In this document: in pieces, positions 1 through 64,000 of the stretch
Position numbering within the stretch: the first letter of the stretch is position 1
Layout of the letters: each line of letters opens with the position of its first letter
DNA from: Phycisphaerales bacterium
GTDB taxonomy: Bacteria; Planctomycetota; Phycisphaerae; Phycisphaerales; UBA1924
Reading direction: 5' to 3'
Assembly (NCBI GenBank): GCA_016742075.1
Contig: JACVCL010000003.1
Coordinates: forward strand, 20,087-84,086
Length of the DNA: 64,000 nucleotides
Position numbers and translations under genes: made by a program
Notes under the pieces: model-generated
Database searches by the model: none
What the model was told of the DNA's origin: nothing
The model's input: the letters and a program-made list of their open reading frames with translations, nothing else

Positions 1-251
1 CGAGCGCCACTGTCGTCCCCCAAACCCCGGGGCGAGCCGACGGGAAGGCCGAGCCCGCGACGCCCTGAGCCGGAAGACCTGCCAACGACGTGTGCTGTGT
101 GGCCCTCGCGAGCCTGGGGCTGCACGGTGACGCGTTTGCACGCTCCCGGCGAGCGGCGTTGCCGTGCGGCGAGAACCCCCGCGAGAGCCCGGAACCAAGG
201 GCCGGGAGCCGTCCTGCGCGACTCAGGACGCATCTGAAGGGTTCGTGACTC

Positions 252-1316
252 ATGAGCATCCGTTGTGCGTTCTGTGCCGCGGCCGCCGCGGCGTTGCTGG
301 AGATCGGCGTGGTCTCGGCGGCCGCCGCCGCCCCGGCGTACACCCTGGTCGGATCGTTCACCCTGCCCGCGCAGACCGACGCGTTCGACGTGCTGCCCGA
401 CGGGCGCGTGGTGGCGATCCGGCGGAGCGGCGAGATCGCCGCCCAGACCTCGGTGAACGGCTCGGGCTTCGCCAGGGCCGGGTCGATCAACCCGGCCCTC
501 GTCTCGTCGTTCGGCGCCGGATTTCTGCGCGTGAGCCCCGACGGCTCGACGCTGGCGATCGGCGACAACCGGTTCCCCGCGCCCGATCAGAAGGTGTTCT
601 TCGTGGCTTCCGCCTCGCTCAACCCCGCGGCGGACTCGCCGGCCACCGGCGTGATCGCGCCGAACGCGGAAGCGGTGTGGCGCGACAACTCGACGCTGTA
701 CGTCACCGGCGCCACGGCCTTCGGCGCGGACTCCTTCGTCACCGCCGTGAACGTGCCGACCCTGACGGCCCGCACCGTCGTCGCCAACATCAACGGAGCC
801 TCGGCCGGCGTAGCGGTCCGCGGCGGGTGGCTGTTCACCGGAAACGGCTTCGAGAACGGGCCCGGCGGGTCACGCACGGGGGAGATCCGGGCCATCCCGC
901 TGACCGCCGCCGATGCCGCGGCCGCCGGCGGGTCGGCCGTTGACTTCGAGGCGGCCGGCACGCCGGTGGGCCGCACGCTGTCGGCCTCGACTCTGGGCTT
1001 CGACAGTCTCGGCAATCTGCTGGTCGGTGGAGGCGACTTCTTCGACGCCGACTTCGGGTACGCCGCGGCGATCGACGCGGCGTCGGTACTCGGCGCCCTC
1101 GCCGGCGGGCCCCCGGCCACCGCGGGCGGCATCGCCCGGCTGACGCCCGGGTCGACGTCGGACTTCTACGGCATCCGCTTCAACCCGGCGACCAACGAGG
1201 CGCTCGTGTACGCCTTCGGCGGCTCGACGGTGTGGCGGTACACCATCCCCGGTCCCGGCTCGGCGGCGGTGGCCGGCGCGCTGGGTCTCCTCGCCGCGCG
1301 GAGGCGTCGCCGGTGA
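252..1316 (+). CDS. Secreted hypothetical protein with C-terminal PEP-CTERM-like sorting signal
   Basis: 354-aa ORF. The N-terminus looks like a signal peptide (AAAAALLEIGVVSAAAAAPA). The C-terminus IPGPGSAAVAGALGLLAARRRRR has a P-x-P motif, a hydrophobic helix and an Arg cluster. The stop overlaps the next start (GTGA at 1313-1316). Confidence 0.7.
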   Translation: MSIRCAFCAAAAAALLEIGVVSAAAAAPAYTLVGSFTLPAQTDAFDVLPDGRVVAIRRSGEIAAQTSVNGSGFARAGSINPALVSSFGAGFLRVSPDGSTLAIGDNRFPAPDQKVFFVASASLNPAADSPATGVIAPNAEAVWRDNSTLYVTGATAFGADSFVTAVNVPTLTARTVVANINGASAGVAVRGGWLFTGNGFENGPGGSRTGEIRAIPLTAADAAAAGGSAVDFEAAGTPVGRTLSASTLGFDSLGNLLVGGGDFFDADFGYAAAIDAASVLGALAGGPPATAGGIARLTPGSTSDFYGIRFNPATNEALVYAFGGSTVWRYTIPGPGSAAVAGALGLLAARRRRR

Positions 1317-2485
1317 ACCGATGGTCACTCACCGTCGCGGCGGCGCTGGCGGTCGCTGCCGCCGCGGCACGCGCCCGCGGGCAGGACTTTGCCGACCGCG
1401 TCCTCTCGTACACGCCGGCCCCCGGGCAGTTGATCAACGACCCGGCGTTCAACGACCCCGCCCGGGCGCTGGGCCCCCCGGTCGGCGGCGGGATCTCGGC
1501 CCCGGACAACTCCAAGCTCGTCACGCTCGGAGGCTTCGGCGGCTCGATCGTGCTGGGCTTCTCTCAGACCGTCCGCCACGATCCTTCCAACCCCTTCGGG
1601 GTCGACGCCATCGTGTTCGGCAACAGTTTCTCCGTCGGGGCGAATCTCAACCGCCGGTGGGCCGAGGCGGGCGTCATCGAGATCAGCCGCGATGCCAACA
1701 GTAACGGTGTCCCCGACGACCCCTGGTACGTGATCCCCGGCTCGCATCTGGCGTGGGGTGCCGCCATGTCGCGGACCGCCGTGAATTGGAGCGACGCGAA
1801 TCCATCGCTGCCGCCAGCGAACAAGGACTGGTACCCCGATCCCGGCCGGTATCCCGGATGGCCCTCCGCCTATGCCACGTCCACGTTCGCGCTGCCGACG
1901 CTTTTCAACGGGCCGATCGTCACCAACCCGCTCGGAACGGCGTCGGTGCAGCAAGGCATCTTCGGCTACGCCGACAGCACCCCGGTGCTCAAGCTGGGCG
2001 ACGTCAACGGCGACGACGTCGTCGAGCAGCCCGGCATGACGCCGGCCGAGTTCTACACCGCGCCGACGAGCCCCTTCGGCGTGGCGATCGCGGCGGGCTC
2101 CGGCGGTGGCGACGCGTTCGCTATCGCCTGGGCGGTCGACCCGGCCACGGGCCTTCCGCCGAACCCACCGCTGGACGGATTCGACTTCATCCGCATCTCG
2201 ACCGCCGTGAACGCCGTGAACGGCGTGTTCGGCGAAATCTCCACGGAGGTCGGCGGTGTGGCGCGGGTGCGCCCCCGGACGCCGTTCTTCGACGTCAACC
2301 GCGACGGCCGAGTCGATTCGGACGACGCCTACGCGTGGGAGGCCGCCCGGGCCGCGGGAGGTCCCGGCTCGGTCAGCGCCGCCACCGATCTCGACGGCGA
2401 CACCTCGCTGACCAACGCCGACCGGCGCCTGCTGCTCGACTGCATCCGCCGCGCCGAGGCCGTTGGCATGGGGGCAGCCCGATGA
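1313..2485 (+). CDS. Secreted hypothetical protein with C-terminal dockerin/EF-hand-like Ca-binding loops
   Basis: The frame is open from 1232, but the GTG at 1313 gives a signal peptide (VNRWSLTVAAALAVAAAAARA) and a 4-nt overlap with the upstream stop. The C-terminal DVNRDGRVDSDD and DLDGDTSLTNAD resemble dockerin type I repeats. The stop overlaps the next start (ATGA 2482-2485). Confidence 0.6.
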   Translation: MNRWSLTVAAALAVAAAAARARGQDFADRVLSYTPAPGQLINDPAFNDPARALGPPVGGGISAPDNSKLVTLGGFGGSIVLGFSQTVRHDPSNPFGVDAIVFGNSFSVGANLNRRWAEAGVIEISRDANSNGVPDDPWYVIPGSHLAWGAAMSRTAVNWSDANPSLPPANKDWYPDPGRYPGWPSAYATSTFALPTLFNGPIVTNPLGTASVQQGIFGYADSTPVLKLGDVNGDDVVEQPGMTPAEFYTAPTSPFGVAIAAGSGGGDAFAIAWAVDPATGLPPNPPLDGFDFIRISTAVNAVNGVFGEISTEVGGVARVRPRTPFFDVNRDGRVDSDDAYAWEAARAAGGPGSVSAATDLDGDTSLTNADRRLLLDCIRRAEAVGMGAAR

Positions 2486-3342
2486 ACCCCACCCTCCGCC
2501 GACGCCCGTCCGGTTTCACGCTCATCGAGCTGCTGGTCGTTGTCGCCATCGTCGCGCTGCTGATCGGAATCCTCCTGCCGTCCCTCGGGGCCGCCCGCCG
2601 CAGCGGCCGCGGCGCGGCGTGCGCCTCCAACCTCCGTCAGCTGGTCACCGCCGCCAACGTCTACGCCACCGACGCCCGCGAGCGCTTCATGCCCGGGGCC
2701 GCCGAGTTCCGCACCCGGAACCTCAGGCGGTGGCACGGCGCCCGCACCAGCCCCGGCGACCCGTTCTCGCCGCAGGGCGGCCCCATCACGCCCTACCTCG
2801 AGGGGGGGGACGCGGGGCTCACGGTCCGGGGATGCCCCGAGTTCGCGCCCACGCTCGACGAGCTCTCTCGCTCTGGGTCGGGCTTCGAAAGGGGCTGCGG
2901 CGGTTATGGGTACAACAACGCCTTCGCGGGCGTCGATCGTGAACGCACCCGCAGCGGCGCCTGGCGCATCCGCAGCGACCTCACGGGCTCGCCCCGAAGC
3001 CGGTTTTCCCGCCCCTCGGCGACGCTGCTCTTCGCCGACGCGGCACTGGCGCAGGACCGAGTGATCGAGTACAGCTTCGTCGAGCCCCGCTGGTGGGCCG
3101 AGACCCCCCCGCCGCTGCCCGATGGCGGGGCATCGACCGCGGGGGGCGGACCCTCGCGTCCGGACCCGTCGACCCACTTCCGCCACGCCGGGCGAGCCAA
3201 CGTCGGCTGGATGGACGGGCACGTGTCCGGCGAGGCGATGGCGGAGACGGCGTTCAGCGGCGTGTTCCCACTGGATCCGGGCCCTGTCCAGATCGGCTGG
3301 CCGGGGCTGGGCCCCGGTCTTCGGGGGTGGGGTTACGACTAG
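2482..3342 (+). CDS. Prepilin-type N-terminal cleavage/methylation domain protein with H-X9-DG motif (DUF1559-like)
   Basis: Only the part of ORF 1753-3342 starting at ATG 2482 looks protein-like. It reads MNPTLRRRPSG|FTLIELLVVVAIVALLIGILLPSLG, followed by SNLRQL. The C-terminal H-AGRANVGWM-DG is an exact H-X9-DG motif. Confidence 0.8.
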   Translation: MNPTLRRRPSGFTLIELLVVVAIVALLIGILLPSLGAARRSGRGAACASNLRQLVTAANVYATDARERFMPGAAEFRTRNLRRWHGARTSPGDPFSPQGGPITPYLEGGDAGLTVRGCPEFAPTLDELSRSGSGFERGCGGYGYNNAFAGVDRERTRSGAWRIRSDLTGSPRSRFSRPSATLLFADAALAQDRVIEYSFVEPRWWAETPPPLPDGGASTAGGGPSRPDPSTHFRHAGRANVGWMDGHVSGEAMAETAFSGVFPLDPGPVQIGWPGLGPGLRGWGYD

Positions 3343-3522
3343 ACCGCGCGGGCACCCGCCGCGCCCACGACACCGCCCATTCTGGTGGGACAGATCGAAT
3401 TTCGACAAGAAGCTCGTGTACTTCCGCCAAACGCGCGCCACAATGTAGGGCGGCTTGCTAGGTGCCTTCCCCGGCCCTCAAGACCCGCCCGGGGCGTGTT
3501 CCGACGGGATGGAGCGTCGCAC

Positions 3523-3768
3523 ATGGCCGTGGATCGCTGCGTGTGCGTGAACGTGCTGTTCCAGGAGCTCCTTGAGCTCCATCGGGAGCATGGGCTGGGG
3601 TTCGATGAGCTGGTGGACCGGACCGGCTGCTGCACCGGCTGCACCAGCTGCGAGCCGTACGTGAAGGTCATGCTCCGCACCGGGAAGACGTACCTGCCCA
3701 TCCTGAACGCTGAGGAGGCCGACCGTGTGTTGCACGAGTGGCAGGACCGTGAGGGCAAGCCGGCGTGA
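3523..3768 (+). CDS. BFD-like [2Fe-2S]-binding domain protein
   Basis: Internal ATG of ORF 3385-3768. The Cys pattern CVC...GCCTGCTSC (C-x-C ... C-x-x-C) in an 81-aa protein is typical of bacterioferritin-associated ferredoxin-like domains. Confidence 0.55.
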   Translation: MAVDRCVCVNVLFQELLELHREHGLGFDELVDRTGCCTGCTSCEPYVKVMLRTGKTYLPILNAEEADRVLHEWQDREGKPA

Positions 3769-3795
3769 GGGGCGGTTTCCTATGCTCCGGGCCCC

Positions 3796-4122
3796 ATGGG
3801 CCACCCACCATCCAAGCCGGTGACGTTCGCGGAGTTTCAGGAGTTGATCCGAACGCGGTACTCCGCGACGGACGCGGCCCGGGGAACCCCCGGCACGTTC
3901 ATGTGGCTCATGGAGGAGGTCGGCGAGCTCGCCACCGCGCTCCAGGACTGCGCCCCGACCAAGCAGCCGCCGCCGACGAGCGCCGAGCGGGCCAACTTGG
4001 AGGAGGAGTTCGCCGATGTGCTGGCGTGGCTGACGACGCTCGCCAACATCAACGGCGTCGACCTGACCCGGGCGCTGACCAAGTACACGAATCCGGACCG
4101 GGTGAAGGGCGTGAAGCACTGA
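3796..4122 (+). CDS. MazG-like nucleotide pyrophosphohydrolase domain protein
   Basis: 108 aa. It has the EEVGELA ... EEEFADVLAWL acidic helix pair characteristic of the all-alpha NTP pyrophosphohydrolase (MazG) fold. Confidence 0.65.
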   Translation: MGHPPSKPVTFAEFQELIRTRYSATDAARGTPGTFMWLMEEVGELATALQDCAPTKQPPPTSAERANLEEEFADVLAWLTTLANINGVDLTRALTKYTNPDRVKGVKH

Positions 4123-4191
4123 CCGGGCGGCCGCGCACCCCGGGAAACGCCCGGGCGGGCTGCTGATCCCGGACTGGCCGGGGAGCTGAGT

Positions 4192-4998
4192 ATGACCAGA
4201 ATCGACCAGATTTTTTCTCAGCTTCGCGGCTCGGGCCGCAAGGGCCTGATGCCGTTCCTGTGCGGCGGGTACCCCACCTTGGGGGCCACGGCCGCCACCC
4301 TCGGCAGGCTGGGGCCGGCCGGAGCGTCGATCGTGGAGATCGGCATCCCGTTCAGCGACCCGATCGCGGACGGCCCGGTGATCGCCGCCGCGATGCACGA
4401 GGCTCTGGTGGCCGGGGTGACCCCCGGAGGTGTGTTTGAGGCGGTGAAGGGCGTGCGCGGAACGACCGGCCCGGGCCTGGTGGCGATGGTGTCGATCTCG
4501 ATCGTTCACCGGATGGGGGCGGGGCGGTTTGTCGCGGAGGCCAAGGCGGCCGGCTTCGACGGGTTCATCTTCCCGGATGTGCCCTTGGAGGAGGCGGTGG
4601 GGCTTGCGGGAACAGTTCGGGATGGCGGGATGACGATGAGCCTGCTGATTGCGCCGACCACCCCGCCCGGGCGGGCCGCGGCCATCGCCCGCGCGTGCAG
4701 CGGCTTCGTGTACCTGCTCTCGCGCACCGGGATTACGGGGGAGGGCGCCGGGCCGATGGTGGAGCGTCTGGCGCGGCAGATCGTGGCGCTGCGACGCGAG
4801 ACGGACCTTCCGATCGCCTGCGGGTTCGGGATTTCGTCCGCGTCCCAGGTGCGGGCGGTGGTGCGGGAGGCCGGGGCGGACGCGGCGATCGTGGGCTCGG
4901 CACTGGTCCGGGCGATGGGCGATTCAGCGGCGGCCGGGCGGGATCCCGTGGCGGCGGCGGAGGCGATGGTCCGAGATCTGGCGTCCGGGCTGGCCTAG
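4192..4998 (+). CDS. trpA: Tryptophan synthase alpha chain
   Basis: 268 aa. LMPFLCGGYP ... VEIGIPFSDPIADGPVI ... GFVYLLSRTGITG ... GFGIS are classic TrpA motifs. A GGGGAG lies upstream of the ATG. Confidence 0.9.
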   Translation: MTRIDQIFSQLRGSGRKGLMPFLCGGYPTLGATAATLGRLGPAGASIVEIGIPFSDPIADGPVIAAAMHEALVAGVTPGGVFEAVKGVRGTTGPGLVAMVSISIVHRMGAGRFVAEAKAAGFDGFIFPDVPLEEAVGLAGTVRDGGMTMSLLIAPTTPPGRAAAIARACSGFVYLLSRTGITGEGAGPMVERLARQIVALRRETDLPIACGFGISSASQVRAVVREAGADAAIVGSALVRAMGDSAAAGRDPVAAAEAMVRDLASGLA

Positions 4999-5164
4999 GC
5001 GGCTGCGGGGGCCCTCGGCGGGGGTTTCAGGACGGTTCCGCTAGAATCCGAGGGCTTGATCGCCGGAGCGGTCGGGCCGATTGGAACGTTTTACCTTGAC
5101 CCTTGACCCGGGGTCGTGCCCGACGGCGCGGGCCCGGGATCGTTCTTGAAGCGGAGAGCGTGGC

Positions 5165-7366
5165 ATGAGCGGTTTGACGGCCCGGCAGGACGCGATGCGG
5201 AAGGTGGCGGCTTGGCATGAGACCGATCAGCCTTCGCTGACCAGCGAGGCGATCGAGCTGCCGCATCACTTCGGGCGCGATGTGTTCTCCGAGAAGGTGA
5301 TGCGGGAGCGGCTGCCCAAGGAGGTGTTCCGGGCGGTGCAGCGGACGCTGCGGCGAGGCGAGCGTCTGGATCGGTCGATCGCCGACACCGTGGCCAACGC
5401 GATGAAGGACTGGGCGCTGGAGCACGGGGCGACGCACTACACGCACTGGTTCCAGCCGCTGACGGGCTCGACGGCCGAGAAACACGACTCGTTCCTGTCT
5501 CCCGACGGCCTGGGCGGGGCGATCACGGAGTTCAGCGGGTCGCAGCTGGTGCAGGGCGAGCCTGACGCGTCGAGCTTCCCGTCGGGCGGCGTGCGGGCGA
5601 CGTTCGAGGCGCGCGGGTACACCGCGTGGGACCCGAGCAGCCCGGTGTTTCTGAGCCGCGGCCCCAACGCGATCACGCTGTGCATCCCGACGGCGTTCGT
5701 GAGCTACACGGGCGAGGCGCTGGACAAGAAGACCCCCCTGCTGCGTTCGATGGATGCGGTGAGCCAGCAGGCGCTGCGCGTGCTGAAGATCTTCGGCACC
5801 GACCGGGGCGTCGGGCGGGTGTTCAGCACGTGCGGGGCGGAGCAGGAGTACTTCCTGGTCGATCGGCGGTACTTCCTGGCTCGGGCCGACCTGCTGATGT
5901 GCGGGCGGACGCTCTTCGGGAGCAAGAGCCCCAAAGACCAGCAGCTGGAGGATCACTACTTCGGGGCGATCCCCGAGCGCGTGCAGGCCTTCATGGCCGC
6001 GTGTGAGGCCGAGCTGTACGCGCTGGGCGTGCCCGTGAAGACGCGGCATAACGAGGTGGCGCCGGCCCAGTTCGAGATCGCGCCGGTGTTCGAGAACGCG
6101 AACGTCGCTGCCGACCACCAGCAGGTGACAATGCAGGTGCTCAAGAAGCAGGCGCCGCGCTTCGGGCTGCAGTGCCTGCTGCACGAGAAGCCCTTTGCGG
6201 GGATCAACGGCTCGGGCAAGCACAACAACTGGTCGCTCTCGACCGACACCGGCGTGAACCTGCTGGACCCGGGCGACAACGCCCACGCGAACATGCAGTT
6301 CCTGGTGTTCCTGTGCGCCGTGATCCGGGCGGTGGACACGCACGCGGAACTGCTGAGGGCGAGCGTGGCCCACGCGGGCAACGATCACCGCCTGGGCGCC
6401 AACGAGGCGCCGCCGGCGATCATGTCGATCTTCCTGGGCGACATGCTTCAGGACATCGTGGAGCAGCTCGAGCAGGGCGCGCCGCGCTCGACCAAGAAGA
6501 AGGGCGTGCTGGAGCTGGGCGCGACGACCCTGCCGGCGCTGCCGAAGGACACCGGCGACCGGAACCGTACCTCGCCGTTCGCGTTCACGGGCAATAAGTT
6601 CGAGTTCCGGGCCGTGGGTTCGAGCCAGTCGATCGCGTGGCCGAACACGGTGCTGAACACGATCGTGGCCGACAGCCTCGACCACATGGCGACGGCGCTC
6701 GAGCGGGCGGTCGGCAAGCAACCGACGGACGCGAAGCTGATCGGCGCGGTGAAGAAGCTTCTGCAGCAGGTGATCAAGCAGCACAAGCGCGTGCTGTTCA
6801 ACGGCGACGGGTACAGCTCGGCGTGGCACCAGGAGGCGGCCAAGCGCGGGCTGCCGAACCATCGCAACGCGGTGGCGGCGCTGCCCGCGATCCGGAGCCG
6901 GCCCTCGCTGGCGCTGTTCGCGAAGTACAAGGTGCTCAGCAGGACCGAGATGGAGGCCCGCTGCGACGTGTACCTGGAGCAGTACGCCAAGACCGTGACA
7001 ATCGAGGGTCGCACGGCCGTGCAGATGGCGCGGACGCAGATCCTGCCCGCGGCCGTCCGCCACCAGACGGAACTGGCGCAGGCGGTGGCGGCGTGCCAGA
7101 CTGCCGGCGTGGACGCCGACGAACTGCGGGACGCGCTCGACGCCTATGGCGAACTCGTGACTCGCCTCCGCGAGACGGTCACCGCCGTCGACGAAGTGCT
7201 CGCTCACGAGGCCGGGCACGGCCCCGCCGAGCACGCCGAGTACCTGCGGGATCACCTGATGCCGGGCCTCACCGATCTGCGCGAGATCGTGGACGAGCTG
7301 GAGCGCCACACGGCCGACGACCTCTGGCCGCTGCCGACCTACCGCGAGATGCTGTTCGTCAAGTAG
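5165..7366 (+). CDS. glnN: Glutamine synthetase type III
   Basis: 733 aa, the GSIII size class. Motifs [24 protein letters not shown] and [20 protein letters not shown] are present. Confidence 0.9.
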
Positions 7367-7392
7367 AGGCGCTCACCACTCAGGCTTCGCCG

Positions 7393-7424
7393 CGGCCGCC
7401 CGCACCCCACGGGCGGCCGTTTCA
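7393..7424 (+). terminator. Rho-independent-type terminator between convergent glnN and the HAD gene (possibly bidirectional)
   Basis: Perfect 10-bp stem: cggccgcccg (7393-7402) pairs with cgggcggccg (7410-7419), with a 7-nt loop cacccca, followed by tttca. Confidence 0.6.
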
Positions 7425-7991
7425 TTCGCTGAAGACGCGGAGAACCCGTGCGGTGCGCTCGGCGGCGAGCCGCACCGAGGACCCGGGGGCGACGAGAATC
7501 GCCCCGCGCGCGGCCGCGAAGATCGGAAGATCGGCCCGGCTGTCTCCGGCGTAGTCGAAGACCGGCGGCGGTCCGGCGAAGCCGTGGGCCGCGGCGTCGG
7601 CCTGGATCGCCAGCAGCTTCCGGCGCCCCTTGAGGTTCACGGTGCCCGACGAGGCCAGCACGCCGGCGAAGAGCCCGAGATGCTCGGCGATCGGTCGGGC
7701 GAAGGCCTCATGGGCCGCCGTGGCGAGGACGACCCGCCGCCCGGCGGCCTGAACACGGAGGAACTCGACCAGCTGAGCGCGATAGGGCAGCGAGGCCGGG
7801 TCGATGCGCACGCGGTCGGCGATGGCGCTCTTGAATGCTGGCCGTCCTCTGGTCAGCGCCAGGGCGGGTCCCAGCAGGGTCCACGGCCGGCGTGTGAGCA
7901 GCCCCACGACGGCCGACCGCAGCGAATCGGCGGCGATCAGCGTGCCGTCGAGGTCGACGTAGAGCGGCGGCTCGGCCGAGGCCGGGGTCAT
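7422..7991 (-). CDS. HAD-IB family hydrolase (phosphatase)
   Basis: Only the C-terminal 189 aa of ORF 7422-9515 is protein-like. HAD motif I is YVDLDGTL and motif IV is GDSRADLP. The ATG at 7991 overlaps the upstream stop (ATGA 7988-7991). Confidence 0.8.
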   Translation of the reverse strand: MTPASAEPPLYVDLDGTLIAADSLRSAVVGLLTRRPWTLLGPALALTRGRPAFKSAIADRVRIDPASLPYRAQLVEFLRVQAAGRRVVLATAAHEAFARPIAEHLGLFAGVLASSGTVNLKGRRKLLAIQADAAAHGFAGPPPVFDYAGDSRADLPIFAAARGAILVAPGSSVRLAAERTARVLRVFSE

Positions 7992-9451
7992 GGGCCGATC
8001 GCCCCGGCGGAGCGGGCCGCTCGCCCCAAGAGCCTGGACCCCAAGAAAGCCGCCACTTCTTCGGCGAGGTACGCCGCGGCGAGGAACCAGATGCTCATCG
8101 CGGGCAGGGCGTAGCGAGACACCGGCACCAGCAGCAGGCAGTGCGCGGCCAGGAACGCGAAGGAACCGGCGATGAGCGTCACCATCGGCCAGCGGCGGCG
8201 CCAAGCCGAGACAGCCGCCGCGAGGACCGCGGCAATGAACAGCGGCACCTGCGGGATGCCGGACAGATGCTCGCCGACGGCGTCGAAGAGTCGCTGCAGC
8301 GGCCCGGCGTGGGGCGGCATCGCGAAGCGCGCGGCCTCGGGGAACAGACCGACGTTCTGGAAGTTGGGGGGCTGACGGCCGTCGCCCGCCATGCCCGGGC
8401 GTCGGAGCAGGAAGGTGAGCTCGTCGTACATCGGCGGATGGGCCGCATCGCCGGCGTGCAGCTGCCAGCGCAGGCTGTGCCAGACCGCCGCGGCGTAGGC
8501 CCCGGGGTGACGGGCGATCGATCGCCGGGCCCAGGCTCCGAGCTCGGCGGCGGCGAGGGGATCGGTGTGGGCGTTCGTCCGCCAGACGGCCTGCATAGCG
8601 TGCCAGTCTGAGGCGCCGGGAGCCAGAGCGTCGAGCGCCACCCGGCGGATGTCCGGGTTCACGCGGTCGTCGTCCCGATCGAGCAGGCTGTGCATCGCCG
8701 CGCCATAGAACAGCACCCAACCGGAACCACCAGCGATCGGCGGCCGCCCTCGCTGCATGTTGTGCCAGACCCATGGTCCGACGATGAGACAGCCGGCCGC
8801 GACGGCCGCGGCGGCTGGGCCCAATCGCTCCTTCCATGGGCCGGTCCGGCCGATGACCCAGGCGATCAGCATGAAGGGAACGACGGACTGAAGAGCCGGC
8901 CTGAGCATGACCGCCGAGCCCAGCAGCACGCCGAGAGCGGCGCCGGCGGCCCAGCCGGCTTTCCCGCGGCGTGTGGCTATAGCGGCGGCAGCGGCGATAC
9001 AGAAGAGCGTGGTGGTTTCGGTGAGGGCGTACGTCGCGAACAGCATCGACCATGGCTCGCACGCGGCCACAAGCCCTACCGCAAGACCGATCGACGGGCG
9101 TGACACCGCGCAGGCCGCCCGGGTGAGGCATGCCGTGGTGGCGACGGCGAGGACGTGCTGCACCAGCAGCACCCCGCCCGGGCCCGGGCCACAGAGCCAG
9201 AAAATGGCCGCGAGGATCGCGGGGTAGCCGGGCGTGCGATGATCCTGCATTCCCGGGGCCTGGCCTGAGAGCATGTTCGCGGCCGCGTTGAGGTACTCGC
9301 CGGAGTCGGGGGTCAGCACGAGCGGGCAGCCCGCGAGAAGCAGAGCGTGAACCGCGGCCGAGACCGTGCTCGCCAGCTGGACCGCCCGGCCGGCGGTCAG
9401 AAGTGGACGGGCGGACGACACGGCGGCTGCCGGTGCCGGGGGCGCGGTCAT
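7988..9451 (-). CDS. GT-C fold integral-membrane glycosyltransferase (ArnT/PMT/GT39- or GT83-like)
   Basis: 487 aa from ATG 9451. It has many hydrophobic segments, an early periplasmic-loop DSGEY motif and a large C-terminal soluble-looking domain. ATGA overlaps occur at both ends (9448-9451 and 7988-7991). The family call is from overall architecture only. Confidence 0.55.
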   Translation of the reverse strand: MTAPPAPAAAVSSARPLLTAGRAVQLASTVSAAVHALLLAGCPLVLTPDSGEYLNAAANMLSGQAPGMQDHRTPGYPAILAAIFWLCGPGPGGVLLVQHVLAVATTACLTRAACAVSRPSIGLAVGLVAACEPWSMLFATYALTETTTLFCIAAAAAIATRRGKAGWAAGAALGVLLGSAVMLRPALQSVVPFMLIAWVIGRTGPWKERLGPAAAAVAAGCLIVGPWVWHNMQRGRPPIAGGSGWVLFYGAAMHSLLDRDDDRVNPDIRRVALDALAPGASDWHAMQAVWRTNAHTDPLAAAELGAWARRSIARHPGAYAAAVWHSLRWQLHAGDAAHPPMYDELTFLLRRPGMAGDGRQPPNFQNVGLFPEAARFAMPPHAGPLQRLFDAVGEHLSGIPQVPLFIAAVLAAAVSAWRRRWPMVTLIAGSFAFLAAHCLLLVPVSRYALPAMSIWFLAAAYLAEEVAAFLGSRLLGRAARSAGAIGP

Positions 9452-10422
9452 GGAGCCCCCCCAGGTGGCCGGGCGATGCCCGGCGCCATGACGGACCGGA
9501 ACCACGGCAGGTCAATGAACGTGAGGGCGGTCATCGCCACAGCGCAGACGAGGCAGGCGGCCATGAGCGTCGGCTCGCGGTAGAGCTTCTCGGGGGCCTG
9601 CACGGCCGAGTCGCGCTGGTAGGCGAGCTTGAAGTACACCGCCATGACGACGGCGACGAGGGGGAATGACAGGACCAGCTCAAGGCGGTAGCGCATGATG
9701 AAGGCGCCGAAAAACAGCATCGAGGCCGCGGCGTGGAAGATGATTGAGACCAGCAGCCGCTGCTCGTTGTAGTGGGCGAAGGAGCGGCGGTAGGCGGCTG
9801 CGCGGGAGGGATCGCCGATCTCGCGGAACTCCGCGAACCGCTTGATAGCCATGAAGTAGCACCCGACGAACCAGTAGCTGAGCAGCAGCGAGGCCGGCGG
9901 GAGCAGCCAGGATGATCGGTCCGACGCGGCGAGCACCATCGACCAGCCGGCGACCAGGCGGAGCGGGTTGTTGACGCTCTCGCTGAGGACATCGAGGTAC
10001 GGCAGATCCTTCGTGCGGACCGGGGGGATGTTGTAGACGCAGCCCATGAGCCACAGGGCGGCCATGGTGGCCGCCAGCATCGGCGAGACAGCCCAAGCGA
10101 GAGCCATGCCCACGGCCATCAGCAGCAGCCATTGGGCGTAGGCGAGACGGATGCTCACGCGCCCGGAAGACACCGGGCGTGTGTGCTTGGTGGGGTGCAG
10201 CCGGTCGAACGGCGCGTCGAGAATCTCGTTAATGGTGTAGTTGCTCGAGGCGATGAGGCAGACCGAGGCCAGGCCGAGAAGCACGGGAGGGAGCGCTGCA
10301 AGTGCATCGGCCGCCGGCAGGATGGCGACGGCGAGCAGGCAGCCGGGAAGAACGAACACATTCTTGACCCAGTGATCGGCCCGGGCGATGGCCAGATGCG
10401 CGCGGAGGGAAGGACGGCTCAT
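9448..10422 (-). CDS. UbiA-family prenyltransferase, polyprenyl-phosphate phosphoribosyltransferase (DPPR synthase)-like
   Basis: 324 aa from ATG 10422. It has HWVKNVFVLPG, then N-EIL-D-APF-D-RLHPTKHTRPVSSG (NxxxDxxxD followed by R-x-HP-x-K-x-x-RP). From memory this is the signature of the Rv3806c-type subfamily. The protein is polytopic. Confidence 0.7.
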   Translation of the reverse strand: MSRPSLRAHLAIARADHWVKNVFVLPGCLLAVAILPAADALAALPPVLLGLASVCLIASSNYTINEILDAPFDRLHPTKHTRPVSSGRVSIRLAYAQWLLLMAVGMALAWAVSPMLAATMAALWLMGCVYNIPPVRTKDLPYLDVLSESVNNPLRLVAGWSMVLAASDRSSWLLPPASLLLSYWFVGCYFMAIKRFAEFREIGDPSRAAAYRRSFAHYNEQRLLVSIIFHAAASMLFFGAFIMRYRLELVLSFPLVAVVMAVYFKLAYQRDSAVQAPEKLYREPTLMAACLVCAVAMTALTFIDLPWFRSVMAPGIARPPGGAP

Positions 10423-11390
10423 CGCACCCTGCCTTCCGCGGCGTCGGGGGGCGGGTCGCGCAGGGCGAGAACGACGACCCACGAGTCGAACAGGTTGAGC
10501 GGCACGATCCGTCGCCGCAGCCAGCGCAGGGGCGGCACCCGCTCACAGAAGCGGTTGAGCCGGCCGATGGGTGCGTAGCGTTCCATACGCTCGGCAAGAT
10601 ACGACACGGGGAAGAACCACCGGGCCCGGAAGGCGTCGACGCGGACCAACCCGGCCCGCTCCGCCGCCCGGGTGAGGTTCGACAGGTCGAAGTATCCCAC
10701 GTGGGCGAGGCGGTAGTGCCACCACCGGCGGCGGAGCATGCGGGCGGCGAGGCTGGCGGCGTCGGGCGTGACGACGATCATCCGGCCGCCGTGGGCCAGG
10801 GCACCGGCGGCCTGACGGAGGAGTGCAACCGGGTCGGCCACGTGCTCGATGACGTCGACCAGGGTCACGAGATCGAACCGACGGCCGGCGGTGGCCGGGT
10901 GGGGGTAAAGCCCCTGGTGGAGGGCGATGCCGTGGAGCCGGCTCGCGGCCTCGACCAACGACCGCGAGGGCTCGACCCCTTCGGCCCGCAGTCCGGCCGC
11001 CGCGGCCTCGGCGGCCAGCAGGCCGGCCCCGGCGCCGATATCGAGCAGGGACGTTGCGCCCGGGTGCGCCAGGCGGGAGGCGGCGACGATCCAGCGCATC
11101 TGCAGACGGCGGGATTGCTGCGTGATCTCGTACTCGGGATCCTCGAGACGCTCGTAGAGCGATACCAGCTCCTGAATCTCGGACCCGGCGGCGAAGATGA
11201 ACCGGCATGTGCCGCAGCGGAAGAGCGTCAGGGTGACTCCGTAACGGGAGTCGGTGACACGGAAGTCTTCGGGCGCCAGCGCCCGGTCGATGCCTCTGGT
11301 CCGGAACAGCGGTGCGCCCGCGGCGCCGCAGACGGGGCACGGGCGATCGGCCGCGGCGGAAGGATGAGGTGCTGGGACGGGCGGGGGCAT
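10419..11390 (-). CDS. Class I SAM-dependent methyltransferase with N-terminal Cys4 zinc-ribbon
   Basis: 323 aa from ATG 11390. It has CPVCG...CGTC, then SAM motif I LLDIGAGAGLL and VDVIEHV. The stop overlaps the UbiA start (ATGA 10419-10422). Confidence 0.75.
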   Translation of the reverse strand: MPPPVPAPHPSAAADRPCPVCGAAGAPLFRTRGIDRALAPEDFRVTDSRYGVTLTLFRCGTCRFIFAAGSEIQELVSLYERLEDPEYEITQQSRRLQMRWIVAASRLAHPGATSLLDIGAGAGLLAAEAAAAGLRAEGVEPSRSLVEAASRLHGIALHQGLYPHPATAGRRFDLVTLVDVIEHVADPVALLRQAAGALAHGGRMIVVTPDAASLAARMLRRRWWHYRLAHVGYFDLSNLTRAAERAGLVRVDAFRARWFFPVSYLAERMERYAPIGRLNRFCERVPPLRWLRRRIVPLNLFDSWVVVLALRDPPPDAAEGRVR

Positions 11391-11428
11391 CGCTCGTCCA
11401 GAGTATCGGCCGGCGGCCGGGCGGGCGA

Positions 11429-12550
11429 TCACCGGACTCTGCTGATGATCGCCGCCGCCGCCGCGACCAGGAGAAGGGCGGTGAGCACCGCCAGCGCGAT
11501 CTTGATCCAGCTGTAGGGCCGCTCGCCGACCACTTCGCCGGTCCGGGCGTTCACGAGCACCCGGTAGATGCGATTGTTGTAGCGGTACGCGCTGATCCAA
11601 ATGGGGAGCAGGATGTGCTTGAAGGTGATGTCGGCGTACGCGGTGCGGAGCGAGCTGATGCGCTGCTCATCGCCGCCGATGTCGCGGAGGATCGCGGATC
11701 GGATCGGCTCTTCCATACGCTGGCGGGCCTCGGTGAAGCCGTCGGCGAGGCCGATCTGGTAGCTCTCGGCCCGGAACCCGGCCAGATACGCGTCGTCGTA
11801 GGGCACGAGCTGGTTGAGATCCCACGGCACGAGCTGGTCGACCATCGGCTCGGGAAGCGACCGCGTGGCCGGGACCAGCACGTTGTCGAAATGCAGCCGG
11901 ACGCGGCCGGAAGCGGGGTACCAGCGGGTCCGCCGTTCGCGCCGCCGGTTGTTGCCGCTGCCGACGGTGACCCAGTAGTGCTCGCCACGCTCACCCGTGT
12001 AGGCCGTGGAGGTGTTGCAGTCGTAGGTCCAATGCGGGGTGTACATTCCCTGCGGCGGCTGCTCGCGCGACCAGCGGCTCTTGAGGTTGCCCGGTGCGAA
12101 CCAGCGCGACCGCACCCAGTCGGCAAGGGCCCGGGCGGCCTGCTCGGCTGAGAGGTGGAACGGCAGCAGGCTCCTGGGCTTGATCTGCCGCGTGCAGACC
12201 GACTGCGCCACGATGTTTGAACCGCAGAACGGGCACGAGAGGCTGGTCACACCCGGGGCGATGACGGGCTCGGCGCCGCAGGCTTGGCACTTGATGGTGG
12301 TCCGCTCCAGCTGCTCGCCGGTTCGCTCGATCTCCCGAAGGTAGCCGAGGTAGTCGAGCTCCTCGATGGGCGCGTCGGACCTGGGAATAGGGTTGCTTGC
12401 GCCGCAGTACGGGCACGAGAGTGACTCGGCGCCGGGGGTGAACTCGAGCCGGGCGCCGCAGGCCTTGCACGGGAACGTAGCCGGGCCGGGGGTGCTCGGC
12501 CCGGCGGACAGGGGCGGTGGTTCGGCGGCGGTGGGTTCGGGCGGGCTCAT
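11429..12550 (-). CDS. Double zinc-ribbon membrane protein (YdjG-like)
   Basis: 373 aa. It has two ribbons (CKACG...CPYCG and CQACG...CPFCG), a central domain of about 250 aa, and a C-terminal TM helix IKIALAVLTALLLVAAAAAII. Confidence 0.65.
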   Translation of the reverse strand: MSPPEPTAAEPPPLSAGPSTPGPATFPCKACGARLEFTPGAESLSCPYCGASNPIPRSDAPIEELDYLGYLREIERTGEQLERTTIKCQACGAEPVIAPGVTSLSCPFCGSNIVAQSVCTRQIKPRSLLPFHLSAEQAARALADWVRSRWFAPGNLKSRWSREQPPQGMYTPHWTYDCNTSTAYTGERGEHYWVTVGSGNNRRRERRTRWYPASGRVRLHFDNVLVPATRSLPEPMVDQLVPWDLNQLVPYDDAYLAGFRAESYQIGLADGFTEARQRMEEPIRSAILRDIGGDEQRISSLRTAYADITFKHILLPIWISAYRYNNRIYRVLVNARTGEVVGERPYSWIKIALAVLTALLLVAAAAAIISRVR

Positions 12551-12583
12551 CGGGAGGAGCGGTGACTTCGGCCGCGGGCCGGG

Positions 12584-13684
12584 TCACGGCTTGGGGGGCA
12601 GCGGCGGCGGGGCGCTGGAGAACAGTTGGGCGAGCTCCATCACCTGCCCGGCCTTTTGCCAGTCGACCATCCCCTGCCGCCAGGCGAGGGTGTCACGGGT
12701 GAGCGTGCCCGCCGCGACCTGAGCGCGGAGCCCGTTGAGGTCGAAGGGCCCCTGCTGCTGGCCGTTGACGCCCAGGTAGAACTGAGCCGACTGGGGCAGC
12801 GGCGGCGGCGCGGCGCCGCCGGGGCCTGCACCCTGCTGCATGGCCTGGCCCATCGTCCCGGCCATGCCGAAGCCCATGCCCATGGCGATGGTGGAGCCGG
12901 CGCCGCCCGGGTTCTTGGCGGCCTGCTCGATCGCTTGGGCGGTCTGGTACTGCGCGTAGGCGTTCAGGTTGCCGATGATGCCCATGCTGCTCCGCTTGTC
13001 GAGGGCCTGCTCGACCTCGGGCGGGAGCGAAATGTTCTCGATCAGGAGCTTGGCGAGCTCGATGCCGTAGGCATCGAACTCGGGCTGGATGCGCTTGTGG
13101 ATGAACTCGGCGAGCTGGTCGTAGTTCGCGGCGAGATCGAGGATCGGGATCCCCGCCTCGCCGAGCGTGTCGCTGAAGCGTGCCACGATCACGTTGCGGA
13201 GCTGGCTGACGAACTCGTCGGTGGTGAAGCGAGAGTCGGTGCCGGCGACGTTTTTGACGAGGGCGCCGGGGTCCTTGACGCGCATGGCGTAGGTGCCGAA
13301 GGCGCGCAGCCGCACCGGCCCGAACTCGGGGTCGCGGCGCATCACCGGGTTCATCGTGCCCCATTTGAGGTCGGTGAACTGGCGGGTGCTGACGAAGTAC
13401 ACCTCGGCCTTGAAGGGGGACTCGAAGCCGTATTTCCAGCCGAGAATCGTGGCCAGGATGGGGAGGTTCCGGGTCTCGAGCATGTAGGTGCCGGGGGCGA
13501 AGACGTCGGCGAGCCGGCCCTCGTTGACGAAGACGGCCGCCTGACTCTCCCGCACCACCAGCTTGGCGCCGTACTTGATCTCGTTGTTGTACCGCTCGAA
13601 CCGGTGGACGATGGTGTTCTGTGAATCATCCAGCCACTGGATGATGTCGATCAACTCGCCCTTGAGCTTGTCCCAGATGCTCAT
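12584..13684 (-). CDS. SPFH/band-7 domain protein with C-terminal GYF_2 domain (YdjI-like)
   Basis: 366 aa from ATG 13684, with a GGAGG 8 nt upstream. MSIWDKLKGELIDIIQW...VVRESQAAVFVNEG is typical of the COG4260-type SPFH family. The C-terminal FYLGVNGQQQGPF...LAWRQGMVDWQKAGQV matches a GYF_2 domain. Confidence 0.75.
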   Translation of the reverse strand: MSIWDKLKGELIDIIQWLDDSQNTIVHRFERYNNEIKYGAKLVVRESQAAVFVNEGRLADVFAPGTYMLETRNLPILATILGWKYGFESPFKAEVYFVSTRQFTDLKWGTMNPVMRRDPEFGPVRLRAFGTYAMRVKDPGALVKNVAGTDSRFTTDEFVSQLRNVIVARFSDTLGEAGIPILDLAANYDQLAEFIHKRIQPEFDAYGIELAKLLIENISLPPEVEQALDKRSSMGIIGNLNAYAQYQTAQAIEQAAKNPGGAGSTIAMGMGFGMAGTMGQAMQQGAGPGGAAPPPLPQSAQFYLGVNGQQQGPFDLNGLRAQVAAGTLTRDTLAWRQGMVDWQKAGQVMELAQLFSSAPPPLPPKP

Positions 13685-13797
13685 GATCGAACCTCCGTGG
13701 CCGGCCCCGCCGCGGCGGGGCTGACGAATAAGTGTACCGGCAGAGGCCGCCGGCGCGGACGCCCGCACCCCATTGTTCGGAGGGGCGTGCGCGGGTT

Positions 13798-14109
13798 TCA
13801 GGGCACCGGCAGAAGGGCCGACGAGGGCTGCTCCCGCAGGGCCGTCAGGTCGAACCGGACGGGGGTTGCCGTGCCGTTCGTCCCGATCAGGAAGTAGGTG
13901 CCGCGGGATTCCACGAGCGCCACCGAGCCGGTCGGCAGCGCGAGCGCCGGGAATCGCTTCTCGAGCGTGATCACCGCCTTGTCGGTGCCCCGCTCGGCCT
14001 GGGCCGTCGCGGGCCCGGGGCGTAGGAGCACGCCGATCGTCAAACCGATCAGAACCAGACCCACAGCAGCGAGAACGGAAGGCCAGTGCAGCGTGCGACG
14101 AGTCTCCAT
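13798..14109 (-). CDS. Small membrane-anchored hypothetical protein
   Basis: 103 aa from ATG 14109 (METRRTLHWPSVLAAVGLVLIGLTIGVLL). It has a single N-terminal TM helix. No family recognised. Confidence 0.45.
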   Translation of the reverse strand: METRRTLHWPSVLAAVGLVLIGLTIGVLLRPGPATAQAERGTDKAVITLEKRFPALALPTGSVALVESRGTYFLIGTNGTATPVRFDLTALREQPSSALLPVP

Positions 14110-14177
14110 GGGGCTCACCTTTCCGGGCCTGTTGAATCGCAGGCCCCTTTCGGCTGGTTCATACCGCCGGGCGCGGG

Positions 14178-14984
14178 CTACGGCGCCCCGGGAAGGGGCT
14201 CGAGCCACCCGGGCTCGATCTCGGTGCATCCCCGGGCGGAGGTGTCGAACATCACGGCGTTGAACGACCCTGTGAGGCCGTTGTTGGGCGTCGGCTGACT
14301 CGGCTTGAACGTGCCCCGATGGAATCGGCCGAGCCGCTGGGCCACGTGCGCGGCCTGGCGGAAGTCGAGCACCGAGCTGGCCCGAGTGGGCGGCGGAGCG
14401 CCCGGCGTGGGGCCCGAGCCGGCGACGTCGGCGAGAGACCCGTCGACGATCATCGGCGTGGCGGCGGGCCGGGTCACGCGGTCGATTCGCACGGCGACCG
14501 GCGCGGTCCCGGGCGGTAGCGCGGCATCGTAGTTGCCACGATCGCCAGGGAGGCCGGCCAGACCGGTGGCGTTGGCGGCGTAGGTCCGCGTCATGTCGCG
14601 CCCGTAGTGCCGGGACGCCGACGGGCAGACGAGCACCGAGTCGCGGGTGAGGAGCTCGCCGGCGGTGGTGCCCCCCCGGTCGGCGTACGACTGGACGACG
14701 AGCGCCCAGTTGGGGAGCGTGGTGTAGGGCTGGCCGACGGCCGGGCCCGTGCCGCGGGAGTCGCCAGCGTAAAGGGTGCAGGCGATCGCGGACTGGCGGA
14801 GGTTCGAGAGACAGATCGCCGATCGCGCGGCCTCTCTCGTGGAGGCCATGGTGGGCAGCAGCACCGCCAGCAGCACGCCGATCACGGCCACGACCACCAG
14901 AATCTCGACGAGCGTGAAGGCGCCCTGCAGAGCGCCGCTGGCGCGGGCGGGATGATCCCCATCGGATGGACGGACTCCGTACAC
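14178..14984 (-). CDS. Prepilin-type N-terminal cleavage/methylation domain protein (DUF1559-like, degenerate H-X9-DG)
   Basis: It has ALQGA|FTLVEILVVVAVIGVLLAVLLP followed by SNLRQ. The C-terminal NAVMFDTS resembles the DG end of the H-X9-DG motif but with DT and a longer spacer. Confidence 0.7.
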   Translation of the reverse strand: MYGVRPSDGDHPARASGALQGAFTLVEILVVVAVIGVLLAVLLPTMASTREAARSAICLSNLRQSAIACTLYAGDSRGTGPAVGQPYTTLPNWALVVQSYADRGGTTAGELLTRDSVLVCPSASRHYGRDMTRTYAANATGLAGLPGDRGNYDAALPPGTAPVAVRIDRVTRPAATPMIVDGSLADVAGSGPTPGAPPPTRASSVLDFRQAAHVAQRLGRFHRGTFKPSQPTPNNGLTGSFNAVMFDTSARGCTEIEPGWLEPLPGAP

Positions 14985-15018
14985 GCCCGATGCTAGTGCG
15001 GGCGCGGGCCGGGGACGA

Positions 15019-15786
15019 TCAGGCGCGTCGGGCGGCGGCCTTGGGCTTGCCCTTGCCTCGGGACGCCGGCTTGGAGTGCTGGCCGTTCCTGGCGGGCGAC
15101 GCGGCGGGGGCGGCGCTCCCCGGCCGCTCCTGCCGGTGCGGCGGAGGAAGGCCGGGCGGGACGGGTTCGCCGGTGACCGGGTTGTTGAAGTGGGACTCCT
15201 GAACGGGCACGAGGTGCTCGAGGATCTGCTCGAGCACGCGGGCGGGGGAGCCGACGGCGTTGACGGTCTTCACGATCGATGGGTCATAGTGGTCGAGCAC
15301 CGGGAACGTCTCGCGCTCGTAGACGTCCCAGCGCTTGCGGATGACCTCTTCCTTAGCGTCGTCGATGCGGTTCTCCTTCAGCGCCCGGCGGCGGAGCCGC
15401 TTGATCATCTCCTCCTTGTCGGGGCAGACGAGGTGGATGATCTGCAGGACATTGATGTAGCGATCGAGCAGGCGGGCCTGGTTGACGTTGCGGGGGATTC
15501 CGTCGAGCACCAGCAGGTCGACGTGCGGTTTGTAGTCCGACAGGATGGTCCGCGCGTGCATGTTGGTGTGCCACATCTTGACCGTGGCGTCGTCGGGCAC
15601 CAGCAGACCCTTGGACGAGTACTGCATGAACACCTTGCCGAGCTCGGAGCTCACGTCGAGCGTGCGGAACACCTCGCCGCAGGAAAGGTGGTAGAAGCCC
15701 GGGATCTGCCCCAGGATCTTGCCCTGAGTGCCCTTGCCGGAACCGGGGGCCCCGAACAGCAGCACGGTCTGGTAACGATGGGCCAC
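15019..15786 (-). CDS. adk: Adenylate kinase family protein with Pro/Lys/Arg-rich C-terminal tail
   Basis: It has the P-loop LLFGAPGSGKGTQ, then HLSCGEVFR and LLVLDGIPRN. A low-complexity basic tail of about 60 aa (PPGLPPPHRQ...KGKPKAAARRA) follows the kinase core. Confidence 0.7.
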   Translation of the reverse strand: MAHRYQTVLLFGAPGSGKGTQGKILGQIPGFYHLSCGEVFRTLDVSSELGKVFMQYSSKGLLVPDDATVKMWHTNMHARTILSDYKPHVDLLVLDGIPRNVNQARLLDRYINVLQIIHLVCPDKEEMIKRLRRRALKENRIDDAKEEVIRKRWDVYERETFPVLDHYDPSIVKTVNAVGSPARVLEQILEHLVPVQESHFNNPVTGEPVPPGLPPPHRQERPGSAAPAASPARNGQHSKPASRGKGKPKAAARRA

Positions 15787-15975
15787 GTCGGACCTCCGGC
15801 GGATCGGACCGACCCCGCCGGTGAGGACGCGGGGGCCCGCCAGAGCCCCTTGCCGCGGCCGCCGAGGGGCGTCGCAGGATGACCATGAAGGGTATCGGCG
15901 CAGTTGTCAACAGAAAAGCAGGAAGATCCGCGTTTCGGCGGGACAGCAGGGCGAATTTGCGGTAGATATCGAGCC

Positions 15976-17805
15976 ATGCAAGGGCTCACGCATCGCTGGG
16001 CATGGAGGCCCTCCGCCGACCCGGGCGGCGCGATGAAGCGGTTTACTTCGCCGCCCTCACCCGTCTCGATGGAGGGGGCCGAGCCCCTTGTGGCACGGGT
16101 TCTCGCGGCGCGGGGTCTGGGCTCGCCCGAGGCCGCCGCGGAGTTTCTGCGGCCCTCGCTGAAGGGGCTGCACGATCCCGGCCTGATGCCGAATCTTGAC
16201 CGGGCGGCCGAGCGGCTGCTGGTGGCGCTGCGGGCCGGCGAGCGCATTGTGATCTACGGCGACTACGACGTGGATGGCGTCTGCGCGTCGGCGATTCTTT
16301 TTCACGTGCTGCGCGCGATCGCGGGGCTGTCGCCTGAAGAGGCGGCCGGGAGCGCCCGCATCCGGACCTACGTCCCGCACCGTCTCGACGAGGGCTACGG
16401 GCTGCACGTCGACGCGATCGAACAACTGGCCGCGGAGGGGGCCCGGGTCATTGTGTCGGTGGACTGCGGCGTGACCGCGGCCGGGCCGGCGCGTCGAGCG
16501 GCGGAGCTGGGGGTGTGCCTGATCATCACCGATCACCACAATCTTCCGGATGGCGCGGCCGACCGTGCGGGGCACGGGGCGGAGTTGCCCGCGGCGTTCG
16601 CGATCGTCCACCCCCGGCTGCCGGGGGGCGCGTACCCGTTCGGCGACCTGTGCGGGGCCGGCGTGGCCTTCAAGCTGGCGTGGCGGCTGGCGACGATGGA
16701 CGCCGGCGGCGATCGGGCGGCGCCGGCGGTGCGCCGGGTGCTGCTGGACATGATGGCCCTGGCCGGGATCGCCACAATCGCCGATGTGGTGCCGCTCGTC
16801 GGCGAGAACCGGTTGATCGCCGGGTTCGGTCTAGCGCGGGTGAAAGACACCGAGGTCGAAGGACTACGGGCGCTCGTGGAGGCCTCGGGTCTGGGCGGGG
16901 CCGCGGTGACCAGCGAGGATGCCGGCTTCAAGATCGGGCCGCGCCTCAACGCCTGCGGCCGCCTAGGTCACGCCAGAGAAGCGGTGGAACTGCTGACGAC
17001 GGCGCGGGGCTCTCGCGCCGCCGAGATTGCGGCGGAACTCGACCGCACGAACCGCCAGCGCCAGGCGACCGAGCGGGCGATCTTCGAGCAGTCGAGCGAA
17101 CTTGCGGAAGCGGCGGGCATGACGGGCCCGGAGCGCCGGGCGATCGTGCTGACCGATGAACGCTGGCACGCGGGCGTGGTGGGGATCGTTTGCTCGAGGC
17201 TGGTCGGGCGGTACCACCGGCCGGCGATTCTGCTGGCCCGTGACGGCGACGTGTGCAAGGGGAGCGGCCGGAGCATCGACGGCTTCAACCTTCACGCGGC
17301 GATCGCGGCGTGCTCGGCGCACGTCGAGAAGTTCGGCGGGCACGACATGGCCGCGGGTCTCACCTGCCGGGCTGACGCGGCGGAGCTCTTCGCCCGCGAT
17401 TTCATCGAGCATGCCTCCCGGAGCATCGCGCCCGAGCAGCTCACGCCCGAGCTGAGCATCGACTGCGAGGCCACGGTGGAGGAGCTCACGGAGTCGGCCG
17501 TCCGGCAGCTTCGGACGCTCGGGCCGTTCGGCCGGGGCAACCCGGCGCCGAGCATCGTGCTGCGGAACGTCCGCGCGACCCGCGGCGCCGAGTCTTTCGG
17601 CGCGGAGGGCCGCCACATGAGCGTGTTCGTCAGGGGCCGCGGCGAGCGCGAGCTGCGGCTGGTCGGATGGGGCATGGGCGATCGGCGCGGGGCCATTCGG
17701 GCCGGCGCGACGCTGGACGTGGTTGTCCGCCCGGAGATCAACGAGTGGCAGGGGCGCATCCGCGTGGAGCCGGTGCTGAGCGACCTTCGCCTGGAGGGCC
17801 TCTGA
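15976..17805 (+). CDS. recJ: Single-stranded-DNA-specific exonuclease RecJ
   Basis: It has the DHH motifs IVIYGDYDVDGVCA, SVDCG and IITDHH, plus GGHDMAAG (DHHA1). The start is uncertain: ATG 15976 is preferred over 15904. Confidence 0.85.
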   Translation: MQGLTHRWAWRPSADPGGAMKRFTSPPSPVSMEGAEPLVARVLAARGLGSPEAAAEFLRPSLKGLHDPGLMPNLDRAAERLLVALRAGERIVIYGDYDVDGVCASAILFHVLRAIAGLSPEEAAGSARIRTYVPHRLDEGYGLHVDAIEQLAAEGARVIVSVDCGVTAAGPARRAAELGVCLIITDHHNLPDGAADRAGHGAELPAAFAIVHPRLPGGAYPFGDLCGAGVAFKLAWRLATMDAGGDRAAPAVRRVLLDMMALAGIATIADVVPLVGENRLIAGFGLARVKDTEVEGLRALVEASGLGGAAVTSEDAGFKIGPRLNACGRLGHAREAVELLTTARGSRAAEIAAELDRTNRQRQATERAIFEQSSELAEAAGMTGPERRAIVLTDERWHAGVVGIVCSRLVGRYHRPAILLARDGDVCKGSGRSIDGFNLHAAIAACSAHVEKFGGHDMAAGLTCRADAAELFARDFIEHASRSIAPEQLTPELSIDCEATVEELTESAVRQLRTLGPFGRGNPAPSIVLRNVRATRGAESFGAEGRHMSVFVRGRGERELRLVGWGMGDRRGAIRAGATLDVVVRPEINEWQGRIRVEPVLSDLRLEGL

Positions 17806-17828
17806 CGGCGTTCCCGGCCGGAGACCGG

Positions 17829-19052
17829 TCACTTGGCCATGGTGTTCGCGACGCTGAAGATCGGCAGGAGCAGCGAGATCGCGATGCCCCCGATGGTCGT
17901 GCCCATGAAGATGATCATCACCGGCTCGATGAGCTGCGTGGCCGCCTTCACGGCTTCGTCGAGGTCTTCCTCGCTCGACTGGCCGATGCGCTCCAGAACA
18001 TCCGGCAGCCGCCCGGATCGCTCGCCGGCGGCGATCATCTGGCTCACGCTCCGGGGCACGATGGCCGATCGGGCAAAGGCCTCGGAGATCGGCCGTCCGA
18101 CCGTCATGGCCTTGTCTACGGTGTCCCAGAGCTCATCCCAGAGGACGTTCTCGGTGACGCCGCGGACGATGCGCACGGCGTCGAGGAGCGGCACGCCCGC
18201 GGCGAGCAGCGTGCCGAGGGTGCGCGTGGCACGCGTCAGGTAGAACATCGTGTACATACGGCCGAGGACGGGCAGGCTGATCTTGGCGCGGTCGATGAGG
18301 CGTCGGCCCGATCTCATCATCCGCAGGCCCAGCGTGCCGCCCACGACCGCCGCGATGCCCGCAACAACGGGCACCCAGTGGGCGAGCAGGAACTCGGAGA
18401 CGCCGAGGACGATGCGAGTGGGCGTGGGGAGCGCCGCCGAGCGCGACTCGTAGATCCGCGCGAACCTCGGCAGCACCCACATGACGAGAAACAGCGTGAC
18501 CACCGTGGCCAGCGAGACCATCACCAGGGGGTAGGTCATCGCCCCCTTGATCTGCTTGATCGTTCGCCGCTCCTTGGAGAGGTAGCCTGCGACGCGCGCG
18601 AGCATGAGACCCAGCTTCCCCGACGCCTCGCTGGCCCGGATGAGCGACACCATGAGGGTCGGGAACACCCGCGGAAACTGCCGCATGGCCTCGGAGAAGG
18701 GCACGCCGGCGTGGATACGGTCGGTGAGCACACCCATCACCCGCTTCATCGGGCCCGGACGGAGCTGGTCGAGATAGGCCTCGAGGGCCTCGGCGAGCGG
18801 CACGCCGGTGTCGAGCATCACCGCCAGCTGGTTGGCCATGCCGATGACCTCATCCCGGCGAACCGTGCGAGCGGCCTGACGCACCAGCACCTGCGACGCG
18901 TCGACCGCCGGACGGGCCCCGAGGAGGACCTCGGTGACGACCTTGCCCTCACGCTGCAGCGTGCGGACGACGTCGGACTGGGAGCGGGCCTCGAGCGTGC
19001 CGCTCACCTGGTTGCCGGCGGGGTCTCTGGCTTTGTAGGAGAACGTGAGCAT
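17829..19052 (-). CDS. pilC: Type IV pilus / type II secretion platform protein (GspF/PilC family)
   Basis: 407 aa from ATG 19052. It begins MLTFSYKARDPAGNQVSG and has two repeats of the T2SSF domain. It ends GGIAISLLLPIF. Confidence 0.85.
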   Translation of the reverse strand: MLTFSYKARDPAGNQVSGTLEARSQSDVVRTLQREGKVVTEVLLGARPAVDASQVLVRQAARTVRRDEVIGMANQLAVMLDTGVPLAEALEAYLDQLRPGPMKRVMGVLTDRIHAGVPFSEAMRQFPRVFPTLMVSLIRASEASGKLGLMLARVAGYLSKERRTIKQIKGAMTYPLVMVSLATVVTLFLVMWVLPRFARIYESRSAALPTPTRIVLGVSEFLLAHWVPVVAGIAAVVGGTLGLRMMRSGRRLIDRAKISLPVLGRMYTMFYLTRATRTLGTLLAAGVPLLDAVRIVRGVTENVLWDELWDTVDKAMTVGRPISEAFARSAIVPRSVSQMIAAGERSGRLPDVLERIGQSSEEDLDEAVKAATQLIEPVMIIFMGTTIGGIAISLLLPIFSVANTMAK

Positions 19053-19068
19053 GGGAGTCGGGTTGGGG

Positions 19069-20811
19069 TCAGGTGGAGGAAGCCCTGATGACTTCGTCGA
19101 CGGTGGTGAGGCCGACAGCAGCCTTGGCCAGCCCGTCATCGCGGAGCCCCTTGTGGCCGATGACGTTGGCGAGCGTGCGGAGCTCCTGCAGGGTGGCCCC
19201 ACCGGAGATCTGCTCGAGGACGGCCTCGGTGGGGACGAACAACTCGAAGATGCCCAGCCGGCCCGCGTAGCCCGACGCACGGCACCGGGCGCAGCCGGCG
19301 CCCCGGAAGAGCCGCGTGATCGCGCTCGCCGCGGACTCGACCGTGACACGCTCCTGAGTATCCGGCTCGTACTCTTCCTTGCAGTGCGGACAGATCTTGC
19401 GCACCAGGCGCTGGGCGAGGACGCCGCGGAGCATCGCGGCCACAAGATACGGCTCGATGCCCATGTTCGTCAGGCGTGTAACGGCCGAGATGGCGTCGTT
19501 CGTGTGCAGGGTCGAAAGGATCAGGTGACCCGTGAGTGCGGCCTGCGTGGCGATCGTGGCCGTCTCGAGATCGCGCACCTCACCGACCATGAGCACGTCG
19601 GGATCCTGACGCAGAAGCGCCCGCAGGGCCGAGGCGAACGTGAACCCGGCTTTGTCGTTGACCTGGAACTGGTTGACACCCGGGATCTGCGCCTCGACCG
19701 GGTTCTCGACAGTCGAGATGTTGATGTCGTCGGAGGAAATCTCCATGAGCGCCGAGTAGAGGGTCGTCGACTTGCCGGATCCGGTCGGGCCGGTGACGAG
19801 CACCATGCCATTCGACATATTGATGAGCTTCCGCCACGTGCCCACCATCTCGGGCCGCATGCCCATTTTCTCGATGGTCAGGATGGCGTTGCGATTATCG
19901 ATGATGCGGATGACGACCTTCTCGCCGAACTTGCCCGGCATGGTCGAGACGCGGAGGTCCACGGGCCGACCGTCGATGGCCACGTGGATGTCGCCGTCCT
20001 GCGGCAGCCGGCGTTCGGAGATGTCCATCGACGCCATGATCTTGATGCGCGACACCACCGCCGGGAGCATCTGATGCGGCGGCATGAGCTTGGTCGCCAG
20101 GCGGCCATCGACGCGGAACCGCACACGGCAACGGTGGTCCTCGGGCTCGATGTGGATGTCGGATGCGCGATCCTGGATAGCCTGGTAGAAGATGTAGTTA
20201 ACGAGCTTGACGACCGGCGACTGGCCCGAGAGTTCCTCGATGTCGCCGAGGTCGAACGACTGCTTCTCGCTGACCTTGAACTCCCGGACGTCGACATTCT
20301 CGTAGATGTCGTCGATGACGAATACATTCGCGGTCGGCAGGTACGCCTGCAGCGTGGCGCGGATGTCCTGGGCCGTTGACACCACCACCTGCGCTCGGCA
20401 GCCCGAGAGACGCTCGATCTCTTCGACGAGGAACAGGTTGGCCGGCTCGCACACCGCCACCGTGAGACTTCCCTCGACGCAGAACAGCGGCAGCACGCAG
20501 TGGCTGTCGATGAACTCACGTGGCAGACGGTCGATGACGCGCGGGTCGGCGATACGCGGCGTCACCCGGGCGAACGGGACGCCATAGGACGCCGCGAGGC
20601 ATTCCATGATCACGGCTTCGCTGACGAATCCGAGCTCGACCAGCACCTCGCCCAGCAGCTTGCTGTGGCCGTGCGACGTCTGGGCTTCCAGCGCCTCGGC
20701 GAGCTGTTCCCGGGTGATGCGTCCCTGCCGGACGAGCAGCTCGCCGATCGGCAGGCGGGCCGCTGTCGAAGCCGAAGCGGCCGAGCCGGGCTGTCCCACG
20801 GGCGGGCTCAT
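19069..20811 (-). CDS. pilB: Type IV pilus / type II secretion assembly ATPase (GspE/PilB family)
   Basis: 580 aa from ATG 20811. It has an N-terminal T2SSE_N-like region, Walker A GPTGSGKST, an Asp box, Walker B, and a tetra-Cys CPHC...CARC. The ATG overlaps the STAS stop (ATGA 20808-20811). Confidence 0.9.
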   Translation of the reverse strand: MSPPVGQPGSAASASTAARLPIGELLVRQGRITREQLAEALEAQTSHGHSKLLGEVLVELGFVSEAVIMECLAASYGVPFARVTPRIADPRVIDRLPREFIDSHCVLPLFCVEGSLTVAVCEPANLFLVEEIERLSGCRAQVVVSTAQDIRATLQAYLPTANVFVIDDIYENVDVREFKVSEKQSFDLGDIEELSGQSPVVKLVNYIFYQAIQDRASDIHIEPEDHRCRVRFRVDGRLATKLMPPHQMLPAVVSRIKIMASMDISERRLPQDGDIHVAIDGRPVDLRVSTMPGKFGEKVVIRIIDNRNAILTIEKMGMRPEMVGTWRKLINMSNGMVLVTGPTGSGKSTTLYSALMEISSDDINISTVENPVEAQIPGVNQFQVNDKAGFTFASALRALLRQDPDVLMVGEVRDLETATIATQAALTGHLILSTLHTNDAISAVTRLTNMGIEPYLVAAMLRGVLAQRLVRKICPHCKEEYEPDTQERVTVESAASAITRLFRGAGCARCRASGYAGRLGIFELFVPTEAVLEQISGGATLQELRTLANVIGHKGLRDDGLAKAAVGLTTVDEVIRASST

Positions 20812-21143
20812 CGCAGGCTCCTCACGGCGTGCTCCACCGTCGGGTGCGACTCGAGCGCGAGCTCCAGCCGCGTGAGTGCCAGGATGGTGCTCACGGTCGT
20901 GTCCGGGCTGATGAGCCGGAGCTGCCCGCCCGACTCGCCGAGGGACCGCTGGAGCCGCAGGCACGACTCGAGCGCGGCCGAGTCGATGAACTCCAGATGC
21001 TCGACATTCAGCAGAAGGTGCCGGGCCGACTTGGCCCGGCGCTCGGTGGCCGCACGCTCAAAGCCGGAGATATCGTCGGCCGTGAACTCTCCCGACAGCG
21101 TCAGCACGCCGATGTGCTCGAAGTCGTGGGCCGAGATCTTCAC
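20808..21143 (-). CDS. STAS domain protein (anti-sigma-factor antagonist family)
   Basis: 111 aa with a GTG start overlapping the upstream stop (GTGA 21140-21143). HLEFIDSAALESCL keeps the SpoIIAA-type phosphorylatable Ser context. Confidence 0.75.
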   Translation of the reverse strand: MKISAHDFEHIGVLTLSGEFTADDISGFERAATERRAKSARHLLLNVEHLEFIDSAALESCLRLQRSLGESGGQLRLISPDTTVSTILALTRLELALESHPTVEHAVRSLR

Positions 21144-22780
21144 GCGGCCTCCCGTCCGGCATCCGACGAGGGCCGCTCGGCCGCCTGGCGTCGGGCGACC
21201 ATGCCGTCGTACTGCGCCAGGTCGAGCTTGACGAAGGCCTCGGCGAGGTCGGGGTCGAACTGCGTGCCGGCACCGCGCAGCACCTCGGCGAGCACTTGAT
21301 CGCGGGCCATCGCGGCCCGGTAGGTGCGGTTGGAGCTCATCGCGTCGAAGGCGTCGACGAGACCGATGATCCGGGCGACCAGAGGGATATCGACGCCCCG
21401 CAGGCCGTGCGGGTAGCCCTTACCGTCGAAACGCTCGTGGTGGTGCATGACGCCGGGCAGCACGTCATCGAGGAAGGGGATGTCCTTCAGGATGTGGTGG
21501 CCGATCTCGGGGTGCTGCTTGATGAGGCGGTATTCCTCGTCGCTCAGCCTGCCCGGCTTGCGCAGCACTTCCTCGGGCACGCCGATCTTGCCGATGTCGT
21601 GGACCAGCCCGGCGATGCGCACACGCTCGGCATGCTCGGCGGACAATCCGACGGCCGTGGCCAGCGTGAAGGCCAGATGGGCCACGCGCTCGGAGTGACC
21701 GCAGGTGTACGGGTCTTTGGCGTCGATCGCGGCCGTGAGGGCCTCGAGCGTGCCGAGAAACATCAGCTGCTGATCCTCGTACAAGCCCGCGTTCTGGAGC
21801 AGCACCGCGACCGACGCCGCGGCCGCTTCGAGCATCTTCATCTCGATCGACGTGATGTCCGGGTCGGATCCCTGCTTGTCGCCCGCCATGAGCGCCCCGA
21901 GGAGCTTGCCCTCGTGGGTGATCGGCTGGATCAGCACCGGCGAGACCCCCTGCGCCAGCGGCCCGCGCTCGTCTCCGGCCAGCAGAAGCCGGCCGTGCAC
22001 GCCGAGCCGCCCCAGCAGCCCACCCACGAACTGCTCGGCGGCCGAGCGGGTGCAGGGCAGGTCGCCGGACCACATCACACGGCCCGCCATCGACCTGGCG
22101 CGGCGTTCGTCGCGCACGAAGCACGCCCCGACCCACGCGAAATTCATCACGGCGAGCAGTTCGGCACAGGACAGCCGCACGAACCGCTGGGGGTGCACCA
22201 GCTCGGTCATGGCCTGGGACAGCTTGTAGAGAAGACTGGTCTCTTCGTACGACTCGGCGAGCTGGCGGCTGAGCGAGTCGGTGGTCGCCGCGCCGCTGAA
22301 CACCTGAAGCAGGTCGGCGTGCATCCACGCCAGGCTCCGGGCGTTGCCCTGGGCTCCGGCGGCGGTGAAAGTGGCGATGGACGCCAGCGAGGAGCGGCAC
22401 GCCGACGTGTCGAGCCCGGCGAGTCCGCACAGCCGCGCGAACTCTTCCGTCGCCGTGGCGGCATGGCCGAGTGCCAGGGCCGCGATGTACCCCCGGCGGC
22501 GGCGCCGGTGGGTCTCGACCAGCGGCACCAGCCAGGCTCCGGGGAACAGCTCGCGCACCGCCGGCTGCTCTTCCGCGGCCCAGAACTCCACGCACCCGCG
22601 GACCAGTTTCTCAAGGCCGGCAGACCGCAGGAACATGCCCGCCGGGCCGGTCTCGGCCGGTGGCGAGATCACCTGCCCGGCCGCCGAGAGGCGCCAGGTC
22701 GGCATCCCCAGTGCGCGGCAGCGTTCCCGCAGGATGAGCTCGGGAGACTCCGCCCGGGTTGGAACGATCACGTCGTTCAC
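21140..22780 (-). CDS. GAF domain-containing HD-GYP phosphodiesterase
   Basis: 546 aa. It has HDIGKIGVP ... HHERFDGKGYPHGL (HD-GYP), preceded by a GAF-like region and an unassigned N-terminal domain of about 200 aa. The GTG start overlaps the receiver stop (GTGA 22777-22780). Confidence 0.8.
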   Translation of the reverse strand: MNDVIVPTRAESPELILRERCRALGMPTWRLSAAGQVISPPAETGPAGMFLRSAGLEKLVRGCVEFWAAEEQPAVRELFPGAWLVPLVETHRRRRRGYIAALALGHAATATEEFARLCGLAGLDTSACRSSLASIATFTAAGAQGNARSLAWMHADLLQVFSGAATTDSLSRQLAESYEETSLLYKLSQAMTELVHPQRFVRLSCAELLAVMNFAWVGACFVRDERRARSMAGRVMWSGDLPCTRSAAEQFVGGLLGRLGVHGRLLLAGDERGPLAQGVSPVLIQPITHEGKLLGALMAGDKQGSDPDITSIEMKMLEAAAASVAVLLQNAGLYEDQQLMFLGTLEALTAAIDAKDPYTCGHSERVAHLAFTLATAVGLSAEHAERVRIAGLVHDIGKIGVPEEVLRKPGRLSDEEYRLIKQHPEIGHHILKDIPFLDDVLPGVMHHHERFDGKGYPHGLRGVDIPLVARIIGLVDAFDAMSSNRTYRAAMARDQVLAEVLRGAGTQFDPDLAEAFVKLDLAQYDGMVARRQAAERPSSDAGREAA

Positions 22781-23205
22781 GCCGCACGGGCCTCCTCGTG
22801 GCCGTCGTGTTCGCCCTCACCGGCAAGCCCGAGCAGCACCTGGACCCGCTGGAGGATCTGCCTGGGGCTGAAGGGCTTGGAGAGCACGGCCTTGATGTTG
22901 GTCCGGTCCAGGTCGCTCTGAGCCAGCGCGTACCCGCGGGCGGTGAGCATGATGAGCGGGATCCCGGCGGTCGCCGGGTTCTGCCGCAGCTTCACGCCAA
23001 GCTCAAGGCCCGAGACGTACGGCATCTGCAGATCGGTGATAATCAGCGCCGGCAGACTCTGGCACGCGAGCTCGAAGGCCTCCTCCCCATCGCCCGCCAT
23101 CTGCACGTCGAAGCCGGCATTGGAGAGCTTCAGCGACACCACCTGCACGATGTGTGCTTCGTCATCGGCCACGAGGACCTTGATCCGGTTGGGCTGCGCG
23201 GTCAT
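22777..23205 (-). CDS. Single-domain response regulator (CheY-like receiver)
   Basis: 142 aa. It has VLVADDE ... LIITDLQMP ... KPF. ATGA overlap with the kinase stop (23202-23205). Confidence 0.85.
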   Translation of the reverse strand: MTAQPNRIKVLVADDEAHIVQVVSLKLSNAGFDVQMAGDGEEAFELACQSLPALIITDLQMPYVSGLELGVKLRQNPATAGIPLIMLTARGYALAQSDLDRTNIKAVLSKPFSPRQILQRVQVLLGLAGEGEHDGHEEARAA

Positions 23206-24668
23206 CGGCTCCCCTCGCTCTCATACGGGATGCTGAACCAGAACCGACTGCCCATGCCCAGCTCGCTCGTGACGCCGATCCGGCCCTGATGGACCGTCTC
23301 CACGATGTGGCGGACGAGATTCAGGCCGAGTCCGGTGCCCTTGGCGACGCGCTTGTAGCTCTCGATCCGATAGAATTTCTCGAAGATCCGGCCCAAGGCG
23401 TCCGGCGGGATCCCCAGCCCGGTGTCCGAGACGCTGACCAGAACCGCCCGCGCGGCGTCGTCGTTGTCGACTGTGACGGTGACACGGCCGCCGTCGGGCG
23501 TGTACTTGATGCCGTTGCTGACCAGGTTCATCACCACCTGGTGCATCATGTCGCGGTCGGCCTGGGCGGTGTAGACCAGTGGGCCGGCCTTGAAGAGCAG
23601 CATGATGTTCTTGGCCCGGGCCTGCGGCTGCATGGTCTCGATGACGTCCTTGCAGACCTTGACGAAGTCGACCTCGGTCCGCTCGGCCTGGACGATCCCC
23701 GCCTCGATGCGGGAGATGTTCAGCATGTTGTCGATCATGCGCGAGACACGCTCGGTCTCGGACTTGATGATCTGGTAGAACTCCCGCTTCGACGCCTCGT
23801 CACGGGCCTCGCCGTCGAGCAGCATCTCGACGTAGGCATTGATCGAACTCAGCGGCGTCCGAAGCTCGTGGCTGGCCTGAGAGACGAAGTCGGACTTCAT
23901 CTGCGAGATCTCTTTCTCGCGCGTCACGTCCCGCAGAATCGTCACGACGCCGCCGACACCGTTCCGGCTGTCGGGCAGGCTCGCGAGCGTCACGTCGAAC
24001 GCCACCTGCCCGCCCGCCCGGGCCGATCCGCCGGGGGCCAGGGCGTGCTCCACGTGGCGCTGCTTGTTGGGCACGCCCGAAGAGCGGACCTCTTTAATGA
24101 GGGTTCGGAGACGATCGTCGAAGATCACGTCGTCGACGGGTTTGTGGAGCGCTCCGTCGGCTTCGAAGCCGAACAGCCGGGCGGCCGGCTCGTTCGCGAC
24201 GGTGATCTCGTTGAAGCCGTCGGTGACCAGCACGGCGTCGCGGAGGCTGTGCAGAACACCCTCCAGATGGTCGCGCTCGGCGTCGATCACCTTCTGCCGG
24301 ATGTCGGCTTCCTTCAAGCGGAGCGATGACTCCTCCGCCCGCCGCGCCCAGGCCGCGTTCGCCCGGTCGACCAGCCCCGAGACCGGGCCCAGCCAAGCAG
24401 GCCATCGGACAGGACCGCCGTCGCCCTTCTCGGCGGCGGCCGACAGCCGCTGGCCGGATCGGGCGAGGACCCACCGCACACCGATCCACACGGGCGCCAG
24501 CACCGCCAAAGCCGACGCCGCGTGCACCGCGAAGCCCATGAGCACGCTCTCGGCGAGCGTGGTGCCGCCAGCCCCTCTGAGCCAGAGGGCGTCGAGCGCA
24601 GCCGCCCCAAGGGCGACAACGGCGGCGGCTGCGACGCTCAGTGACAGGACCGGTCCTCTCGTCACCAT
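23202..24668 (-). CDS. Sensor histidine kinase (2 TM, PAS, HisKA, HATPase_c)
   Basis: It has the H-box SHELRTPLSS, the N-box NLVSNGIKYT, and DTGLGI and GTGLGL. The start is taken at ATG 24668 (MVTRGPVLSLSVAAAAVV); the longer ORF would overlap the TPR gene. Confidence 0.8.
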   Translation of the reverse strand: MVTRGPVLSLSVAAAAVVALGAAALDALWLRGAGGTTLAESVLMGFAVHAASALAVLAPVWIGVRWVLARSGQRLSAAAEKGDGGPVRWPAWLGPVSGLVDRANAAWARRAEESSLRLKEADIRQKVIDAERDHLEGVLHSLRDAVLVTDGFNEITVANEPAARLFGFEADGALHKPVDDVIFDDRLRTLIKEVRSSGVPNKQRHVEHALAPGGSARAGGQVAFDVTLASLPDSRNGVGGVVTILRDVTREKEISQMKSDFVSQASHELRTPLSSINAYVEMLLDGEARDEASKREFYQIIKSETERVSRMIDNMLNISRIEAGIVQAERTEVDFVKVCKDVIETMQPQARAKNIMLLFKAGPLVYTAQADRDMMHQVVMNLVSNGIKYTPDGGRVTVTVDNDDAARAVLVSVSDTGLGIPPDALGRIFEKFYRIESYKRVAKGTGLGLNLVRHIVETVHQGRIGVTSELGMGSRFWFSIPYESEGSR

Positions 24669-24717
24669 GCTCCTCCGGAATGCCCCGCCCAAGGGCCGGG
24701 GCGTCCGACTCTGGGCG

Positions 24718-25974
24718 CTACTTCGAGTCAGGAATCGGGGCGCTCGTGACCGTGCTGCCGGACTTCGCCCGCACGCCGGCCAGCGCCTGGCGGGCGGCGG
24801 CATCGTCCGGGCTCAGTTCGACGGCCAGCTCGAACGTGCGAACCGCCTCGTCGCGGCGGCCGAGATCGTCGAGAATCATGCCCTTGAGAATGACCGCCTC
24901 CCCAACCCCGGGGGAACGGGCCGCCCGCGTGAGGCCGGATTCCAGCGTCTTGAGAGCGCCTTCGAGGTTCTGCTGCCTCCGCTGAAGCATGGCGAAGAGG
25001 ACGTACCCCTCGTGCCGCTGCGGCGCGATGTTCATCAGGTGTGTGGCGCTCTCGCGCAGGCGGTGCTCATCGTTCAGAGTCAGCGACACCTTGCCCAGCG
25101 CGAGCCACGCCCGGACATCGCTGGGACCCTCTTCGTCCTTGGTCAGCCGCTGCAGAACGGCCCTGGCCTCGACCGGCCGGCCGGTCTCGATGAGGCACTG
25201 CGCCTGAAGGTGCAGCATGTCGCGACGGGGCTCTTTGGACTCCCGCAGGACCCGCCGGATCGTGGTCTCCGCATCGGCGAACCTGCCGCAGGCCATCTGG
25301 GCCCGCACCAAGTCCTCAAGGATGGCCGGCTCGCTGGGCGCCAGCAGCGACGCCTCCTGAAACTTCGCGGCCGCGTCCTCCGAGCGCCCTTCGATCATGG
25401 CGATGTGGCCGAGGCACTGCACCACACCGGGGTTATTCTCGAAGTTCTTCCGCCGCTCCTCGAGCCACGCCTTGGCGCCGGGCACGTCGCCCAGATCCAT
25501 CATCATCTCGGCCACCGCCAGGGCGTACTGGGGCTCGGAGGCCTTGAGCTCCGCCGCCTGGCGGTAGAGGCCCAGAGCCTGCTCACGCCGGCTGTAGCGC
25601 TCCATCACCACGCCCTTGAAGTACATGGCGTCGACGTTCTTCTCTTCGAGCGCCAACGCCCGGTCGAAGGACGAGACAGCCTCGTCGAGGCGGCCCTGCT
25701 CCATCATGATCCGCCCGCGCAGCACGTGGCTCTTGGGCACCGACCCCAGCAGCGCGATCGACTCATCCACGCTCCGCTCGGCCTTCTTCAGGTCGCCGGC
25801 GAGGAACTGCTGATGGGCCATGTCCCAGCTGGTGGCGGCCTTGATGCCGGCCATCCGCACCTGCGCCTGCTCCCGGAACTCGGTCGTGTACTTGCCGTGC
25901 CCCGGGCTGCACCCGGGAAAGGCCGCCGCGGCCAGGCCGCCGGCGATCAGTGCGATGCGGAAGGACTTCATCAC
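24718..25974 (-). CDS. TPR-repeat lipoprotein (candidate secretin pilotin, PilF/PilW/Tgl-like)
   Basis: It has a lipobox (LAAAAFPGC) and multiple TPR-like helices. The start overlaps the secretin stop (25971-25974). Confidence 0.65.
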   Translation of the reverse strand: MMKSFRIALIAGGLAAAAFPGCSPGHGKYTTEFREQAQVRMAGIKAATSWDMAHQQFLAGDLKKAERSVDESIALLGSVPKSHVLRGRIMMEQGRLDEAVSSFDRALALEEKNVDAMYFKGVVMERYSRREQALGLYRQAAELKASEPQYALAVAEMMMDLGDVPGAKAWLEERRKNFENNPGVVQCLGHIAMIEGRSEDAAAKFQEASLLAPSEPAILEDLVRAQMACGRFADAETTIRRVLRESKEPRRDMLHLQAQCLIETGRPVEARAVLQRLTKDEEGPSDVRAWLALGKVSLTLNDEHRLRESATHLMNIAPQRHEGYVLFAMLQRRQQNLEGALKTLESGLTRAARSPGVGEAVILKGMILDDLGRRDEAVRTFELAVELSPDDAAARQALAGVRAKSGSTVTSAPIPDSK

Positions 25975-28154
25975 TGGGCTCCCTCGGGGTTGACGAACGT
26001 GATTGTCGGCTGGGTCGGCACGACGACCGGCGGCAGCACGAACTCGGCCACGCCCATGCGGATCAGCCGCTGGGCCAGCATGGCCATCGTGCCGTCGTCG
26101 AGCTTCTCGGCGTGAGTCTCGGTCTGAGCGGGCTGGGCCGCCTGACCGGCCGCCAGCCGATCGGACGGGATGAACGAGCCATCGCTGATCGGCGCCGACA
26201 CGAGCGGCTGGGACGCGGCCTCACCAGCCGGGGCCGCATCGCTGTGGCCGGAGGTCTTGGCCTCGGGGGCCGGGGCCGGCGCCGGCGCGGCGGGGGCGCC
26301 GAATCGTCCGTGCACCTCGCCGCTGATGATCTCGGAGAGACCGCTGCGCTCGGGCTTGCGGTCGGCGTCCCCGGTGAGCCGCTCACGCAGCTTCAGGGCG
26401 TCGGGCTGGGACGGGTTGAGCTCCAGCGACCGGCGGATCTTGTGGGCGGCCTCGTCGCTCTTGCCCTGATCGGCCAGGCGCTCGGCCTCGATGTTCAGCT
26501 GCGCAGTCTGCTTCTCGCGGCTCCACGGCAGCAGCCCGTTTCGGGTGCCGGTGCGCAGGCGCTCGCCATGGGCGAGGGCCCGGTCGCCGGCATCTCCCAT
26601 GATCCGATCGTTGACGATCGTGGGCTTGACCAGGAAGATGATCTCCTGGCGGTCGGTCTTGTCGTCGTGACCACGGAACGCGGCGCCCAGGATCGGGATG
26701 TCGCCCAGCACCGGCACCTGGTTCCGGCCGAGCGTGGTGGTCTCCTTGAAGAGACCGCCCAGCACCACCGTCGAGCCGTCGGGCACGATCACGTTGGTCG
26801 TGATCTCCTGGGTGATCTCGTCGGGAATGGTCACCGCGGCGCCCGTGGCATCGGTGGCCGTGCGGATCACGCCCTCGGACACACGCGGCTTGAGCTCCAG
26901 GCGGACCATCCCGTCCTTCGAGACGAACGGCCGGAACGCCAGCTGGGTGCCGGTGTCGAGGAACTGCACCGTCTGAGTGGTCGAGGTCTGCGTGGTCGTC
27001 GTGTTGAGGTAGCCCAGCTTGCGGCCCACGAGCACGCGGGCCGGCTGGCGGTTGAGGGCCAGGATCTTCGGGTTCGACAGGATATTCACGTCCGTCACCT
27101 GATCGAGGGCCCGGATGAAGATCCCGATGTCATCCTGGATCACCGACACCTTCAGGCCGCCCTCACCGGCGGAGTTACCCACCGAGGACACACCGCCCAC
27201 GGCGCGGTTGCCCGGCGGGGTCAGCCTGCCGCTCTGGAGCGCGCTGGCCGCCGCCAGCGGGCCGCCGAGGCCCAGGAAGTCGGTGAAGTTGACCTGGCCG
27301 AGGATCGCGAAGTCGATGCCGAAGGCGTTGGCCTCGGTCAGCGTGCTCTGCAGAATCGTCGCCTCCACCAGCACCTGCGCGGGCCGCGAGTCGAGCTCCT
27401 TCAGCAGGTTCTCGATCTCGGCGAGGTGCTCCGGGAAGTCGCGCACCACCAGGGTCGCGGCGAGCGCGAACTCCTCATTCCCGGTGGGGGCGTTCTCCGG
27501 CAGGTTGAAGGCGCCGCTGTCCTTGTTCACCTTGATCGTGCCGCTCTTGGAGAGCAGCGGCGTCACGAACTGTTCCGCGTCAGTCGCCTTCAGGTAGTTC
27601 AGCGTGAACACGCGCGTCACGGGCTTGCGGCTCTCCTGCTTCATCTTCTCGACGTCCGCGGCCGGGTACACGAAGATGAAGCCGTCCTGCTCGACGTAGT
27701 CAAAGCCGTTGGCGCGCAGCACCGCGTTCAGAGCCTGCTCGAACGTCACGTCGTAGAGGAACAGCGTGAGCTTGCCGCCCACGTCCTTGCCCGCCACGAT
27801 GTTCCGACGCGACTCGATGCTCAGCATCCGCAGCACGTTCCCGAGGTCCTCATCCTGGACGAGGATGTCGACGGTGTTGTGCTGGGTCATCTTGACCTTC
27901 GACTGTGCGTTCGGGGCGGGGGCGGCGCCCGTTGCGCCGGTCGCGCCCGTCGCGGCCGCGGCGGAGGGGGCAGCGCCGGTCGGGGCCGGGGCGGGCGCGG
28001 CGGCCGGCTGGTCGGCCGTCGCCGCGGCGTTAAACGGCGCCTGGCCCGAGGCGGGCAGCATCACGCCGCCGATCGCCAGGCCGGCGATCAGCCAGGGGAG
28101 ACGCTTGTGCGCGAACATGCCGCCGACGACGTCGAGAGTGCTGATCTTGTGCAT
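25971..28154 (-). CDS. pilQ: Secretin (PilQ/GspD family) with long C-terminal extension
   Basis: It has the secretin core signature VPVLGDIPILGAAFR...IIFLVKPTIV and N0/N1-like repeats. An Ala/Pro-rich N-terminal linker is present, and about 210 aa lie after the core. Confidence 0.85.
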   Translation of the reverse strand: MHKISTLDVVGGMFAHKRLPWLIAGLAIGGVMLPASGQAPFNAAATADQPAAAPAPAPTGAAPSAAAATGATGATGAAPAPNAQSKVKMTQHNTVDILVQDEDLGNVLRMLSIESRRNIVAGKDVGGKLTLFLYDVTFEQALNAVLRANGFDYVEQDGFIFVYPAADVEKMKQESRKPVTRVFTLNYLKATDAEQFVTPLLSKSGTIKVNKDSGAFNLPENAPTGNEEFALAATLVVRDFPEHLAEIENLLKELDSRPAQVLVEATILQSTLTEANAFGIDFAILGQVNFTDFLGLGGPLAAASALQSGRLTPPGNRAVGGVSSVGNSAGEGGLKVSVIQDDIGIFIRALDQVTDVNILSNPKILALNRQPARVLVGRKLGYLNTTTTQTSTTQTVQFLDTGTQLAFRPFVSKDGMVRLELKPRVSEGVIRTATDATGAAVTIPDEITQEITTNVIVPDGSTVVLGGLFKETTTLGRNQVPVLGDIPILGAAFRGHDDKTDRQEIIFLVKPTIVNDRIMGDAGDRALAHGERLRTGTRNGLLPWSREKQTAQLNIEAERLADQGKSDEAAHKIRRSLELNPSQPDALKLRERLTGDADRKPERSGLSEIISGEVHGRFGAPAAPAPAPAPEAKTSGHSDAAPAGEAASQPLVSAPISDGSFIPSDRLAAGQAAQPAQTETHAEKLDDGTMAMLAQRLIRMGVAEFVLPPVVVPTQPTITFVNPEGAQ

Positions 28155-28210
28155 GGGTCTTCTCCGCCGAGCAAGGCCTTGATCGGCCCCTCTCGCTCCT
28201 GTGCTGCGGT

Positions 28211-28840
28211 CTACCGCTCCGGAAGCTCGCGCTTGAGCTCCACGCGGAATCCGTCCTTCTCGAGCACCACGCTGAGTTCGCTGACCTCGACCAGCGTGAG
28301 CCCGTCCACCGATTCACCCGGACGCAAGACGAAGTTCCGGCGGTCGGACCGTCCGACCTGATCGACAACCGCCATCGGCGTTCGGCCGAGCATCGTGCTC
28401 CGGAGACGCAGCTTGGACGCCTGTTCCCGGACACGCTTCTCCGCCGCCGCACGTTCGCGGCCTCTCACAACCTCTGGGTCTTCGGCGGTTTCCGACTGTG
28501 ACTTCTGGGCAACTCCCGCCGACTGCGGCATCTCCACCGGCCGCGGAAACGTCACCTCGTTCACCAGGAACAAGTTGCGCGTCAGCTCCGCCGGGCGCGG
28601 CACCCGGATGATGGGGCGTCCTGCCGCGGCCGCGGCCGCGGCCGCGGCCAGGCCGGCCGCAGGGGCGGCATCGGGCTGCCCCGCGGCACGTCGATCGCGG
28701 GCCTGGGCCGAACCGATGCCGCCCGAGAGCACCGTCCGCAGGCCAAGCAGAGTCAAGGCCAGGAGCAGCACCCCCAGGACGGCGGACTTCTTTCGGTCAG
28801 CGTTCAGGATGATCCACAGCTCGGCTAGGCGCGTGCTCAT
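28211..28840 (-). CDS. PilP/GspC-like inner-membrane-anchored protein
   Basis: It has an N-terminal TM helix and a low-complexity Ala linker. The C-terminal beta-domain is FVLRPGESVDGLTLVEVSELSVVLEKDG. ATGA overlap with the pilO stop (28837-28840). Confidence 0.5.
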   Translation of the reverse strand: MSTRLAELWIILNADRKKSAVLGVLLLALTLLGLRTVLSGGIGSAQARDRRAAGQPDAAPAAGLAAAAAAAAAGRPIIRVPRPAELTRNLFLVNEVTFPRPVEMPQSAGVAQKSQSETAEDPEVVRGRERAAAEKRVREQASKLRLRSTMLGRTPMAVVDQVGRSDRRNFVLRPGESVDGLTLVEVSELSVVLEKDGFRVELKRELPER

Positions 28841-29421
28841 CGGCGCACCTCCGGCCCGTCGGCGGCGCTCACCGCCCGTGCCTCCCTCGGCGCGTAAAAG
28901 ACATCGATCAGCAGGTCGGCGTGGACCTCGCCGGCGCGGTTCATGCCCCGCCCGTCGGGCTTCTGGGCCTCGACGCGGAGCCGCTGAACACGGACCAGCC
29001 GCGGCAGACCCTCGACACGCCGGACCGCTTCGTAGATCCCCGGGAACGCGCCGTCGACGAGCACCGACATCGGCATGCTCGCAGCTTCCTCAAGCTGCCG
29101 GCTTGTGCCGGTCGTTACCTCTCGGCGTGACAGACCGATCCGTTCGAGCACCCCGCTCAGTTCACGGATCAGCCCGGCTACGTCGGCGTCTCGCGGGATG
29201 GGCGTCGATCGCTCGCGGCCCATGTCCCTCAGTCCGTCCAGTCGCGTGCGCAGGCGTGCGATCTCCTCCGGGCCATCCACAGGCTTGGACAGCTTCTCCT
29301 CGAACGCGGCGATCTGCCGCTCAAGCTCTCGCTGCTCTCGCACGGCGGGCCAGAAAAGGAGCCCGGCCGCCATGAACACACCTCCGCCCCAGCTAAGAGC
29401 CAGCCATCGCGCGGGCGTCAT
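28837..29421 (-). CDS. pilO: PilO-like pilus assembly protein
   Basis: 194 aa from ATG 29421, with an N-terminal TM helix, a coiled coil and a ferredoxin-like C-terminus. Its position after pilM/pilN supports the call. Confidence 0.6.
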   Translation of the reverse strand: MTPARWLALSWGGGVFMAAGLLFWPAVREQRELERQIAAFEEKLSKPVDGPEEIARLRTRLDGLRDMGRERSTPIPRDADVAGLIRELSGVLERIGLSRREVTTGTSRQLEEAASMPMSVLVDGAFPGIYEAVRRVEGLPRLVRVQRLRVEAQKPDGRGMNRAGEVHADLLIDVFYAPREARAVSAADGPEVRR

Positions 29422-29423
29422 GG

Positions 29424-30119
29424 TCACGGGCGGACCTCCGAAGGGGTGGCGGCGACCGGAGCCGCCTCGAACACGTAGTGCCCCGCAAGGTCGACTTCGC
29501 ACACCACCCGGAACTGCCGGCCGGCCGTGCCCTCGACGTCGCGCGAGCGGGCGTAGTCCATCGAGATCCTGTCGAACAACGGGTTGCCGTCGAGGCCCGA
29601 TACCAGCCGGGCGATGGTCATGTCGTCGGGCGCCAGCCCTTCGATCTCGACCGCCAGCACCGACCTCGCGGCCGGCGGCTGCCCGGTCGACACCGCCGCC
29701 CGCCCCGGCGTGCGTCCCGAAGATCCCGCCCGGGCCAGGGACGCCAGATCTTGCCGGGGCGTCAGGGTGAGGCTGGTCAGCGAGACCGACTCGGGAACCT
29801 GCTCCCCCACCGCTGCGATCACGTCGCTCACCCGGACGGGCCACGCCAGCCTGTCGTACCGGGTGATCGCGCCCTCAAGCTCCCGGATCTCCTTCAGCAG
29901 CCGCTGCGTCTCCTCGCTCCGGCTCCATGCAAGCCGGGCCTCGGCCGCGAGCGACTCCACCCGCGCGGACCGCTCGGCGTGCCCGGCCCTCAGGATCGAG
30001 TACCCCGCGAACAGCACGGCGCAGGTCAGCGCGTACACCGCGACCCAGCGCCGCACATCCTCCCGGCCCTTGAGCGCGATCCGGCACGAGCCCGGCATGA
30101 GATCAATGACGGTTCTCAC
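29424..30119 (-). CDS. pilN: PilN-like pilus assembly protein
   Basis: 231 aa with a short cytoplasmic N-terminus, a TM helix (WVAVYALTCAVLFAGYSIL) and a coiled coil. The GTG start overlaps the pilM stop (GTGA 30116-30119). Confidence 0.6.
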   Translation of the reverse strand: MRTVIDLMPGSCRIALKGREDVRRWVAVYALTCAVLFAGYSILRAGHAERSARVESLAAEARLAWSRSEETQRLLKEIRELEGAITRYDRLAWPVRVSDVIAAVGEQVPESVSLTSLTLTPRQDLASLARAGSSGRTPGRAAVSTGQPPAARSVLAVEIEGLAPDDMTIARLVSGLDGNPLFDRISMDYARSRDVEGTAGRQFRVVCEVDLAGHYVFEAAPVAATPSEVRP

Positions 30120-31300
30120 GCGGCGGCCCTCCCGCGGTGGCCGTCCAGCGCCGGCGGCTCATCGGCGCGCCCCTGACCTCCGTCCGACGCCGCAGAGACC
30201 GACTTGGCCGCGGAACCGCCAAGGCTCAGACCCACCGCCGCGGCGAGCTCGGGCCGCGGCCCCGGCCGAGCATCGCCGAGCGCCCCAGCGCAGTCGATGC
30301 CCTCCAGCGGCGACCCGACCGACGTCGGCACACCAAGAGCCTCGGCGATGGTCGCCGCCAGACGGGGCTCGAGCGCTTCGCCGCCGACCACATACGCGCG
30401 CTCGGGCTTGGCCCCGCGGAACGTCACGCTGTAGTACCGGAGGCACATCTTGATCTCGTGCGCGAGATCACCCATCAGCGGCCGGACGGCGTCGAACACC
30501 GCCCGGTCGACCTTCGCGTCGATCTCCGCCGGCAGGCCCGCCTCGGCGAGCCTCCGCCGCTCCCTCAGATCCTCGATCGTCGCCGGCTCCAGCCCCAGCC
30601 GCTCGGCGGCGGTGCGGGTGAGCCGCTCGCCACCGATGTCCAGCGGCTTGTGGAACGCCACCTGCTCGCCGCGGACCAGCGTCACCCCGGTGCAGCACCG
30701 GCCGACATCGACCACGACGCGGACGATCCCCTGATCCGAGGCCCGGCGCAGCGTCCGTGTGAAGCACCGCCCCGCCGCCAGGAACCCGGGCTCAACGGCC
30801 GACACGATCAGCCCACGGTCGGCTAGCCGCATCACCAGACGTTCGACCGGCCCGCGCGGCACGCCGACGTAGATCAGTTCTCGGCGGACTTCCTCCCCCT
30901 GCCGCACCTCTCCGGCGCTCAGCCAACCGATCTCGGCGTCCTCCCCCTCGGCGAAGCCGAGCCGCTGTGCGCCGTCCAGCCGCACCGCCTGGGTCACCTC
31001 GTCGTCGGGCATGGGCGGATGCCGCACCGAACGCGTCCGCACGAGCCGGTCGTCGATGCTCAGGATCGCCCGACGGCCCCTCATCCCCGCGGCCCGCGCC
31101 GCCGCCGCGATCCGCTCGGCCAGCTCGGCGAGTCCTTCCTCACTGACCTCCGGGCCGGCGAGGGCGGGCCGATCGACCCGCGCGACGGAATGCAGGCACA
31201 GACGCTGACGCCTTCGGCGGAGCTGGCACAGCTTCGCCCCGCCGGCGCCGACGTCGATGCCGATCGGCAAGGTCGGGTTGTCGAACAAGCTCCTCAGCAA
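30116..31300 (-). CDS. pilM: PilM-like actin-fold pilus assembly ATPase
   Basis: It has IGIDVGAGGAKL at the N-terminus and RVVVDVG in the second half. The start is TTG with GGGAG upstream. Confidence 0.75.
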   Translation of the reverse strand: MLRSLFDNPTLPIGIDVGAGGAKLCQLRRRRQRLCLHSVARVDRPALAGPEVSEEGLAELAERIAAAARAAGMRGRRAILSIDDRLVRTRSVRHPPMPDDEVTQAVRLDGAQRLGFAEGEDAEIGWLSAGEVRQGEEVRRELIYVGVPRGPVERLVMRLADRGLIVSAVEPGFLAAGRCFTRTLRRASDQGIVRVVVDVGRCCTGVTLVRGEQVAFHKPLDIGGERLTRTAAERLGLEPATIEDLRERRRLAEAGLPAEIDAKVDRAVFDAVRPLMGDLAHEIKMCLRYYSVTFRGAKPERAYVVGGEALEPRLAATIAEALGVPTSVGSPLEGIDCAGALGDARPGPRPELAAAVGLSLGGSAAKSVSAASDGGQGRADEPPALDGHRGRAAA

Positions 31301-31359
31301 TCAGATCTCCCGTTGTGGATCGATCCCCGGCGCCCGCTTCGGGAGCCCGCGCCCGCCGC

Positions 31360-31968
31360 TCATTCGCGGCGCGACACGTCCACCCGCCCGGTCATCGGGG
31401 CAACCCGGATCTCGTAGGTGATGTTGAAGCCCGGCGACCCGACGACAATCGTGCCGCCGTTGCTCCCCGTCGAACTCGATGCCGAGCGCACGGGCCCCCC
31501 GAGCTCGTCGAAGAACAGCTTCTTGGCGTACTCGGCGTCGCCGGAGGTCTGCTCGTTGTCGAAGCTCACGCTGAGAATGCGGGCGCCGCCGAATCGCTCG
31601 TCCGACAGATCGCGTGCGTAGGGGAGCGACGGCGTCTCGGGGAGGCGCATCGCCGCCGCGGGCAGTTCGGCCCGCGTCAGCGACGGCCCGGTCACCGAGG
31701 CCACCGCGTACCCGTTGTCCATCCTGATCCCGCCGCTCACGGGCTGCCCGCCCCCGGAGCCGTGCTCGAAGAAGTACACGGCGCGGCGCTCTTGGAATGC
31801 CATCGCGTCGGTCTGCGCGAAGCTGATGTCGGCCACGATGTGCCGAACCGCTCCCTGGATGCGCAGGACGCCGGTCGATCCCATCGCGGGGATCACCAGC
31901 ATCGCGGCGACGCCGAGGACGACGATCGTCACCAGCAGCTCCAGCAGCGTGAAGGCCCGGCGGTTCAT
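31360..31968 (-). CDS. Minor (pseudo)pilin, GspH/FimT-like
   Basis: It starts at ATG 31968 (MNRRA|FTLLELLVTIVVLGVAAMLVIP). The size and the motif after the helix (AVRHIVADISFAQ) resemble the GspH/FimT class. Confidence 0.6.
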   Translation of the reverse strand: MNRRAFTLLELLVTIVVLGVAAMLVIPAMGSTGVLRIQGAVRHIVADISFAQTDAMAFQERRAVYFFEHGSGGGQPVSGGIRMDNGYAVASVTGPSLTRAELPAAAMRLPETPSLPYARDLSDERFGGARILSVSFDNEQTSGDAEYAKKLFFDELGGPVRSASSSTGSNGGTIVVGSPGFNITYEIRVAPMTGRVDVSRRE

Positions 31969-31996
31969 GATCGGATCAACCCCTTGCACCCGGCGG

Positions 31997-32341
31997 TCAG
32001 CGCGACGGACGCGAACTCGCGGCCGGCATCTCCGTGACTTTCACCGAGATCCCGCCCTTGGTCAGCAGCGATTCCAGACGCTTGACGCTGGCGTCGATCC
32101 GACCCAGCGACTCGATCACCCGGTTGGTCTGCTCGGCGGGGTCCGGGAGCCGGGCCACGGGCTCGCGGCTCGGATCGGCCGACGAGCTCTGCGCCTGCGC
32201 GACCGACGCACCGGGCAGGAACCCGCGTTGGAGCACCAGCACGCCCAGCAGCACCGCGATCGCCGTCAGCACGCCGTTGAGATAGGTCAGCCCGCCCCGC
32301 ACCCCGTTGCCCACCTGCCCGCTGGATTCCACTGGCTTCAT
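31997..32341 (-). CDS. Small single-pass membrane protein, unknown function
   Basis: 114 aa from ATG 32341, with a TM helix LNGVLTAIAVLLGVLVL and a coiled-coil-like C-terminus. No family recognised. Confidence 0.4.
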   Translation of the reverse strand: MKPVESSGQVGNGVRGGLTYLNGVLTAIAVLLGVLVLQRGFLPGASVAQAQSSSADPSREPVARLPDPAEQTNRVIESLGRIDASVKRLESLLTKGGISVKVTEMPAASSRPSR

Positions 32342-32486
32342 GACTGGCTGCTCCCGCGTTGCGGTCCCGAGCGGCCCGGCGCCACGCGCGCGGCATCCGC
32401 CCGGGGCGTCATCGGCCATCCCGCCGAGCCTCCTGAGCACAACCCCCCGAATCGCCGGGCGGCACGCCGGGTCGGCGGCGCCGCCA

Positions 32487-32501
32487 CCCCCACCCCCCCC
32501 C
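32487..32501. repeat. Homopolymer tract C5-A-C9 (G9-T-G5 on the coding strand of the locus)
   Basis: Read directly: ccccc a ccccccccc. It ends 1 nt before the pilin stop codon (tca at 32503-32505). Confidence 0.9.
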
Positions 32502-32502
32502 G

Positions 32503-32967
32503 TCAGGGCGTCTCGTTCGAGAGCCGGTCGGTCGTCATGTTGAACCCGGTGGGGAACACGTCCAGCCGGTCGGCCTGCTGCAGGAACTGCCAGCCGTTCG
32601 CGGCCGACTTCTCGGCCTCGGCCGCGCTCGTCGCGCTTCCGGCGATCAGCAGCCTGCTGCCCGTGTACATGTTCACGGGCACTTCCTTCAGGTAGTTGTC
32701 GCCGATGAGGGCACCCCAGCCGTCGTTGGGGCCGCCCTCGCCCATCGGACTGCTGGGGTCAGAGGTCGGGAACAGCCCTGCGTGCTGGACCCTGTAGAGC
32801 TCGATGTTGTTGTTGATCATCTGCACCTGACGGCGCAGCGACGACTTGGTGGCGTCCGACGACGCACGGGAGAACTGCGGGATGACAATCGCCGCCAGGA
32901 TCCCCAGGATCACCACGACGATAAGGATCTCGACCAGAGTGAAGCCGGCCCGGCGTGTGTGCAGCAT
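32503..32967 (-). CDS. Type IV pilin / GspG-like pseudopilin, paralogue 2
   Basis: It starts at ATG 32967 (MLHTRRAG|FTLVEILIVVVILGILAAIVIPQF). It shares ELYRV, N(D/N)GWG and YLKE-PVN-Y with the upstream paralogue. Confidence 0.8.
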   Translation of the reverse strand: MLHTRRAGFTLVEILIVVVILGILAAIVIPQFSRASSDATKSSLRRQVQMINNNIELYRVQHAGLFPTSDPSSPMGEGGPNDGWGALIGDNYLKEVPVNMYTGSRLLIAGSATSAAEAEKSAANGWQFLQQADRLDVFPTGFNMTTDRLSNETP

Positions 32968-33033
32968 GAGTCGCAAGCTCCTCGTCCGGCCTCCGCATCA
33001 CCACCCCGCCCCGCCGATCCCCACCATCAAGCC

Positions 33034-33059
33034 GATCGGGCCCCGCGAAGGGCCCGATC
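33034..33059 (-). promoter_or_regulatory. Intercistronic GC stem-loop between the two pilin genes
   Basis: Perfect 10-bp stem: gatcgggccc (33034-33043) pairs with gggcccgatc (33050-33059), with a 6-nt loop. There is no U-tract. Confidence 0.5.
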
Positions 33060-33086
33060 AGGGCGAAATTCCGTTATCCCCGGCTG

Positions 33087-33566
33087 TTAGGGCGTGGTGC
33101 CGCCGGAGCCGCCCGAGCCGCCGAAGCCGGTCTCGTGGGCGAGCAGCTTGTTGCGGGGGTCAAAGCCCGCGGCGTACACGGCGCTCGTCGCCTCGTCCCA
33201 CGTCCAGCCCGACGTGTTGCTGTCGCGGGTCTGGGCCATCGCGGCCGACATGTCGCCGACCGAGATGTTCGAGCGGCCGAAGTAGCCGTTCACCGGCTCC
33301 TCCTTCAGGTACTGCGCGCTCACCATGTTGCCCCAGCCGTTGTTGGTCGCGGCCGTGCCCAGGGCCGGGTAGTCGCCGTTGTTGCGGACGCGGTACAGCT
33401 CAACCTGGCTGTTGATCGTCTGCAGCTGGCTCTCCAGCGCGCCCTTCACGGCCTCGTTGCTCGCGTTCGTGAACTGCGGGATCACGATCGCGGCCAGGAT
33501 GCCCAGAATCACCACGACGATCAGAATCTCAACCAGCGTGAAGCCCTTGCGGATCGTGTTGCGCAT
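33087..33566 (-). CDS. Type IV pilin / GspG-like pseudopilin, paralogue 1 (first gene of locus, likely major subunit)
   Basis: It starts at ATG 33566 (MRNTIRKG|FTLVEILIVVVILGILAAIVIPQF), with GGAAGGAG about 10 nt upstream. It has a Gly/Ser C-terminal tail (GGSGGSGGTTP). Confidence 0.8.
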   Translation of the reverse strand: MRNTIRKGFTLVEILIVVVILGILAAIVIPQFTNASNEAVKGALESQLQTINSQVELYRVRNNGDYPALGTAATNNGWGNMVSAQYLKEEPVNGYFGRSNISVGDMSAAMAQTRDSNTSGWTWDEATSAVYAAGFDPRNKLLAHETGFGGSGGSGGTTP

Positions 33567-33972
33567 GCTCCGAAACTCCTTCCACTGTGCCTTGGTCCCC
33601 AACGGGCCCGACCGGAGCCCCTCGGCGACGCTGCCTGCTGCCCGCGGCCCCGTCCCCTCCACGCACCGGGGTCCGGGCCGTCCTTCACTCGGCGGACGGT
33701 TCGTCAAGCAGCGTGACGCCGTGCGGCCGGCCCCGAACGCCGGGGCATCCGCAGACATCGACCGCGCACCGGCCGCGCTTCACCGCTCTCCGCAGCGCAC
33801 GCGACCGTTTGCCCCGGGGGCCCGCACAGCCGGCGCAGATCACCACCGAAGCTGCCAAATCAGAACGTCCGAGAGCCCCGCCGCGTCAAAAGGACCTCCT
33901 GCCTGATGCCCCCAAGGCCCGACACCCGGAGGAAACTCGGGGGATCACCGATCGCATGCCCGAGAGGCCATG

Positions 33973-34005
33973 CAAAGAAAAGCGGCCGACCGCTAGGTCG
34001 GCCGC
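33973..34005 (-). terminator. Rho-independent terminator after the HEAT-repeat gene
   Basis: Perfect 10-bp stem: gcggccgacc (33982-33991) pairs with ggtcggccgc (33996-34005), with a 4-nt loop. On the minus strand it is followed by ttttctttg (33973-33981). Confidence 0.75.
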
Positions 34006-34049
34006 CGAACGATGGGTCAAGTGTTATTCGGTCCTGCCGCGAACCGCCG

Positions 34050-36284
34050 TCACTTCTGAGAGGTGATGAGCGGCACGAGCCGGCTGTTCGGCAGGTTCAG
34101 GGCCCCCATCAGCGCCGATGCCGCGGTGGCCTGCTCGCCGGTGCCCTTCTCCACCAGCTCGATCAGCCGGTCGATCTGGCGGGCTTCCAGCATGTTGCCG
34201 TGCCGCTTGGCCGAGGCGCTCATGATGCCGAGGAGCTTCACCTGTTCGTCCCCGCCGGCCGAGAGCGCCGCATCCATGACCGCCGACTGGGCCCGCGGCT
34301 CGCCGATCATCCCCAGAACCTCGGCCACGCGCTGCCGCAGCTCGCCCTTGGTTTCACCCAGGGCCGTGATGAGAGAACCCGTGGCCTCGCCGGGGTTCAG
34401 CGTTGTGCTGCGCGAGAGCGCGAGGTCCCGCAGGGTATCGATCGCGGCACCGGCGTAGCGGGCCGCCTCCTCATCGGTGACGGCCGGACCCGAGGCCTTC
34501 TTCACGATCTGGGCCAGTGCCGCGCCGAGCTGCTCATCGGCTGCACCCTCGCGCACCATCGCCACGGCGCCGTCGGCCTCGAACCGAGTGGCCAGGCGGT
34601 TCATCTCGTCGAACGGCAGCACCGCCAGAATCGGCGCCGCCCTCAACCGGGGGGACACCCGGGCGGCATCAACGGCATCGGCGGTCGCCGGGCCGCTCAG
34701 CTCAAAGGCCAGCGCATCGACCCCCGGGATCGCGGCGATCGATGAGGCGGCATCGGCAAGCGCCCGTGCCGGGGCGACCACCGTGAAGCCCTGAGCCTCA
34801 AGGACCTTTCTCAGGACCTGCTGCCGCTCGAGATCGCGGGCCACGACGACCCCGTACCGCGACTTGGCGTCGCGAACAGCGCTCGCGAGGATCGCCACGA
34901 CGCGCTCCGAGCCTTCGAACGGGCTGCTCGGGTTGGCGCGGCCGATCGCCAGTGCGGCCTCGAACTGCACGCGCCGGTCGGGATAGCTCAGGGCCTCAAC
35001 GAGCGGCCGGTTCGGACCCGCCCACATCGAGGGGCCCGTGCCGCTCTGGGCGATCGCCTCGATTGCTCGACGGGCCAGGAGCGTGTCGCGCACGCGGAGG
35101 GCGCGGTCGAGAACCGCCTGAAGGGGCCCGCCGCCGGCGGCGACCGCGTAGTACATGGCTGGCCGACGCGACGGCGGGTAGGCCGGGTTGTCGTAGCCCT
35201 CGGGGGTCTGGATCTCACGCCGAAAATTCGAGGCCAGCCAGAGCGAGAGCGCCGGCTGATCGCCGGGGGTCAGCGCCAGGGCCTTCTCGGCCAGCCGCAT
35301 GGCCATCGCCTCGTGGAACACCTCGGTGCGGATGGCGGTCGGCTCGAGACCCACACCGCTGACCCATGACCACATCGGCTGGAACGCCTCGCCCGAAAAG
35401 CTGGTCAGGGTCCGGCTCTCGGAGTAGTAGTCGTCTCCCAGCCGCCGGAACAGATCGCCGACATTCACGTCGGCCGGCACCGAGCCGTCGATCCGCTCGA
35501 TGGCGCGGCGGACGGCGGCCTTCACGCGGTCGTTGGTGGTGGTCGAGAGCAGCTCGTAAAGGAACGGCGCCGACATCCGGTACGGGATGGCTCCCAGCAC
35601 CTGGGCCACCAGTTCCTGGGACTGCGCAGAGAGGTGCGGAAGGGCCGCGGTGAGTGGGGCCACCGCGTCGCGCCCGAGGTCGATGAGCATCCGCTGGGCG
35701 GCGCCGCGCTGGGCCGGCTCCTTGGCGTTCTGCATCGCTTCCAGCAGCTGCGGGACGGCGTATTCCTTGGCCTCCTTCAGCCGGTCGGTGCCGATGAGCT
35801 GGGCCCGGGTGTCGCGGGTCAAAAGGGCGATGTTCCGGTCGATCTCGGCGGGCAGCCGAGCCCGGGTGCGGCGGCCCTCTTCGTAAAGACCGTTCAGGCT
35901 CGCGGCCACACCCTCAAGTTCGGGCATCGCCAGCGCGCGGCGATAGGCATCATCGAACCGCGCCGCCATCTGGGGGTTTTCCTCGACGAGCCCGAGGAAC
36001 TCGGCGGGCTTCAGGGAGCGGGCCAAGATGGCCTCGGCCGTCGCCTTGGCCATGACGACCTGGGCGATCTTCACGTAGTGGGTGAAGTCATCGAGCAGTT
36101 GGGCGTTGGACACGCCGGCGGCGGAGGACGCGGCCGGCGCCCCGGACGGAGACTTATCTGGCTCGGCCAACGCCGACGGGCCGAACGCGACGCTGGACCC
36201 GAAAACGATGGCGAGGGCCTGGAACGCCGTCACCGCCTTGCGGCCGGGGCGTGAAGTCAACAAGGCTTGCTCCTCTCGATGCAT
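34050..36284 (-). CDS. Secreted HEAT-repeat protein
   Basis: 744 aa with a signal peptide AIVFGSSVAFGPSALA. It has repeated helical pairs with HEAT-like spacing (for example PQLLEAMQNAKEPAQRGAAQRMLIDLGRDAVAPL). Confidence 0.55.
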   Translation of the reverse strand: MHREEQALLTSRPGRKAVTAFQALAIVFGSSVAFGPSALAEPDKSPSGAPAASSAAGVSNAQLLDDFTHYVKIAQVVMAKATAEAILARSLKPAEFLGLVEENPQMAARFDDAYRRALAMPELEGVAASLNGLYEEGRRTRARLPAEIDRNIALLTRDTRAQLIGTDRLKEAKEYAVPQLLEAMQNAKEPAQRGAAQRMLIDLGRDAVAPLTAALPHLSAQSQELVAQVLGAIPYRMSAPFLYELLSTTTNDRVKAAVRRAIERIDGSVPADVNVGDLFRRLGDDYYSESRTLTSFSGEAFQPMWSWVSGVGLEPTAIRTEVFHEAMAMRLAEKALALTPGDQPALSLWLASNFRREIQTPEGYDNPAYPPSRRPAMYYAVAAGGGPLQAVLDRALRVRDTLLARRAIEAIAQSGTGPSMWAGPNRPLVEALSYPDRRVQFEAALAIGRANPSSPFEGSERVVAILASAVRDAKSRYGVVVARDLERQQVLRKVLEAQGFTVVAPARALADAASSIAAIPGVDALAFELSGPATADAVDAARVSPRLRAAPILAVLPFDEMNRLATRFEADGAVAMVREGAADEQLGAALAQIVKKASGPAVTDEEAARYAGAAIDTLRDLALSRSTTLNPGEATGSLITALGETKGELRQRVAEVLGMIGEPRAQSAVMDAALSAGGDEQVKLLGIMSASAKRHGNMLEARQIDRLIELVEKGTGEQATAASALMGALNLPNSRLVPLITSQK

Positions 36285-36623
36285 CTGCCGGGCCTGCGGC
36301 CGAGCCCGTTCGGACCGGACCTTCGACCCGCTCTGTTCGCGTGGTCACCCCAACGGGATCCGCACTCTACCGGGTGGTGTCGAAAAGTGTCAATCGAACC
36401 GGCGTGTTCCCGGGGGTCCGCGGCCGGGGGCGCCGGGGCGGTCGGCCGGACCCCGGGAAAACCGCCCAGTCTTCGCGAACCGGGGCACTTTTTGCCAGTG
36501 GTGTCGGCTGTGCCGGTCAAGCCACCCCCCCGCCCGGACGATGAACCCCCGGAGTTCGGCCGCCATGGAGGGCGGTCGCCGCTGGGTTCGATCAGTCCAT
36601 CCCTGCACGGGGGATCCCAAGAT

Positions 36624-37202
36624 ATGCCGACCGAAAAGGACGTTCTGACGACGGGCGAGGTGGCCAAGATCTGCAACGTGGCCCCGCGGACCGTGTCCAA
36701 ATGGTTCGATTCGGGCCAGCTCAAGGGCTACCGGATCCCGGGCTCGAAGGACCGACGGATCCCGCTATCGAACCTGCTGCAGTTCATGAAGGCGCACGGC
36801 ATCCCGCTCGACGGCATCCACTCGGGCAAGACCCGGGTGCTGATCGTCGACGACGAGCGTGACATCACCGACGTGCTGCGGAAGGTGCTGGCCGAGCAGG
36901 CCGGCTACGACGTCCGGACCGCCCACAACGGCTTCGAGGCGGGGCTGGAGTGCGAGCGATTCCGCCCGCACGTCATGCTGCTGGACCTGCATCTGGGCGA
37001 GGGTGACTCGACCCACGTCGCCAACGTGGTTCGCGGCAACGACGATCTGGCCATCACGCGGATCATCGCGATGTCCGGCAAGCTGACCGACGGCCAGGCC
37101 ATGCAGCTCCGCGGCCAGGGCTTCGAGGGATTCCTCAAGAAGCCCTTCCAGGTCCGGCAGGTCATCGACGCGATCGAGAAGGTCCACGCCCTCGTGGCCT
37201 GA
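36624..37202 (+). CDS. Response regulator with N-terminal MerR/excisionase-type HTH
   Basis: Internal ATG of ORF 36267-37202. It has LTTGEVAKICNVAPRTVSKWFDSGQL (HTH), then a receiver domain VLIVDDE ... VMLLDLHL ... KKPF. Confidence 0.75.
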   Translation: MPTEKDVLTTGEVAKICNVAPRTVSKWFDSGQLKGYRIPGSKDRRIPLSNLLQFMKAHGIPLDGIHSGKTRVLIVDDERDITDVLRKVLAEQAGYDVRTAHNGFEAGLECERFRPHVMLLDLHLGEGDSTHVANVVRGNDDLAITRIIAMSGKLTDGQAMQLRGQGFEGFLKKPFQVRQVIDAIEKVHALVA

Positions 37203-37270
37203 CCCCCACACACACAAACCAACCCATCCGGGCCCGACGCCGCGGAGCCCGGGAGCCCCAGCGGGCCCAG

Positions 37271-37678
37271 TCAGGCCTTCTCGGCGATACCTCCGACGCG
37301 CTTCTTCTTCGCGTCGTAGAGGTCCACGCGCGGCCCCGACTTTCCGACGCCAACGAAGATGCGGGGACGGCCCTTCTCGTCGGCCATGCCGACGCGGGCG
37401 GCGTCGTTGGTGACGCCCAGGAACGCCCGGGTCTGGCCGCGTGCGTCGCCGAGGACCACCGCCGGCCCGTCGGGCGTGAGCGTGACGGCCAGGCGCTCGG
37501 TGCCCGACTCGTCGACCATCGAAATGCGTGGGCCCCGGTCGCCCATCTCGATCACCGCCCTCACGCGGCCCTTGGGGTCGATCAGACGGAACTCCGAAGC
37601 CTCGACGACCCCGGCCCGCATCTCGGCGAGGGCTCGCTCGACCTCTTCCAGGCGTGATTCAAGTTTCTTCTGGGGCAT
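37271..37678 (-). CDS. Hypothetical protein with about 20-aa beta-hairpin-like repeats
   Basis: 135 aa with an N-terminal coiled coil. It then has 4-5 repeats of D-x-x-G-x-x-R-[AL]-x-[IVL] alternating with x-G-P-x-[IV]-x-[ML]. Confidence 0.5.
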   Translation of the reverse strand: MPQKKLESRLEEVERALAEMRAGVVEASEFRLIDPKGRVRAVIEMGDRGPRISMVDESGTERLAVTLTPDGPAVVLGDARGQTRAFLGVTNDAARVGMADEKGRPRIFVGVGKSGPRVDLYDAKKKRVGGIAEKA

Positions 37679-37706
37679 AGGCGGCGGCGGGCGGGGGAAC
37701 CGGGCG

Positions 37707-38768
37707 TCACTTGAGCGTGTTCATCCAGGCGGCCAGCAGGTCGCGGGCGGCGGCCAGATCGTCACGATGGATCATCTCGGTGACGGTGTGGATGTACCGC
37801 GTGCCCACGACGACCCCGGCGACCTTCGTGCCCTCGTTGGCGAGCTGGACGGCGCCGCCGTCCTGCCCGCCGCGGGCCAGAATCGTGCGCTGGTGCCTGA
37901 TGCGGTGCTTTCTGGCGACGGCTTCGAGGTCATCGATGAGCTCGTGGTTCGAGATCATCGACGAGTCCATGATGTGGAGCCCGCAGCCCTGACCCTGGAT
38001 GGTGACGGCTTCGTCCTTGGGGACGCCCGGCGTGTCGCAGCTGAGGGTGACGTCGAGACCGATACCGATGTCCGGCTTCACGCTCCGGGCGGCGGTAAGG
38101 GCTCCGCGAAGGCCGACCTCCTCCTGCACGGTGAAGACCGAGTAGATCTCGCACGCGTGCTTGGCCCCCTGCTCCTCGAGGCGGCGGACCGACTCGATGC
38201 CGAGCCAGCAGGCGACGCGGTTGTCCATGGCTTTGCTGACGAGCTTGTCGCCGACCGCGACGAACGGCTCGTGCATCACGACCATGTCGCCGACCGCGAC
38301 GAGCTTGCGCACCTTGGCGGCCGGGAGGCCGATGTCGACCAGAAACTCCTTGACCTCGGGGATCTTCTTCTTGTCTTCCTCGGTGGCGATGTGCACCGGA
38401 CGGCCGCCGGGGTTCATGACCCCGACGATGTCGCCGCCGTGCTTCGAGCACACGAGCACCCGCCGGGAGAAGAGGTTGCGGGTGTCAAAGCCGCCGGCGG
38501 CGTTGAGGCGGATGAAGCCGTCGTCGTCGATGTGCTTGACGTAGAACCCGATCTCGTCCATGTGGCAGGAGAGCATGACCCGGGTCGGCCTGCCGCGTCC
38601 GGAGCCCTTGGCCCGGGGCGCCCGGCGGCAGATGAGCGAGCCCATCGCGTCGGTGGTCACCTCGTCGAAGAGCCCCCGGATCTCCTTCTTGATGAGCTCG
38701 CGGACCCGTTCCTCGCGGCCGGGGATGCCGGGGGTTTCGCACAGACGCCTGAGCAGATCGACGTTCAT
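37707..38768 (-). CDS. M42 family metallopeptidase (FrvX/glutamyl aminopeptidase-like)
   Basis: It starts at ATG 38768 (MNVDLLRRLCETPGIPGREERVRELI). It has HMDEIGF, QEEVGLRGA and the C-terminal YIHT... pattern. Confidence 0.8.
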   Translation of the reverse strand: MNVDLLRRLCETPGIPGREERVRELIKKEIRGLFDEVTTDAMGSLICRRAPRAKGSGRGRPTRVMLSCHMDEIGFYVKHIDDDGFIRLNAAGGFDTRNLFSRRVLVCSKHGGDIVGVMNPGGRPVHIATEEDKKKIPEVKEFLVDIGLPAAKVRKLVAVGDMVVMHEPFVAVGDKLVSKAMDNRVACWLGIESVRRLEEQGAKHACEIYSVFTVQEEVGLRGALTAARSVKPDIGIGLDVTLSCDTPGVPKDEAVTIQGQGCGLHIMDSSMISNHELIDDLEAVARKHRIRHQRTILARGGQDGGAVQLANEGTKVAGVVVGTRYIHTVTEMIHRDDLAAARDLLAAWMNTLK

Positions 38769-38822
38769 TCCGCCTAGCCTTTCGCACACACAGACCGATG
38801 GACCGGATCGTGGAGGGAGACG

Positions 38823-40082
38823 ATGGCTCACGAGAGCCCGCTGAACAATCTACACGAACAGGCCGAGGCGTCGTTTCTGGAATTCGCTCCCGGGGTCCCC
38901 GACGGCGGCGACAGCGGGAAACCGGCGGGAGCCCGCGTCGTCGAGACCTTCGGGGAGCTGGAGGCCGAGTACGCCGCGATCAGGAAGGGCTGCACGCTGT
39001 TCGACTGGCCGCAGCGGGCGTCGGTCCGGGTCGCCGGGGCCGATGCGCTGGACTTTCTTGACCGGATGCTGACGCAGGCGCTCCGGGCTCCGAAGAACCC
39101 GGCGAAGCACCCCCGCGAGGCGCCCGCTGCGGGGATCCCGGCCTGGGGGGTCGGCAGGTCGTTCTGGCTGAACCGGAAGGGACGGATCGACGCCGATCTG
39201 CGGGTGATGATCCTGCCGGAGCCGGTCAGCGCGATCATCCTCGACACCGACGTGCTCTCGGCCCCGGGGCTCGTGCGATCGCTCTCGTCGTTCGTGTTCT
39301 CGGAGGAGTGCACGATCACCGACGTCACGTCGTCGATGCACCGGCTCGCCCTGCACGGACCCCGGTCGGCGGAGCTGCTGCGGATGGTGGCGTCGGACAC
39401 CGCCGGCCCCCCGCTGGCCGACCTGGGACCCGGACGCGCCGGCGTGATCACGATCGCCGGACGGCGGGTGATCGCCGACCGCGACGACAGCACCGGCGAG
39501 ACCGGCTTCGAGTTGCTCATGGACACGGCCGCGGTGCTGCCGGTGTACCAGCAGTTGCTGGAGCGGGGCCTGAATTCCGACAGCATCCGGCTGCGGCCGG
39601 CCGGGTGGCACGCGTTCAACATCGCCCGGATCGAGGCGGGCTTCCCGGTGTTCCACCTCGACTTTGGCCAGAACAATCTGCCGCACGAGTCCGGCGTGCT
39701 CGAGTCGCGCGTGTCGTTCACGAAAGGCTGCTACCTCGGTCAGGAAGTGGTGGCCAGAATGGACGCCCTCGGCCATCCGAAGCAGCGGCTGGCAGCGCTG
39801 AGGATCGAGCCGCTCGGCCGGGAGGCCCCCGGGTTTCAGCCCATGACCGGCGCGGCGGTGTCACCCCCGGCCGGCGGGGCCCTGAAGCCCGCCGACGAGG
39901 GCAAGGCCGTCGGAGCGGTCACCAGCTCGGCCCGTTCGCCGATGCTCGGGGACGCGATCGTCTGTTTCGCGCAGGTCAAACACGACTACGCCTCGCCCGG
40001 GGCCCACGTGCTCGTGCACACGCAGGCGGGCCCGGTTCCGGCCACGGTGCAGCCCGGGCTGGCGTTCTGGAGGAAGGGCTAA
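38823..40082 (+). CDS. Folate-binding aminomethyltransferase family protein (GcvT/YgfZ-like)
   Basis: 419 aa. It has EYAAIRKGCTLFDW...VRVAGADALDFLDRMLTQ and later KGCYLGQEVVARM, the signature of the GcvT/YgfZ fold. Confidence 0.7.
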   Translation: MAHESPLNNLHEQAEASFLEFAPGVPDGGDSGKPAGARVVETFGELEAEYAAIRKGCTLFDWPQRASVRVAGADALDFLDRMLTQALRAPKNPAKHPREAPAAGIPAWGVGRSFWLNRKGRIDADLRVMILPEPVSAIILDTDVLSAPGLVRSLSSFVFSEECTITDVTSSMHRLALHGPRSAELLRMVASDTAGPPLADLGPGRAGVITIAGRRVIADRDDSTGETGFELLMDTAAVLPVYQQLLERGLNSDSIRLRPAGWHAFNIARIEAGFPVFHLDFGQNNLPHESGVLESRVSFTKGCYLGQEVVARMDALGHPKQRLAALRIEPLGREAPGFQPMTGAAVSPPAGGALKPADEGKAVGAVTSSARSPMLGDAIVCFAQVKHDYASPGAHVLVHTQAGPVPATVQPGLAFWRKG

Positions 40083-40103
40083 ATGGCGCTGGAACGTCGG
40101 CGA

Positions 40104-41135
40104 TCAGGGCAGCGTTGACGTCTCGGGCCGCGGCGATCGGATGAGCGTCCACCGCTCGGTCGAGGTGTGACGGCCGCCCGGGGCGATTTCGACCAGCGGG
40201 CCGTAGAGCTCGGCCTCCACCAGCCAGTCGCCTGGGTTGGCGCCGGGCTGGATGTAGATCGCGACCGGCCCCTCGCCCGCCGCCTTCAGGGCCTCGAAGC
40301 CGGCCGCGTCGCCCGGCACCCCGGGGATCGCCCGGTGGAGCCAGTATCCGGCGTTCCAGATGGCGATCTCGGGGCGAAGATCGCCGGCGGATGCCCCGGC
40401 CGGGGTCGGTGTGATGTACACCTTGATGCCGTCGCGCCAGCCGGCCCGCGGCAGGTCGACCAGGCACCAGCCCTTCTCGTCGGGCTGGCCGAGGACGCTC
40501 CGGAAACTCTTCACCGACCGCTCATCCCATCCAGTGACCTCGACGCCGGCGCCGGCAGGAATTCGGACGGCGAGCCGGTCGGTGGCGCGTGCGGCGGTGT
40601 TCACCCAGGTGCCCGCCCGCACGGCGGCCGCCCCGGAGTTCTCGAGGGAGTACAGGAGTTCGGCGGTGGAGTCCGCGGTGATACGGAAAGTCTTCTCCTC
40701 GCGGAGGCCCATGCGGTTCACCGGGCCGAGGCTGGTGAGCACGCCGGTGCCGCGGCCGGTGACGGTGGCCGGGCCCCGGTCCATGGCCGGGTCGGGAGGC
40801 CAGTCTTTCCGGGTGCCGTCGGGGGCGATCCAGCCGAGCTCGCCCTTCTGGGGACTGATCCAGGTGTAGGCCCCGCCGTAGAACCGGTATCCGCCGTCGG
40901 CCGGCGGCCCCTCGGAGAGATCCTTGACGAAGAGCATGTTGGGCCCGCCGGCCGGGCCGAAGTAGGTGAAACGGTCGATCTGGCCCGCGTACTCGAACGC
41001 CAGCCCTCGGAACTCGATGCGGTCTCGCGAGTTCACCGGGCGGCCGGCGCAACCGCCCGATACAACGGCCCCAACCATCGCGGCGGCCGCTAGCCCGGCG
41101 GCCGCGGAACGAAACCCGTGTGTGTCATTGGACAT
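40104..41135 (-). CDS. Putative lipoprotein, unknown function
   Basis: 343 aa with a lipobox-like AVVSGGC. It appears beta-rich. No family confidently recognised. Confidence 0.45.
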   Translation of the reverse strand: MSNDTHGFRSAAAGLAAAAMVGAVVSGGCAGRPVNSRDRIEFRGLAFEYAGQIDRFTYFGPAGGPNMLFVKDLSEGPPADGGYRFYGGAYTWISPQKGELGWIAPDGTRKDWPPDPAMDRGPATVTGRGTGVLTSLGPVNRMGLREEKTFRITADSTAELLYSLENSGAAAVRAGTWVNTAARATDRLAVRIPAGAGVEVTGWDERSVKSFRSVLGQPDEKGWCLVDLPRAGWRDGIKVYITPTPAGASAGDLRPEIAIWNAGYWLHRAIPGVPGDAAGFEALKAAGEGPVAIYIQPGANPGDWLVEAELYGPLVEIAPGGRHTSTERWTLIRSPRPETSTLP

Positions 41136-41207
41136 GCCAGCACTCCTCGGCCCCCTTCCGCGTCATGACGACCTGACAATCTAGCACCCGGCGGGCCGGT
41201 CGCGGGA

Positions 41208-42119
41208 ATGGCCTCTACGATGTGCCCGATGTCCTCGACAAGCCCCTCCGACGCCATCCAGACCGCGCCCCAGCCCCGACAGACCCGGGCCCTGCTGGAG
41301 GTGCGGGATCTGCGCACCTACTTCCCCATCCGGTCGGGCCTGCTGCAGATGACCACCGGTCACGTGCGGGCGGTCGACGGCGTGTCGTTCGACGTGCACC
41401 AGGGCGAGACGCTCGGGCTGGTCGGCGAGTCGGGCTGCGGCAAGACCACGGTGGGTCGCTCGCTGCTGCGGCTCATCCCGCCCACCGGCGGCACGGTGAC
41501 CTTCGACGGTCAGGACGTTCTGTCGGCGCGGGGCGCTCGCCTGAAGAGCCTGCGCAAGCAGATGCAGATCATCTTCCAGGACCCGGCGGGCTCGCTGAAC
41601 CCGCGGATGCGCATCGCGGCCATCGTCGGCGAGCCGCTGGTGGTCCACGGGCTGGTGAAGGATCGCGACGAGCTGAGGAGCCGCGTCGAGGATCTGCTGG
41701 TGCGATGCGGCATGCCGAAGCAGGCCGCCGACCGCTACCCGCACGAGTTCTCGGGCGGCCAGCGCCAACGCATCGGGATCGCCCGGGCGCTGGCGCTGCA
41801 GCCGCGGTTCATCGTGTGCGACGAGCCGACGAGCGCGCTCGACGTTTCGATCCAGTCGGCGATCCTGAACCTGCTGGCCGATCTGCGCGATGACTTCGGC
41901 CTCTCGTACCTGTTCATCTCGCACGACATGGCGGTGATCCAGCACATCTGCGACCACATCGCGGTGATGTACAAGGGCAAGATCGTGGAGTACGGGACGC
42001 GGGACGAGATCCTCTACCGCCCGCGCCACAAGTACACGCAGGCCCTGCTCTCGGCGGTGCCCGACACCGACCCGACGATCCGCAAGCAGCGCATCGTTTT
42101 CGACGGGATGGCGATGTGA
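41208..42119 (+). CDS. ABC transporter ATP-binding protein, oligopeptide/dipeptide (OppF/DppF) type
   Basis: It has Walker [10 protein letters not shown], the signature FSGGQRQR and Walker B FIVCDEP. The C-terminal oligopeptide-type extension is [13 protein letters not shown]. Confidence 0.85.
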
Positions 42120-42406
42120 GCCCGGGCGAGGCGAACAGCCCCAGCCCCCCCGCGGCGCAGCCGCCGCTCGGATCGCCCGACCGCCCGGTGACCATCCAGC
42201 TGACGCGGAAGCGCTACAAAGCGCTGATTCTGCTGGGCGCGGCGTTCATGCTGGCGGGGCTGGCTCTCGCCTGCGCCGACCTGGCCCGGCACTTTGAACA
42301 CCCCGACCGGATGGGACTTCTGCTCGCGGTGGGCGGCGCGGCCTTCGGCATCGGCCTGATGGCCGCGCTGGCCGGACGCCTTCTGGCGTGGTGGCACCAC
42401 GGGTGA
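42116..42406 (+). CDS. Small two-TM membrane protein
   Basis: 96 aa. The GTG start overlaps the ABC ATPase stop (GTGA 42116-42119). It has two hydrophobic helices. Confidence 0.4.
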
Positions 42407-42430
42407 GGTCGCCCGCGGTGCGCCGCCGCA

Positions 42431-43804
42431 TCAGACGAGCAAAGTGGCGGGCGCCTCGAGCATCGCCCGGACGGTCGAGAGGTACTGCGCGGCCATGGCG
42501 CCGTCGATGACGCGGTGGTCCGACGACATGGTCATCTGCATCTCGTGACCGATGACGATCTGATCGTCGCGGACCACGGGCTTCTTGACCGCCGCGCCCA
42601 CGGCGAGGATGGCCGAGTTCGGCGGGTTGATGATGGCGGTGAAGTGCTCGACGCCGAACATGCCGAGGTTGCTGATGGTGAAGGTGCTGTCGGCCATGTC
42701 CTCGACCGACAGCCCCTTGCCGCGAGCCTTCTCGGCGAAGGCTTTGGTCTGCGTCGAGATGGCGCGCAGGCCGAGGTGATCGGCGTTGCGGATCGTGGCG
42801 ACGACCAGCCCGCCGCCCGAGCCGTCCGGGTTCACCGGCAGGGCGATGGCCACGCCGACGTTCACCGCGGCGTGCTGGCGGATGCTGCCGCCATCGGACG
42901 CGAACGACGCGTTCACCGACGGATGCTTGTGCATCGCCAGAGCGCACGCCCGCACGATGAAGTCGTTGACGGACAGCTTCACACCCTGCGCCGCGAGCTG
43001 ATCATTGAGCTGCTCGCGGAGGTCGAGCAGTTTGTCCATCGACACCGCCACGGTGACCTGGTAGTGCGGGATGCCCTGCTTGCTCTCGACGAGGCGCCGC
43101 GCGATGGTCCGGCGCATGTTCGAGAGCGGCAGGTCGCGGTCCTGGAGCGCCCCGGCGGCACCGGCCAACTCTGAAGAGAGCGATGGACCGGCGACGGCCG
43201 TCACAATCGAGGGGCCGCGGGGTGCGGCCGGCTGAGCGGCTCGCGCGGCCGGGGCCGGCTTGGTCTCGACGGCGGCTTCCACATCGCGCCGCACGATCCG
43301 GCCGGCGGGGCCGGTGCCGGTGATGGCGGCCAGATCGAGGCCGCGTTCCTCGGCGATCTTGCGGGCCAGCGGCGACGCGAAAACGCGGGCGCCGGCGCCG
43401 TGCCCGCCGCCGTTGGTGTGCTCGAGCACAGCCACACCGGATGCCGTGGGGGCGCCGCCGGCGCTGGCCACCTTGGCTGCCGGGCGGGAGGTTGCTGCGG
43501 CACCGATCGCGGTCGCCGCCGCGGCCCCGCCGGAGAACCGGGCCTTCACCGCGGCGGGATCCTCACCGTCCTCGGCGATCGCCAGCATGAGGGTGCCGAT
43601 GGCGGCGGGCTTGCCCTCGGGGAGCAGAATGGCCGCGACCACGCCGGCATCGAAGGCCTGCAGCTCCATCGTCGCCTTGTCGGTTTCGATATCTCCCAGC
43701 ACGACGCCGGGCTTCACGGCGTCGCCCTCCTTGACGTTCCAGTGGACGATCGTCCCCTGCTCCATCGTGTCGGACAGACGCGGCATCTTGACTTCTACGG
43801 CCAT
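42431..43804 (-). CDS. pdhC: Pyruvate dehydrogenase E2 (dihydrolipoamide acetyltransferase)
   Basis: 457 aa from ATG 43804. It has a lipoyl domain MAVEVKMPRLSDTMEQG...ETDKATME, a subunit-binding domain, and a catalytic domain with DHRVIDGA. Confidence 0.85.
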   Translation of the reverse strand: MAVEVKMPRLSDTMEQGTIVHWNVKEGDAVKPGVVLGDIETDKATMELQAFDAGVVAAILLPEGKPAAIGTLMLAIAEDGEDPAAVKARFSGGAAAATAIGAAATSRPAAKVASAGGAPTASGVAVLEHTNGGGHGAGARVFASPLARKIAEERGLDLAAITGTGPAGRIVRRDVEAAVETKPAPAARAAQPAAPRGPSIVTAVAGPSLSSELAGAAGALQDRDLPLSNMRRTIARRLVESKQGIPHYQVTVAVSMDKLLDLREQLNDQLAAQGVKLSVNDFIVRACALAMHKHPSVNASFASDGGSIRQHAAVNVGVAIALPVNPDGSGGGLVVATIRNADHLGLRAISTQTKAFAEKARGKGLSVEDMADSTFTISNLGMFGVEHFTAIINPPNSAILAVGAAVKKPVVRDDQIVIGHEMQMTMSSDHRVIDGAMAAQYLSTVRAMLEAPATLLV

Positions 43805-43908
43805 CGGAAACCCTTCGAGAGCTGGCCGCGCGACCCGCGGCGGGGGAGATCGGGAGTGGGCACGGCCTCCTGTCGGCGGAGGCGGAGAGCATCCGGGCGT
43901 GCGACGGC

Positions 43909-45009
43909 TCAGGCCTTGCCGACGGCCGAGCGGACGGCCTCGATGATCTTGCGCTTGTGCGGCAGGTACTCCTGCTCGAGCGTCTTGGCGTAGGGCGTCG
44001 GCACGTCGTCGGTGTTCACGCGGAGGGGCTGGTGATCCAGATAGTCGAAGCACTTCTCGACGACCTGCGTGATCACCTCGCTGGCGACGCTGGCGAAGGG
44101 CCAGCACTGATCGACCACCACGACGCGACCGGTCTTCTGGATGCTGCGGACGATCGCGGCCGAGTCGAGCGGGCGCACGGTGCGCATGTCGAGAACGTCG
44201 ACGGAGATCCCCTCGTTCGCCAGCTCGGCGGCGGCCTCGAGGCAGAAGTTCACCGGGCGGCCGAAGGAGACGATCGTGCAGTCGGAACCCTCGCGCCGCA
44301 GCGCGGCCCGGCCGAAGGGGATGTAGTACTCCTCCTCGGGCACGTGGGCCTTGTCGCCGAGCATGCGCTCGGACTCGAGGAAGAAGACCGGGTCGGGGTC
44401 CCGGATGGCGGTCTTGAGCAGCCCCTTGGCGTCGTATGGGCACGAGGGGATGGCGATCTTCAGCCCCGGGACGTTCGAGTAGAGCGCCTCGACGCACCAG
44501 GAGTGCGTCGAGCCGAGCTGCCCGCCGGCGCCGTTGTTGCCGCGGAACACGATCGGACAGCCCCACTGCCCGCCCGACATGTACAGCATCTTCGGCGCGT
44601 TGTTGAGGATCTGGTCGGCCGCCACCAGCGAGAACGACCAGCTCATGAATTCGATGATCGGCCGCAGGCCGTACATCGCAGCGCCGATGCCGAGGCCCGC
44701 GAAGCCGTTCTCGGAGATCGGCGAGTCGATGATGCGCTGCGGGCCGAACTCGTCGAGCATGCCCTGCGACACCTTGTAGGCGCCGTTGTACTGGGCCACC
44801 TCTTCGCCCATCAGGAAGATGCGCGGGTCGCGGCGCATCTCCTCGCTCATCGCTTCGCGGAGCGCCTCGCGGAACTGAATGACGCGTGAGCCCTCGCGCG
44901 AAGGCAGCTCATGCTCGTCCACGAACGAAGGCAGGCTGACGTTGGTGAGCGCCGGGTGGATCGGCGAGTCGATGATCGGCAGGGTCGGGATGGAGGGGGC
45001 GGTGGTCAT
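43909..45009 (-). CDS. pdhB: Pyruvate dehydrogenase E1 beta subunit
   Basis: It has REALREAMSEEMRRDPRIFLMGEEV and the transketolase-like Pyr and C-terminal domains. A 40-aa N-terminal extension has no alternative start that I could find. Confidence 0.85.
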   Translation of the reverse strand: MTTAPSIPTLPIIDSPIHPALTNVSLPSFVDEHELPSREGSRVIQFREALREAMSEEMRRDPRIFLMGEEVAQYNGAYKVSQGMLDEFGPQRIIDSPISENGFAGLGIGAAMYGLRPIIEFMSWSFSLVAADQILNNAPKMLYMSGGQWGCPIVFRGNNGAGGQLGSTHSWCVEALYSNVPGLKIAIPSCPYDAKGLLKTAIRDPDPVFFLESERMLGDKAHVPEEEYYIPFGRAALRREGSDCTIVSFGRPVNFCLEAAAELANEGISVDVLDMRTVRPLDSAAIVRSIQKTGRVVVVDQCWPFASVASEVITQVVEKCFDYLDHQPLRVNTDDVPTPYAKTLEQEYLPHKRKIIEAVRSAVGKA

Positions 45010-45089
45010 GCGGGGTGTGCTGCGGCGATGCCGGGGTCAGGTGCCAGGGGCCCGGCCGGGGGCCGGGAACGCGGGAGCCGATGGACGGA

Positions 45090-46325
45090 TCAGAGGAGCG
45101 AGTTACGGACGCCGTGGTGGTAGTCTCGGATCGACGAGAGACCGGGCTGCGGGTTGGCGTACACATCGGTGTACAGCTCCTCCGCCGCCTCCGGAGACGG
45201 CGACTGCTCGGCGAACTCGACCGCCAGCCGCACCTCTTCCTTGATCTCCCGCTGCATGTCCTTGAACTGCTCTTCGCTCAGGCAGCCGCGGCCGAGGTGC
45301 CCCCCCACCGCCGGCTCGCCCTTGGGGGACATCAGCACCGCCGCGAGGCGGTCGATCGAGTCCCGCTCCTGGTACTTCTGCACCTCTTCCTTGGTGCGGT
45401 ACTTCTGCGGGTCCGACATCGAGTGGCCCTGGTAGCGGTAGGTCTTCAGATCGACGAAGCCGGGGCGCTGGTTCTCGCGGCAGCGGTCGGCGTAGGGCTT
45501 GAACTTGTCGTAAAGGCTCAGCAGATCGAGACCGTCGATCTCGATGCCCTCGATGCCGTAGCCCGCCGCCTTGAGGACGAGATTGTGGGCCATCGTCGTT
45601 CCGCGCTCGATGCTCGTGCCCATCGAGTAGCCGTTGTTCTCGACCACGTAGATCACCGGCAGGCCGAAGAGGCCCGCGAGGTTCAGGCTCTCGTGGAAGC
45701 AGCCCTGGTTCAGGGCGCCATCGCCCAGGTAGCACAGGCACACCTTCTTGCCCGCGGGCGTGCGAGGCCGATCGGCCGGGTGGCCCGAACCGTCGAGCAC
45801 CGGCGCGCCGGGGGCCTTGTTCAGCACCTCCCAGTCGTACCGGGCGGCGAACGCCAGGCCGGCGCCCAGGGCCGTCTGGGCCCCGACGATGCCGTGCCCG
45901 CCGTACAGATGATTCGGGCGGTCGAACATGTGCATGGACCCGCCCTTGCCCTTCGCGCAGCCGTGCAGCTTCCCGTACATCTCGGCCATGCACGCCTCGG
46001 GTGTCATGCCCCGGGCAAGAGCGTGGCCGTGGTCGCGGTACGCGGTCACCACGGGGTCGTCGTGGTTGACCGCGGCGAAGGTGCCCACCACGGTCGCCTC
46101 CTGCCCGATGTAGATGTGGCAGAAGCCACCGATCTTGGCCTGCTGGTACGCCGCCATCGTCCGCAGCTCGAACTCGCGGATCAGCATCATGTCCCTCAGC
46201 CAGCGGATCAACGTCGCGTCGGGGAGCAGCTGGCTCGGGGTGGGCGAGGAGCCCACCCGACCGGCCTGCTTGAGCGTTTCACTGGATGGCATCTTGGGCA
46301 TCGTCGGAGCGGTGGCTGCGGACAT
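45090..46325 (-). CDS. pdhA: Pyruvate dehydrogenase E1 alpha subunit
   Basis: It has IGGFCHIYIGQEA and the TPP motif YLGDGALNQG...VVENNGYSMGT. The start at ATG 46325 is uncertain. An insert of about 30 aa lies before the GDG motif. Confidence 0.8.
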   Translation of the reverse strand: MSAATAPTMPKMPSSETLKQAGRVGSSPTPSQLLPDATLIRWLRDMMLIREFELRTMAAYQQAKIGGFCHIYIGQEATVVGTFAAVNHDDPVVTAYRDHGHALARGMTPEACMAEMYGKLHGCAKGKGGSMHMFDRPNHLYGGHGIVGAQTALGAGLAFAARYDWEVLNKAPGAPVLDGSGHPADRPRTPAGKKVCLCYLGDGALNQGCFHESLNLAGLFGLPVIYVVENNGYSMGTSIERGTTMAHNLVLKAAGYGIEGIEIDGLDLLSLYDKFKPYADRCRENQRPGFVDLKTYRYQGHSMSDPQKYRTKEEVQKYQERDSIDRLAAVLMSPKGEPAVGGHLGRGCLSEEQFKDMQREIKEEVRLAVEFAEQSPSPEAAEELYTDVYANPQPGLSSIRDYHHGVRNSLL

Positions 46326-46535
46326 CGCGGGCCTCAGAGGGGGTGTGGTCACGGCGAAGAAATCGGCTCGATCAACGCGGTTCCACGGGGGGAACGGCCG
46401 AAACGGAACGGGCCACGAGCCGGGGCGAGCGAAAGACCCTCGCCCGTCGGCCGCGCTCGCCGGCGACCCGAACCGAACCGCGAAGTGTAAGCACAACGGT
46501 TGGGTGGGGCAAAGGGCGGGCCGTCCGGGTTTGGT

Positions 46536-49500
46536 TTATGTCAGGGCTCCATGCGGCTGAGCCATGACGGACGGCGCGGCGAAGCGGCGGCGGAGGATCG
46601 TCAGCAGGCTCTCCGGGTTCAGGAAGTTCGGAGGCGGCCGGAAGTAGACCTCCGCGAGCTTCTCGCCGGGCTTGGGACTCAGCGGCCGCACTGTGCCCTT
46701 CACGCCCTCCAGCGCCGCGGCCACCGCGGACACCGCGGCCGGATCGCAGCGCAGGATCACATCCTGCTCGTGCACGGCGATCGATCGAACGCCCCGCGCG
46801 TGCGCCCCGATCCGCAACTCGGCCAGTTCGAGCAGCCGCTGCGCCGGCTTCGGAGGCTGGCCGTAGGCCTGGCTCAAGTCGGCCACGACGGCCGCGAGCT
46901 GCTCCGGGGTGGCCGCCGAGACGATCCGGCGGTACGCCTCGAGGCGGCGCGTATCGGATGGGATATAGACCTTCGGCAGTTGCCCGGTAGCGCCGATGTC
47001 GATGGTGGTCTCCGACGGCTGGGCGGAGGGCTCGGACCGCAGCTCCCTCGCGGCCTGCTCGAGCAGCCGGCAGTACATGTCGTACCCCACCGCGGCGATA
47101 TGCCCAGACTGCTCGGCCCCGAGAAGGTTCCCCGCCCCGCGGATCTCCAGGTCGCGCATGGCGATCTTGAATCCCGCGCCGAGCATCGAGAACTCCTCGA
47201 TCGCCCGCAGACGGCGCGTGGCCGAGTCGGTGACCGGCCGGTCGGAGGGCAGAAGCAGGTAGCAGTAGGCGCGGTGCTTGTAGCGGCCCACGCGCCCGCG
47301 GAGCTGGTGCAGATCGGCCAGGCCGAAGTGATCGGCGTTGTTGATGAACATCGTGTTGGCCGTCGGGATGTCGATTCCCGACTCGATGATCGTGGTCGAT
47401 ACGAGGATGTCGGCCTCTCGCCCGATGAAGCGTCGCATGACGTCTTCGAGCTCGTCGTCGGGCATCTGGCCGTGGCCGATGACGATGCGGGCGCCGGGCG
47501 CCAGCCGCTGCACGTCGTCGGCCACGCTGCGGATGTTGTGCACGCGGTTGTGGACGAAGTAAACCTGCCCGTCGCGGTTGAGCTCACGGGCGATGGCCGC
47601 GGCGATCCGTCGCTCGTTGTAGGGGATCACCTCGGTGACCACGCTCCGGCGGTCCATCGGCGGCGTGGTGAGAGACGAGATGTCGCGCAGCCCGAGCATC
47701 GACATGTGCAGGGTCCGCGGGATGGGCGTCGCCGAGAGTGTGAGCACGTCGGCCGTCATCCGGAAGCCGAGAAGCGCCTGCTTGTGCTCGACGCCGAACC
47801 GCTGCTCTTCATCGATGATCACCAGCCCGAGGTCGGCAAAGCGGACGTCCTTGGATAGCAGCCTGTGCGTGCCGATGAGGATGTCCACCTGTCCCTTGCG
47901 CGTCGCGGCCAGGATCTCATTGCACTCTTTGCCCGTCTTGAACCGGGACACACTCGCGACCCGGAACGGGTAGTCCGCGAATCGTGCCCGGAAGGTCCGC
48001 TCGTGCTGCTCGGCCAGCAGCGTCGTGGGCACCAGCACCGCCACCTGCTTCCCGAACTCAACCGCTTTGAACGCAGCGCGGATCGCCACCTCGGTCTTGC
48101 CGTAGCCCACGTCGCCGCACAGCAGACGGTCCATCGGCCGCTCTCGCGTCATGTCCCGCTTGAGCTCGGCGATCGCCGCGAGCTGATCCTCGGTCTCCTC
48201 GTAGGGGAACTCGGCCTCGAACTCTTTCTGCCATGGGGTGTCGGCGGGGAAGCGGATGCCCGGCATGTGCTCGCGGGCGGCCTGGATCCGCAGCATCTCG
48301 GCCGCGAGGTCCCTGACAGACTCCTTGACCGCCTGCTTCTGAGATTGCCACCGCTTGCCGCCCAGCGGCGAGAGCGGCGGCGCGCCGCCGTGCCCGCCGA
48401 CGTACTTCTGCACGCGGTCGATCTGCGACACCGGCACGTGGAGCCGGGCCCCGGCCGCGAACTCCAGCGTCATGTACTCCTCGCCCTGCGGGTCGGCCCC
48501 CTCGCCGGGCTGGCCGTCGGCGGGCGCCGCCGTGGTGCGCGGGCCTTTGCGGTCGGCCTTGCCCGGGCGCAGAGGCGCGGGCTTGTTGCGGAGCAGGTCC
48601 GCCGCGTGCTGCTCGGCCGTGGGCTTGGGCCCGTGCGGCCGCATCGTCTTGAGCCCGGTGAAGCGTGCGATCCCGTGGTCGGAGTGCACCACGAAGTCGC
48701 CGACGGTGAGCTCGAGAAACGTGTCGGCCCCGCGCCCGGCCTTCAGCCGGCGGATTCTGCGGCGCGACTGGTACCGGTGCAGCAGCTCGTGGTACGGCAC
48801 AAGGGCGAGCGGGCGCTCTTCGGGCCCCCAGAGGAACCCGCGGTGCAGGTACGACCCATCGTGCTCGACCAGCGGCCCGCGCTCGCCGCCGAACTCCGCC
48901 AGCAGCTCACCGAGCCGCGATCGCTCGCCCTCGTTCTGGCAGAGCACCCGCACCCGGTGATCCGCGGTCATCGCCGCCAGTTCGGCGACGGCCTCTCCCG
49001 CGTCGCGGGCGAACTCGGGCAGCGGCCGCGCCGGCAGCTCGACGCGCACCGCGATATCCGGCGCCGCGGCCGAGAACTGGTTCAGTTCGGCGAAGCCCGG
49101 GAAACGCTCGCGCATGAGCCGGAAGACCGCCGGCGGGCCGAACACCCCCCGCGAGTCCGTCACTCGCTCGTAGTAGCCGCGGGCCTGCTCGGTGGTCTCG
49201 AGCGTTTCGATGAGCATCGCCAGCGTGTTCCGGGGCAAAAGATCGAGGAACGAGACGGTGTGCTCGTCGGACGCGACCGCCTCGAGCCGGGCGCCCACGA
49301 TCTCGGCCGACTCCAGACGCCTGTCCGATCCCATCGTCTCCAGGTCGATCTCGTGGATGGACTCCAGTTCATCGCCGAAGAAGTCGAGGCGGATGGCCGC
49401 CCCGCCGCTCTCGGCTCCGGCCGCGGGAGCGCTCTTCTCCGACGCCGCGCCGGGGGGGAACACGTCGAGGATCCCGCCACGGACCGCGAAGTCCCCCGGC

Positions 49501-50009
49501 TCTTCGATCGAGTCGCAGCGTCGGTACCCGGCCTGATCGAGCCACCGGGTCAGCGCGGTCAGTCCACGCCCGTCCCCCGGCCGCAGCACCAGCGACAGGG
49601 CGTCGAGCCGCCCCGGCGCCGGAACGGCCTGCATCAGCGACTGGATCGGGCACAGCAGCACCGCGGGCGGGCCGTCCGTGAGCACCCGCCGCACCACCGC
49701 CAGCCGCTCGGCGAACAGCTCGAGGCTGACCGCCGATTCGCCCGGGAGCAGTTCCAGGGCCGGCAGCCGCGCCGCGTCGACCCCCAGCGCGCTGAGCTCG
49801 TCGACGGCCTCGTCGGCATCGTCGAGGTGGGCGGTCACCACCAGCACCGGTCGCGCGGCGAGCCGCGCCACCGCGCCGGCGACCAACGCCGCGGACGAAC
49901 CCGCCGAACCGAATGCGCCCACTCGTTTGCCCTCGGCGAGCGCGCGCGCCAGCATCCGCACCGACTCGTGGGAAGCCACCAGATCGAGATGGGTCTGATC
50001 CGTGCGCAT
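46536..50009 (-). CDS. mfd: Transcription-repair coupling factor
   Basis: 1157 aa from ATG 50009. It has a UvrB-like N-terminus, a CarD-like domain (VGDFVVHSDHGIARF), the helicase motifs CGDVGYGKTEVA, DEEQRFG and TATPIPRT, and a TRCF C-terminus. Confidence 0.9.
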   Translation of the reverse strand: MRTDQTHLDLVASHESVRMLARALAEGKRVGAFGSAGSSAALVAGAVARLAARPVLVVTAHLDDADEAVDELSALGVDAARLPALELLPGESAVSLELFAERLAVVRRVLTDGPPAVLLCPIQSLMQAVPAPGRLDALSLVLRPGDGRGLTALTRWLDQAGYRRCDSIEEPGDFAVRGGILDVFPPGAASEKSAPAAGAESGGAAIRLDFFGDELESIHEIDLETMGSDRRLESAEIVGARLEAVASDEHTVSFLDLLPRNTLAMLIETLETTEQARGYYERVTDSRGVFGPPAVFRLMRERFPGFAELNQFSAAAPDIAVRVELPARPLPEFARDAGEAVAELAAMTADHRVRVLCQNEGERSRLGELLAEFGGERGPLVEHDGSYLHRGFLWGPEERPLALVPYHELLHRYQSRRRIRRLKAGRGADTFLELTVGDFVVHSDHGIARFTGLKTMRPHGPKPTAEQHAADLLRNKPAPLRPGKADRKGPRTTAAPADGQPGEGADPQGEEYMTLEFAAGARLHVPVSQIDRVQKYVGGHGGAPPLSPLGGKRWQSQKQAVKESVRDLAAEMLRIQAAREHMPGIRFPADTPWQKEFEAEFPYEETEDQLAAIAELKRDMTRERPMDRLLCGDVGYGKTEVAIRAAFKAVEFGKQVAVLVPTTLLAEQHERTFRARFADYPFRVASVSRFKTGKECNEILAATRKGQVDILIGTHRLLSKDVRFADLGLVIIDEEQRFGVEHKQALLGFRMTADVLTLSATPIPRTLHMSMLGLRDISSLTTPPMDRRSVVTEVIPYNERRIAAAIARELNRDGQVYFVHNRVHNIRSVADDVQRLAPGARIVIGHGQMPDDELEDVMRRFIGREADILVSTTIIESGIDIPTANTMFINNADHFGLADLHQLRGRVGRYKHRAYCYLLLPSDRPVTDSATRRLRAIEEFSMLGAGFKIAMRDLEIRGAGNLLGAEQSGHIAAVGYDMYCRLLEQAARELRSEPSAQPSETTIDIGATGQLPKVYIPSDTRRLEAYRRIVSAATPEQLAAVVADLSQAYGQPPKPAQRLLELAELRIGAHARGVRSIAVHEQDVILRCDPAAVSAVAAALEGVKGTVRPLSPKPGEKLAEVYFRPPPNFLNPESLLTILRRRFAAPSVMAQPHGALT

Positions 50010-50242
50010 GCGGAAGCCGGACCTCGGGCCTTCCGGCCCGGGCCGCGTCAACACTCCTGGGTCCAAGTGTACCTCGCCCCTCGTCCGCGCCGCCGCGCGG
50101 AACGTGCATGACGGCCCCCAGGGCCCTGCGCGTCTCCGTCTCACCCTCCGGGGCCGGAGGGGCGCGCTGGCGCCGTTAAACTGCCCGCCCGAACCTCGCT
50201 TCGGTCTGCCCCGTTCGCACCTGTAACCGCCGGAGTTCCCGA

Positions 50243-53200
50243 ATGACGCGTCCGCTGCTCGGCCTGACCCTCCTCGCCATGCTGCCCTGGCTCTCCACCC
50301 CCGCCCGTGCGGCCGACGACGTGATCCCGGGCACGCGCCCGGACGCGACGATGCTCCAGTACCCGGCGGTGAGCGCCGACAGCATCGTCTTCGTGTACGC
50401 CAATGATCTGTGGACGGTCCCTCGCGCCGGCGGCGTCGCCAAGCCGCTGGCCAGCCCCCCGGGGCCCGAACTGCTCCCCCGATTCAGCCCCGACGGCAAG
50501 ACGATCGCCTTCGTCGGAAACTACGACGGCAACCGCGACATCTACACCATCCCGGTGGCCGGCGGCCTCTCTCACCGCGTCACGCACCACCCGATGTCCG
50601 AGACGCTCTGGGGCTGGACCCCGGAAGGGAAGATCATTTTCTCGAGCGCCATGCAGGCCGGCATCGTCCGGGCCCCGCAGCTGTACACCGTCTCCCCCCA
50701 GGGCGGGCTGCCCGAGCGGCTGCCCGTGCCCTACGGCGCCGCCGGGGCCGTCTCGCCCGACGGACAGTGGCTCGCCTACACCCCGATCAACTCCGACTTC
50801 CGCACCTGGAAGCGCTATCGGGGCGGCATGGCCTCGCACGTCTGGCTGTTCAACATCAAGACGCTTCAGTCCCGCCGGATGACCGACTGGGAAGGCACCG
50901 ACACCCAGCCCATGTGGGCCCCGGGGCGAGCGGGCGAGCAGTCGGTCGTCTACTACCTCTCCGACGAGGGCCCCTCGCACCGGCTCAACATCTGGGCCTA
51001 CGACGTCGCCAGGTCGGCCAAGGAGCAGATCACCAAGTTCGATGACTACGACGTCAAGTGGCCGAGCATGGGCCCGGGCTCCGACGGCAAGGGCGAGATC
51101 GTGTTCCAGCACGGCCCCCGCATCTACCTGATGAGCCTCACGGATAAGCAGATCCGCCCCGTCGACATCGTCATCCCCGGCGACCGTCCCGCTCTCCGCG
51201 ACCAGAACGTCAACTTCGCCCGGTTCATCAGCAACGCCGGCGTCTCGCCCAAGGGCAAACGCCTCGTGGTGGAGGCGCGCGGCGACATCTGGAGCCTGCC
51301 GGCCCAGCGCGGCGTCTCGCGGAACCTCACCCGCACCAGCAACGCCGCCGAGCGAGACCCCTCGTGGTCGCCCGACGGCAAGCACATCGCCTACTTCTCC
51401 GACGCGACCGGCGAGTACGAGCTGTACCTCATGCCCGCGGAGGGCCCGGGCGAGCCGCGGAAGCTCACCGACTTCCAGGGCAAGGCCGGCTACCTCGCCA
51501 TGGGCAGCTGGTCGCCCGACTCCAAGCATCTCATCATCGCCGACAAGGCGGCGCGGATCTACCTGGTCACCCCGGGCGACGCAGGCCCGGCCGCCGAGGT
51601 TCGAGAGATCGCCAAGGACGAGTGGGCCGCCCGGCCGAATCCCGTCTGGTCGCACGACTCGCGCTGGCTCACGTTCACGCTCTCGCAGGAGAACCAGCAG
51701 GGATCGGTCTACCTCTACAACGTGGAGTCCAAGGAGCTCACCCGGGTCACCGACCCGTTCTTTGCGGCGTCCTCCCCCGCCTTCGACCGCAAGGGCGATT
51801 ACCTCTACTTCGTCCGGACCACGAACTTCTCGCCCACCTACTCCGACCTCGACACCACCTTCATCTACGACAACGCCGAACAGCTCTTCGTGGTACCGCT
51901 TCGGGCCGACATGAAATCGCCCTTCGCCCCCCGGAGCGACTCGGAGGCCGACGAGAAGGCCGAGAAGAAGGACGACAAGAAAGACGACAAGAAGGACGGC
52001 AAGAAAAAGGACGACAACGGAGAAGCCGCGGCCCAGGGGCCGGCCGGCTCGTGGTCCGGCACCTACACCGCCGAGGGGCAGGCGATCGCCTTCACCATGA
52101 CTGTCGCGGCCGACGGCGACTCGCTCAAGATCGAAGTGTCGGCGCTCGGACAGTCCCTCCCCGTCTCAGACATCTCGTGGGACAAGGCCTCGGGCGCCCT
52201 GTCGTTCACCGTGACCACGCCCGAGGGCAAGTCGAAGGTCAAGGGCACCATCAAGGCAGACAAGTTCACCGGCGAGTGGTCCGACGATCAGGGCCGCTCG
52301 GGCACGGTCTCGGCCGAGCGCTCGGGCGAGAAGGAGGGCAAGTCCGACACCGCCAAGAAGATCGAGCCCGTCAAGATCGACATCGAGGGCTTCGAGGCGC
52401 GGGCGATCCCGCTCCCGGTCCCGCCGGGAGGGTTCAACCAGCTCCAGGCGGGCGAGGGCACCAAGTTCTTCTACTTCCGTGCCGCGGGCCAGCCCAACCC
52501 GGACGACGATGAGCCCGTCGTCGGCGGGAGCATTCGGATGTTCGACGTCGGCGCCGAGGAGAAAGACCGCAAGGAGAAGACGGTGCTTGCGGGCGTCAAC
52601 AGCTTCGAGCTCACCGCCGACGCAAAGAAGATGCTCGTCCGGCGCGGGCAGGAGATGGCCGTCGTCGACGCGTCGCCCGGCCAGAAGCTCGATGACAAGG
52701 TCCCCACCGACAACATGCTCCACGCGGTCAGCCCGCGCCAGGAGTGGCGGCAGATGTTCGTCGAGGCCTGGCGCCTGCAGCGCGACTTCTTCTACGAGGC
52801 CAATCTGCACAACGTCGACTGGAAAAAGGTGCGGGAGCGGTACGAGGCGTTGCTCGAGGACTGCGCCTCACGCGACGACCTGGCCTACGTGATCCGCGAG
52901 ATGATCTCCGAGCTCAACATCGGACACGCGTACTACAACCCCGGCCCCACCGAGGCCGAGCCGTCGGTCTCGGTCGGCATGCTCGGCGCCGATTTCAGGC
53001 TCGCGTCCGCCGACGGCAAGACCGCCTACCAGTTCGCCCGCATCTACCGGGGCGCCGCGTGGGACGCCGACGCCCGGGGCCCGCTCAGCCAGCCCGGCGT
53101 CAACGTCAAGGAAGGCGACTTCCTGCTCGCTGTGAACGGCGTGGCTCTCGACACCGCCGAGGACCCGTGGGCGGCGTTCCAGGGCCTGGCCGGAAAGACG

Positions 53201-53971
53201 GTCTCGCTGACCGTCTCCGACAAGCCGCTGATCGACGCCACCGCGCGGGAGGTCATCGTCCGGCCCGCCGGCTCGGAGACGCCCATGCGCTACCGCGCGT
53301 GGATCGAGGCCAACCGCAAGCGCGTCGAGGAGAAGTCGGGCGGCAAAATCGGCTACATCTACGTCCCCAACACAGGTGTCGACGGCCAGAACGACCTCTT
53401 CCGGCAGTTCTACGGCCAGCGGGCCAAGCAGGCCCTGATCATCGACGAGCGGTGGAACGGCGGCGGCCAGATCCCCACCCGGTTCATCGAACTGCTCAAC
53501 CGTCCGCGCACCAACTACTGGGCCCGGCGCGACGGGCGCGACTGGCCTTGGCCCCCGGACAGCCACCAGGGCCCCAAAGCCATGCTCATCAACGGCTCGG
53601 CCGGTTCCGGCGGCGACATGTTCCCCGCGCTGTTCCGGCAGATGGGCATCGGCAAGCTCATCGGCCAGCGAACCTGGGGCGGCCTCGTCGGGATCTCCGG
53701 CAACCCCGGACTGATCGACGGCGCCGGCGTCACCGTCCCGACCTTCGGCTACTACAAGCTCGACGGAAACTGGGGCATCGAGGGCCACGGCGTCGACCCC
53801 GACATCGAGGTCGTCGACGACCCGTCGAAACTCGCGGCCGGCAACGATCCCCAGCTCGATGCCGCCATCGAGCACTTGCTCCAGGAGATCCAGCGCAACC
53901 CCTACACCCCGCCTGCCCGCCCGCAGGGACCCGACCGCGCGGGCATGGGCATCCCGCCGAACCAGCGGTAG
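50243..53971 (+). CDS. Tricorn protease homologue (beta-propellers + PDZ + S41 peptidase)
   Basis: 1242 aa with a signal peptide. It has repeated SPDG-type propeller blades, PDZ-like VNVKEGDFLLAVNG, and the S41 core IIDERWNGGG ... INGSAGSGGD ... GQRTWGG. Confidence 0.85.
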   Translation: MTRPLLGLTLLAMLPWLSTPARAADDVIPGTRPDATMLQYPAVSADSIVFVYANDLWTVPRAGGVAKPLASPPGPELLPRFSPDGKTIAFVGNYDGNRDIYTIPVAGGLSHRVTHHPMSETLWGWTPEGKIIFSSAMQAGIVRAPQLYTVSPQGGLPERLPVPYGAAGAVSPDGQWLAYTPINSDFRTWKRYRGGMASHVWLFNIKTLQSRRMTDWEGTDTQPMWAPGRAGEQSVVYYLSDEGPSHRLNIWAYDVARSAKEQITKFDDYDVKWPSMGPGSDGKGEIVFQHGPRIYLMSLTDKQIRPVDIVIPGDRPALRDQNVNFARFISNAGVSPKGKRLVVEARGDIWSLPAQRGVSRNLTRTSNAAERDPSWSPDGKHIAYFSDATGEYELYLMPAEGPGEPRKLTDFQGKAGYLAMGSWSPDSKHLIIADKAARIYLVTPGDAGPAAEVREIAKDEWAARPNPVWSHDSRWLTFTLSQENQQGSVYLYNVESKELTRVTDPFFAASSPAFDRKGDYLYFVRTTNFSPTYSDLDTTFIYDNAEQLFVVPLRADMKSPFAPRSDSEADEKAEKKDDKKDDKKDGKKKDDNGEAAAQGPAGSWSGTYTAEGQAIAFTMTVAADGDSLKIEVSALGQSLPVSDISWDKASGALSFTVTTPEGKSKVKGTIKADKFTGEWSDDQGRSGTVSAERSGEKEGKSDTAKKIEPVKIDIEGFEARAIPLPVPPGGFNQLQAGEGTKFFYFRAAGQPNPDDDEPVVGGSIRMFDVGAEEKDRKEKTVLAGVNSFELTADAKKMLVRRGQEMAVVDASPGQKLDDKVPTDNMLHAVSPRQEWRQMFVEAWRLQRDFFYEANLHNVDWKKVRERYEALLEDCASRDDLAYVIREMISELNIGHAYYNPGPTEAEPSVSVGMLGADFRLASADGKTAYQFARIYRGAAWDADARGPLSQPGVNVKEGDFLLAVNGVALDTAEDPWAAFQGLAGKTVSLTVSDKPLIDATAREVIVRPAGSETPMRYRAWIEANRKRVEEKSGGKIGYIYVPNTGVDGQNDLFRQFYGQRAKQALIIDERWNGGGQIPTRFIELLNRPRTNYWARRDGRDWPWPPDSHQGPKAMLINGSAGSGGDMFPALFRQMGIGKLIGQRTWGGLVGISGNPGLIDGAGVTVPTFGYYKLDGNWGIEGHGVDPDIEVVDDPSKLAAGNDPQLDAAIEHLLQEIQRNPYTPPARPQGPDRAGMGIPPNQR

Positions 53972-54007
53972 CCCCTCGGCTCGCATTCACCAGATCACGG
54001 GAACGAG

Positions 54008-54038
54008 GCGGCCCCGGTGCGACCGGGGCCGCTTTTTT
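54008..54038 (+). terminator. Rho-independent terminator after the tricorn-like gene
   Basis: Perfect 11-bp stem: gcggccccggt (54008-54018) pairs with accggggccgc (54022-54032), with a 3-nt loop, followed by tttttt (54033-54038). Confidence 0.85.
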
Positions 54039-54418
54039 GACCCCGCCGGCCCCGTCGGGGCCCAGCCGTCATCGGTGGCGATGATTTTCGGGGCGGTAAG
54101 TCCCGGGCTGACAAGAGATTGTCGCGATTAGGGATGCGCACTCCCTTGCCTCCGGCGTTTTCGGGGGTATGTTGAAAACTGAGTTGTCAGGAACCGATGC
54201 GCCCCGGCCGATGCACAGCGGCGGGGTCTGCCGGATGGCCGGGCATCGGAGTTGGAGTCAGGCCTTTTACAAGGCAGTCACACCGGAGCGCCCGTAATCG
54301 GTGCATCCGCGGGGTGATGGTTCGGCCCGTTCAGGCGCCGCGGCGTGGTCGTGGCGGCTCTGTCTGGTGCCTGCCGTCTCCCGGGGTATCGCCGCGCGGC
54401 CGAGCCAGGGAGAGAGTT

Positions 54419-55117
54419 ATGGTTGCCCGCACCCTCCGCCGTTCGTCCCCCGTTCTTTTCTCCGCCGTTCTGGCCACCGCCGCGGTCGCCGGCCTACCCA
54501 CCGCTGCCGAGGCCGCCGTGGTCCAGTCGCTCGCCAGCGGAGATCAACTGGCCGGCGCGGTGATCACCGTGCGCTTTCAGCGACGCGTGACCGGCGGCGG
54601 CTTCGCCGAGGCCGGGACGGCTTCCGCCACGATCACCGGGAACACCGCGACGCAGACCGGCTCGGCGGTCTCGGCCGGGAACTTCGCCTTCAGCTTCAAC
54701 GTCACCGGCGACACGTTCCAGGTGCAGTGGCAGTTCCAGAACCTGTCGACGAACCTGTACATCAAGTCGATCAACTTCGACCTTCGGCCGTCCTCGTCCC
54801 TCTTCGATGACGGCACCGAGCCGAGCACAGCCGGCTCCAGCCTCGGGCGAGATGCGCAGTATCTCTCATCGTTCTCGACCGCCCAGGAGTGGCTGACCGC
54901 CGTCAAGTACACCCCGTGGACCGACCCGATCAACACCGGCGACATGTTCCAGCAGGAATTGTTCACCTGGGCCGACGCGAGCCAGAGCTTCAACGTCTTC
55001 GCTCCGGGCACGTTCCTCGCCTGGCAGGATGACACCGACTACATCGTGCCGGCCCCCGGCTCTCTCGGGCTGGTCGCCGCCGCGGCGGGCCTGCTGGTGC
55101 GGCGGCGCCGCCGCTGA
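54419..55117 (+). CDS. PEP-CTERM-anchored secreted protein
   Basis: Internal ATG 54419 of ORF 54197-55117, with GGGAGAGAG upstream. It has a signal peptide VLFSAVLATAAVAGLPTAAEA. The C-terminus is IVPAPGSLGLVAAAAGLLVRRRRR. Confidence 0.7.
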   Translation: MVARTLRRSSPVLFSAVLATAAVAGLPTAAEAAVVQSLASGDQLAGAVITVRFQRRVTGGGFAEAGTASATITGNTATQTGSAVSAGNFAFSFNVTGDTFQVQWQFQNLSTNLYIKSINFDLRPSSSLFDDGTEPSTAGSSLGRDAQYLSSFSTAQEWLTAVKYTPWTDPINTGDMFQQELFTWADASQSFNVFAPGTFLAWQDDTDYIVPAPGSLGLVAAAAGLLVRRRRR

Positions 55118-55152
55118 CGCGATCGCCAACCTCCATCCCAAGTCCGCATCCG

Positions 55153-55192
55153 CGCGCGCCCGGCACAAACACCGCTGGGCGCGCGTCTTTTA
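55153..55192 (+). terminator. Candidate terminator between the convergent PEP-CTERM gene and purC
   Basis: 9-bp stem: cgcgcgccc (55153-55161) pairs with gggcgcgcg (55177-55185), with a 15-nt loop, followed by tctttta. Confidence 0.5.
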
Positions 55193-56125
55193 TCCGAACA
55201 ACCGTCGGCGAGCCTCTTCGTACCGCGCCGCGGTGCCCGCGACCACGTGCGCCGGGAGCGCGGGCCCCGGGGCCTGCTTGTTCCAGAGCCCCCGGGACAC
55301 GAGCGTGTTGAGCCACTCGCGAAGGTACTGCTTATCGAAGCTCTCCTGCTCGGCACCGGGCATCCAGCGGTCGGCCGGCCAGTACCGCGAGCTGTCGGGC
55401 GTCAGCACCTCGTCGACGAGTATCGGACGGTCGGCCGCGTCCCGCCCGTCCCGGTCGAGGGGAAACCCAAACTCAAACTTCGTGTCGGCCAGGATCACCC
55501 CCCGCTCCAGGGCGTAGGCGTGCGCAGCACGGTACACGGCGACGCTCGCCCGGCGCAGAAACTCCATCGTGGCACCCCCGGCGATGGCCGAGGCGCGATC
55601 GAAGGTGATGTTCTCATCGTGCTTCCCGGCCTCCTCCTTGGTGGCCGGGGTGAAGATCGGCTCGGGAAGGCGGTCGCCCCGGCGCAGCCCGGAGGGCAGC
55701 GGCACCCCGCACACGGCCCCGCTCCGCTGGTATTCGCTCCACCCCGACCCCTCGAGATACCCCCGCACCACGCATTCAATGGGCACCACCCGGCAGCGCC
55801 GGACCAGCATCGCCCGCCCGGCGAGCATCGCCCGATCGACCACCGTGAGACCGGGGATCGCCCCGGTGTCCGCTCCGAGCACATGTCCGTCGACGATCCC
55901 CTGCCGCTCGAGCCACGAGAACCACCGGAGGGAAATGTCGGTGAGGATCCGCCCCTTGCCCGGGATCGGGGTGGGCATGACGACGTCGAACGCCGAGATC
56001 CGGTCGGTGGCGACCACCAGCAGCCGGGGGCTGCCGTCCGTTCCCGGCGGGGCGTCGTAGACGTCCCGCACCTTGCCCCGCCGTCGCCCCGGAAGCCCCA
56101 GATCGGTCTCGAACACGCCGTCCAT
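55190..56125 (-). CDS. purC: Phosphoribosylaminoimidazole-succinocarboxamide synthase
   Basis: 311 aa (long form). It has GKVRDVY, ATDRISAFD, VVRGYLEGSGW and ILADTKFEFG. Confidence 0.9.
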   Translation of the reverse strand: MDGVFETDLGLPGRRRGKVRDVYDAPPGTDGSPRLLVVATDRISAFDVVMPTPIPGKGRILTDISLRWFSWLERQGIVDGHVLGADTGAIPGLTVVDRAMLAGRAMLVRRCRVVPIECVVRGYLEGSGWSEYQRSGAVCGVPLPSGLRRGDRLPEPIFTPATKEEAGKHDENITFDRASAIAGGATMEFLRRASVAVYRAAHAYALERGVILADTKFEFGFPLDRDGRDAADRPILVDEVLTPDSSRYWPADRWMPGAEQESFDKQYLREWLNTLVSRGLWNKQAPGPALPAHVVAGTAARYEEARRRLFG

Positions 56126-56231
56126 CGACCCATCCTAACCCACCGGAAACCGCCGGGGATCGAGCCCGTACCCTGTTGTTGCCAGATCGGCGTGTTCGTG
56201 CACAATGCCGGCTCGTGAGGACCGCTCCCGC

Positions 56232-57830
56232 ATGCTGAACTTCGCCGTCTTCGACGAGAGAGGCCCGGCCCCGGATGGGCCGCGTCGGCGTGCGCACCTG
56301 GCCGGGAAGCAGGGTGAGCACCTTCCCGCGACGATCGAGTACCGCGGCGGGGTGCTCTCATGCCGGAAGGCCTCGCCGGACGCCGCGGCCCTCTCAACCC
56401 AGTACGACGTCGGCCCGCTGGGTGTGCTCACCCTCCAGACCTGCCTGCTGCCCGACCGCGAACGCCCGTATCTGCTCGATCTCGAGCTGGCCCGGCACCG
56501 GATCATGCTGATCCTCAACAAGCTCGAGGACTGGGGAATGTCCACCCTGCCGGCGGACCACCCGGTGATGGCCGCGTTCGATCGCGCTCGCGAGCTGTTC
56601 ACCGCCTCGCTGGTCGCGCCCCACGCAGGGGACTCCTGGACGGTGGAGCAGGCGCGGCTGGCCCGGCAGTCGCTGTGCATGGCCCTCGAGGCGTCCGAGA
56701 GCCTGGCGGAGCTGCACGCCGAGCAGGCCCTTGAGGCACGCCTGACAACAGACCAGGAGGCTCCGGGCTTGGAGGGGCCGGCGGCCAACCTGCCTCGAAT
56801 CGGGTGCGTGGTGCACTCCGATCAGTTCAGCGAGCCGCTGCAGAAGGCACTGGCGTCGAGCGTCGACTTCATGGTGTGCTCGATGCGCTGGGCCCGGATC
56901 GAGCGGGAGGAAGGGCGGTTCGAGTTCACCGCCAAGGACCGGTGGATCGAGTGGGGTGTGCGCACCGCGAAGATGCCGGTGGTCTCGGCACCGATCATCG
57001 ACTTCAGCCCGCGTGCGCTTCCGGCGTGGCTCCACGTGTGGGAGCATGACTACGAGACGCTCCGGGAGTTCGTGTACGAGCACGTCAAGCGCGTGGTCAC
57101 CCGGTACCGACGAGCCATCAGCCGCTGGTCGGTGATTTCCGGGGTCCACCTCAACGAAGGAATGACCTTCACGATCGACCAGATGATCGACCTGACCCGC
57201 TTGGCGGTGCTGCTGGTCAGGAAGCTGCAGCCTCAGGCACGCGTGTTTGTCGATCTGGCTGCGCCGTTCGGCGAGCGGGCGCCCGGGGCCGTGGGGGCCA
57301 TCTCCCCGCTGCTCTATGCCGAGCTGTGCCTCGAATCGGGGGTGAATGTCGATGGATTCGGCCTTCGCATCCACATGGGAGACCACGCCACCGGGCGATC
57401 AACCCGCGATCTGATGCAGCTGGCCGATCTGCTGGACGCGTGCGCCGCGCTGGAGAAGCCGTTGCACATCGCGGCGCTCGGCGCTCCGAGCGGGCCCGTG
57501 CCCTCGCAGACGCCGGCGAGCCTGGAGACCAACCCGGGTGATGAGCTGCTTGAGCCGGGCTACTGGCGCAAGCCCTGGTCGCCCGAGCAGCAGGCGGATT
57601 GGCTCGGGCGCGCGGTCTCGATCTGCCTTGCGAGACCGTCGGTCCTGACGGTGTCGTGGCAGGCGCTCTACGACTCGGCGGTGGCGCCGGAGATGGTGAA
57701 CGGCGGCCTGATTGGGGCCGACGGGCGAGCCAAGCCGGCCCTTCGCACTCTCGCGGAGATCACCGCGGCCCTTCGCCAGCGGCGGGTGCCGGGACGGCCG
57801 GAGCGTCCGGCGGCCGCGGCCAGGGCGTGA
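56232..57830 (+). CDS. TIM-barrel glycoside-hydrolase-like protein (distantly GH10-like), function uncertain
   Basis: RWARIEREEGRFEFTAKDRWIEW...VKRVVTRYRRAISRWSVISGVHLNE loosely follows the GH10 W..iEp..G.f.f ... rY.g.i..WDVvNE pattern. The start could be 56232 or 56205. The family call is weak. Confidence 0.4.
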   Translation: MLNFAVFDERGPAPDGPRRRAHLAGKQGEHLPATIEYRGGVLSCRKASPDAAALSTQYDVGPLGVLTLQTCLLPDRERPYLLDLELARHRIMLILNKLEDWGMSTLPADHPVMAAFDRARELFTASLVAPHAGDSWTVEQARLARQSLCMALEASESLAELHAEQALEARLTTDQEAPGLEGPAANLPRIGCVVHSDQFSEPLQKALASSVDFMVCSMRWARIEREEGRFEFTAKDRWIEWGVRTAKMPVVSAPIIDFSPRALPAWLHVWEHDYETLREFVYEHVKRVVTRYRRAISRWSVISGVHLNEGMTFTIDQMIDLTRLAVLLVRKLQPQARVFVDLAAPFGERAPGAVGAISPLLYAELCLESGVNVDGFGLRIHMGDHATGRSTRDLMQLADLLDACAALEKPLHIAALGAPSGPVPSQTPASLETNPGDELLEPGYWRKPWSPEQQADWLGRAVSICLARPSVLTVSWQALYDSAVAPEMVNGGLIGADGRAKPALRTLAEITAALRQRRVPGRPERPAAAARA

Positions 57831-57832
57831 GC

Positions 57833-58207
57833 ATGGGCCGCGAGCAGCCAGCGCGATCGGGACCGGGCGTGCCCGATTGGACCCGCGGCCCGGCGAAGTT
57901 CGCGGCGGGCGTTGTCCTGGCGATCTTGACACTCGGTGGCGCGGCCCTGGGCGTCATGCGGACGGCCGGCCCCGCGCTGACCGCGGGGGAGTCGGGCCGG
58001 CTGTGCATCAACACGGCTACCGCGGCGGAACTCGATGCACTCCCGGGTATCGGGCCCACTCTGGCCGAGCGGATCGTGCGATGGCGGGAGAAGCACGGCG
58101 GGTTCGAGCGCGTGGAAGACCTGGCCCGCGTGGAGGGGATCGGAGCCCGCAAGCTTGAGCGGCTGCGCGGGGTTGTGCGAATCTCGCGGAAGGCCGAGGA
58201 ACGCTGA
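57833..58207 (+). CDS. comEA: ComEA-like helix-hairpin-helix DNA-binding protein
   Basis: Internal ATG 57833 of ORF 57599-58207, with a TM anchor. It has INTATAAELDALPGIGPTLAERIVRWREKHGGFERVEDLARVEGIG. Confidence 0.8.
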   Translation: MGREQPARSGPGVPDWTRGPAKFAAGVVLAILTLGGAALGVMRTAGPALTAGESGRLCINTATAAELDALPGIGPTLAERIVRWREKHGGFERVEDLARVEGIGARKLERLRGVVRISRKAEER

Positions 58208-61200
58208 TCAGCGCGGGGCTGTGGCCGCGGGCGCGGCGGGCTGAGCAGCGGCCGGCGCGTCGTTGACGTAACGGGGCGGCGCGCCCGCGACACCGGCCGC
58301 GCCGCCGGCGTCGATGCGCTTGATGAGGTCGTCGGCGGCAGCCTTGAGCTGTCGGTCAAAGGCGGCGCTCTCGTCCTCGGGGGTTTGGGGCACGGTGATG
58401 TCGGGCAGGGCGCCGTTGTTCTCGAGGTCGGTGCCGTCGGGGAGGAACCAGCCGCGCCCGGGGGTGCGGATGGTGGTGCCGTCGATGAGCCGCGCGGCGC
58501 CGGTGCTGATGACGCCGCCGTAGGTCTGCTGGCCCACGAGATTGCCCCGCTTGAGGGTCTTGAAGGCGTGGCTGACGATCTCGGCGTTGGAGAAGCTCTT
58601 CTCGTTGCAGAGCATGTTCACGGGCCGGGTGTAACGCTGGATGAACAGGCGGTCGCGCGGGTAACCGTCCGTGACGGCGGGGTCGGCCCCGCGGGACAGC
58701 GTGTAGGCGTGCGGGCGCACCATGATCGAGGCGAGGACCAGGTCGGCGGTCGAGCCGCCGCCGTTGTTTCGGACGTCGATGAGGAGGCCGTCCTTCCCGG
58801 CAGCGGCGGCGAAGAGGTCGCGTTCGAAGTCGACGAGCGACGCTTCGTCCATTCCGCGGATGTGCAGGTAGCCCAGCCGCCCCTTCGACCAGTCGTTGAC
58901 GAGGGCGGCGTTAGCGCGTGCCCAGGCGCGGTAGCGGAGGTCGGTCTCGGCGGCGCCGGAGATCGGGGTGGTCAGCACCCGGAGTTCCACCGGTTCTGGC
59001 GCGGCATCGAGCTTGCGGATGATGGTGAGGATCACCTCCTGCCCGGCGCGGCCGCGGAGGCGGCTCTCGACGGTGTCGCCCGGTCCAAAGGGCTGATCAT
59101 CCACGGCGGTGATGACATCGCCGGCCCGGAGCTGCATCTCGCCGCGGGAGGCCGGGCCGCGATCGATGACGCGGATCACCTCGAAGCCCTGCTCGGTGCG
59201 GCGGCTGTCGATGCCCAGCCGGCCGTTGGGCTGGATGTTGGGCTGAGGCTCGTCGGGGCTGGTGACGCCCATGTGCGAGGCGTTGAGCTCGCCGAGCATG
59301 CGGTTGGCCACGTAGTCGAACTCGTCGGCCGTGCGGCTCTTGCGGGCGAGCTCGTGGTATCGGCGGGAGACCAGGGCCCAGTCGAGGCCCTTCATGGTCG
59401 GGTGGTAGAACTGAAGGTCCATGATGCGGGCGGCCTCGAGGAACTTCTGCGAAGCCTGGGCCTGAAGGTCGATGCGGACCCGATCCTCGACGGGGAGCGA
59501 CTCGACCTTGCCCCCCTCGGGGCCCACGGTCCCGGCGCCGCCCTCGCGGACGAAGACGATCTTGTCGCCCGTGAGCGAGATCATCTGCACCGAGGCGGTC
59601 TCGTGGAGGCGTTTTTTGTCGGTGCCGTCCCACTTGACGGACCAGAGGGCCTCGCCGCCGTCGTTGGCGGTGTAGATGACACGATCGCCGCCCGGGGTCA
59701 TTTCCAGGTTCGACTTCGAGCCGCCGGCCGTCGTGATGCGGCGGAGGCGAAGGTAGGCGTCGTCGAGCGAGAGCTCGACCGGCTTGGAGGGCTTGGCGGC
59801 CTCGTCCTTGTCCTTGGGCTGGTCGGCCTTCGGTGTGTCGGATTTGGCGTCGGCCGCCGGGGCGGTGTCGGGCTTGGGCGCTTCAGCCTCGGGCTTGGCC
59901 GGCTCGGCGGGCTTCGGCGCGGCGGGCTTCCGGACCGGGGGAGGCTTGAGGCGTTTGGCGGCCTTGGCGGCCTCGGTGAAGTACTTCTCGAGGTCGCGCC
60001 CGGCGAGAGCCTCGAGGTCCTTGTCGAGAAACACGCCCCAGACCTCGAACTGCCGGCCGACTCGGTCGCTCAGGAAGGTGAGCACTTTGCCGTCGGACGA
60101 CCATCGCGGTTCGATGTCGGAGTCGGGATGCCGGGTGATGTTCACCGGCGGCGATGAACCGTCGGCGCGGGCGACCCAGATATCGCTGTTGTAGTCCTTA
60201 TCCTCGACTGCGTAGGCGAGGTGACGGCTGTCGGGCGACCAGCGGAGGCCGATGCTGAGGTCCCAACTCTTGAGGAGGCCTCGCTCGGCCTTGGAGGCCA
60301 GGTCGAGGATGACGATGTCGCCGCGGGTGCGGCGGAACGCCAGAGCCTTCCCGTCGGGCGACGGCACTGGGGCGCGGTCATTGAACGCGCTCTCGACGAC
60401 ATGCTCCACGGTGAAGCGGATGGCGTCGGTCCAGCGGTCGGTGTCTTTGTTCCCGGCCGGCGGGGCGTCCTTTTTCTCGCTGTCGCCCGCGGGCTCGCCG
60501 CCGGCCGCGGCGCCGGCGCCCGCCCCCCCCGCGCCGGCGGCGCCCGGGGGGCGGCGACGGACCTGGTCGGCGGCCGCGTCGACCGCGGATTCGGGGCCCT
60601 TCGGCTGGGACTGCGGCTCGGGCTTCGGCTCCGCGGCGGGCTTGGGCTCTTCGGGCTTAGCCGGCTCGGCGGACGGGGGGGGCGGGGCGGGCGAGGGCTC
60701 GGCTGGCTTGGGCTTGGTGGTCTTCTCGAAACTCTCGCGGACGTCCTTTCGGGTGAGCGCGACCGACGCGGCGTAGATCTGGTCGCGTCCGGGCTCGTCG
60801 CTGGTGAAGTACAGCCTCATGCCGTCCGGAGACCAGGCGATGTCGCGCTCCCGCGCGGGAGAGCGGGTGACCCGCCGGGTCGGCGAACCCTCTTCGACGG
60901 CGCGGACGTACACATCGCCGTACGCGACGACGGCGAGCGTCTTGCCGTCCGGGCTGAGCGCCGCCTCGCTGACGTCCCTCCCTATGGAGCGGAGCGTGAA
61001 GTTGTCGGTCTCGTCATCGGCGGCGGTCAGCGTGATGGGCGTCGGCTTGCCGTCGGGAAGGGCGAGGGTGTAGAGGGTGTCCCAGACCAGCACGACGGCG
61101 GTCTTGCCGTCGGCCGAGACGTCGAAGTCGACGACGTCGGCGTCGCGAAAATCGGTGAGGCGGCGAGACTTGCCCTCGGCCTGCTCGCGGTCGGCGAGAG

Positions 61201-61921
61201 TCATCGAGTACAGATTGACGACGCCGCCCTCGCGATCGGACGTGAAGATGATCTTCTGGGAGTCTCCGGCCCAGCGGGCCTTTCCGTCGTTGCCGGTCCA
61301 GGTGGTGTGTCGCTGGAAGGCCTTGTTGGCGAGGGTGAAGGTCCAGACGTCGCGGTTGTCGGGGCCGCGGTAGCCGCGGCGGAACCAGGCCGAGCCGCCC
61401 CGGCCGAAGAGCAGGGTTGCGCCGTCGGGGCTGATGCGCGGCTCGTGGCCGAAGGCGTCGTGCAGGCGGGTGGCGGGACCGCCGTCGACGGACACCGAGT
61501 AGGGCCGGACGTCGCGGTACACGTCGCCCTCGATGGAGGCGGAGAACAGGATGCGCTTGGAGTCGGGCGACCAGCCCGAGAGTGCCAGACGCTGATCTGT
61601 GCGCGTGACCTGCCGGGTGCCGGAGCCGTCGGCGTTCATGACGAAGAGGTTGGAGCCGCCGTCGCGGGTGCTGCTGAACGCGATGAGTCGGCCGTCGGGG
61701 CTCCAGGCGCTCAGCAGCTCGTTGGCGGGGTGGGCCGTGAGTCGGACGGCTTCGCCCCCGCGGGACGGGGCTTTCCAGAGATCGCCGCGCCAGGAGAAGA
61801 CGATTTGGGACCCGTCGGGGCTGATGGAGGGCGCCCGGGGGAGATCGACGGCGGCCGCGAGAGCGGGGCCGCCGATCGAGAGGACGGTCGTGATGAACGC
61901 CAAGATGAACGACAGCCGCAT
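58208..61921 (-). CDS. Beta-propeller (TolB-like) + PDZ + S41 family peptidase, tricorn-type architecture
   Basis: 1237 aa from ATG 61921 with a signal peptide. It has many SPDG blades, PDZ-like LRAGDVITAVDD, and the S41 core LIDVRNNGGG ... CNEKSFSNAEI ... GQQTYGG. Two Pro/Ala/Glu/Lys-rich inserts are present. Confidence 0.8.
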   Translation of the reverse strand: MRLSFILAFITTVLSIGGPALAAAVDLPRAPSISPDGSQIVFSWRGDLWKAPSRGGEAVRLTAHPANELLSAWSPDGRLIAFSSTRDGGSNLFVMNADGSGTRQVTRTDQRLALSGWSPDSKRILFSASIEGDVYRDVRPYSVSVDGGPATRLHDAFGHEPRISPDGATLLFGRGGSAWFRRGYRGPDNRDVWTFTLANKAFQRHTTWTGNDGKARWAGDSQKIIFTSDREGGVVNLYSMTLADREQAEGKSRRLTDFRDADVVDFDVSADGKTAVVLVWDTLYTLALPDGKPTPITLTAADDETDNFTLRSIGRDVSEAALSPDGKTLAVVAYGDVYVRAVEEGSPTRRVTRSPARERDIAWSPDGMRLYFTSDEPGRDQIYAASVALTRKDVRESFEKTTKPKPAEPSPAPPPPSAEPAKPEEPKPAAEPKPEPQSQPKGPESAVDAAADQVRRRPPGAAGAGGAGAGAAAGGEPAGDSEKKDAPPAGNKDTDRWTDAIRFTVEHVVESAFNDRAPVPSPDGKALAFRRTRGDIVILDLASKAERGLLKSWDLSIGLRWSPDSRHLAYAVEDKDYNSDIWVARADGSSPPVNITRHPDSDIEPRWSSDGKVLTFLSDRVGRQFEVWGVFLDKDLEALAGRDLEKYFTEAAKAAKRLKPPPVRKPAAPKPAEPAKPEAEAPKPDTAPAADAKSDTPKADQPKDKDEAAKPSKPVELSLDDAYLRLRRITTAGGSKSNLEMTPGGDRVIYTANDGGEALWSVKWDGTDKKRLHETASVQMISLTGDKIVFVREGGAGTVGPEGGKVESLPVEDRVRIDLQAQASQKFLEAARIMDLQFYHPTMKGLDWALVSRRYHELARKSRTADEFDYVANRMLGELNASHMGVTSPDEPQPNIQPNGRLGIDSRRTEQGFEVIRVIDRGPASRGEMQLRAGDVITAVDDQPFGPGDTVESRLRGRAGQEVILTIIRKLDAAPEPVELRVLTTPISGAAETDLRYRAWARANAALVNDWSKGRLGYLHIRGMDEASLVDFERDLFAAAAGKDGLLIDVRNNGGGSTADLVLASIMVRPHAYTLSRGADPAVTDGYPRDRLFIQRYTRPVNMLCNEKSFSNAEIVSHAFKTLKRGNLVGQQTYGGVISTGAARLIDGTTIRTPGRGWFLPDGTDLENNGALPDITVPQTPEDESAAFDRQLKAAADDLIKRIDAGGAAGVAGAPPRYVNDAPAAAQPAAPAATAPR

Positions 61922-62014
61922 GGCAGGCTCCGCGAGAGGAACGGAAACGGGCCGGCGGGATCTCCGGCCGATCTTCGCGGAACTATAACGGCAGCCCGGC
62001 CACACCCCGGCGGG

Positions 62015-64000
62015 CTAGAACGGCGGGATCGTCACGATCACCGTCTGTGAAAGGCTCACGCCGACCGGGGTGACGAAGACCATGATCTGCCCGCTGGTCG
62101 TCGTCGCGTTCGGTGCGGTGACACGCATGAGCCGCAGGTAGAACGCGCTGTCGCCGAAGAGCTGCGTGTTCTGCGTGGCAGGCGGGAACGCGACGCCGGG
62201 GGGCACGAACCAGACGGCGTTGAGCACCGGGCCCCAATCGCTGATGCCGAGCGGGGCGGTGTTGGTGCCGAGGAAGCCGATCGTCGAGGGGTTGATGGCC
62301 CCGATGCAGAGGTAGCTGTCGAAGGCGAGGCACGGGGCCGATCCGTTGCGGATGACAGGCGGGCCGTTGTCGGTGGCGGCGGCATGCTGGAAGATCGGCC
62401 CCGAGAACTGGATCTGCACGCCATCGCCCGCGCCCTGGCCCGATGCGACGACGCCGACGGTGTTCGGGGCCGACATCCGGATGTACAGGTCGGCGGTCTT
62501 GGTGCCGGCGAGGTTGACGGCGGGCCAGTCCTCATCGGCGTTCGCCGGCGCGTTGCAGGCGCCGTTGTCGATCGTCTTCCACACGGCCGTCACGCCGATC
62601 GGGCCGGTGGGGCCGGTTGACCCGGTCGGGCCGGTACTCCCAGTGGGGCCGGTGCTGCCGGTGGGACCGGTCGGCCCACTGGGCCCGCTCGGGCCCGAGG
62701 GTCCCGAGGGTCCGGATGGGCCGGTGGGGCCCGATGGGCCGCTGGGCCCTGAAGGGCCGCTGGGGCCGGAAGGCCCGGTGGACCCCGTCGGCCCGGTTCC
62801 GCCGCTGGGGCCGGAAGGGCCGGTTGAACCGGTCGGCCCGGTGCCGCCGCTGGGGCCCGTTGGCGGGTTGGAACCGCCGGTGGGCGTCTGCCAGCAGGAG
62901 GCGCAGTGCGGGACCTGCACGTTGACGGTTTGCACCACGCCGGCCGGGCCGACAGCCATGCCGACGGCGAGCGTGCCCGACAGGTTGGCCAGGCCCTTGG
63001 GGGCGGTGAACCGACCGAGGAAGACGTAGTACGCGTTGTCGCCGAACTGAGCCGGGTTCTGAACCCCTGTGACCTGAGACAGCGTGAACCAGAGCGAGCG
63101 GACCGTGGGCGACCACGGGACGGCGCTCGTGCCTTTCGGGTACACGATCGACACCGGGGCCGTGTTCAGCGCGAGGTAGGTGTCGAACCGGAGACACGGG
63201 TCGGAGGTCGGGCCGGGGAAGAGATCGTTGCCGAGAGTGTTCTGATACGGCGGCGCGGAGATCGACAGCCCCGGCGACTCGATGCCCGAGTCGACGGTGA
63301 GGACCCGGTCGGTGGTCTGCAGGCGCAGGTAGAGATCGTTGGTGAGGAACGATCCCTTGAGTGTTGGGCAGCCGGTGTTGTCGACCGGAACCCATGCCAC
63401 CCCCAGCCCCGACGAGGACGACCCGTTGTTGTTCGGGAACACCACGGGGCCGCCGCCACCGCCGCCGCCGCCCAATCCGCCGGAACCGGAGCCAGAACCG
63501 CTACCGCCTGATCCGCTCGAGCCCCCGGAGCCCCCCGACGATCCCGACCCGTTCCCGCCGCTGCCGCTGCCGGACGAGCCTGAACCGGATGAGCCCACTC
63601 CGCCGGTGCCGGTTCCGACCGTTCCGCCGAACTGGCCGCGGCCGGCCATCCAGTCGGAGAGCATCTGCCGGGCCTCGGGGGTGAGGTTCGAGTACTGGGC
63701 GAACGGGTCGTTGGACCCCGATCCGGAGCCGGCCTGCGCCGTTTGGCCGCGGCCTCGCGGCTGGTTGACGTTCAGCGGCTGGTACCCGGGGTTCGTCACA
63801 CCGTTCGACCCGACCCGGCCCGCGAACGGCCCGGCGACATTGCCCTGCGGCGCATTGACCTGCATCTTCCCGAAGTTGGTCTGGTCGGCGTTCGGAGTTC
63901 CCTGGGGCAGGGTCCCGGCGATGCTCCCGGTGATGCCCGGCGGGCGCCCCGATCCCGGGCCGCGGGCGTTCTGCTCGTTGTAGTTCCGAGGAGTGGTGGC
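62015..64000 (-). CDS. Collagen-like triple-helix repeat protein with duplicated flanking domain (5' partial in this window)
   Basis: The first in-window ATG is at 63865, but I translated the same frame upstream to position 64000 and found no stop codon. The ATG-defined N-terminus also has no signal peptide, so the gene probably starts beyond the window. It contains a Gly/Ser linker, domain A, 29 G-X-Y triplets and domain B. Confidence 0.75.
62597..62857 (-). repeat. Coding G-X-Y (collagen-like) triplet array, 29 uninterrupted triplets
   Basis: [27 protein letters not shown] (GPS)5 GPT (GPS)5 GPT GPT (GST GPT)3 GPI. It includes an imperfect 45-nt direct duplication ([15 protein letters not shown] x2) and is encoded with mixed synonymous codons. 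Confidence 0.9.
63449..63625 (-). repeat. Coding Gly/Ser-rich low-complexity linker ending in a Gly8 run
   Basis: [59 protein letters not shown]. Confidence 0.85.

Follow-up and report, generated by a model that had tools for sequence, protein, structure and literature searches.

The locus described here raises the question of whether four adjoining genes of a Phycisphaerales bacterium make up a route from PRPP to a lipid-linked pentofuranose, and which sugar such a route would deliver. Until 2024 the route was known in mycobacteria only, and since then one enterobacterial system has been shown experimentally. In the work of Kelly et al. (PNAS 2024, PMC11127046) a fusion of a HAD phosphatase with a UbiA phosphoribosyltransferase gives undecaprenyl-P-ribofuranose, and a GT-C enzyme transfers the sugar outside the membrane. 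The system of Citrobacter youngae O1/O2 comprises ORF15, in which a phosphoribose-phosphatase (PRP) is joined to a polyprenyl-phosphate 5-phosphoribosyltransferase (PPPRS), together with ORF14 (MATE) and ORF12 (GT-C, GT136); ORF15 makes farnesyl-P-Ribf from PRPP in vitro, ORF12 transfers Ribf, and the ribofuranose route is described as widespread (PMC11127046). The original prediction for our locus had taken the polyprenyl-P-ribofuranose route to be uncharacterised, a view that the C. youngae biochemistry has overtaken.

We analysed the locus within a stretch of 64,000 nucleotides, which we refer to as the window. In our reading the operon is probably a stand-alone module through which a glycan of the cell surface receives a pentofuranose outside the cytoplasmic membrane.

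Layout of the operon

The four genes lie in line on the minus strand. The first encodes a zinc-ribbon class I SAM-dependent methyltransferase (MT; 10419-11390, 323 aa), called from ORF read-through and a Methyltransf_23 match. It is followed by the genes for a UbiA-fold, PPPRS-like protein (9448-10422, 324 aa; PF01040), a GT-C fold glycosyltransferase (7988-9451, 487 aa with about 10 TM segments; called from its fold and a sub-threshold PMT_2 match) and a HAD-IB-type phosphatase (7422-7991, 189 aa; PF12710). All four frames read through cleanly from an ATG start to a TGA stop, and successive genes meet in ATGA junctions at 10419-10422 (MT/UbiA), 9448-9451 (UbiA/GT-C) and 7988-7991 (GT-C/HAD), the GT-C gene being translationally coupled to its neighbours on either side. 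GC3 is 0.85-0.88 in each gene, which is coding-like and near the values of the adjacent genes. The shared strand and the three overlaps are as originally reported. Four-base start/stop overlaps also occur in at least five other same-strand gene pairs in the ORF list of this genome; as they are frequent there, they mark an operon but nothing exceptional.

The public annotation gives the same starts as ours for MT (323 aa) and UbiA (324 aa) and has the GT-C protein start 30 nt further downstream, at a GTG (477 aa), leaving a 26-nt gap instead of the UbiA/GT-C overlap. The aligned N-termini of three homologues match the ATG start, and the MTPASA with which the HAD protein begins also opens a Phycisphaerales orthologue. 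Past the HAD stop codon, in the gap to the convergently oriented gene for type III glutamine synthetase, lies a G+C-rich hairpin (7394-7418, strand not assigned) with an 11-bp stem and −28.1 kcal/mol. It is possibly a bidirectional terminator, and hence the 3′ end of the operon, although the evidence is weak because its z-score against shuffles is only −1.48, no better than shuffled sequence. A promoter and terminator scan gave nothing informative, and an Rfam search of 7000-14500 returned no matches.

Directly upstream on the same strand, a gene for a zinc-ribbon/TM protein (11429-12550) was rejected as an operon member, as it has no counterpart in 86 related loci. The gene for an SPFH-GYF protein (12584-13768), also upstream on this strand, was weighed as a member and is not counted in the system.

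The UbiA-fold protein and the HAD phosphatase

The UbiA protein contains both peptides quoted in the original prediction, DHWVKNVFVLPG and NEILDAPFDRLHPTKHTRPVSSG, and matches PF01040 in Pfam. Among NCBIfam models it scores highest on NF008977 (DPPR synthase, 93.8 bits) and NF006088 (HAD-UbiA fusion, 92.4 bits); it reaches 55 bits as a generic prenyltransferase, 45 bits as a haem O synthase and 23-24 bits only on 4-hydroxybenzoate prenyltransferase models. All curated DPPR-synthase cut-offs lie higher than its scores (NF008977 93.8/234, NF008978 76.4/207 and NF008976 74.7/474 bits). Given 93.8 against 234 bits, the protein appears to belong to a large sister clade and not to the mycobacterial DPPR-synthase family proper.

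The closest solved structure is that of Rv3806c (8j8j, E = 4.9e-14), and 10 of the 12 residues by which Rv3806c contacts PRPP are identical or conservatively replaced. R22, K28, Y70, N73 and D77 of Rv3806c correspond to R14, K20, Y62, N65 and D69, and K87, R90, Y138, K143 and K208 to K79, R82, Y130, R136 and R213; most of these ten counterparts are invariant across 31 clade members. Counterparts of Q135 and Y157 are missing (G127 and N152 here), and D74 of the NDxxD motif is replaced by glutamate; the NExxDxxxD motif is present. According to the Rv3806c structure paper, the phosphoribose sites of that enzyme are not conserved in other UbiA enzymes. In a neighbour-joining tree that included a partial Rv3806c and AfUbiA, the clade fell apart from E. 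coli UbiA, MenA and CyoE, and beside rather than within the DPPR-synthase group, with supports of about 50-80% that do not resolve its relative position. The assignment rests on profile scores and active-site residues, not on this tree. These support a predicted PPPRS rather than a quinone, haem or chlorophyll prenyltransferase, as had been proposed, while the proposed DPPR-synthase type holds for profile, solved structure and PRPP contacts and gives way to a sister clade at the curated cut-offs. By homology and conserved residues, the enzyme would transfer ribose-5-phosphate from PRPP to polyprenyl phosphate at the cytoplasmic face, in a site where N65, D69 and D73 would bind Mg2+/PRPP, R14, K79, R82 and R136 would form a lysine/arginine cluster, and K20 and Y62 would contact the 5′-phosphate.

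A HAD, not a PAP2, phosphatase had been named as partner, and this is borne out. The HAD protein scores 165.6 bits (E = 1.6e-48) on the N-terminal half of NF006088, its DLDGT, LATA, NLKG..K and GDSRAD motifs line up with those in the HAD part of a genuine NF006088 fusion, and there is no PAP2 phosphatase among the window ORFs; a sequence search against PDB chains gave no match. Profile and motifs support reading it as a stand-alone counterpart of the PRP domain, with D13 in DLDGT as the predicted nucleophile, and it would strip the 5-phosphate to leave polyprenyl-P-ribofuranose. NF006088 (PRK08238) describes both domains on one polypeptide at 351 bits or more, and here there are two genes with the GT-C gene between them. 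A split phosphatase is noted once in PMC11127046, in a phage; no match to the UbiA protein came from a tblastn search of phage genomes.

Many close relatives of the HAD protein are themselves fusions. Among the closest 149, 57 are 450-530 aa long; the PPPRS motif is present in 54 of the 59 close relatives of at least 450 aa, and all five tested at about 480-510 aa are HAD-UbiA fusions. One relative of 966 aa is a GT87(GT-C)-HAD-UbiA fusion, and in another, of 621 aa, HAD is fused to a 7-TM protein that carries a GT-C-like DGLEY/RSPGYP motif. Judged by their domains, such proteins appear to link the HAD, UbiA and GT-C activities.

The UbiA clade takes in at least 584 species-level genomes and 5,955 proteins at E <= 1e-10, mainly from soil (and freshwater) phyla. 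Across 81 loci of UbiA relatives (54-66% identity) a HAD gene, from either of two different HAD subfamilies, is adjacent in 35, and 59 have a large multi-TM gene no more than 1.5 kb away. PMT_2 is matched by 31 of 69 such multi-TM proteins, and the neighbourhoods are dominated by GT-C genes. Other phyla have the four-gene set as well, with the HAD gene in another place. Alphaproteobacterial relatives (40% identity) lie in UbiA-HAD-GtrA operons. Two independently recruited phosphatase lineages, the GT-C-HAD-UbiA fusions and the GT-C neighbours together give the predicted function a degree of support that is unusual for an uncultured lineage.

The same evidence bears on a different reading, in which a prenylated-aromatic (quinone-like) pathway would have the UbiA protein as its genuine prenyltransferase and MT as an O- or C-methyltransferase resembling UbiG/UbiE. 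JGI names for many homologues are “4-hydroxybenzoate polyprenyltransferase” and “2-polyprenyl-...-benzoquinol methylase,” and UbiG is the best sequence-level match of MT in the PDB and NCBIfam (E = 8e-8), at 47.4 bits on TIGR01983 against a cut-off of 102.95. We regard this reading as highly improbable, given the gap between 23-24 and 94 bits in the UbiA profiles, the conserved PRPP 5′-phosphate contacts, a phosphatase partner homologous to the PPPRS-fused domain, the existence of GT-C-HAD-UbiA fusions, the GT-C genes that dominate the neighbourhoods, and a full-length MT fold that is nearer to sugar methyltransferases than to UbiG.

The glycosyltransferase and the donor sugar

The GT-C protein matches PMT_2 of Pfam at 20.8 bits, below the cut-off of 26.1, and found no match in a sequence search against PDB chains. 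Its AF2 model (pLDDT 75, pTM 0.78) is wholly helical, and the top 34 Foldseek matches in the PDB are nearly all GT-C enzymes, three being a GPI-transamidase subunit (chain U). ArnT leads (5f15, E = 1.3e-4), followed by AglB and AftB, with Pmt1/2 and AftD also among the top matches. The modelled fold supports the one GT-C enzyme that had been predicted for the operon. Six GT-C homologues conserve the loop D49-S-G-E52-Y53 that follows TM1 and, towards the C-terminus, R446-Y447. In pattern and position only, D49/E52/Y53 and R446-Y447 recall residues of ORF12 of CAZy family GT136, in which the D31/E34/Y35 loop, H106 and R349/Y350 are essential; the C-terminal beta-rich carbohydrate-binding module of ORF12 is absent from the 487-aa all-helical model. 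No UbiA gene adjoins the closest GT-C orthologue (46% identity), so the link to UbiA holds at the level of the enzyme class and not of the orthologue. From its fold and gene linkage, this ArnT-like enzyme would pass the sugar to the acceptor.

The operon resembles the C. youngae system in combining a predicted PRPP-dependent UbiA-fold synthase, a HAD-family 5-phosphatase and an ArnT-like GT-C enzyme, and in having ribofuranose as the default sugar where there is no epimerase. It differs in that the phosphatase has a gene of its own, which follows that of the GT-C enzyme, a conserved zinc-ribbon MT is added, the setting is among housekeeping genes and not in an O-antigen locus, and the UbiA protein is of another clade, found mainly in soil phyla. 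Although the PPPRS, HAD PRP and GT-C of the three-component system all have candidates in the window, a dedicated MATE or SMR flippase is absent from both the locus and the 64 kb. Of the 46 window ORFs, none matched MatE, SMR, GtrA, Polysacc_synt or LPG_synthase_TM, and the four ORFs of the 64 kb with at least three TM segments encode the GT-C protein, the UbiA protein, a T2SS F protein and a histidine kinase. A flippase encoded outside the window would carry the donor across the membrane.

With the mycobacterial DPA pathway (Rv3806c, Rv3807c, DprE1/DprE2, Emb/Aft) the operon would share the first committed reaction, the enzyme fold, most PRPP contacts and the use of GT-C enzymes outside the membrane, AftB being among the fold matches of the window GT-C. 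It differs in having a HAD and not a PAP2 phosphatase, in the absence of DprE1/DprE2 from the window, and in UbiA scores far under the equivalog cut-offs. Gtr-type O-antigen glucosylation (GtrA, GtrB, Gtr* GT-C) similarly relies on a lipid-monophosphate sugar donor that is synthesised inside and then flipped for use by a GT-C enzyme, but its donor synthase is a GT2 enzyme with a UDP-sugar, whereas ours is predicted to be PRPP-dependent and UbiA-fold, and there is no GtrA here. Pilin arabinofuranosylation in Pseudomonas aeruginosa PA7/Pa5196 involves TfpW, a DPPR-synthase homologue and DprE1/E2 homologues (PMC11127046). It is alike in pairing a PPPRS with a GT-C enzyme in a Gram-negative, and the window also holds pilus/prepilin-like genes; it is unlike in that the window has no epimerases and its GT-C gene is apart from the pilin genes, with unrelated genes between.

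In the same window, 3-25 kb from the operon, are prepilin-like genes and a cluster of type IV pilus/T2SS-like character, which is why pilin was considered as the acceptor. This reading was rejected for want of support: the operon does not adjoin those genes, and the related loci are glycan-type.

Domains of the FAD_binding_4/ALO, adh_short and Epimerase types (DprE1/DprE2-type or other) occur in none of the 46 ORFs of the 64-kb window, which agrees with the original statement on DprE1/E2-like genes and is compatible with a ribofuranose donor. It is unlikely that the same pathway goes on to convert the lipid-linked ribose to arabinofuranose or xylofuranose by way of DprE1/DprE2-like enzymes or an ORF13-like SDR encoded elsewhere. 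In published systems the pentose is set by epimerases and the GT-C enzyme is promiscuous for Ribf and Xylf (PMC11127046); some related loci carry an NAD-dependent epimerase (7), SDR (6) or flavin oxidoreductase (9) gene 3-5 kb from UbiA; and the 64 kb examined are part of a contig of about 103 kb in an incomplete MAG, so that an epimerase could sit outside. Set against this are the empty count in the window, the habit of characterised and candidate systems of keeping the epimerase inside the locus, and the tightness of the four-gene unit, which is flanked by housekeeping genes (trpA, type III glutamine synthetase, adenylate kinase and recJ). As there is no local epimerase, the transferred sugar is most likely ribofuranose or methylated ribofuranose, and the carrier is presumably undecaprenyl rather than decaprenyl. 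The evidence that speaks against the predicted pathway includes the sub-cut-off UbiA scores, the missing Q135/Y157 counterparts, the glutamate in place of D74 in NDxxD, the weakly supported placement of the clade beside the DPPR-synthase group, the closest GT-C orthologue lying apart from any UbiA gene, and the lack of a flippase in the window.

The methyltransferase partner

MT matches Methyltransf_23 of Pfam (E = 2.3e-25), with neither Methyltransf_13 nor Methyltransf_14 at E <= 0.01, and its cysteines C18, C21, C59 and C62 form a conserved CxxC...CxxC. The best full-length Foldseek matches of its AF2 model (pLDDT 91.5) are the sugar C3-methyltransferases MtmC, KijD1 and TcaB9 (E = 8.6e-15 to 1e-11, TMq 0.55-0.62, 312-338 columns). 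MT shares with them an N-terminal four-cysteine zinc ribbon, a class I SAM domain and a C-terminal domain, but identity is only 17-20% and MT is some 80-100 residues shorter. TcaB9, KijD1 and MtmC use an NDP-4-keto-sugar substrate. O-methylation is the more plausible for MT, because these three enzymes need a 4-keto sugar and the window has no oxidase able to make one.

MT is an accessory gene whose association with this UbiA clade is conserved. UbiA is also present in 21 of the 26 informative metagenome loci of the MT orthologue (81%) and is immediately adjacent in 14 of these 21, most commonly in the order HAD-MT-UbiA-membrane protein. Myxococcales and a deltaproteobacterium have MT-UbiA-membrane protein with overlapping stops and starts. 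The indications for the substrate of MT are linkage and fold, and on these grounds it would methylate the lipid-linked sugar before this leaves the cytoplasmic side.

Alternatively, MT could act elsewhere, on an acceptor glycan in cytoplasmic assembly or on an unrelated small molecule, and the donor would be plain polyprenyl-P-ribofuranose. Methyltransferases are common passengers of glycan loci, other Methyltransf_23 genes are present in the related loci L005 and L091, and an MT orthologue is found in only about 10% of UbiA-clade loci (8-10 of 81), so MT is not needed for the core reaction. We consider such a role elsewhere rather unlikely, since the linkage is specific and reciprocal, the coupling is usually translational and is kept across at least 4-5 phyla while adjacent glycan genes vary, and the fold is that of enzymes methylating a sugar on a phosphate-linked carrier. 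The MT module may yield a methylated pentofuranose donor. We propose tentatively, as a possibility, that MT, PPPRS and phosphatase together make a methylated pentofuranosyl-phosphopolyprenol, methylated on the cytoplasmic face before the flip and the transfer by GT-C.

Relative to the published systems, the split phosphatase and the conserved MT partner are new. The clade occurs predominantly in soil and freshwater phyla, and the tightly linked MT offers a testable extension of the pathway to a methylated furanose donor. If true, this would be donor-level tailoring without a described precedent in any polyprenyl-monophosphate sugar pathway, and a methylated-donor route working without a MATE or SMR flippase would be spread over Planctomycetota, Acidobacteriota, Myxococcota and Verrucomicrobiota.

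The four-gene operon and its surroundings

The operon comprises four minus-strand open reading frames, each with an ATG start and a TGA stop: a zinc-ribbon SAM methyltransferase (MT, 10419-11390), a UbiA protein (9448-10422), a GT-C glycosyltransferase (7988-9451) and a HAD phosphatase (7422-7991). This is the arrangement described in the original prediction, with ATGA on the minus strand at all three junctions, and both of the peptide motifs it cited are found in the translated sequence. Four-base overlaps are common across this genome, so the three junctions mean an operon and nothing rarer. The GC3 of the four genes is 0.85-0.88, which is coding-like and near the values of adjoining genes. 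The predicted starts of MT and UbiA are those of the public annotation, which begins the GT-C at a GTG 30 nt later than the predicted ATG; the N-termini of homologues support the ATG.

The flanking genes are housekeeping genes: downstream come trpA and the type III glutamine synthetase gene, the latter convergent with the operon, and upstream the genes for an SPFH-GYF protein, a zinc-ribbon protein, adenylate kinase and recJ. The two genes directly upstream encode a Band_7_1 SPFH protein (12584-13768, minus) that carries GYF_2 at its C-terminus and a 373-aa protein (11429-12550, minus) that has one TM segment at its C-terminal end and two zinc-ribbon-like motifs. Both are on the same strand as the operon with gaps of 33-38 bp, and a counterpart of the zinc-ribbon protein was found in none of 86 related loci. 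Between the convergent HAD and glutamine synthetase genes there is a perfect 9-bp inverted repeat (GGCCGCCCG / CGGGCGGCC) at 7394-7418, with a folding energy of -28 kcal/mol (z = -1.48) that is unexceptional at this G+C content.

A type IV pilus/T2SS-like cluster occupies 17829-33758 on the minus strand and includes T2SS-F (17829-19445), a T2SS-E ATPase with an MshEN domain (19069-20964), a secretin (25971-28154), PilN (29424-30119), PilM (30116-31300) and three N_methyl prepilin-like genes (31360-33758), while an HD-GYP-like protein, a response regulator, a PAS histidine kinase and a TPR protein are encoded inside it (21140-25974). Another prepilin-like gene is found outside it, at 14178-14984. 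The cluster and several prepilin-like genes are 3-25 kb from the operon, and no tie between these genes and the GT-C was seen. The window also encodes two very large, paralogous tricorn-like proteases of ~1,250 aa each (50243-53971, plus; 58208-62005, minus), with PD40 beta-propellers, Tricorn_C1, PDZ and Peptidase_S41 domains, and a minus-strand ORF with collagen triple-helix (G-X-Y) repeats and an unusually high second-position GC (0.64) that runs past the window edge (62015-64000).

The UbiA protein and its phosphatase

In Citrobacter youngae, ORF15 combines an N-terminal HAD phosphoribose phosphatase (PRP) domain with a UbiA-type polyprenyl-phosphate 5-phosphoribosyltransferase (PPPRS) domain, and generates farnesyl-P-ribofuranose from PRPP and farnesyl phosphate (Kelly et al., PNAS 2024, PMC11127046). 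The presumed flippase is a MATE protein, and in the periplasm the GT-C enzyme ORF12, founder of family GT136, attaches alpha-Ribf to the O antigen; the donor is converted to Xylf or Araf by an SDR epimerase or DprE1/E2 homologues (PMC11127046).

The UbiA protein of the window matches PF01040, and its top NCBIfam models are decaprenyl-phosphate phosphoribosyltransferase (DPPR synthase, NF008977, 93.8 bits) and the 482-residue HAD-UbiA fusion family NF006088 (92.4 bits), followed by a generic prenyltransferase (55 bits), haem O synthase (45) and 4-hydroxybenzoate prenyltransferases (~23); all of these scores are below the curated cut-offs of the respective models. Among solved structures, Rv3806c of M. 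tuberculosis is nearest (E = 4.9e-14). Aligning the two proteins and using the PRPP-bound structure (PMC10994848) allowed the PRPP contacts to be mapped: Rv3806c R22, K28, Y70, N73 and D77 correspond to R14, K20, Y62, N65 and D69, and K87, R90, Y138, K143 and K208 to K79, R82, Y130, R136 and R213. Only Q135 (G127 in the window protein) and Y157 (N152) differ, and most contact positions are invariant among 31 members of the UbiA clade. The phosphoribose-binding sites of Rv3806c are not common to other UbiA enzymes (PMC10994848), which makes K20 and Y62 diagnostic.

For a neighbour-joining tree we combined the window's clade with UbiA, MenA and CyoE of E. coli, PGAP-named DPPR synthases, a HAD-UbiA fusion from a related locus (L035) and partial Rv3806c and AfUbiA sequences. 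The window's clade groups, with weak support, with an alphaproteobacterial group (40% identity) in which the operons run UbiA-HAD-GtrA, and this grouping lies, again with weak support, beside the DPPR synthases and apart from the enzymes for quinones and haem. In this tree the clade thus does not cluster with the chlorophyll, haem O or menaquinone type, the outcome that the original prediction had named as evidence against itself. Cultured carriers include Nevskia soli (L056) and Rhizobium johnstonii 3841, whose UbiA-HAD-GtrA operon is on pRL10. The clade is very large: 5,955 proteins match at E <= 1e-10, at least 584 species genomes have a member, and identities of 54-66% extend across Acidobacteriota, Planctomycetota, Verrucomicrobiota, Gemmatimonadota, Myxococcota, Actinomycetota, Armatimonadota, Chloroflexota and others.

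The HAD protein matches PF12710 and, more tellingly, scores 165.6 bits against the N-terminal half of NF006088. Its motifs DLDGT, LATA, NLKG..K and GDxxADLP each line up with the HAD half of the L035 fusion, which exceeds the NF006088 cut-off and carries NDMLHVEADRRHPKKRYRP in its C-terminal half. An exhaustive HMMER search gave 149 closest relatives (40-55% identity), 57 of which are 450-530 residues long; the motif N[DE]xxDxxxDRxHxxK is present in 54 of the 59 relatives of at least 450 residues, and all five tested relatives of about 480-510 aa are HAD-UbiA fusions. One relative of 966 residues (P0322) is a GT87(GT-C)-HAD-UbiA protein in one chain, and in another of 621 residues (P0257) HAD is fused to a protein with seven TM segments and a GT-C-like DGLEY...RSPGYP motif. 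The GT-C, HAD and UbiA activities of the operon are thus joined in single polypeptides elsewhere. A plasmid of Rhodobacter sp. CZR27 (NZ_CP023549.1, locus L089, 5275-9427) encodes an 885-aa protein that matches NF006088 over residues 35-389 (275.8 bits) and continues for ~500 more residues, followed by a stand-alone second UbiA gene and a GtrA gene, giving two synthase-like domains in the locus.

Gene neighbourhoods, glycosyltransferase and transport

Across 81 non-redundant genome loci, a HAD gene adjoins UbiA in 35, of which 29 are of the HAD-IA type and six of the window's type; these two types imply that HAD phosphatases were recruited independently. Within 1.5 kb of UbiA, 59 of the 81 loci have a large multi-TM gene, and 31 of 69 such proteins match PMT_2, with several others matching other GT-C families. 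Among more distant relatives, DPPR synthases are found with GT-C genes on plasmids: a Legionella plasmid pairs one with a GT39 gene, and on Haloterrigena sp. KLK7 plasmid NZ_CP149788.1 (L177) a bona fide DPPR synthase is accompanied by two GT-C genes and by genes for an epimerase, a PHP-domain protein and an LPG_synthase_TM protein. The window's GT-C argues against strict synteny, as its closest orthologue (46% identity) adjoins another GT-C gene and no UbiA gene.

The GT-C has six close homologues and a single Pfam match, to PMT_2, which is sub-threshold. Its AlphaFold model (pLDDT 75, pTM 0.78) matches almost exclusively GT-C enzymes in the PDB, with ArnT first (E = 1.3e-4), then AglB, AftB, Pmt1/2 and AftD; the TM-scores are low (0.33-0.44), so the match backs the GT-C fold class and no specific family. 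A D49-S-G-E52-Y53 loop after TM1 and an R446-Y447 pair are conserved, and D49/E52/Y53 with R446-Y447 resemble, in pattern and position, the residues D31/E34/Y35 and R349/Y350 that are essential in the founder of GT136.

Our Pfam scan of 46 GC3-supported ORFs in the window identified no DprE1-type, SDR or NAD-epimerase genes and no MATE, SMR, GtrA or Wzx-type genes, and the only ORFs with at least three hydrophobic segments were the GT-C, UbiA, a T2SS F protein and a histidine kinase. The LPG_synthase_TM gene (MprF-like TM domain) that adjoins the phosphoribosyltransferase in the archaeal plasmid locus L177 has a counterpart beside UbiA in a Myxococcales locus (L090, 9666-10751), and such a protein could possibly be an alternative flippase for these systems.

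Taken together, homology, conserved residues, gene fusion and gene linkage suggest that the operon probably encodes a pathway in which the UbiA enzyme would form polyprenyl-P-Ribf-5-P from PRPP and polyprenyl-P, the HAD phosphatase would then take off the 5-phosphate, the donor would be flipped across the membrane by a protein not among the window ORFs, and the GT-C would use it on a periplasmic acceptor. The polyprenyl-P-ribofuranose route of the original prediction is supported, but it is not new, as the mechanism was published by Kelly et al. in 2024.

The methyltransferase and the published systems

The MT is a class I SAM enzyme by Pfam with four conserved cysteines. Its predicted model is confident (pLDDT 91.5) and the best full-length fold matches are the zinc-ribbon sugar C3-methyltransferases MtmC, KijD1 and TcaB9, while the nearest solved relative by sequence is UbiG. 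An MT orthologue adjoins UbiA in eight of the 81 loci. Conversely, in 26 metagenome loci with an MT orthologue and at least 1.2 kb on each side, UbiA was present in 21 (immediately adjacent in 14) and HAD in 18. The commonest gene order is HAD-MT-UbiA followed by a multi-TM protein of 420-606 aa; this membrane partner matches PMT_2 in two loci, is Wzx-like in one and matches no Pfam family in four. In Myxococcales and one deltaproteobacterium the order is MT-UbiA-membrane protein, with overlapping stops and starts as in the window. In one metagenome locus (L172, 4753-6135) a Polysacc_synt (Wzx/MOP-type) gene directly follows HAD-MT-UbiA, where other loci have a GT-C; its product would fit a flippase of the MOP family, comparable to the MATE protein in C. 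youngae.

Gene linkage and fold raise the tentative possibility that the MT methylates the lipid-linked sugar on the cytoplasmic side of the membrane. O-methylation would be more plausible than C-methylation because there is no oxidase present to form the keto group needed by TcaB9-type chemistry.

Kelly et al. called their system widespread, with MATE or SMR transporters and one phage case of a separate PRP, and mentioned neither a methyltransferase nor Planctomycetota (PMC11127046); our literature search found no description beyond that study and a commentary on it. In contrast to those systems the window encodes a split PRP after the GT-C, lacks a flippase in cis and has a compact GT-C that carries no carbohydrate-binding module, and its operon stands alone among housekeeping genes. 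The chief new point is the conserved MT partner, which defines an undescribed sub-type of these systems, and this sub-type occurs in phyla whose surface glycans are unknown.

Follow-up and report, generated by a model that had tools for sequence, protein, structure and literature searches.

A gene for a SpoIIAA-like STAS protein immediately precedes the gene for the motor ATPase of a divergent type IV filament machine in the window (the whole stretch of 64,000 nucleotides that was analysed). The arrangement is conserved throughout Phycisphaerae, with STAS always immediately 5' of the ATPase and usually overlapping it. This constant position before the motor ATPase suggests an undescribed kind of motor regulator.

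Layout of the filament operon

The operon covers approximately 16 kb of the minus strand and encodes pilins, PilMNOP, a secretin, a TPR protein, a PilB/GspE-type ATPase and a PilC/GspF protein (Table 1). The gene order is PilM-N-O-P, secretin and TPR, then a signalling cassette made up of a PAS histidine kinase, a CheY-like receiver, an HD-GYP protein and STAS, and finally the MshEN+T2SSE ATPase and GspF/PilC. The secretin scored below the NCBIfam equivalog cut-offs for GspD, PilQ and MshL, and the ATPase below those for GspE and PilB. Similarly, the 157-aa prepilin-type protein had GspG as its nearest model but scored 54 bits where 89 are required, and the platform protein reached 302.8 for GspF, under the cut-off of 424. 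The platform gene is convergent with RecJ (15904-17805, plus strand), while the hairpin at the other end of the operon is probably the upstream limit of the transcription unit. No comparable terminator-like site was found within the cassette. The TPR and histidine kinase genes are 49 nt apart, the one larger interval along this portion of the operon; the start codon of the kinase gene (ATG, 24668) is preceded by GGAGGAG.

Table 1. Features of the filament operon and its signalling cassette in the window.
Feature	Position	Strand	Evidence and remarks
Strong terminator-like hairpin	33981-34006	-	11-bp stem, 9 GC pairs, T-rich tail; upstream of pilin genes
Prepilin-type genes	31360-31989, 32503-32976, 33087-33758	-	Pfam N_methyl; operon head
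Further ORF among the prepilin-type genes	31997-32440	-	Operon head
PilM	30116-31300	-	Pfam PilM_2
PilN	29424-30119	-	Pfam PilN
PilO	28837 to about 29430	-	Pfam PilO
PilP-position protein	28211-28840	-	Position in operon
Secretin	25971-28154	-	Pfam Secretin (E=6e-42) and STN
TPR lipoprotein	24718-25974	-	Pfam TPR families; signal-peptide/Cys N-terminus ...AAFPGCSP
Sensor histidine kinase	23202-24668	-	Pfam HATPase_c 4e-30, HisKA 7e-19, PAS 6e-9
Single-domain CheY-like receiver	22777-23205	-	Pfam Response_reg 6e-20; start overlaps kinase stop (ATGA)
HD-GYP phosphodiesterase-type protein	21140-22780	-	Pfam HD_5 2e-41, HD 2e-20; HDIGK, HHERFDGKGYP
SpoIIAA-like STAS protein, 111 aa	20808-21143	-	Pfam STAS 8e-12; Ser55 in FIDSAAL; start overlaps HD-GYP stop, stop overlaps ATPase start
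Shine-Dalgarno AGGAG for ATPase	20818-20822	-	Within STAS codons Arg108-Ser109, 6 nt 5' of ATG 20811
PilB/GspE/MshE-type extension ATPase	19069-20811	-	Pfam T2SSE 4e-133, MshEN 6e-17
GspF/PilC platform protein	17829-19052	-	Pfam T2SSF 5e-57; final operon gene

The initial annotation had described four 4-nt start/stop overlaps (ATGA 23202-23205, GTGA 22777-22780, GTGA 21140-21143 and ATGA 20808-20811), the positions of which are exact, and had read the sensors and the motor as one translationally coupled unit. The ATPase and platform genes do not overlap but are 16 nt apart. Further 4-nt overlaps are present at PilM/PilN (30116-30119), PilO/PilP (28837-28840) and secretin/TPR (25971-25974). Such overlaps are an operon-wide habit, and hence no distinguishing mark of the cassette. 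Thus, tight junctions alone are no proof of a protein complex.

Conservation of the cassette and its junctions

A neighbourhood check of the kind proposed in the initial annotation found the cassette conserved beside the ATPase in related genomes. HD-GYP, STAS and ATPase genes were contiguous in 69 of 71 loci from species-representative genomes found via the STAS family, all of them Planctomycetota and nearly all Phycisphaerae, and STAS was directly upstream in all three look-ups seeded with the ATPase. Since the same gene order is found in dozens of genomes at STAS identities of 29-70%, the arrangement is not due to chance. The histidine kinase is missing in three loci (L060, L066, L072), the kinase and the receiver in two (L071, L079), and the kinase and the HD-GYP gene in L077, where the receiver gene overlaps STAS directly. 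STAS-ATPase is the sole pair that survives in all of these variants, and it is never split. Furthermore, L077 has a second STAS (28% identity), which precedes a further T2SSE ATPase by 6 nt, and a relative of this second STAS in L078 overlaps the start of its ATPase. Paralogous STAS-T2SSE pairs elsewhere in Planctomycetota have neither an HD-GYP nor a receiver gene close by. No natural STAS-ATPase fusion was seen among the best 120 ATPase homologues.

Of 67 loci, 48 show a 4-nt overlap of the STAS stop with the ATPase start, and 62 have a gap of at most 4 nt; a 4-nt overlap between the HD-GYP stop and the STAS start is present in 50 of 69 loci. Where STAS residue 108 is Arg (46 cases), the codon is the rare AGG in 38 (background 2.7-4.9%); of the 62 Ser codons at position 109, 59 are AGC or AGT, and CGA is used at Arg111 in 36 of 58 cases (background 6-8%), indicating that AGGAG-N6-ATG is kept inside the STAS coding sequence. 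Judging from this codon usage, the synonymous sites at the STAS/ATPase junction are selected for the embedded Shine-Dalgarno and the overlapping start codon.

Predicted properties of the STAS protein, the ATPase and the signalling proteins

The AF2 model of the STAS protein had a pLDDT of 95.8, and its top Foldseek match was SpoIIAA from the SpoIIAB complex (1THN_B; TM 0.89, rmsd 1.5 Å). In a profile search, SpoIIAA and TM1081 were both matched (E about 5e-10), the phospho-Ser of SpoIIAA falling on Ser55, and the score against NCBIfam TIGR00377 (51.8 bits) was narrowly under the cut-off of 53.45. By both sequence and fold the protein is far nearer to SpoIIAA/RsbV, partners of GHKL Ser kinases, than to MlaB (TM 0.60). 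Ser55 occupies the phospho-site position of SpoIIAA and probably lies within the binding face. The orthologous family comprises at least 802 clusters; of 69 species representatives, 68 retain Ser55. L075 and 4 of 31 metagenomic orthologues have Gly instead. As two independent lineages thus carry Gly, phosphorylation of Ser55 cannot be obligatory.

The initial annotation had noted neither a partner kinase nor a PP2C phosphatase or sigma factor in the window. This was borne out by Pfam scans, in which no HATPase_c_2/RsbW kinase, PP2C/SpoIIE or sigma factor was detected among the called ORFs and six further long ORFs from uncalled stretches (a few ORFs, e.g. 62015-63865 on the minus strand, lay outside the scan). 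None of these partner genes was found in seven distinct Pfam-annotated STAS-seeded loci (10 with duplicate copies), nor among the listed neighbours in three ATPase-seeded loci.

The ATPase has an MshEN-like N-domain (residues about 21-157), the Walker A motif GPTGSGKST and a CxxC...CxxC motif, and it passed NCBIfam NF053729, which represents an MshE-related c-di-GMP motif, with 57.6 against a cut-off of 38. In Foldseek, the AF2 model of the N-domain matched 5HTL and 8PDK at TMt 0.77-0.80; the structures it resembles comprise the MshE and PilF domains with bound c-di-GMP and PilB-N in complex with PilZ. In the MshEN motifs the spacer is 7 residues instead of 5 and the second Gln is replaced by Ser, and the relaxed motif of Wang et al. 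was failed by 108 of 120 ATPase orthologues. Gating of the ATPase by c-di-GMP is at most plausible, because the position-1 Arg is missing in both halves.

The histidine kinase begins with two hydrophobic segments and a short loop between them; its PAS domain is cytoplasmic and its H-box is SHELRTPL. In the receiver, D14/D15, D58, T88 and K110 were read from the sequence. The following protein had been called GAF/HD-GYP. The HD-GYP part of that call agrees with the Pfam match (HD_5 2e-41), but in the N-terminal region of ~340 aa the GAF match of the window protein is weak (E 0.006-0.01, under the gathering score); orthologues match GAF_3. The protein retains the HHExxDGxGYP motif and seven of the eight PmGH metal ligands, E185 being replaced by Tyr. 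Its best PDB relatives are V-cGAP3 (5Z7C, 1.6e-41) and then PmGH (4MCW, 2.2e-37). The suggested c-di-GMP-lowering phosphorelay is thus weaker than claimed, as the closest solved relative is a 3'3'-cGAMP phosphodiesterase and the relay is not universal, the HD-GYP gene being missing in L077.

Possible roles of the STAS protein

We tentatively propose that the STAS protein is a dedicated motor cofactor and that the kinase-to-phosphodiesterase module is an accessory input. The STAS protein would be co-produced with the ATPase through translational coupling and would most likely bind it, probably at the N-terminal MshEN-like domain, to gate or stabilise the engagement of the motor with the machine. 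In the accessory module, the kinase would phosphorylate the free-standing receiver, which would modulate the HD-GYP enzyme in trans; this enzyme would deplete a cyclic dinucleotide locally, either c-di-GMP or possibly 3'3'-cGAMP, and the MshEN-like N-domain of the ATPase may read that pool. The role would be similar to that of the STAS protein MlaB, which as the partner of the ABC ATPase MlaF gates or stabilises it (PMC7367683), and to that of PilZ, which does likewise for PilB in Xanthomonas, where PilZ/FimX and PdeK-PdeR belong to one circuit with PilB (PMC11656802). The proposed circuit thus resembles PdeK-PdeR-FimX-PilZ-PilB but would be built of unrelated parts. In T4P motility, the STAS protein HmpV is an output toward an unknown effector (PMC6495340). 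The initial annotation knew of no such wiring in type IV filament machines, and we likewise found no description in the literature searched; a STAS partner of PilB is mentioned neither there nor in a 2024 review of PilB cofactors. Weak support for the cofactor role comes from the divergence of STAS, which co-varies with that of the N-domain of the ATPase (partial r 0.33); the mirror-tree signal of STAS with the TPR protein (0.40) is as strong.

Planctomycetota encode many GHKL Ser kinases, and the SpoIIAA-like fold together with the retained phospho-Ser makes a kinase encoded elsewhere plausible; such a kinase may phosphorylate Ser55 under the cofactor reading too. In a rival reading, the STAS protein would be an ordinary anti-sigma-factor antagonist in a canonical partner switch operating in trans, with Ser55 toggled by an RsbW/SpoIIAB-like kinase and a PP2C. 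The output would be the release of a sigma factor, which may control pilus or other genes, and the position in the operon would give co-expression only. The profile and model matches to SpoIIAA, the near-threshold TIGR00377 score and the conservation of Ser55 all favour this reading. However, we consider it unlikely in view of the missing partner genes in the scanned window ORFs and in the related loci inspected, and of the change from Ser to Gly. Moreover, it explains neither the second STAS-T2SSE pair nor why the coupling with the ATPase is invariant and extends to the level of codons.

Less probable still is that STAS acts on the HD-GYP enzyme or the receiver instead of the ATPase and so governs the turnover of cyclic dinucleotides. 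A precedent is known from P. aeruginosa, in which HsbA, also a STAS protein, is described to control HsbD, a diguanylate cyclase (PMC5085249). The frequent overlap of the HD-GYP and STAS genes and the direct receiver-STAS overlap in L077 are in line with such a target. On the other hand, STAS-ATPase is kept in L077, L071 and L079, which lack one or the other candidate, and in the paralogous pairs with neither nearby, and STAS divergence shows no positive partial correlation with HD-GYP (about 0 or slightly negative). The signalling genes could also share the operon for co-expression without a shared mechanism, the tight junctions reflecting genome compaction in a GC-rich lineage. The 4-nt overlaps along the entire operon fit this explanation, but we regard it as very unlikely, as the adjacency is retained over 69 species down to the lowest STAS identity, the Shine-Dalgarno and start codon are maintained by rare-codon selection, and the STAS-T2SSE pairing recurs independently.

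Layout of the operon and of its filament machine

The cassette of four signalling genes, for a histidine kinase, a CheY-like receiver, an HD-GYP protein and a STAS protein, lies between the genes for a TPR lipoprotein and the motor ATPase, in an operon that also encodes PilM, PilN, PilO, a secretin, the platform protein and prepilins. Translation of the ORFs bore out the motifs SHELRTPL, HDIGK, HHERFDGKGYP and FIDSAAL reported in the initial annotation, as well as its four 4-nt overlaps at the successive junctions from the kinase gene to the ATPase gene. These overlaps had been taken to mark the sensors and the motor as one translationally coupled unit, but they also occur at PilM/PilN, PilO/PilP and secretin/TPR, and are therefore an operon-wide habit and no hallmark of the cassette. 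The ATPase-platform junction is a short gap, which corrects the first reading. Of the proposed GAF/HD-GYP architecture, the HD-GYP domain was recovered, but the GAF match of the window protein falls under the Pfam threshold. The features of a two-component system are present, with the HisKA H-box SHELRTPL and HATPase_c in the kinase (Pfam) and D58, T88 and K110 in the receiver (read from the sequence).

Features of the filament operon, in window coordinates
Feature	Coordinates	Strand	Basis or remark
Strong terminator-like hairpin	33981-34006	-	Precedes prepilin genes
Prepilin genes	31360-33758	-	At operon head
PilM	30116-31300	-	ORF translation and Pfam
PilN	29424-30119	-	ORF translation and Pfam
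PilO	28837 to about 29430	-	ORF translation and Pfam
PilP-position protein	28211-28840	-	ORF translation, gene order
Secretin	25971-28154	-	ORF translation and Pfam
TPR lipoprotein	24718-25974	-	ORF translation and Pfam
PAS histidine kinase	23202-24668	-	ORF translation and Pfam
Single-domain receiver	22777-23205	-	ORF translation and Pfam
HD-GYP protein	21140-22780	-	ORF translation and Pfam
STAS protein	20808-21143	-	ORF translation and Pfam
MshEN and T2SSE ATPase	19069-20811	-	ORF translation and Pfam
T2SSF platform	17829-19052	-	ORF translation and Pfam; followed by convergent RecJ gene

No part of the machine reaches a curated equivalog cut-off (GspD 231 against 351, PilQ 208 against 284, MshL 143 against 250, PilM 84 against 133, GspG 54 against 89, GspF 303 against 424), and it is described here as a predicted divergent type IV filament system, unassigned to T2SS, T4aP or MSHA. 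An MSHA-like class had been suggested by a gene order that we take to be that of MSHA systems, and was dropped as MshL and the other models were under their cut-offs. Likewise, the ATPase (Pfam T2SSE, 3.8e-133; Walker A motif GPTGSGKST) scored 570.6 with TIGR02533 GspE (cut-off 630.25) and 568.5 with TIGR02538 PilB (cut-off 675.65), scores that place it within the PilB/GspE superfamily at a level that does not separate T2SS from T4aP. Neither PilT nor a prepilin peptidase was found in the 64-kb window.

A promoter and terminator scan, based on a consensus that may not fit this phylum, revealed no sigma-70-like promoter and no credible terminator inside the cassette, and Rfam gave zero matches over the whole window, hence no c-di-GMP riboswitch. 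The sole sizeable non-coding gap in the string from PilM to PilC is the 49 nt just before the kinase gene (24669-24717), which leaves space for an internal promoter that would serve cassette and motor. Shortly before the start of the pilin genes, a response regulator with an HTH_17 (excisionase-type) and a receiver domain is encoded at 36267-37202 (+), divergent from the gene for a 744-aa HEAT-repeat protein (34050-36284, -); it could regulate transcription of the operon or be a further target of the histidine kinase. Extra prepilin-type genes (N_methyl, DUF1559) are located outside the operon at 1753-3342 (+) and 14178-14984 (-), a scatter typical of Planctomycetota. Elsewhere, two large tricorn-like protease paralogues with PD40 propeller, Tricorn_C1, PDZ and Peptidase_S41 domains are encoded about 4 kb apart (50243-53971, +, and 58208-62005, -), and an SPFH/Band-7 protein whose C-terminus is a GYF_2 domain (11429-13768, -), followed by a double zinc-ribbon membrane protein, is unrelated to the cassette.

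Conservation and probable translational coupling of the STAS-ATPase pair

The initial annotation had staked its reading on the cassette being conserved beside the ATPase gene in related genomes. One genome per GTDB species was scanned with the STAS family alignment, which yielded 71 loci, and the gene content of these was read by tblastn with the window proteins. The HD-GYP, STAS and ATPase genes are contiguous in 69 of these, nearly all from named Phycisphaerae or Planctomycetota, at STAS identities down to 29%; the two exceptions are Riflebacteria loci with a STAS identity of 25-28% and no ATPase gene. As a survey seeded with STAS carries ascertainment bias, look-ups starting from the ATPase were added, and STAS was directly upstream of the ATPase in all three. 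The conservation asked for was thus found. The window STAS sequence matches a protein of a Phycisphaerales MAG at 100% identity, and three orthologous loci (58-62% identity) keep the window order from PilM to RecJ and Adk according to their gene tables. The orthologues form a tight family of about 111 aa; a profile built from the most divergent members, in an attempt to reach outgroups, matched at least 802 clusters, and the best 120 of the 802 were all family members.

The composition of the cassette varies between loci. Three (L060, L066 and L072) are without the histidine kinase, two (L071 and L079) are without both kinase and receiver, and L077, from the 4.6-Mb single-contig genome of Phycisphaeraceae bacterium D3-23 (CP114179.1), has neither kinase nor HD-GYP protein. 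Here the order at L077:9612-12130 is TPR, receiver, STAS and ATPase, the receiver gene overlapping the STAS gene directly. The STAS-ATPase pair is the sole invariant across the cassette variants. The L077 genome looks like that of an isolate and could serve as an experimental model.

A second STAS-ATPase pair was found in the same genome 7 kb past the operon, beside RuvC (L077:18897-20336). Its STAS protein (118 aa; 28% identity to the window STAS over 71 aa) is encoded 6 nt ahead of another GspE/PilB-like ATPase gene, whose product is without the MshEN domain. When metagenomes were scanned with this second STAS, one locus only was obtained, L078 (40% identity; pair at L078:6716-8625), where the pair is arranged likewise: STAS stop and ATPase start overlap, the adjoining genes encode DnaA and DUF1559 pilin-like proteins, and neither an HD-GYP nor a receiver gene is nearby. 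Both second pairs are outside any pilus operon, and hence the pairing of STAS with T2SSE recurs independently of the other cassette genes.

The junction between the two genes is itself conserved, with a 4-nt overlap of STAS stop and ATPase start in 48 of 67 loci and a distance within 4 nt in 62 of 67. In the window, the STAS gene ends in GTG AGG AGC CTG CGA TGA, which contains an AGGAG Shine-Dalgarno sequence 6 nt before the ATPase ATG. Arg108 is encoded by AGG in 38 of 46 Arg cases, against 2.7-4.9% of the Arg codons in ATPase orthologues and window genes, Arg111 by CGA, the codon that creates the ATPase ATG, in 36 of 58 cases, against a background of 6-8%, and, of 62 Ser codons at position 109, 59 are AGC or AGT. 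This skewed codon usage indicates that the embedded Shine-Dalgarno sequence and start are under selection, and the near-invariance of the STAS C-terminus AVRSLR is in part due to its codons carrying these signals. The codon bias is the strongest sequence-level evidence for selection keeping the translation of STAS and motor coupled, and such a strictly conserved internal Shine-Dalgarno sequence with an overlapping start makes a clean natural case of selection for translational coupling.

Predicted properties of the STAS, ATPase and HD-GYP proteins

The STAS fold, a beta-alpha sandwich of about 110 aa, was confirmed by Pfam (STAS, 7.7e-12, over the cut-off), and the best Foldseek match of the AF2 model (pLDDT 95.8) was SpoIIAA in its complex with SpoIIAB (1THN_B; TM 0.89, rmsd 1.5 Å). 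In a profile search, D54-S55, the Asp and phosphorylatable Ser expected where helix alpha-2 begins, were aligned to the FMDSSGL motif of SpoIIAA with Ser55 on the phospho-Ser; both fold and phospho-Ser position are thus shared with the SpoIIAA/RsbV modules. Of 69 species representatives, 68 retain Ser55 (codon at 20979-20981). Gly takes its place in a metagenomic clade (four of 31 sequences: P0019, P0021, P0039 and P0042) and also at the deep-branching locus L075 (L075:6001-6330), thus in two separate lineages, and Asp54 and Glu59 are invariant even there. With 51.8 bits, the protein is marginally under the cut-off of 53.45 of the NCBIfam model TIGR00377 ant_ant_sig. It is not a member of the MlaB family (profile E-values of 0.35-0.6 to MlaB chains; Foldseek rank 50, TM 0.60), and its likeness to MlaB appears to be one of functional analogy only.

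In agreement with the initial annotation, no RsbW-type kinase, PP2C/SpoIIE phosphatase or sigma factor was detected in the window by Pfam analysis of the called ORFs and six further long ORFs from stretches without called genes, a scan that left out a few ORFs such as 62015-63865 (-). Nor were HATPase_c_2, SpoIIE/PP2C or sigma domains present in the Pfam-annotated tables of 10 STAS-seeded loci, representing seven distinct places, or any kinase, phosphatase or sigma partner in the neighbour lists of the three loci seeded with the ATPase. The GHKL Ser kinase and PP2C encoded alongside SpoIIAA/RsbV proteins are therefore missing from the scanned window ORFs and from these related loci.

For the ATPase N-domain, most 10-residue blocks of the AF2 model between residues 21 and 157 had a mean pLDDT above 90 (range 89-98). 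Foldseek matched it to the c-di-GMP-bound PilF GSPII-B domain and VcMshE (8PDK/9GLG, TMt 0.79-0.80; 5HTL, TMt 0.77), with the four-helix bundle and alpha/beta subdomain of the MshEN fold, and also to the PilB-N:PilZ complex of X. citri (7LKM, TMt about 0.7). NCBIfam NF053729, a model of the MshE-related c-di-GMP motif, scored 57.6 bits at residues 21-73 (cut-off 38). The domain resembles the c-di-GMP-gated MshE, PilF and PilB2 ATPases (PMC5013675) in its fold, its likely tandem helical-hairpin motif and its passing of the NCBIfam model. The MshEN motif of Wang et al. (PMC5013675) consists of two tandem 24-residue copies of RLGxx(L/V/I)(L/V/I)xxG(L/V/I)(L/V/I)xxxxLxxxLxxQ with a 5-residue spacer. 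In contrast, position 1 of both motifs is not Arg in the window ATPase (P21 and L52, where the family consensus has Gln and Leu), the spacer has 7 residues, the second motif ends in Ser instead of Gln, and R31 occupies a hydrophobic position. Even the relaxed motif is failed by 108 of 120 ATPase orthologues, yet the NCBIfam profile passes, and the motif was set aside as a decider of c-di-GMP binding. As fold and NCBIfam model agree but the motif Arg, spacer and Gln deviate, c-di-GMP binding by the N-domain is plausible.

The HD-GYP protein contains the full HD...HHExxDGxGYP signature as HDIGK and HHERFDGKGYP (HD_5, 1.7e-41). Seven of the eight metal ligands of PmGH, in a numbering that we take to be that of Bellini et al. 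2014, could be aligned (H362, H394, D395, H423, H447, H448 and D476), while the remaining one, E185, corresponds to Tyr (Y358), as in V-cGAP3. This 3'3'-cGAMP-specific phosphodiesterase (5Z7C) is also the best solved relative, with PmGH (4MCW) second, and the protein is predicted to be a cyclic-dinucleotide phosphodiesterase whose sequence does not discriminate between c-di-GMP and 3'3'-cGAMP. Its residues 1-340 (21763-22780) gave no significant Pfam match beyond a weak GAF and diverge quickly, with a mean pairwise distance of 0.68 compared with 0.33 in the catalytic domain, which suggests that this region is probably a lineage-specific sensor domain. In RpfG-type REC-HD-GYP response regulators, which are linked to pilus control, a receiver and an HD-GYP domain take their input from a sensor kinase. 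The cassette is similar in having a receiver and an HD-GYP phosphodiesterase under a sensor kinase with a pilus link, but differs in that the receiver is encoded on its own, and in that the HD-GYP protein brings an N-terminal region of 340 aa and has a cGAMP-specific enzyme as its best solved relative.

Candidate role of the STAS protein and comparison with known systems

We propose that STAS would serve the motor as a dedicated protein cofactor, co-produced with the ATPase and acting on it, probably at its N-domain, while kinase, receiver and HD-GYP protein would provide an accessory input that lowers the local cyclic dinucleotide pool. The conserved linkage, the codon-level coupling, the fold assignments and the lack of canonical partner genes in the surroundings are observations; STAS-ATPase binding, a role for Ser55, a phosphotransfer route and nucleotide sensing are what we infer in this proposal, whose two parts taken jointly we put at just under an even chance. 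The initial annotation, which had suggested that STAS acts directly on the ATPase or as an adaptor downstream of a c-di-GMP-lowering phosphorelay, is partly supported: its conservation test was passed, and all of the evidence comes from comparison. A canonical partner switch whose kinase and sigma factor are encoded at other sites of the genome would agree with the SpoIIAA-like fold and the conserved Ser55, but is made unlikely by the Ser-to-Gly lineages and by the coupling of STAS to the ATPase. If the protein were such a routine anti-sigma antagonist, the finding would shrink to a conserved but ordinary operon-embedded regulator. Regulation of the HD-GYP enzyme or the receiver by STAS, comparable to that of HsbD by HsbA, is improbable given the variants without those genes, and it is very improbable that the signalling genes and the machine are merely co-located.

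Mirror-tree partial correlations with STAS were 0.33 for the ATPase N-domain, 0.40 for the TPR protein and about 0 for the HD-GYP protein; the link to the N-domain is weak, and the correlations were too weak to bear weight as evidence. In a Rosetta-stone test, the best 120 matches to a concatenated STAS and ATPase query were all ATPases about 575 aa long that aligned to 81-86% of the query, with no natural fusion among them.

On a wider scale, it is possible, at somewhat less than an even chance, that SpoIIAA-like STAS proteins are a new class of direct PilB/GspE-family ATPase cofactors: small, possibly phospho-switchable adaptors produced in a fixed ratio with the motor and docking to license filament assembly. 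At least two paralogous pairs would exist in Planctomycetota, one joined with kinase, receiver and HD-GYP protein to give the machine operon a signalling circuit of its own. How cofactors control type IV filament motors is an active research field, and c-di-GMP, PilZ/FimX, CpiA and phage peptides are among the known cofactors, whereas STAS is not listed (PMC11656802). As the initial annotation supposed, the wiring appears to be undescribed: literature searches found no STAS gene linked to PilB, GspE or MshE, and a 2024 review of PilB cofactors mentions neither STAS, anti-sigma factors, HD-GYP nor Planctomycetes. A literature match for STAS and MshEN was the author name Stassinopoulos. Control of such motors by cofactors and dinucleotides is known, and it is the STAS type of component that seems not to have been reported before. 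If STAS binds the ATPase, STAS outputs would extend past sigma factors, transporters and MlaF, the PilB regulator repertoire would be widened, and a concrete testable handle would be gained on the barely studied surface appendages of the Phycisphaerae, a class that is widespread in the environment.

The nearest analogue in function is probably the PdeK-PdeR, FimX, PilZ and PilB circuit of Xanthomonas, the parts of which are not homologous. In that circuit, an EAL phosphodiesterase belonging to a two-component system reduces the local c-di-GMP level, and the N-domain of PilB is the binding site of a small adaptor (PMC11656802; PMC8389850). Common to both would be a small protein (about 110-120 aa) on a GSPII/MshEN-type ATPase N-domain, shown there and proposed here, and a two-component system driving a c-di-GMP phosphodiesterase for local tuning of the motor, which is predicted here. 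On the other hand, the adaptor is STAS instead of PilZ, an HD-GYP protein and a separate receiver replace the REC-EAL protein, no FimX-like protein is part of the window system, and all parts are encoded in the machine operon with the adaptor probably translationally coupled to the ATPase.

Among STAS proteins with other outputs, HmpV of the Nostoc HmpU-W/HmpV system acts on an undefined effector required for T4P-driven motility and has its kinase and phosphatase encoded with it (PMC6495340), in Vibrio fischeri SypE/SypA is a SpoIIAA/RsbV-type partner switch with a non-sigma output (PMC4517449), and HsbA of the P. aeruginosa HsbR/HsbA/HsbD system ties a STAS protein to c-di-GMP metabolism (PMC5085249). 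In all three, a Ser kinase and PP2C accompany the STAS gene, in contrast to the scanned window ORFs and the related loci inspected, and the STAS gene is unlinked to a PilB/GspE gene. That a STAS protein can bind an ATPase has its precedent in MlaB, a single-domain STAS protein without a known kinase, which binds the ABC ATPase MlaF and on which MlaF depends to be stable and functional, with the Ser/Thr of the classical phospho-site at the centre of the interface (PMC7367683). The ATPase here is of the AAA+/PilT-like secretion type, unlike MlaF, and the similarity between the STAS proteins is only distant.

Follow-up and report, generated by a model that had tools for sequence, protein, structure and literature searches.

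Toward the end of the window, the 64,000-nucleotide stretch of DNA that was analysed, lies a single open reading frame on the minus strand that extends from 62015 to past 64000; the frame is open throughout and runs off the window edge. It encodes, in order, a Gly/Ser linker ending in eight glycines, a domain designated A, 29 to 30 uninterrupted G-X-Y triplets of collagen type and a second copy of the domain, designated B, and it closes with a TAG stop codon at 62015-62017. An earlier note on this DNA had described the same architecture, and every part was found in its place, with the frame continuous from 64000 to the stop codon.

The 5′ part of the frame (63713-64000; minus strand, as for all features below) encodes an N/Q/G/P-rich low-complexity fragment, with no in-frame stop as far upstream as 64000. 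If the ATG at 63865 were the start codon, the protein would not have the N-terminal anchor that is typical of nearly all full-length relatives; therefore, the true start of the gene most likely lies beyond 64000, and by analogy with the relatives the membrane anchor would be encoded outside the window. The fragment is followed by a short amphipathic motif of 30 residues (63623-63712), which in this family typically precedes the G-rich linker and is represented in relatives by PPTLADIIRQNPWLADYAPGG, DPFANFDPNVPPSMEQIEALARAFG, DPFADIIPDSLPPELRALIADLL and similar sequences. The low-complexity linker itself (63449-63622) has 58 residues, including 33 Gly and 18 Ser, and ends in GGGGGGGG. Most relatives have a G/S/N-rich linker with a poly-G end upstream of domain A, so that both the motif and the linker are features the window protein shares with its family.

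Domain A, the first beta-sandwich copy, spans 62891-63406 (about 62906-63400 in the earlier note) and includes a C-terminal VPHCASCW tail; about half of all domain copies have a CxxC[WFL] tail. A connector of 11 residues (62858-62890) leads to the collagen-like run of 30 uninterrupted triplets at 62588-62857. The previous count of 29 triplets ending at 62597 was reproduced, and the first strand of domain B shares residues with the 30th and last triplet, GVT. This second copy (62018-62596) forms the C-terminus of the protein and ends in VTIPPF without a sorting tail. The gap of ~95 nt to the next gene contains a GC-rich hairpin with a T-containing tail (61950-61969), which is terminator-like by consensus match only. 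The next gene encodes a tricorn-like protease, the likely start of which is the ATG at 61921.

The domain family and its genomic position

Domains A and B are homologous, with 34% identity in a pairwise alignment (E 3e-16), as had been claimed from the shared motifs. All of these motifs are present in the alignment, namely W..[VI]DN..C, DLY[LI]R, PCL.FD[ST]YL and WF, as well as QN...FGD[NS]A[FY]Y, R[FV]TAP and QTV.V.[VI]P. Conserved acidic or polar residues of the domain are the D of DLY, a Q, the D of FDS, the D of FGD, an R and a T. The Cys of DN..C and the Cys of PCL.FD, which the window protein has in both of its domains, co-occur in the family (both in 90, neither in 23 and only one in 10 cases; Fisher p 1.8e-17).

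The family was defined by searching 1.84 billion (1.84e9) proteins with an A+B profile in a full HMMER scan, which yielded 88 cluster representatives, 62 of them at E<=1e-10. Only this full scan recovered it, as a word-indexed search found no protein with the A+B query and one with a 41-sequence profile. The window protein carries two copies of ~180 residues that match the family profile (i-E 1.6e-51 for A and 1.6e-55 for B). Two copies were found in 43 of the representatives and three in one, and single-domain relatives exist. The named members are all annotated as "hypothetical protein" and come from Phycisphaerales or Phycisphaeraceae MAGs; one family locus is from a Planctomycetota MAG. 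We found nothing in the literature on the A/B domain family.

In a typical member, a membrane anchor at the N-terminus is followed by disordered sequence and a G-rich linker, after which come domain A, the spacer and domain B. In nearly all full-length members the first ~25 residues contain a hydrophobic helix (Kyte-Doolittle mean >=1.9), and in full-length relatives the disordered sequence behind it is 150-330 residues long. Dockerin, TSP_3 or FG-GAP domains occur in relatives, and PEP-CTERM/MYXO-CTERM-like tails are restricted to distant single-domain relatives. The PEP motif, hydrophobic helix and basic tail of a PEP-CTERM/exosortase substrate are absent from the C-terminus of the window protein (IPPF). 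A match to EDSAP-1 PEP-CTERM (E 0.0044) was set aside as weak.

The AF2 model of domain B, calculated from a 41-sequence alignment, had a pLDDT of 89.8 and a pTM of 0.88 and was mostly beta with short helices, and domain A reached a pLDDT of about 90 in a two-domain model. The models confidently predict a beta-sandwich. Despite this confidence, Foldseek searches of PDB and BFVD gave TM-scores of about 0.3 or less. Neither domain had a match in Pfam, NCBIfam or PHROGs, and a PDB sequence search with the domain profile gave nothing significant. The earlier note had called the domain unrecognised and had named a C1q/TNF-like domain or a tail-fibre tip as matches that would make the architecture a known one. 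Profile and Foldseek searches for both were negative, and no C1q/TNF-like jelly-roll was among the Pfam, NCBIfam or Foldseek matches. The head domain family is unannotated, has no Pfam or NCBIfam model and is structurally unmatched. Its nearest Foldseek neighbours are weak: Ig-like domains of bacterial adhesins or pilins (FnBPA, SdrG, AspA, CNA, BslA/YweA and the CLIPPER domain of a fibrillar adhesin), with TM-scores to adhesins of only 0.13-0.37.

The neighbouring genes, which encode PDH E1, Mfd, SAICAR synthase and tricorn proteases, are of housekeeping type and syntenic across genomes. Their identities to the orthologs at loci L001 and L003 were 82-83% for E1-beta, 60-65% for E1-alpha, 53-57% for tricorn and 54% for Mfd, whereas the family domains were only 33-41% identical to those of L001 and L003. 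Judged by these values, the A/B gene evolves much faster than its orthologous neighbours. The orthologous position near PDH E1 and the tricorn proteases holds within the subclade and is not kept in the distant member P0013. A tricorn gene is found next to the family gene in the window, at L001 and at L003 (three genes away), but not in P0013 or P0009. Since the neighbours as such are orthologous and the genes are separated by a terminator-like hairpin, the tricorn adjacency points to inherited synteny, and functional coupling with the adjacent protease was rejected. There is a GH10-like gene at a distance of 4 kb from the A/B gene.

The spacer between the two domains

The triplets of the window protein have Pro at X in 22 of 30 cases and Thr (16) or Ser (13) at Y, and contain no charged residue. 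In 100,000 shuffles of the 101-residue linker the longest G-x-x run was 12, as compared with 30 observed, and the run is non-random. Pfam Collagen (PF01391) matched it with 38.7 bits against a cut-off of 27.2 (E 8.5e-10). TRF reported periods of 9, 18, 36 and 45 in the repeat. In the monomer AF2 model the repeat had a pLDDT below 50. The NCBIfam models of SclB, Lcl and SclA matched the repeat only (E 4e-15 to 6e-9); these matches scored 55.5, 45.7 and 36.0 bits, whereas the cut-offs are 325, 500 and 400, respectively.

The corresponding position in relatives is occupied by D/G-rich, P/T-rich or G/N-rich tracts, by (GD)28 and P19 together, by TSP_3 repeats or by inserts of ~270 residues, and the spacer length varies from 39 to ~300 residues across the family. 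Among the 44 multi-copy members, only the window protein has collagen triplets between A and B, and the longest G-x-x run in the other multi-copy relatives was 10 (poly-G). The collagen region is not conserved even among the orthologs of the window protein. These observations indicate that the A-B spacer is hypervariable and that the collagen run is real but one of many low-complexity fillings. The family therefore offers a natural experiment on interdomain spacers, in which an orthologous position holds collagen, (GD)n, poly-Pro, P/T, G/N, TSP3 or folded inserts.

Gly and Pro are each encoded by four codons in the repeat and Ser by codons of both families, and the amino-acid periodicity is kept. 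We considered this codon diversity as a sign of selection for a triple helix and rejected it, since the linkers of the L001 ortholog, (GD)28, P19 and (GGNNS)5, likewise keep an amino-acid repeat with diverse synonymous codons. A kept repeat with codon diversity thus does not discriminate between a collagen rod and other linkers.

Tether, function and competing explanations

Because the cysteine pair co-varies and relatives carry partner domains such as dockerin, TSP3 and FG-GAP as well as PEP-CTERM-like tails, an extracytoplasmic location is plausible, and the window protein is probably a membrane-tethered envelope protein of a Phycisphaerae-type planctomycete. Of the surface fibre proposed in the earlier note, the surface or envelope location is retained. 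The free fibre with heads at both ends is not, as relatives are tethered N-terminally, which gives the order membrane, linker, A, spacer and B.

What is shown here is the architecture, the A/B homology, the membership in the family, the variable spacer, the orthologous position and the class of fold, whereas the anchor, the extracytoplasmic location, the binding function and the role of the spacer are inferred. We consider it rather probable that the gene belongs, as the local ortholog, to a small and fast-evolving family in which the heads act as binding modules and the collagen run serves as this lineage's spacer. An N-terminal membrane anchor would leave everything beyond it outside the cytoplasm. 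The two paralogous sandwiches, probably stabilised by disulfides, would be the functional heads, most likely modules for binding or adhesion, and the low-complexity segments would be extended spacers that set their reach. Because the TM-scores to adhesins were only 0.13-0.37, the binding role is a class-level guess. The GP[ST] run may have arisen by expansion of a short unit with three-residue (9-nt) periodicity and would behave as an extended proline-rich spacer, for which a triple helix is possible if three chains are held together.

It is conceivable, if somewhat unlikely, that A and B instead associate within one chain as a pseudo-dimer that forms a single composite head, with the G-X-Y tract as a long flexible or PPII loop, perhaps glycosylated, and no triple helix. 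The AF2 model of A-GXY-B (472 residues, 23-sequence alignment), in which about 100 residues were below pLDDT 50, had a pTM of 0.61, as compared with ~0.38 in our estimate for two independently placed domains of ~180 residues. Consistent with this arrangement, A and B are always paired in long members, with exactly two copies in 43 of the 44 multi-copy proteins, and the length and composition of the spacer are unconstrained, as expected of a loop. However, the A-B contact is deduced from a single pTM value and an alignment of 23 sequences, AlphaFold is prone to spurious packing of homologous domains, and the single-domain relatives indicate that the domain can stand alone. The same pTM value hints at a contact with which a straight intramolecular rod would not be compatible, and it speaks against an obligate homotrimer of the BclA/Scl kind, in which a triple-helical rod of ~26 nm would have its three A heads and its three B heads at opposite ends, as a surface fibre or adhesin that is possibly O-glycosylated on Thr/Ser. 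We regard this trimeric stalk as unlikely. It would account for the uninterrupted 30 triplets, for the Pfam Collagen score above the cut-off and for the GPT/GPS-rich, BclA-like composition, and a trimer could in principle be nucleated, as in BclA, by the beta-sandwich that immediately follows the run on its C-terminal side. The periodicity maintained over diverse codons was also in its favour, but this argument failed the control with the L001 linkers. In addition, the NCBIfam SclA, SclB and Lcl scores are far under their cut-offs and confined to the repeat, and neither a C1q/TNF-like structure nor any other known collagen-nucleating domain was found among the Pfam, NCBIfam and Foldseek matches of A and B. 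Since the relatives' spacers ((GD)n, poly-Pro, P/T, G/N and folded inserts) cannot form triple helices, trimerisation through G-X-Y, as the earlier note had it, is not a property of the family. Still, a real structural requirement, and not just a spacer function, may lie behind thirty perfect BclA-like triplets, and a triple helix, if true, would be a case of bacterial collagen arising de novo from a low-complexity linker within an existing protein.

Two further readings concern the identity of the heads and of the protein as a whole. The idea that the heads are lectin- or CBM-like carbohydrate-binding modules related to legume lectins is improbable. The best PDB profile match was the legume lectin FRIL (9vbz), with PCLEFDSYL aligned to VAVEFDTYL, a metal or sugar could be bound by the conserved acidic and polar residues, and the nearby GH10-like gene would fit a carbohydrate-related role. 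The FRIL match, however, covered only 65 columns and was not significant (E 0.06), ConA-like and legume-lectin structures were absent from the Foldseek top 50, and none of 41 members had a Pfam lectin or CBM match even at E<=5. Lectin and C1q/TNF identities of the heads were both rejected, as no significant profile or fold match to either was found. A tail fibre derived from a phage or prophage, whose shaft would be collagen-like and whose tip would bind a receptor, is extremely improbable, although the whole protein matched 23 PHROG families, mostly annotated as 'tail fiber protein' (best E 4.3e-28). All of these matches fell within residues 335-531, centred on the G-X-Y run, and A and B alone had none. 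Furthermore, no BFVD fold match had a TM-score above 0.3, IMG/VR contigs contained no relatives, and the neighbourhood is of housekeeping type and syntenic across genomes; this identity was rejected on these grounds. The PHROG 'tail fiber' and Scl/Lcl matches to the window protein are purely compositional and call for caution.

A more speculative model, which we hold to be very improbable, is that A and B are self-complementary, as their packing in the AF2 model hints, and that the stiff collagen-like and possibly triple-helical spacer blocks their pairing within one chain. A heads of one membrane-tethered molecule would then bind the B heads of neighbours in a head-to-tail lattice or fibre, an undescribed envelope scaffold of Phycisphaerae encoded at a conserved core genomic position, with its spacer chemistry tuned lineage by lineage.

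Comparison with known surface proteins

The collagen-like region of BclA, from the exosporium of Bacillus anthracis, is rich in GPT and GPS. The window protein resembles BclA in that its triplets are of GPT type, contain no charged residue and lead directly into an all-beta globular domain at the C-terminus, and the Ser/Thr at Y are potential O-glycosylation sites; no glycosyltransferase was found among the 21 window genes in a Pfam scan. In contrast, a C1q/TNF-like jelly-roll trimer forms the head of BclA, whereas neither Pfam (BclA_C, C1q) nor Foldseek gave a match of this kind for the window protein. BclA has a single head and an N-terminus that targets the exosporium, whereas in the window protein two paralogous heads flank the repeat and the N-terminus would, by homology, be an anchor. 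The orthologs of the window protein, moreover, have no collagen region, which sets the family apart from BclA. Scl1/Scl2 of Streptococcus pyogenes and Lcl of Legionella are similar in that they are bacterial surface-type proteins with a long G-X-Y run, but the window protein, from a Gram-negative-type planctomycete, has no N-terminal V domain or LPXTG and ends in IPPF.

Tethered, repeat-rich surface proteins with two consecutive beta-sandwiches are known among the MSCRAMMs (FnBPA/SdrG N2N3, CNA and the C-terminal domains of antigen I/II). In the Foldseek search with the two-domain model, domains of this type ranked first (E 3e-4 to 4e-3, TM 0.13-0.20, identity 7-10%). The resemblance is one of class only, and the anchors are opposite, an N-terminal membrane helix in the window family versus a C-terminal LPXTG; the window protein shows no sign of a dock-lock-latch mechanism. 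The best single-domain match was TTHA1873 of Thermus thermophilus (PDB 7wrk; E 1.1e-3, probability 0.84-0.97), a small beta-sandwich hypothetical protein that adds no annotation and whose homology to the domain is not demonstrated by a TM-score of 0.24-0.37, an rmsd above 10 Å and 14-15% identity. With its 88 clusters in 1.84 billion proteins, the family adds an unannotated beta-sandwich to the Phycisphaerae, the source of its named members, whose envelope biology is poorly known.

The A-B tracts of the relatives, which are P/T-, G/N- or D/G-rich or poly-Pro and variable in length, are reminiscent of linkers in secreted proteins such as glycoside hydrolases and cellulosomal proteins. Ordinary linkers do not keep a strict three-residue periodicity over 30 units or pass the Pfam Collagen threshold, whereas the tract of the window protein does both.

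Reading frame and architecture of the window protein

The minus-strand frame running from 64000 to the TAG stop codon at 62015-62017 was open throughout. From its N-terminal end within the window it encodes an N/Q/G/P-rich stretch, a short amphipathic motif (63623-63712), a 58-aa G/S linker with G8 at its end (63449-63622), domain A closing with VPHCASCW (62891-63406), an 11-aa connector, a run of 30 unbroken G-X-Y triplets (62588-62857) and domain B, the C-terminal end of the protein (62018-62596). The order of linker, domain A, triplets and domain B claimed in the earlier note was thus confirmed. Domains A and B shared 34% identity (E 3e-16), bearing out their proposed homology, and all of the shared motifs named beforehand were present in the alignment. 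The G-X-Y run scored 38.7 bits against Pfam Collagen (gathering score, 27.2), and the longest G-x-x run in 100,000 linker shuffles was 12, compared with the 30 observed. Because no in-frame stop occurred upstream before the window edge at 64000, and the sole in-window ATG (63865) would yield a protein that lacks the N-terminal anchor of its relatives, the gene almost certainly extends past the edge.

A planctomycete family with two novel heads

Searched alone, domains A and B gave zero matches in Pfam, NCBIfam and PHROGs, and no Pfam family recurred when 41 family members were scanned singly at E<=5. The best match of a 41-sequence profile to all PDB sequences was a legume lectin (E 0.06). AlphaFold2 produced a confident, mainly beta model with short helices from the 41-sequence alignment (pLDDT 89.8, pTM 0.88). 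Foldseek with this model returned zero PDB matches at E<=0.001 (top match TTHA1873, TM 0.24-0.28) and no BFVD match above TM 0.30; its neighbours were generic Ig-like sandwiches from bacterial adhesins and pilins. The claim that the head domain is unrecognised therefore stands after sequence and fold searches.

A word-indexed homolog search did not recover the family. When a profile of A and B was run with HMMER over all 1.84 billion representatives, 88 proteins passed E<=1e-3; of these, 62 also passed E<=1e-10 and 25 passed E<=1e-30. All named members were "hypothetical protein" entries from Phycisphaerales or Phycisphaeraceae MAGs; a genome scan added a Planctomycetota MAG locus (L001) and, from a Chthoniobacterales MAG, a fragment. 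Exactly two domain copies occurred in 43 of the 88 representatives and three in one, so that with the L001 protein 44 two-copy relatives were available for comparison. Full-length members begin with a hydrophobic helix inside the first ~25 residues, followed by 150-330 aa of disordered sequence (with an E/R/Q-rich helix in many), a short amphipathic motif, a G/S/N linker with poly-G at its end, domain A, a spacer and domain B. Since the motif, the linker and both domains are present in the window protein, sequence comparison places it in this family.

In P0001, P0011, P0014 and other members, the N-terminal region contains a conserved E/R/Q/A-rich segment (e.g. QLEQRRQELEAARRQR; EAERRAEAAQERRRQAREEAMRAREDARARRQR) without hydrophobic heptads, which resembles an ER/K-type spacer formed by a single alpha-helix more than it does a coiled coil; its counterpart in the window protein falls outside the window. 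A subfamily of about 1000 aa (P0008, P0009, P0015, P0016, P0024 and others) shares the conserved N-terminal sequence MNRLLWATIAGLxLGAxxFGMMQRGC, a possible lipoprotein-like signal, and has a ~270-aa insert between A and B and dockerin/EF-hand-like repeats behind both the insert and domain B. The Chthoniobacterales (Verrucomicrobiota) copy (L002, 9470-10480, +) is a single domain at a contig end that closely resembles domain B of P0023, downstream of unrelated genes on the opposite strand; a chimera arising in binning or assembly may explain it, as may truncation of the gene.

Location, spacer and arrangement of the heads

The DN..C cysteine and the PCL.FD cysteine were both present in 90 domain copies and both absent from 23, with 10 having a single one of the pair (Fisher p 1.8e-17); such co-occurrence is expected of a disulfide and hence of an oxidising compartment. 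Partner modules in relatives were dockerin, TSP_3 or FG-GAP, and short single-domain relatives carried C-terminal PEP-CTERM/MYXO-CTERM-like tails. At one locus (L008, 340-3536, +), a tandem array comprises four genes whose products have a signal peptide and one copy of the domain apiece, with a PEP-CTERM-like tail in both proteins read (P0066 and P0080), indicating that the domain also occurs as a small stand-alone secreted protein that is locally expanded. Taken together, the Cys pair, partner modules, sorting tails and N-terminal anchor of relatives support an extracytoplasmic, tethered window protein. The whole protein also matched 23 PHROG families, chiefly tail fibres. We rejected a phage tail-fibre reading, since these matches all lay inside aa 335-531, centred on the G-X-Y repeat, the heads alone had none, and the family had no relatives in IMG/VR.

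The most telling comparison concerned the A-B spacer. In relatives it consisted of tracts rich in D/G (e.g. (GD)28 then P19 in L001), P/T, G/N or G, of thrombospondin type-3 repeats, or of ~270-aa inserts with dockerin-like repeats. Because these spacers differ and none of the relatives compared had collagen triplets between A and B, the run is a lineage-specific filling of a hypervariable spacer and does not define the protein. It draws on four codons for Gly, four for Pro and both codon families for Ser, a diversity that might be taken as selection for Gly periodicity. The (GD)28, P19 and (GGNNS)5 tracts of the L001 ortholog were just as diverse in synonymous codons while their amino-acid repeats were perfect; the codon argument was therefore rejected as not specific to a triple helix, and the pattern indicates maintenance of spacer composition and nothing beyond.

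AlphaFold2 modelling of A-GXY-B (472 aa, 23 sequences) gave pLDDT ~90 in both domains and <50 in the repeat. The pTM of 0.61, against ~0.38 by our own arithmetic for two independently placed domains, hints that the model positions A and B relative to each other. If true, an intramolecular contact would be incompatible with a straight ~26 nm rod in the same chain, and the G-X-Y run would be a flexible loop, or A and B would pair between molecules. The proposed trimeric fibre with heads at both ends was not established, given this putative contact and the restriction of the triplets to the window protein; an obligate trimer with a triple-helical G-X-Y run, for which the unbroken triplets would be suited, seems rather improbable. 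We favour, with reasonable though not strong confidence, a membrane-tethered extracytoplasmic two-head protein with novel disulfide-stabilised beta-sandwich heads, probably binding modules, and a G-X-Y run serving as a lineage spacer. Neither bacterial collagen-like surface proteins nor spacers of low complexity are new in kind; the novelty lies in the head domain, the layout with two heads and the use of collagen triplets instead of other spacers at an orthologous position.

Rare codons were far commoner in the run (62588-62857) than in the neighbouring tricorn gene (GGG, 9/30 vs 15/110 Gly codons; CCT/CCA, 5/22 vs 7/99 Pro codons; TCA, 3 vs 1), which fits a pressure for non-repetitive DNA.

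Genomic context

At lower window coordinates lie PDH E1-beta and E1-alpha (43909-46496, -), Mfd (46536-50144, -), a tricorn-like protease (50243-53971, +) and, between this protease and the family gene, SAICAR synthase, a GH10-like gene (56205-57830, +), a ComEA-like gene (HHH ORF; 57599-58207, +) and a second tricorn-like protease (58208-62005, -) that adjoins the family gene. This gene set also surrounds the family gene in L001 and in the related loci L003/L004. Identities to the window were 82-83% for E1-beta, 60-65% for E1-alpha, 53-57% for tricorn and 54% for Mfd, and the family domains, at 33-41%, fell well under these orthologous neighbours, thus indicating a vertically inherited, fast-evolving positional ortholog that is neither mobile nor phage cargo. 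Functional coupling to the tricorn protease was considered and the adjacency was read as inherited synteny, since it is absent at P0013 and P0009 and a terminator-like hairpin intervenes between the two genes.

The clustered PDH and Mfd genes (43909-50144, -) also flank the family gene in L001, L003 and partly in a further locus, L005, with an inversion relative to the window in these related Planctomycetota genomes. The two tricorn-like proteases are paralogous (PD40 propellers, Tricorn_C1, PDZ and Peptidase_S41), and each has its own distinct ortholog in L001 or L003 at 53-57% identity. The one at 58208-62005 contains long low-complexity inserts rich in P, A, E and K (e.g. KPKPAEPSPAPPPPSAEPAKPEEPKPAAEPKPEP…). 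The GTG at 62005 listed as its start was probably miscalled, because the ATG at 61921 opens a signal-peptide-like sequence, MRLSFILAFITTVLSIGGPALAAA. As listed, the ComEA-like ORF shares ~230 nt, in a different frame, with the 3′ end of the GH10-like ORF; one of these two ORFs was therefore probably given a start too far upstream. A type IV pilus/type II secretion-like cluster occupies 23202-33758 (-), with a secretin (25971-28154), PilN (29424-30119), PilM (30116-31300) and an N-methyl pilin-like gene (33087-33758), all on the minus strand, together with a TPR protein and a PAS histidine kinase.
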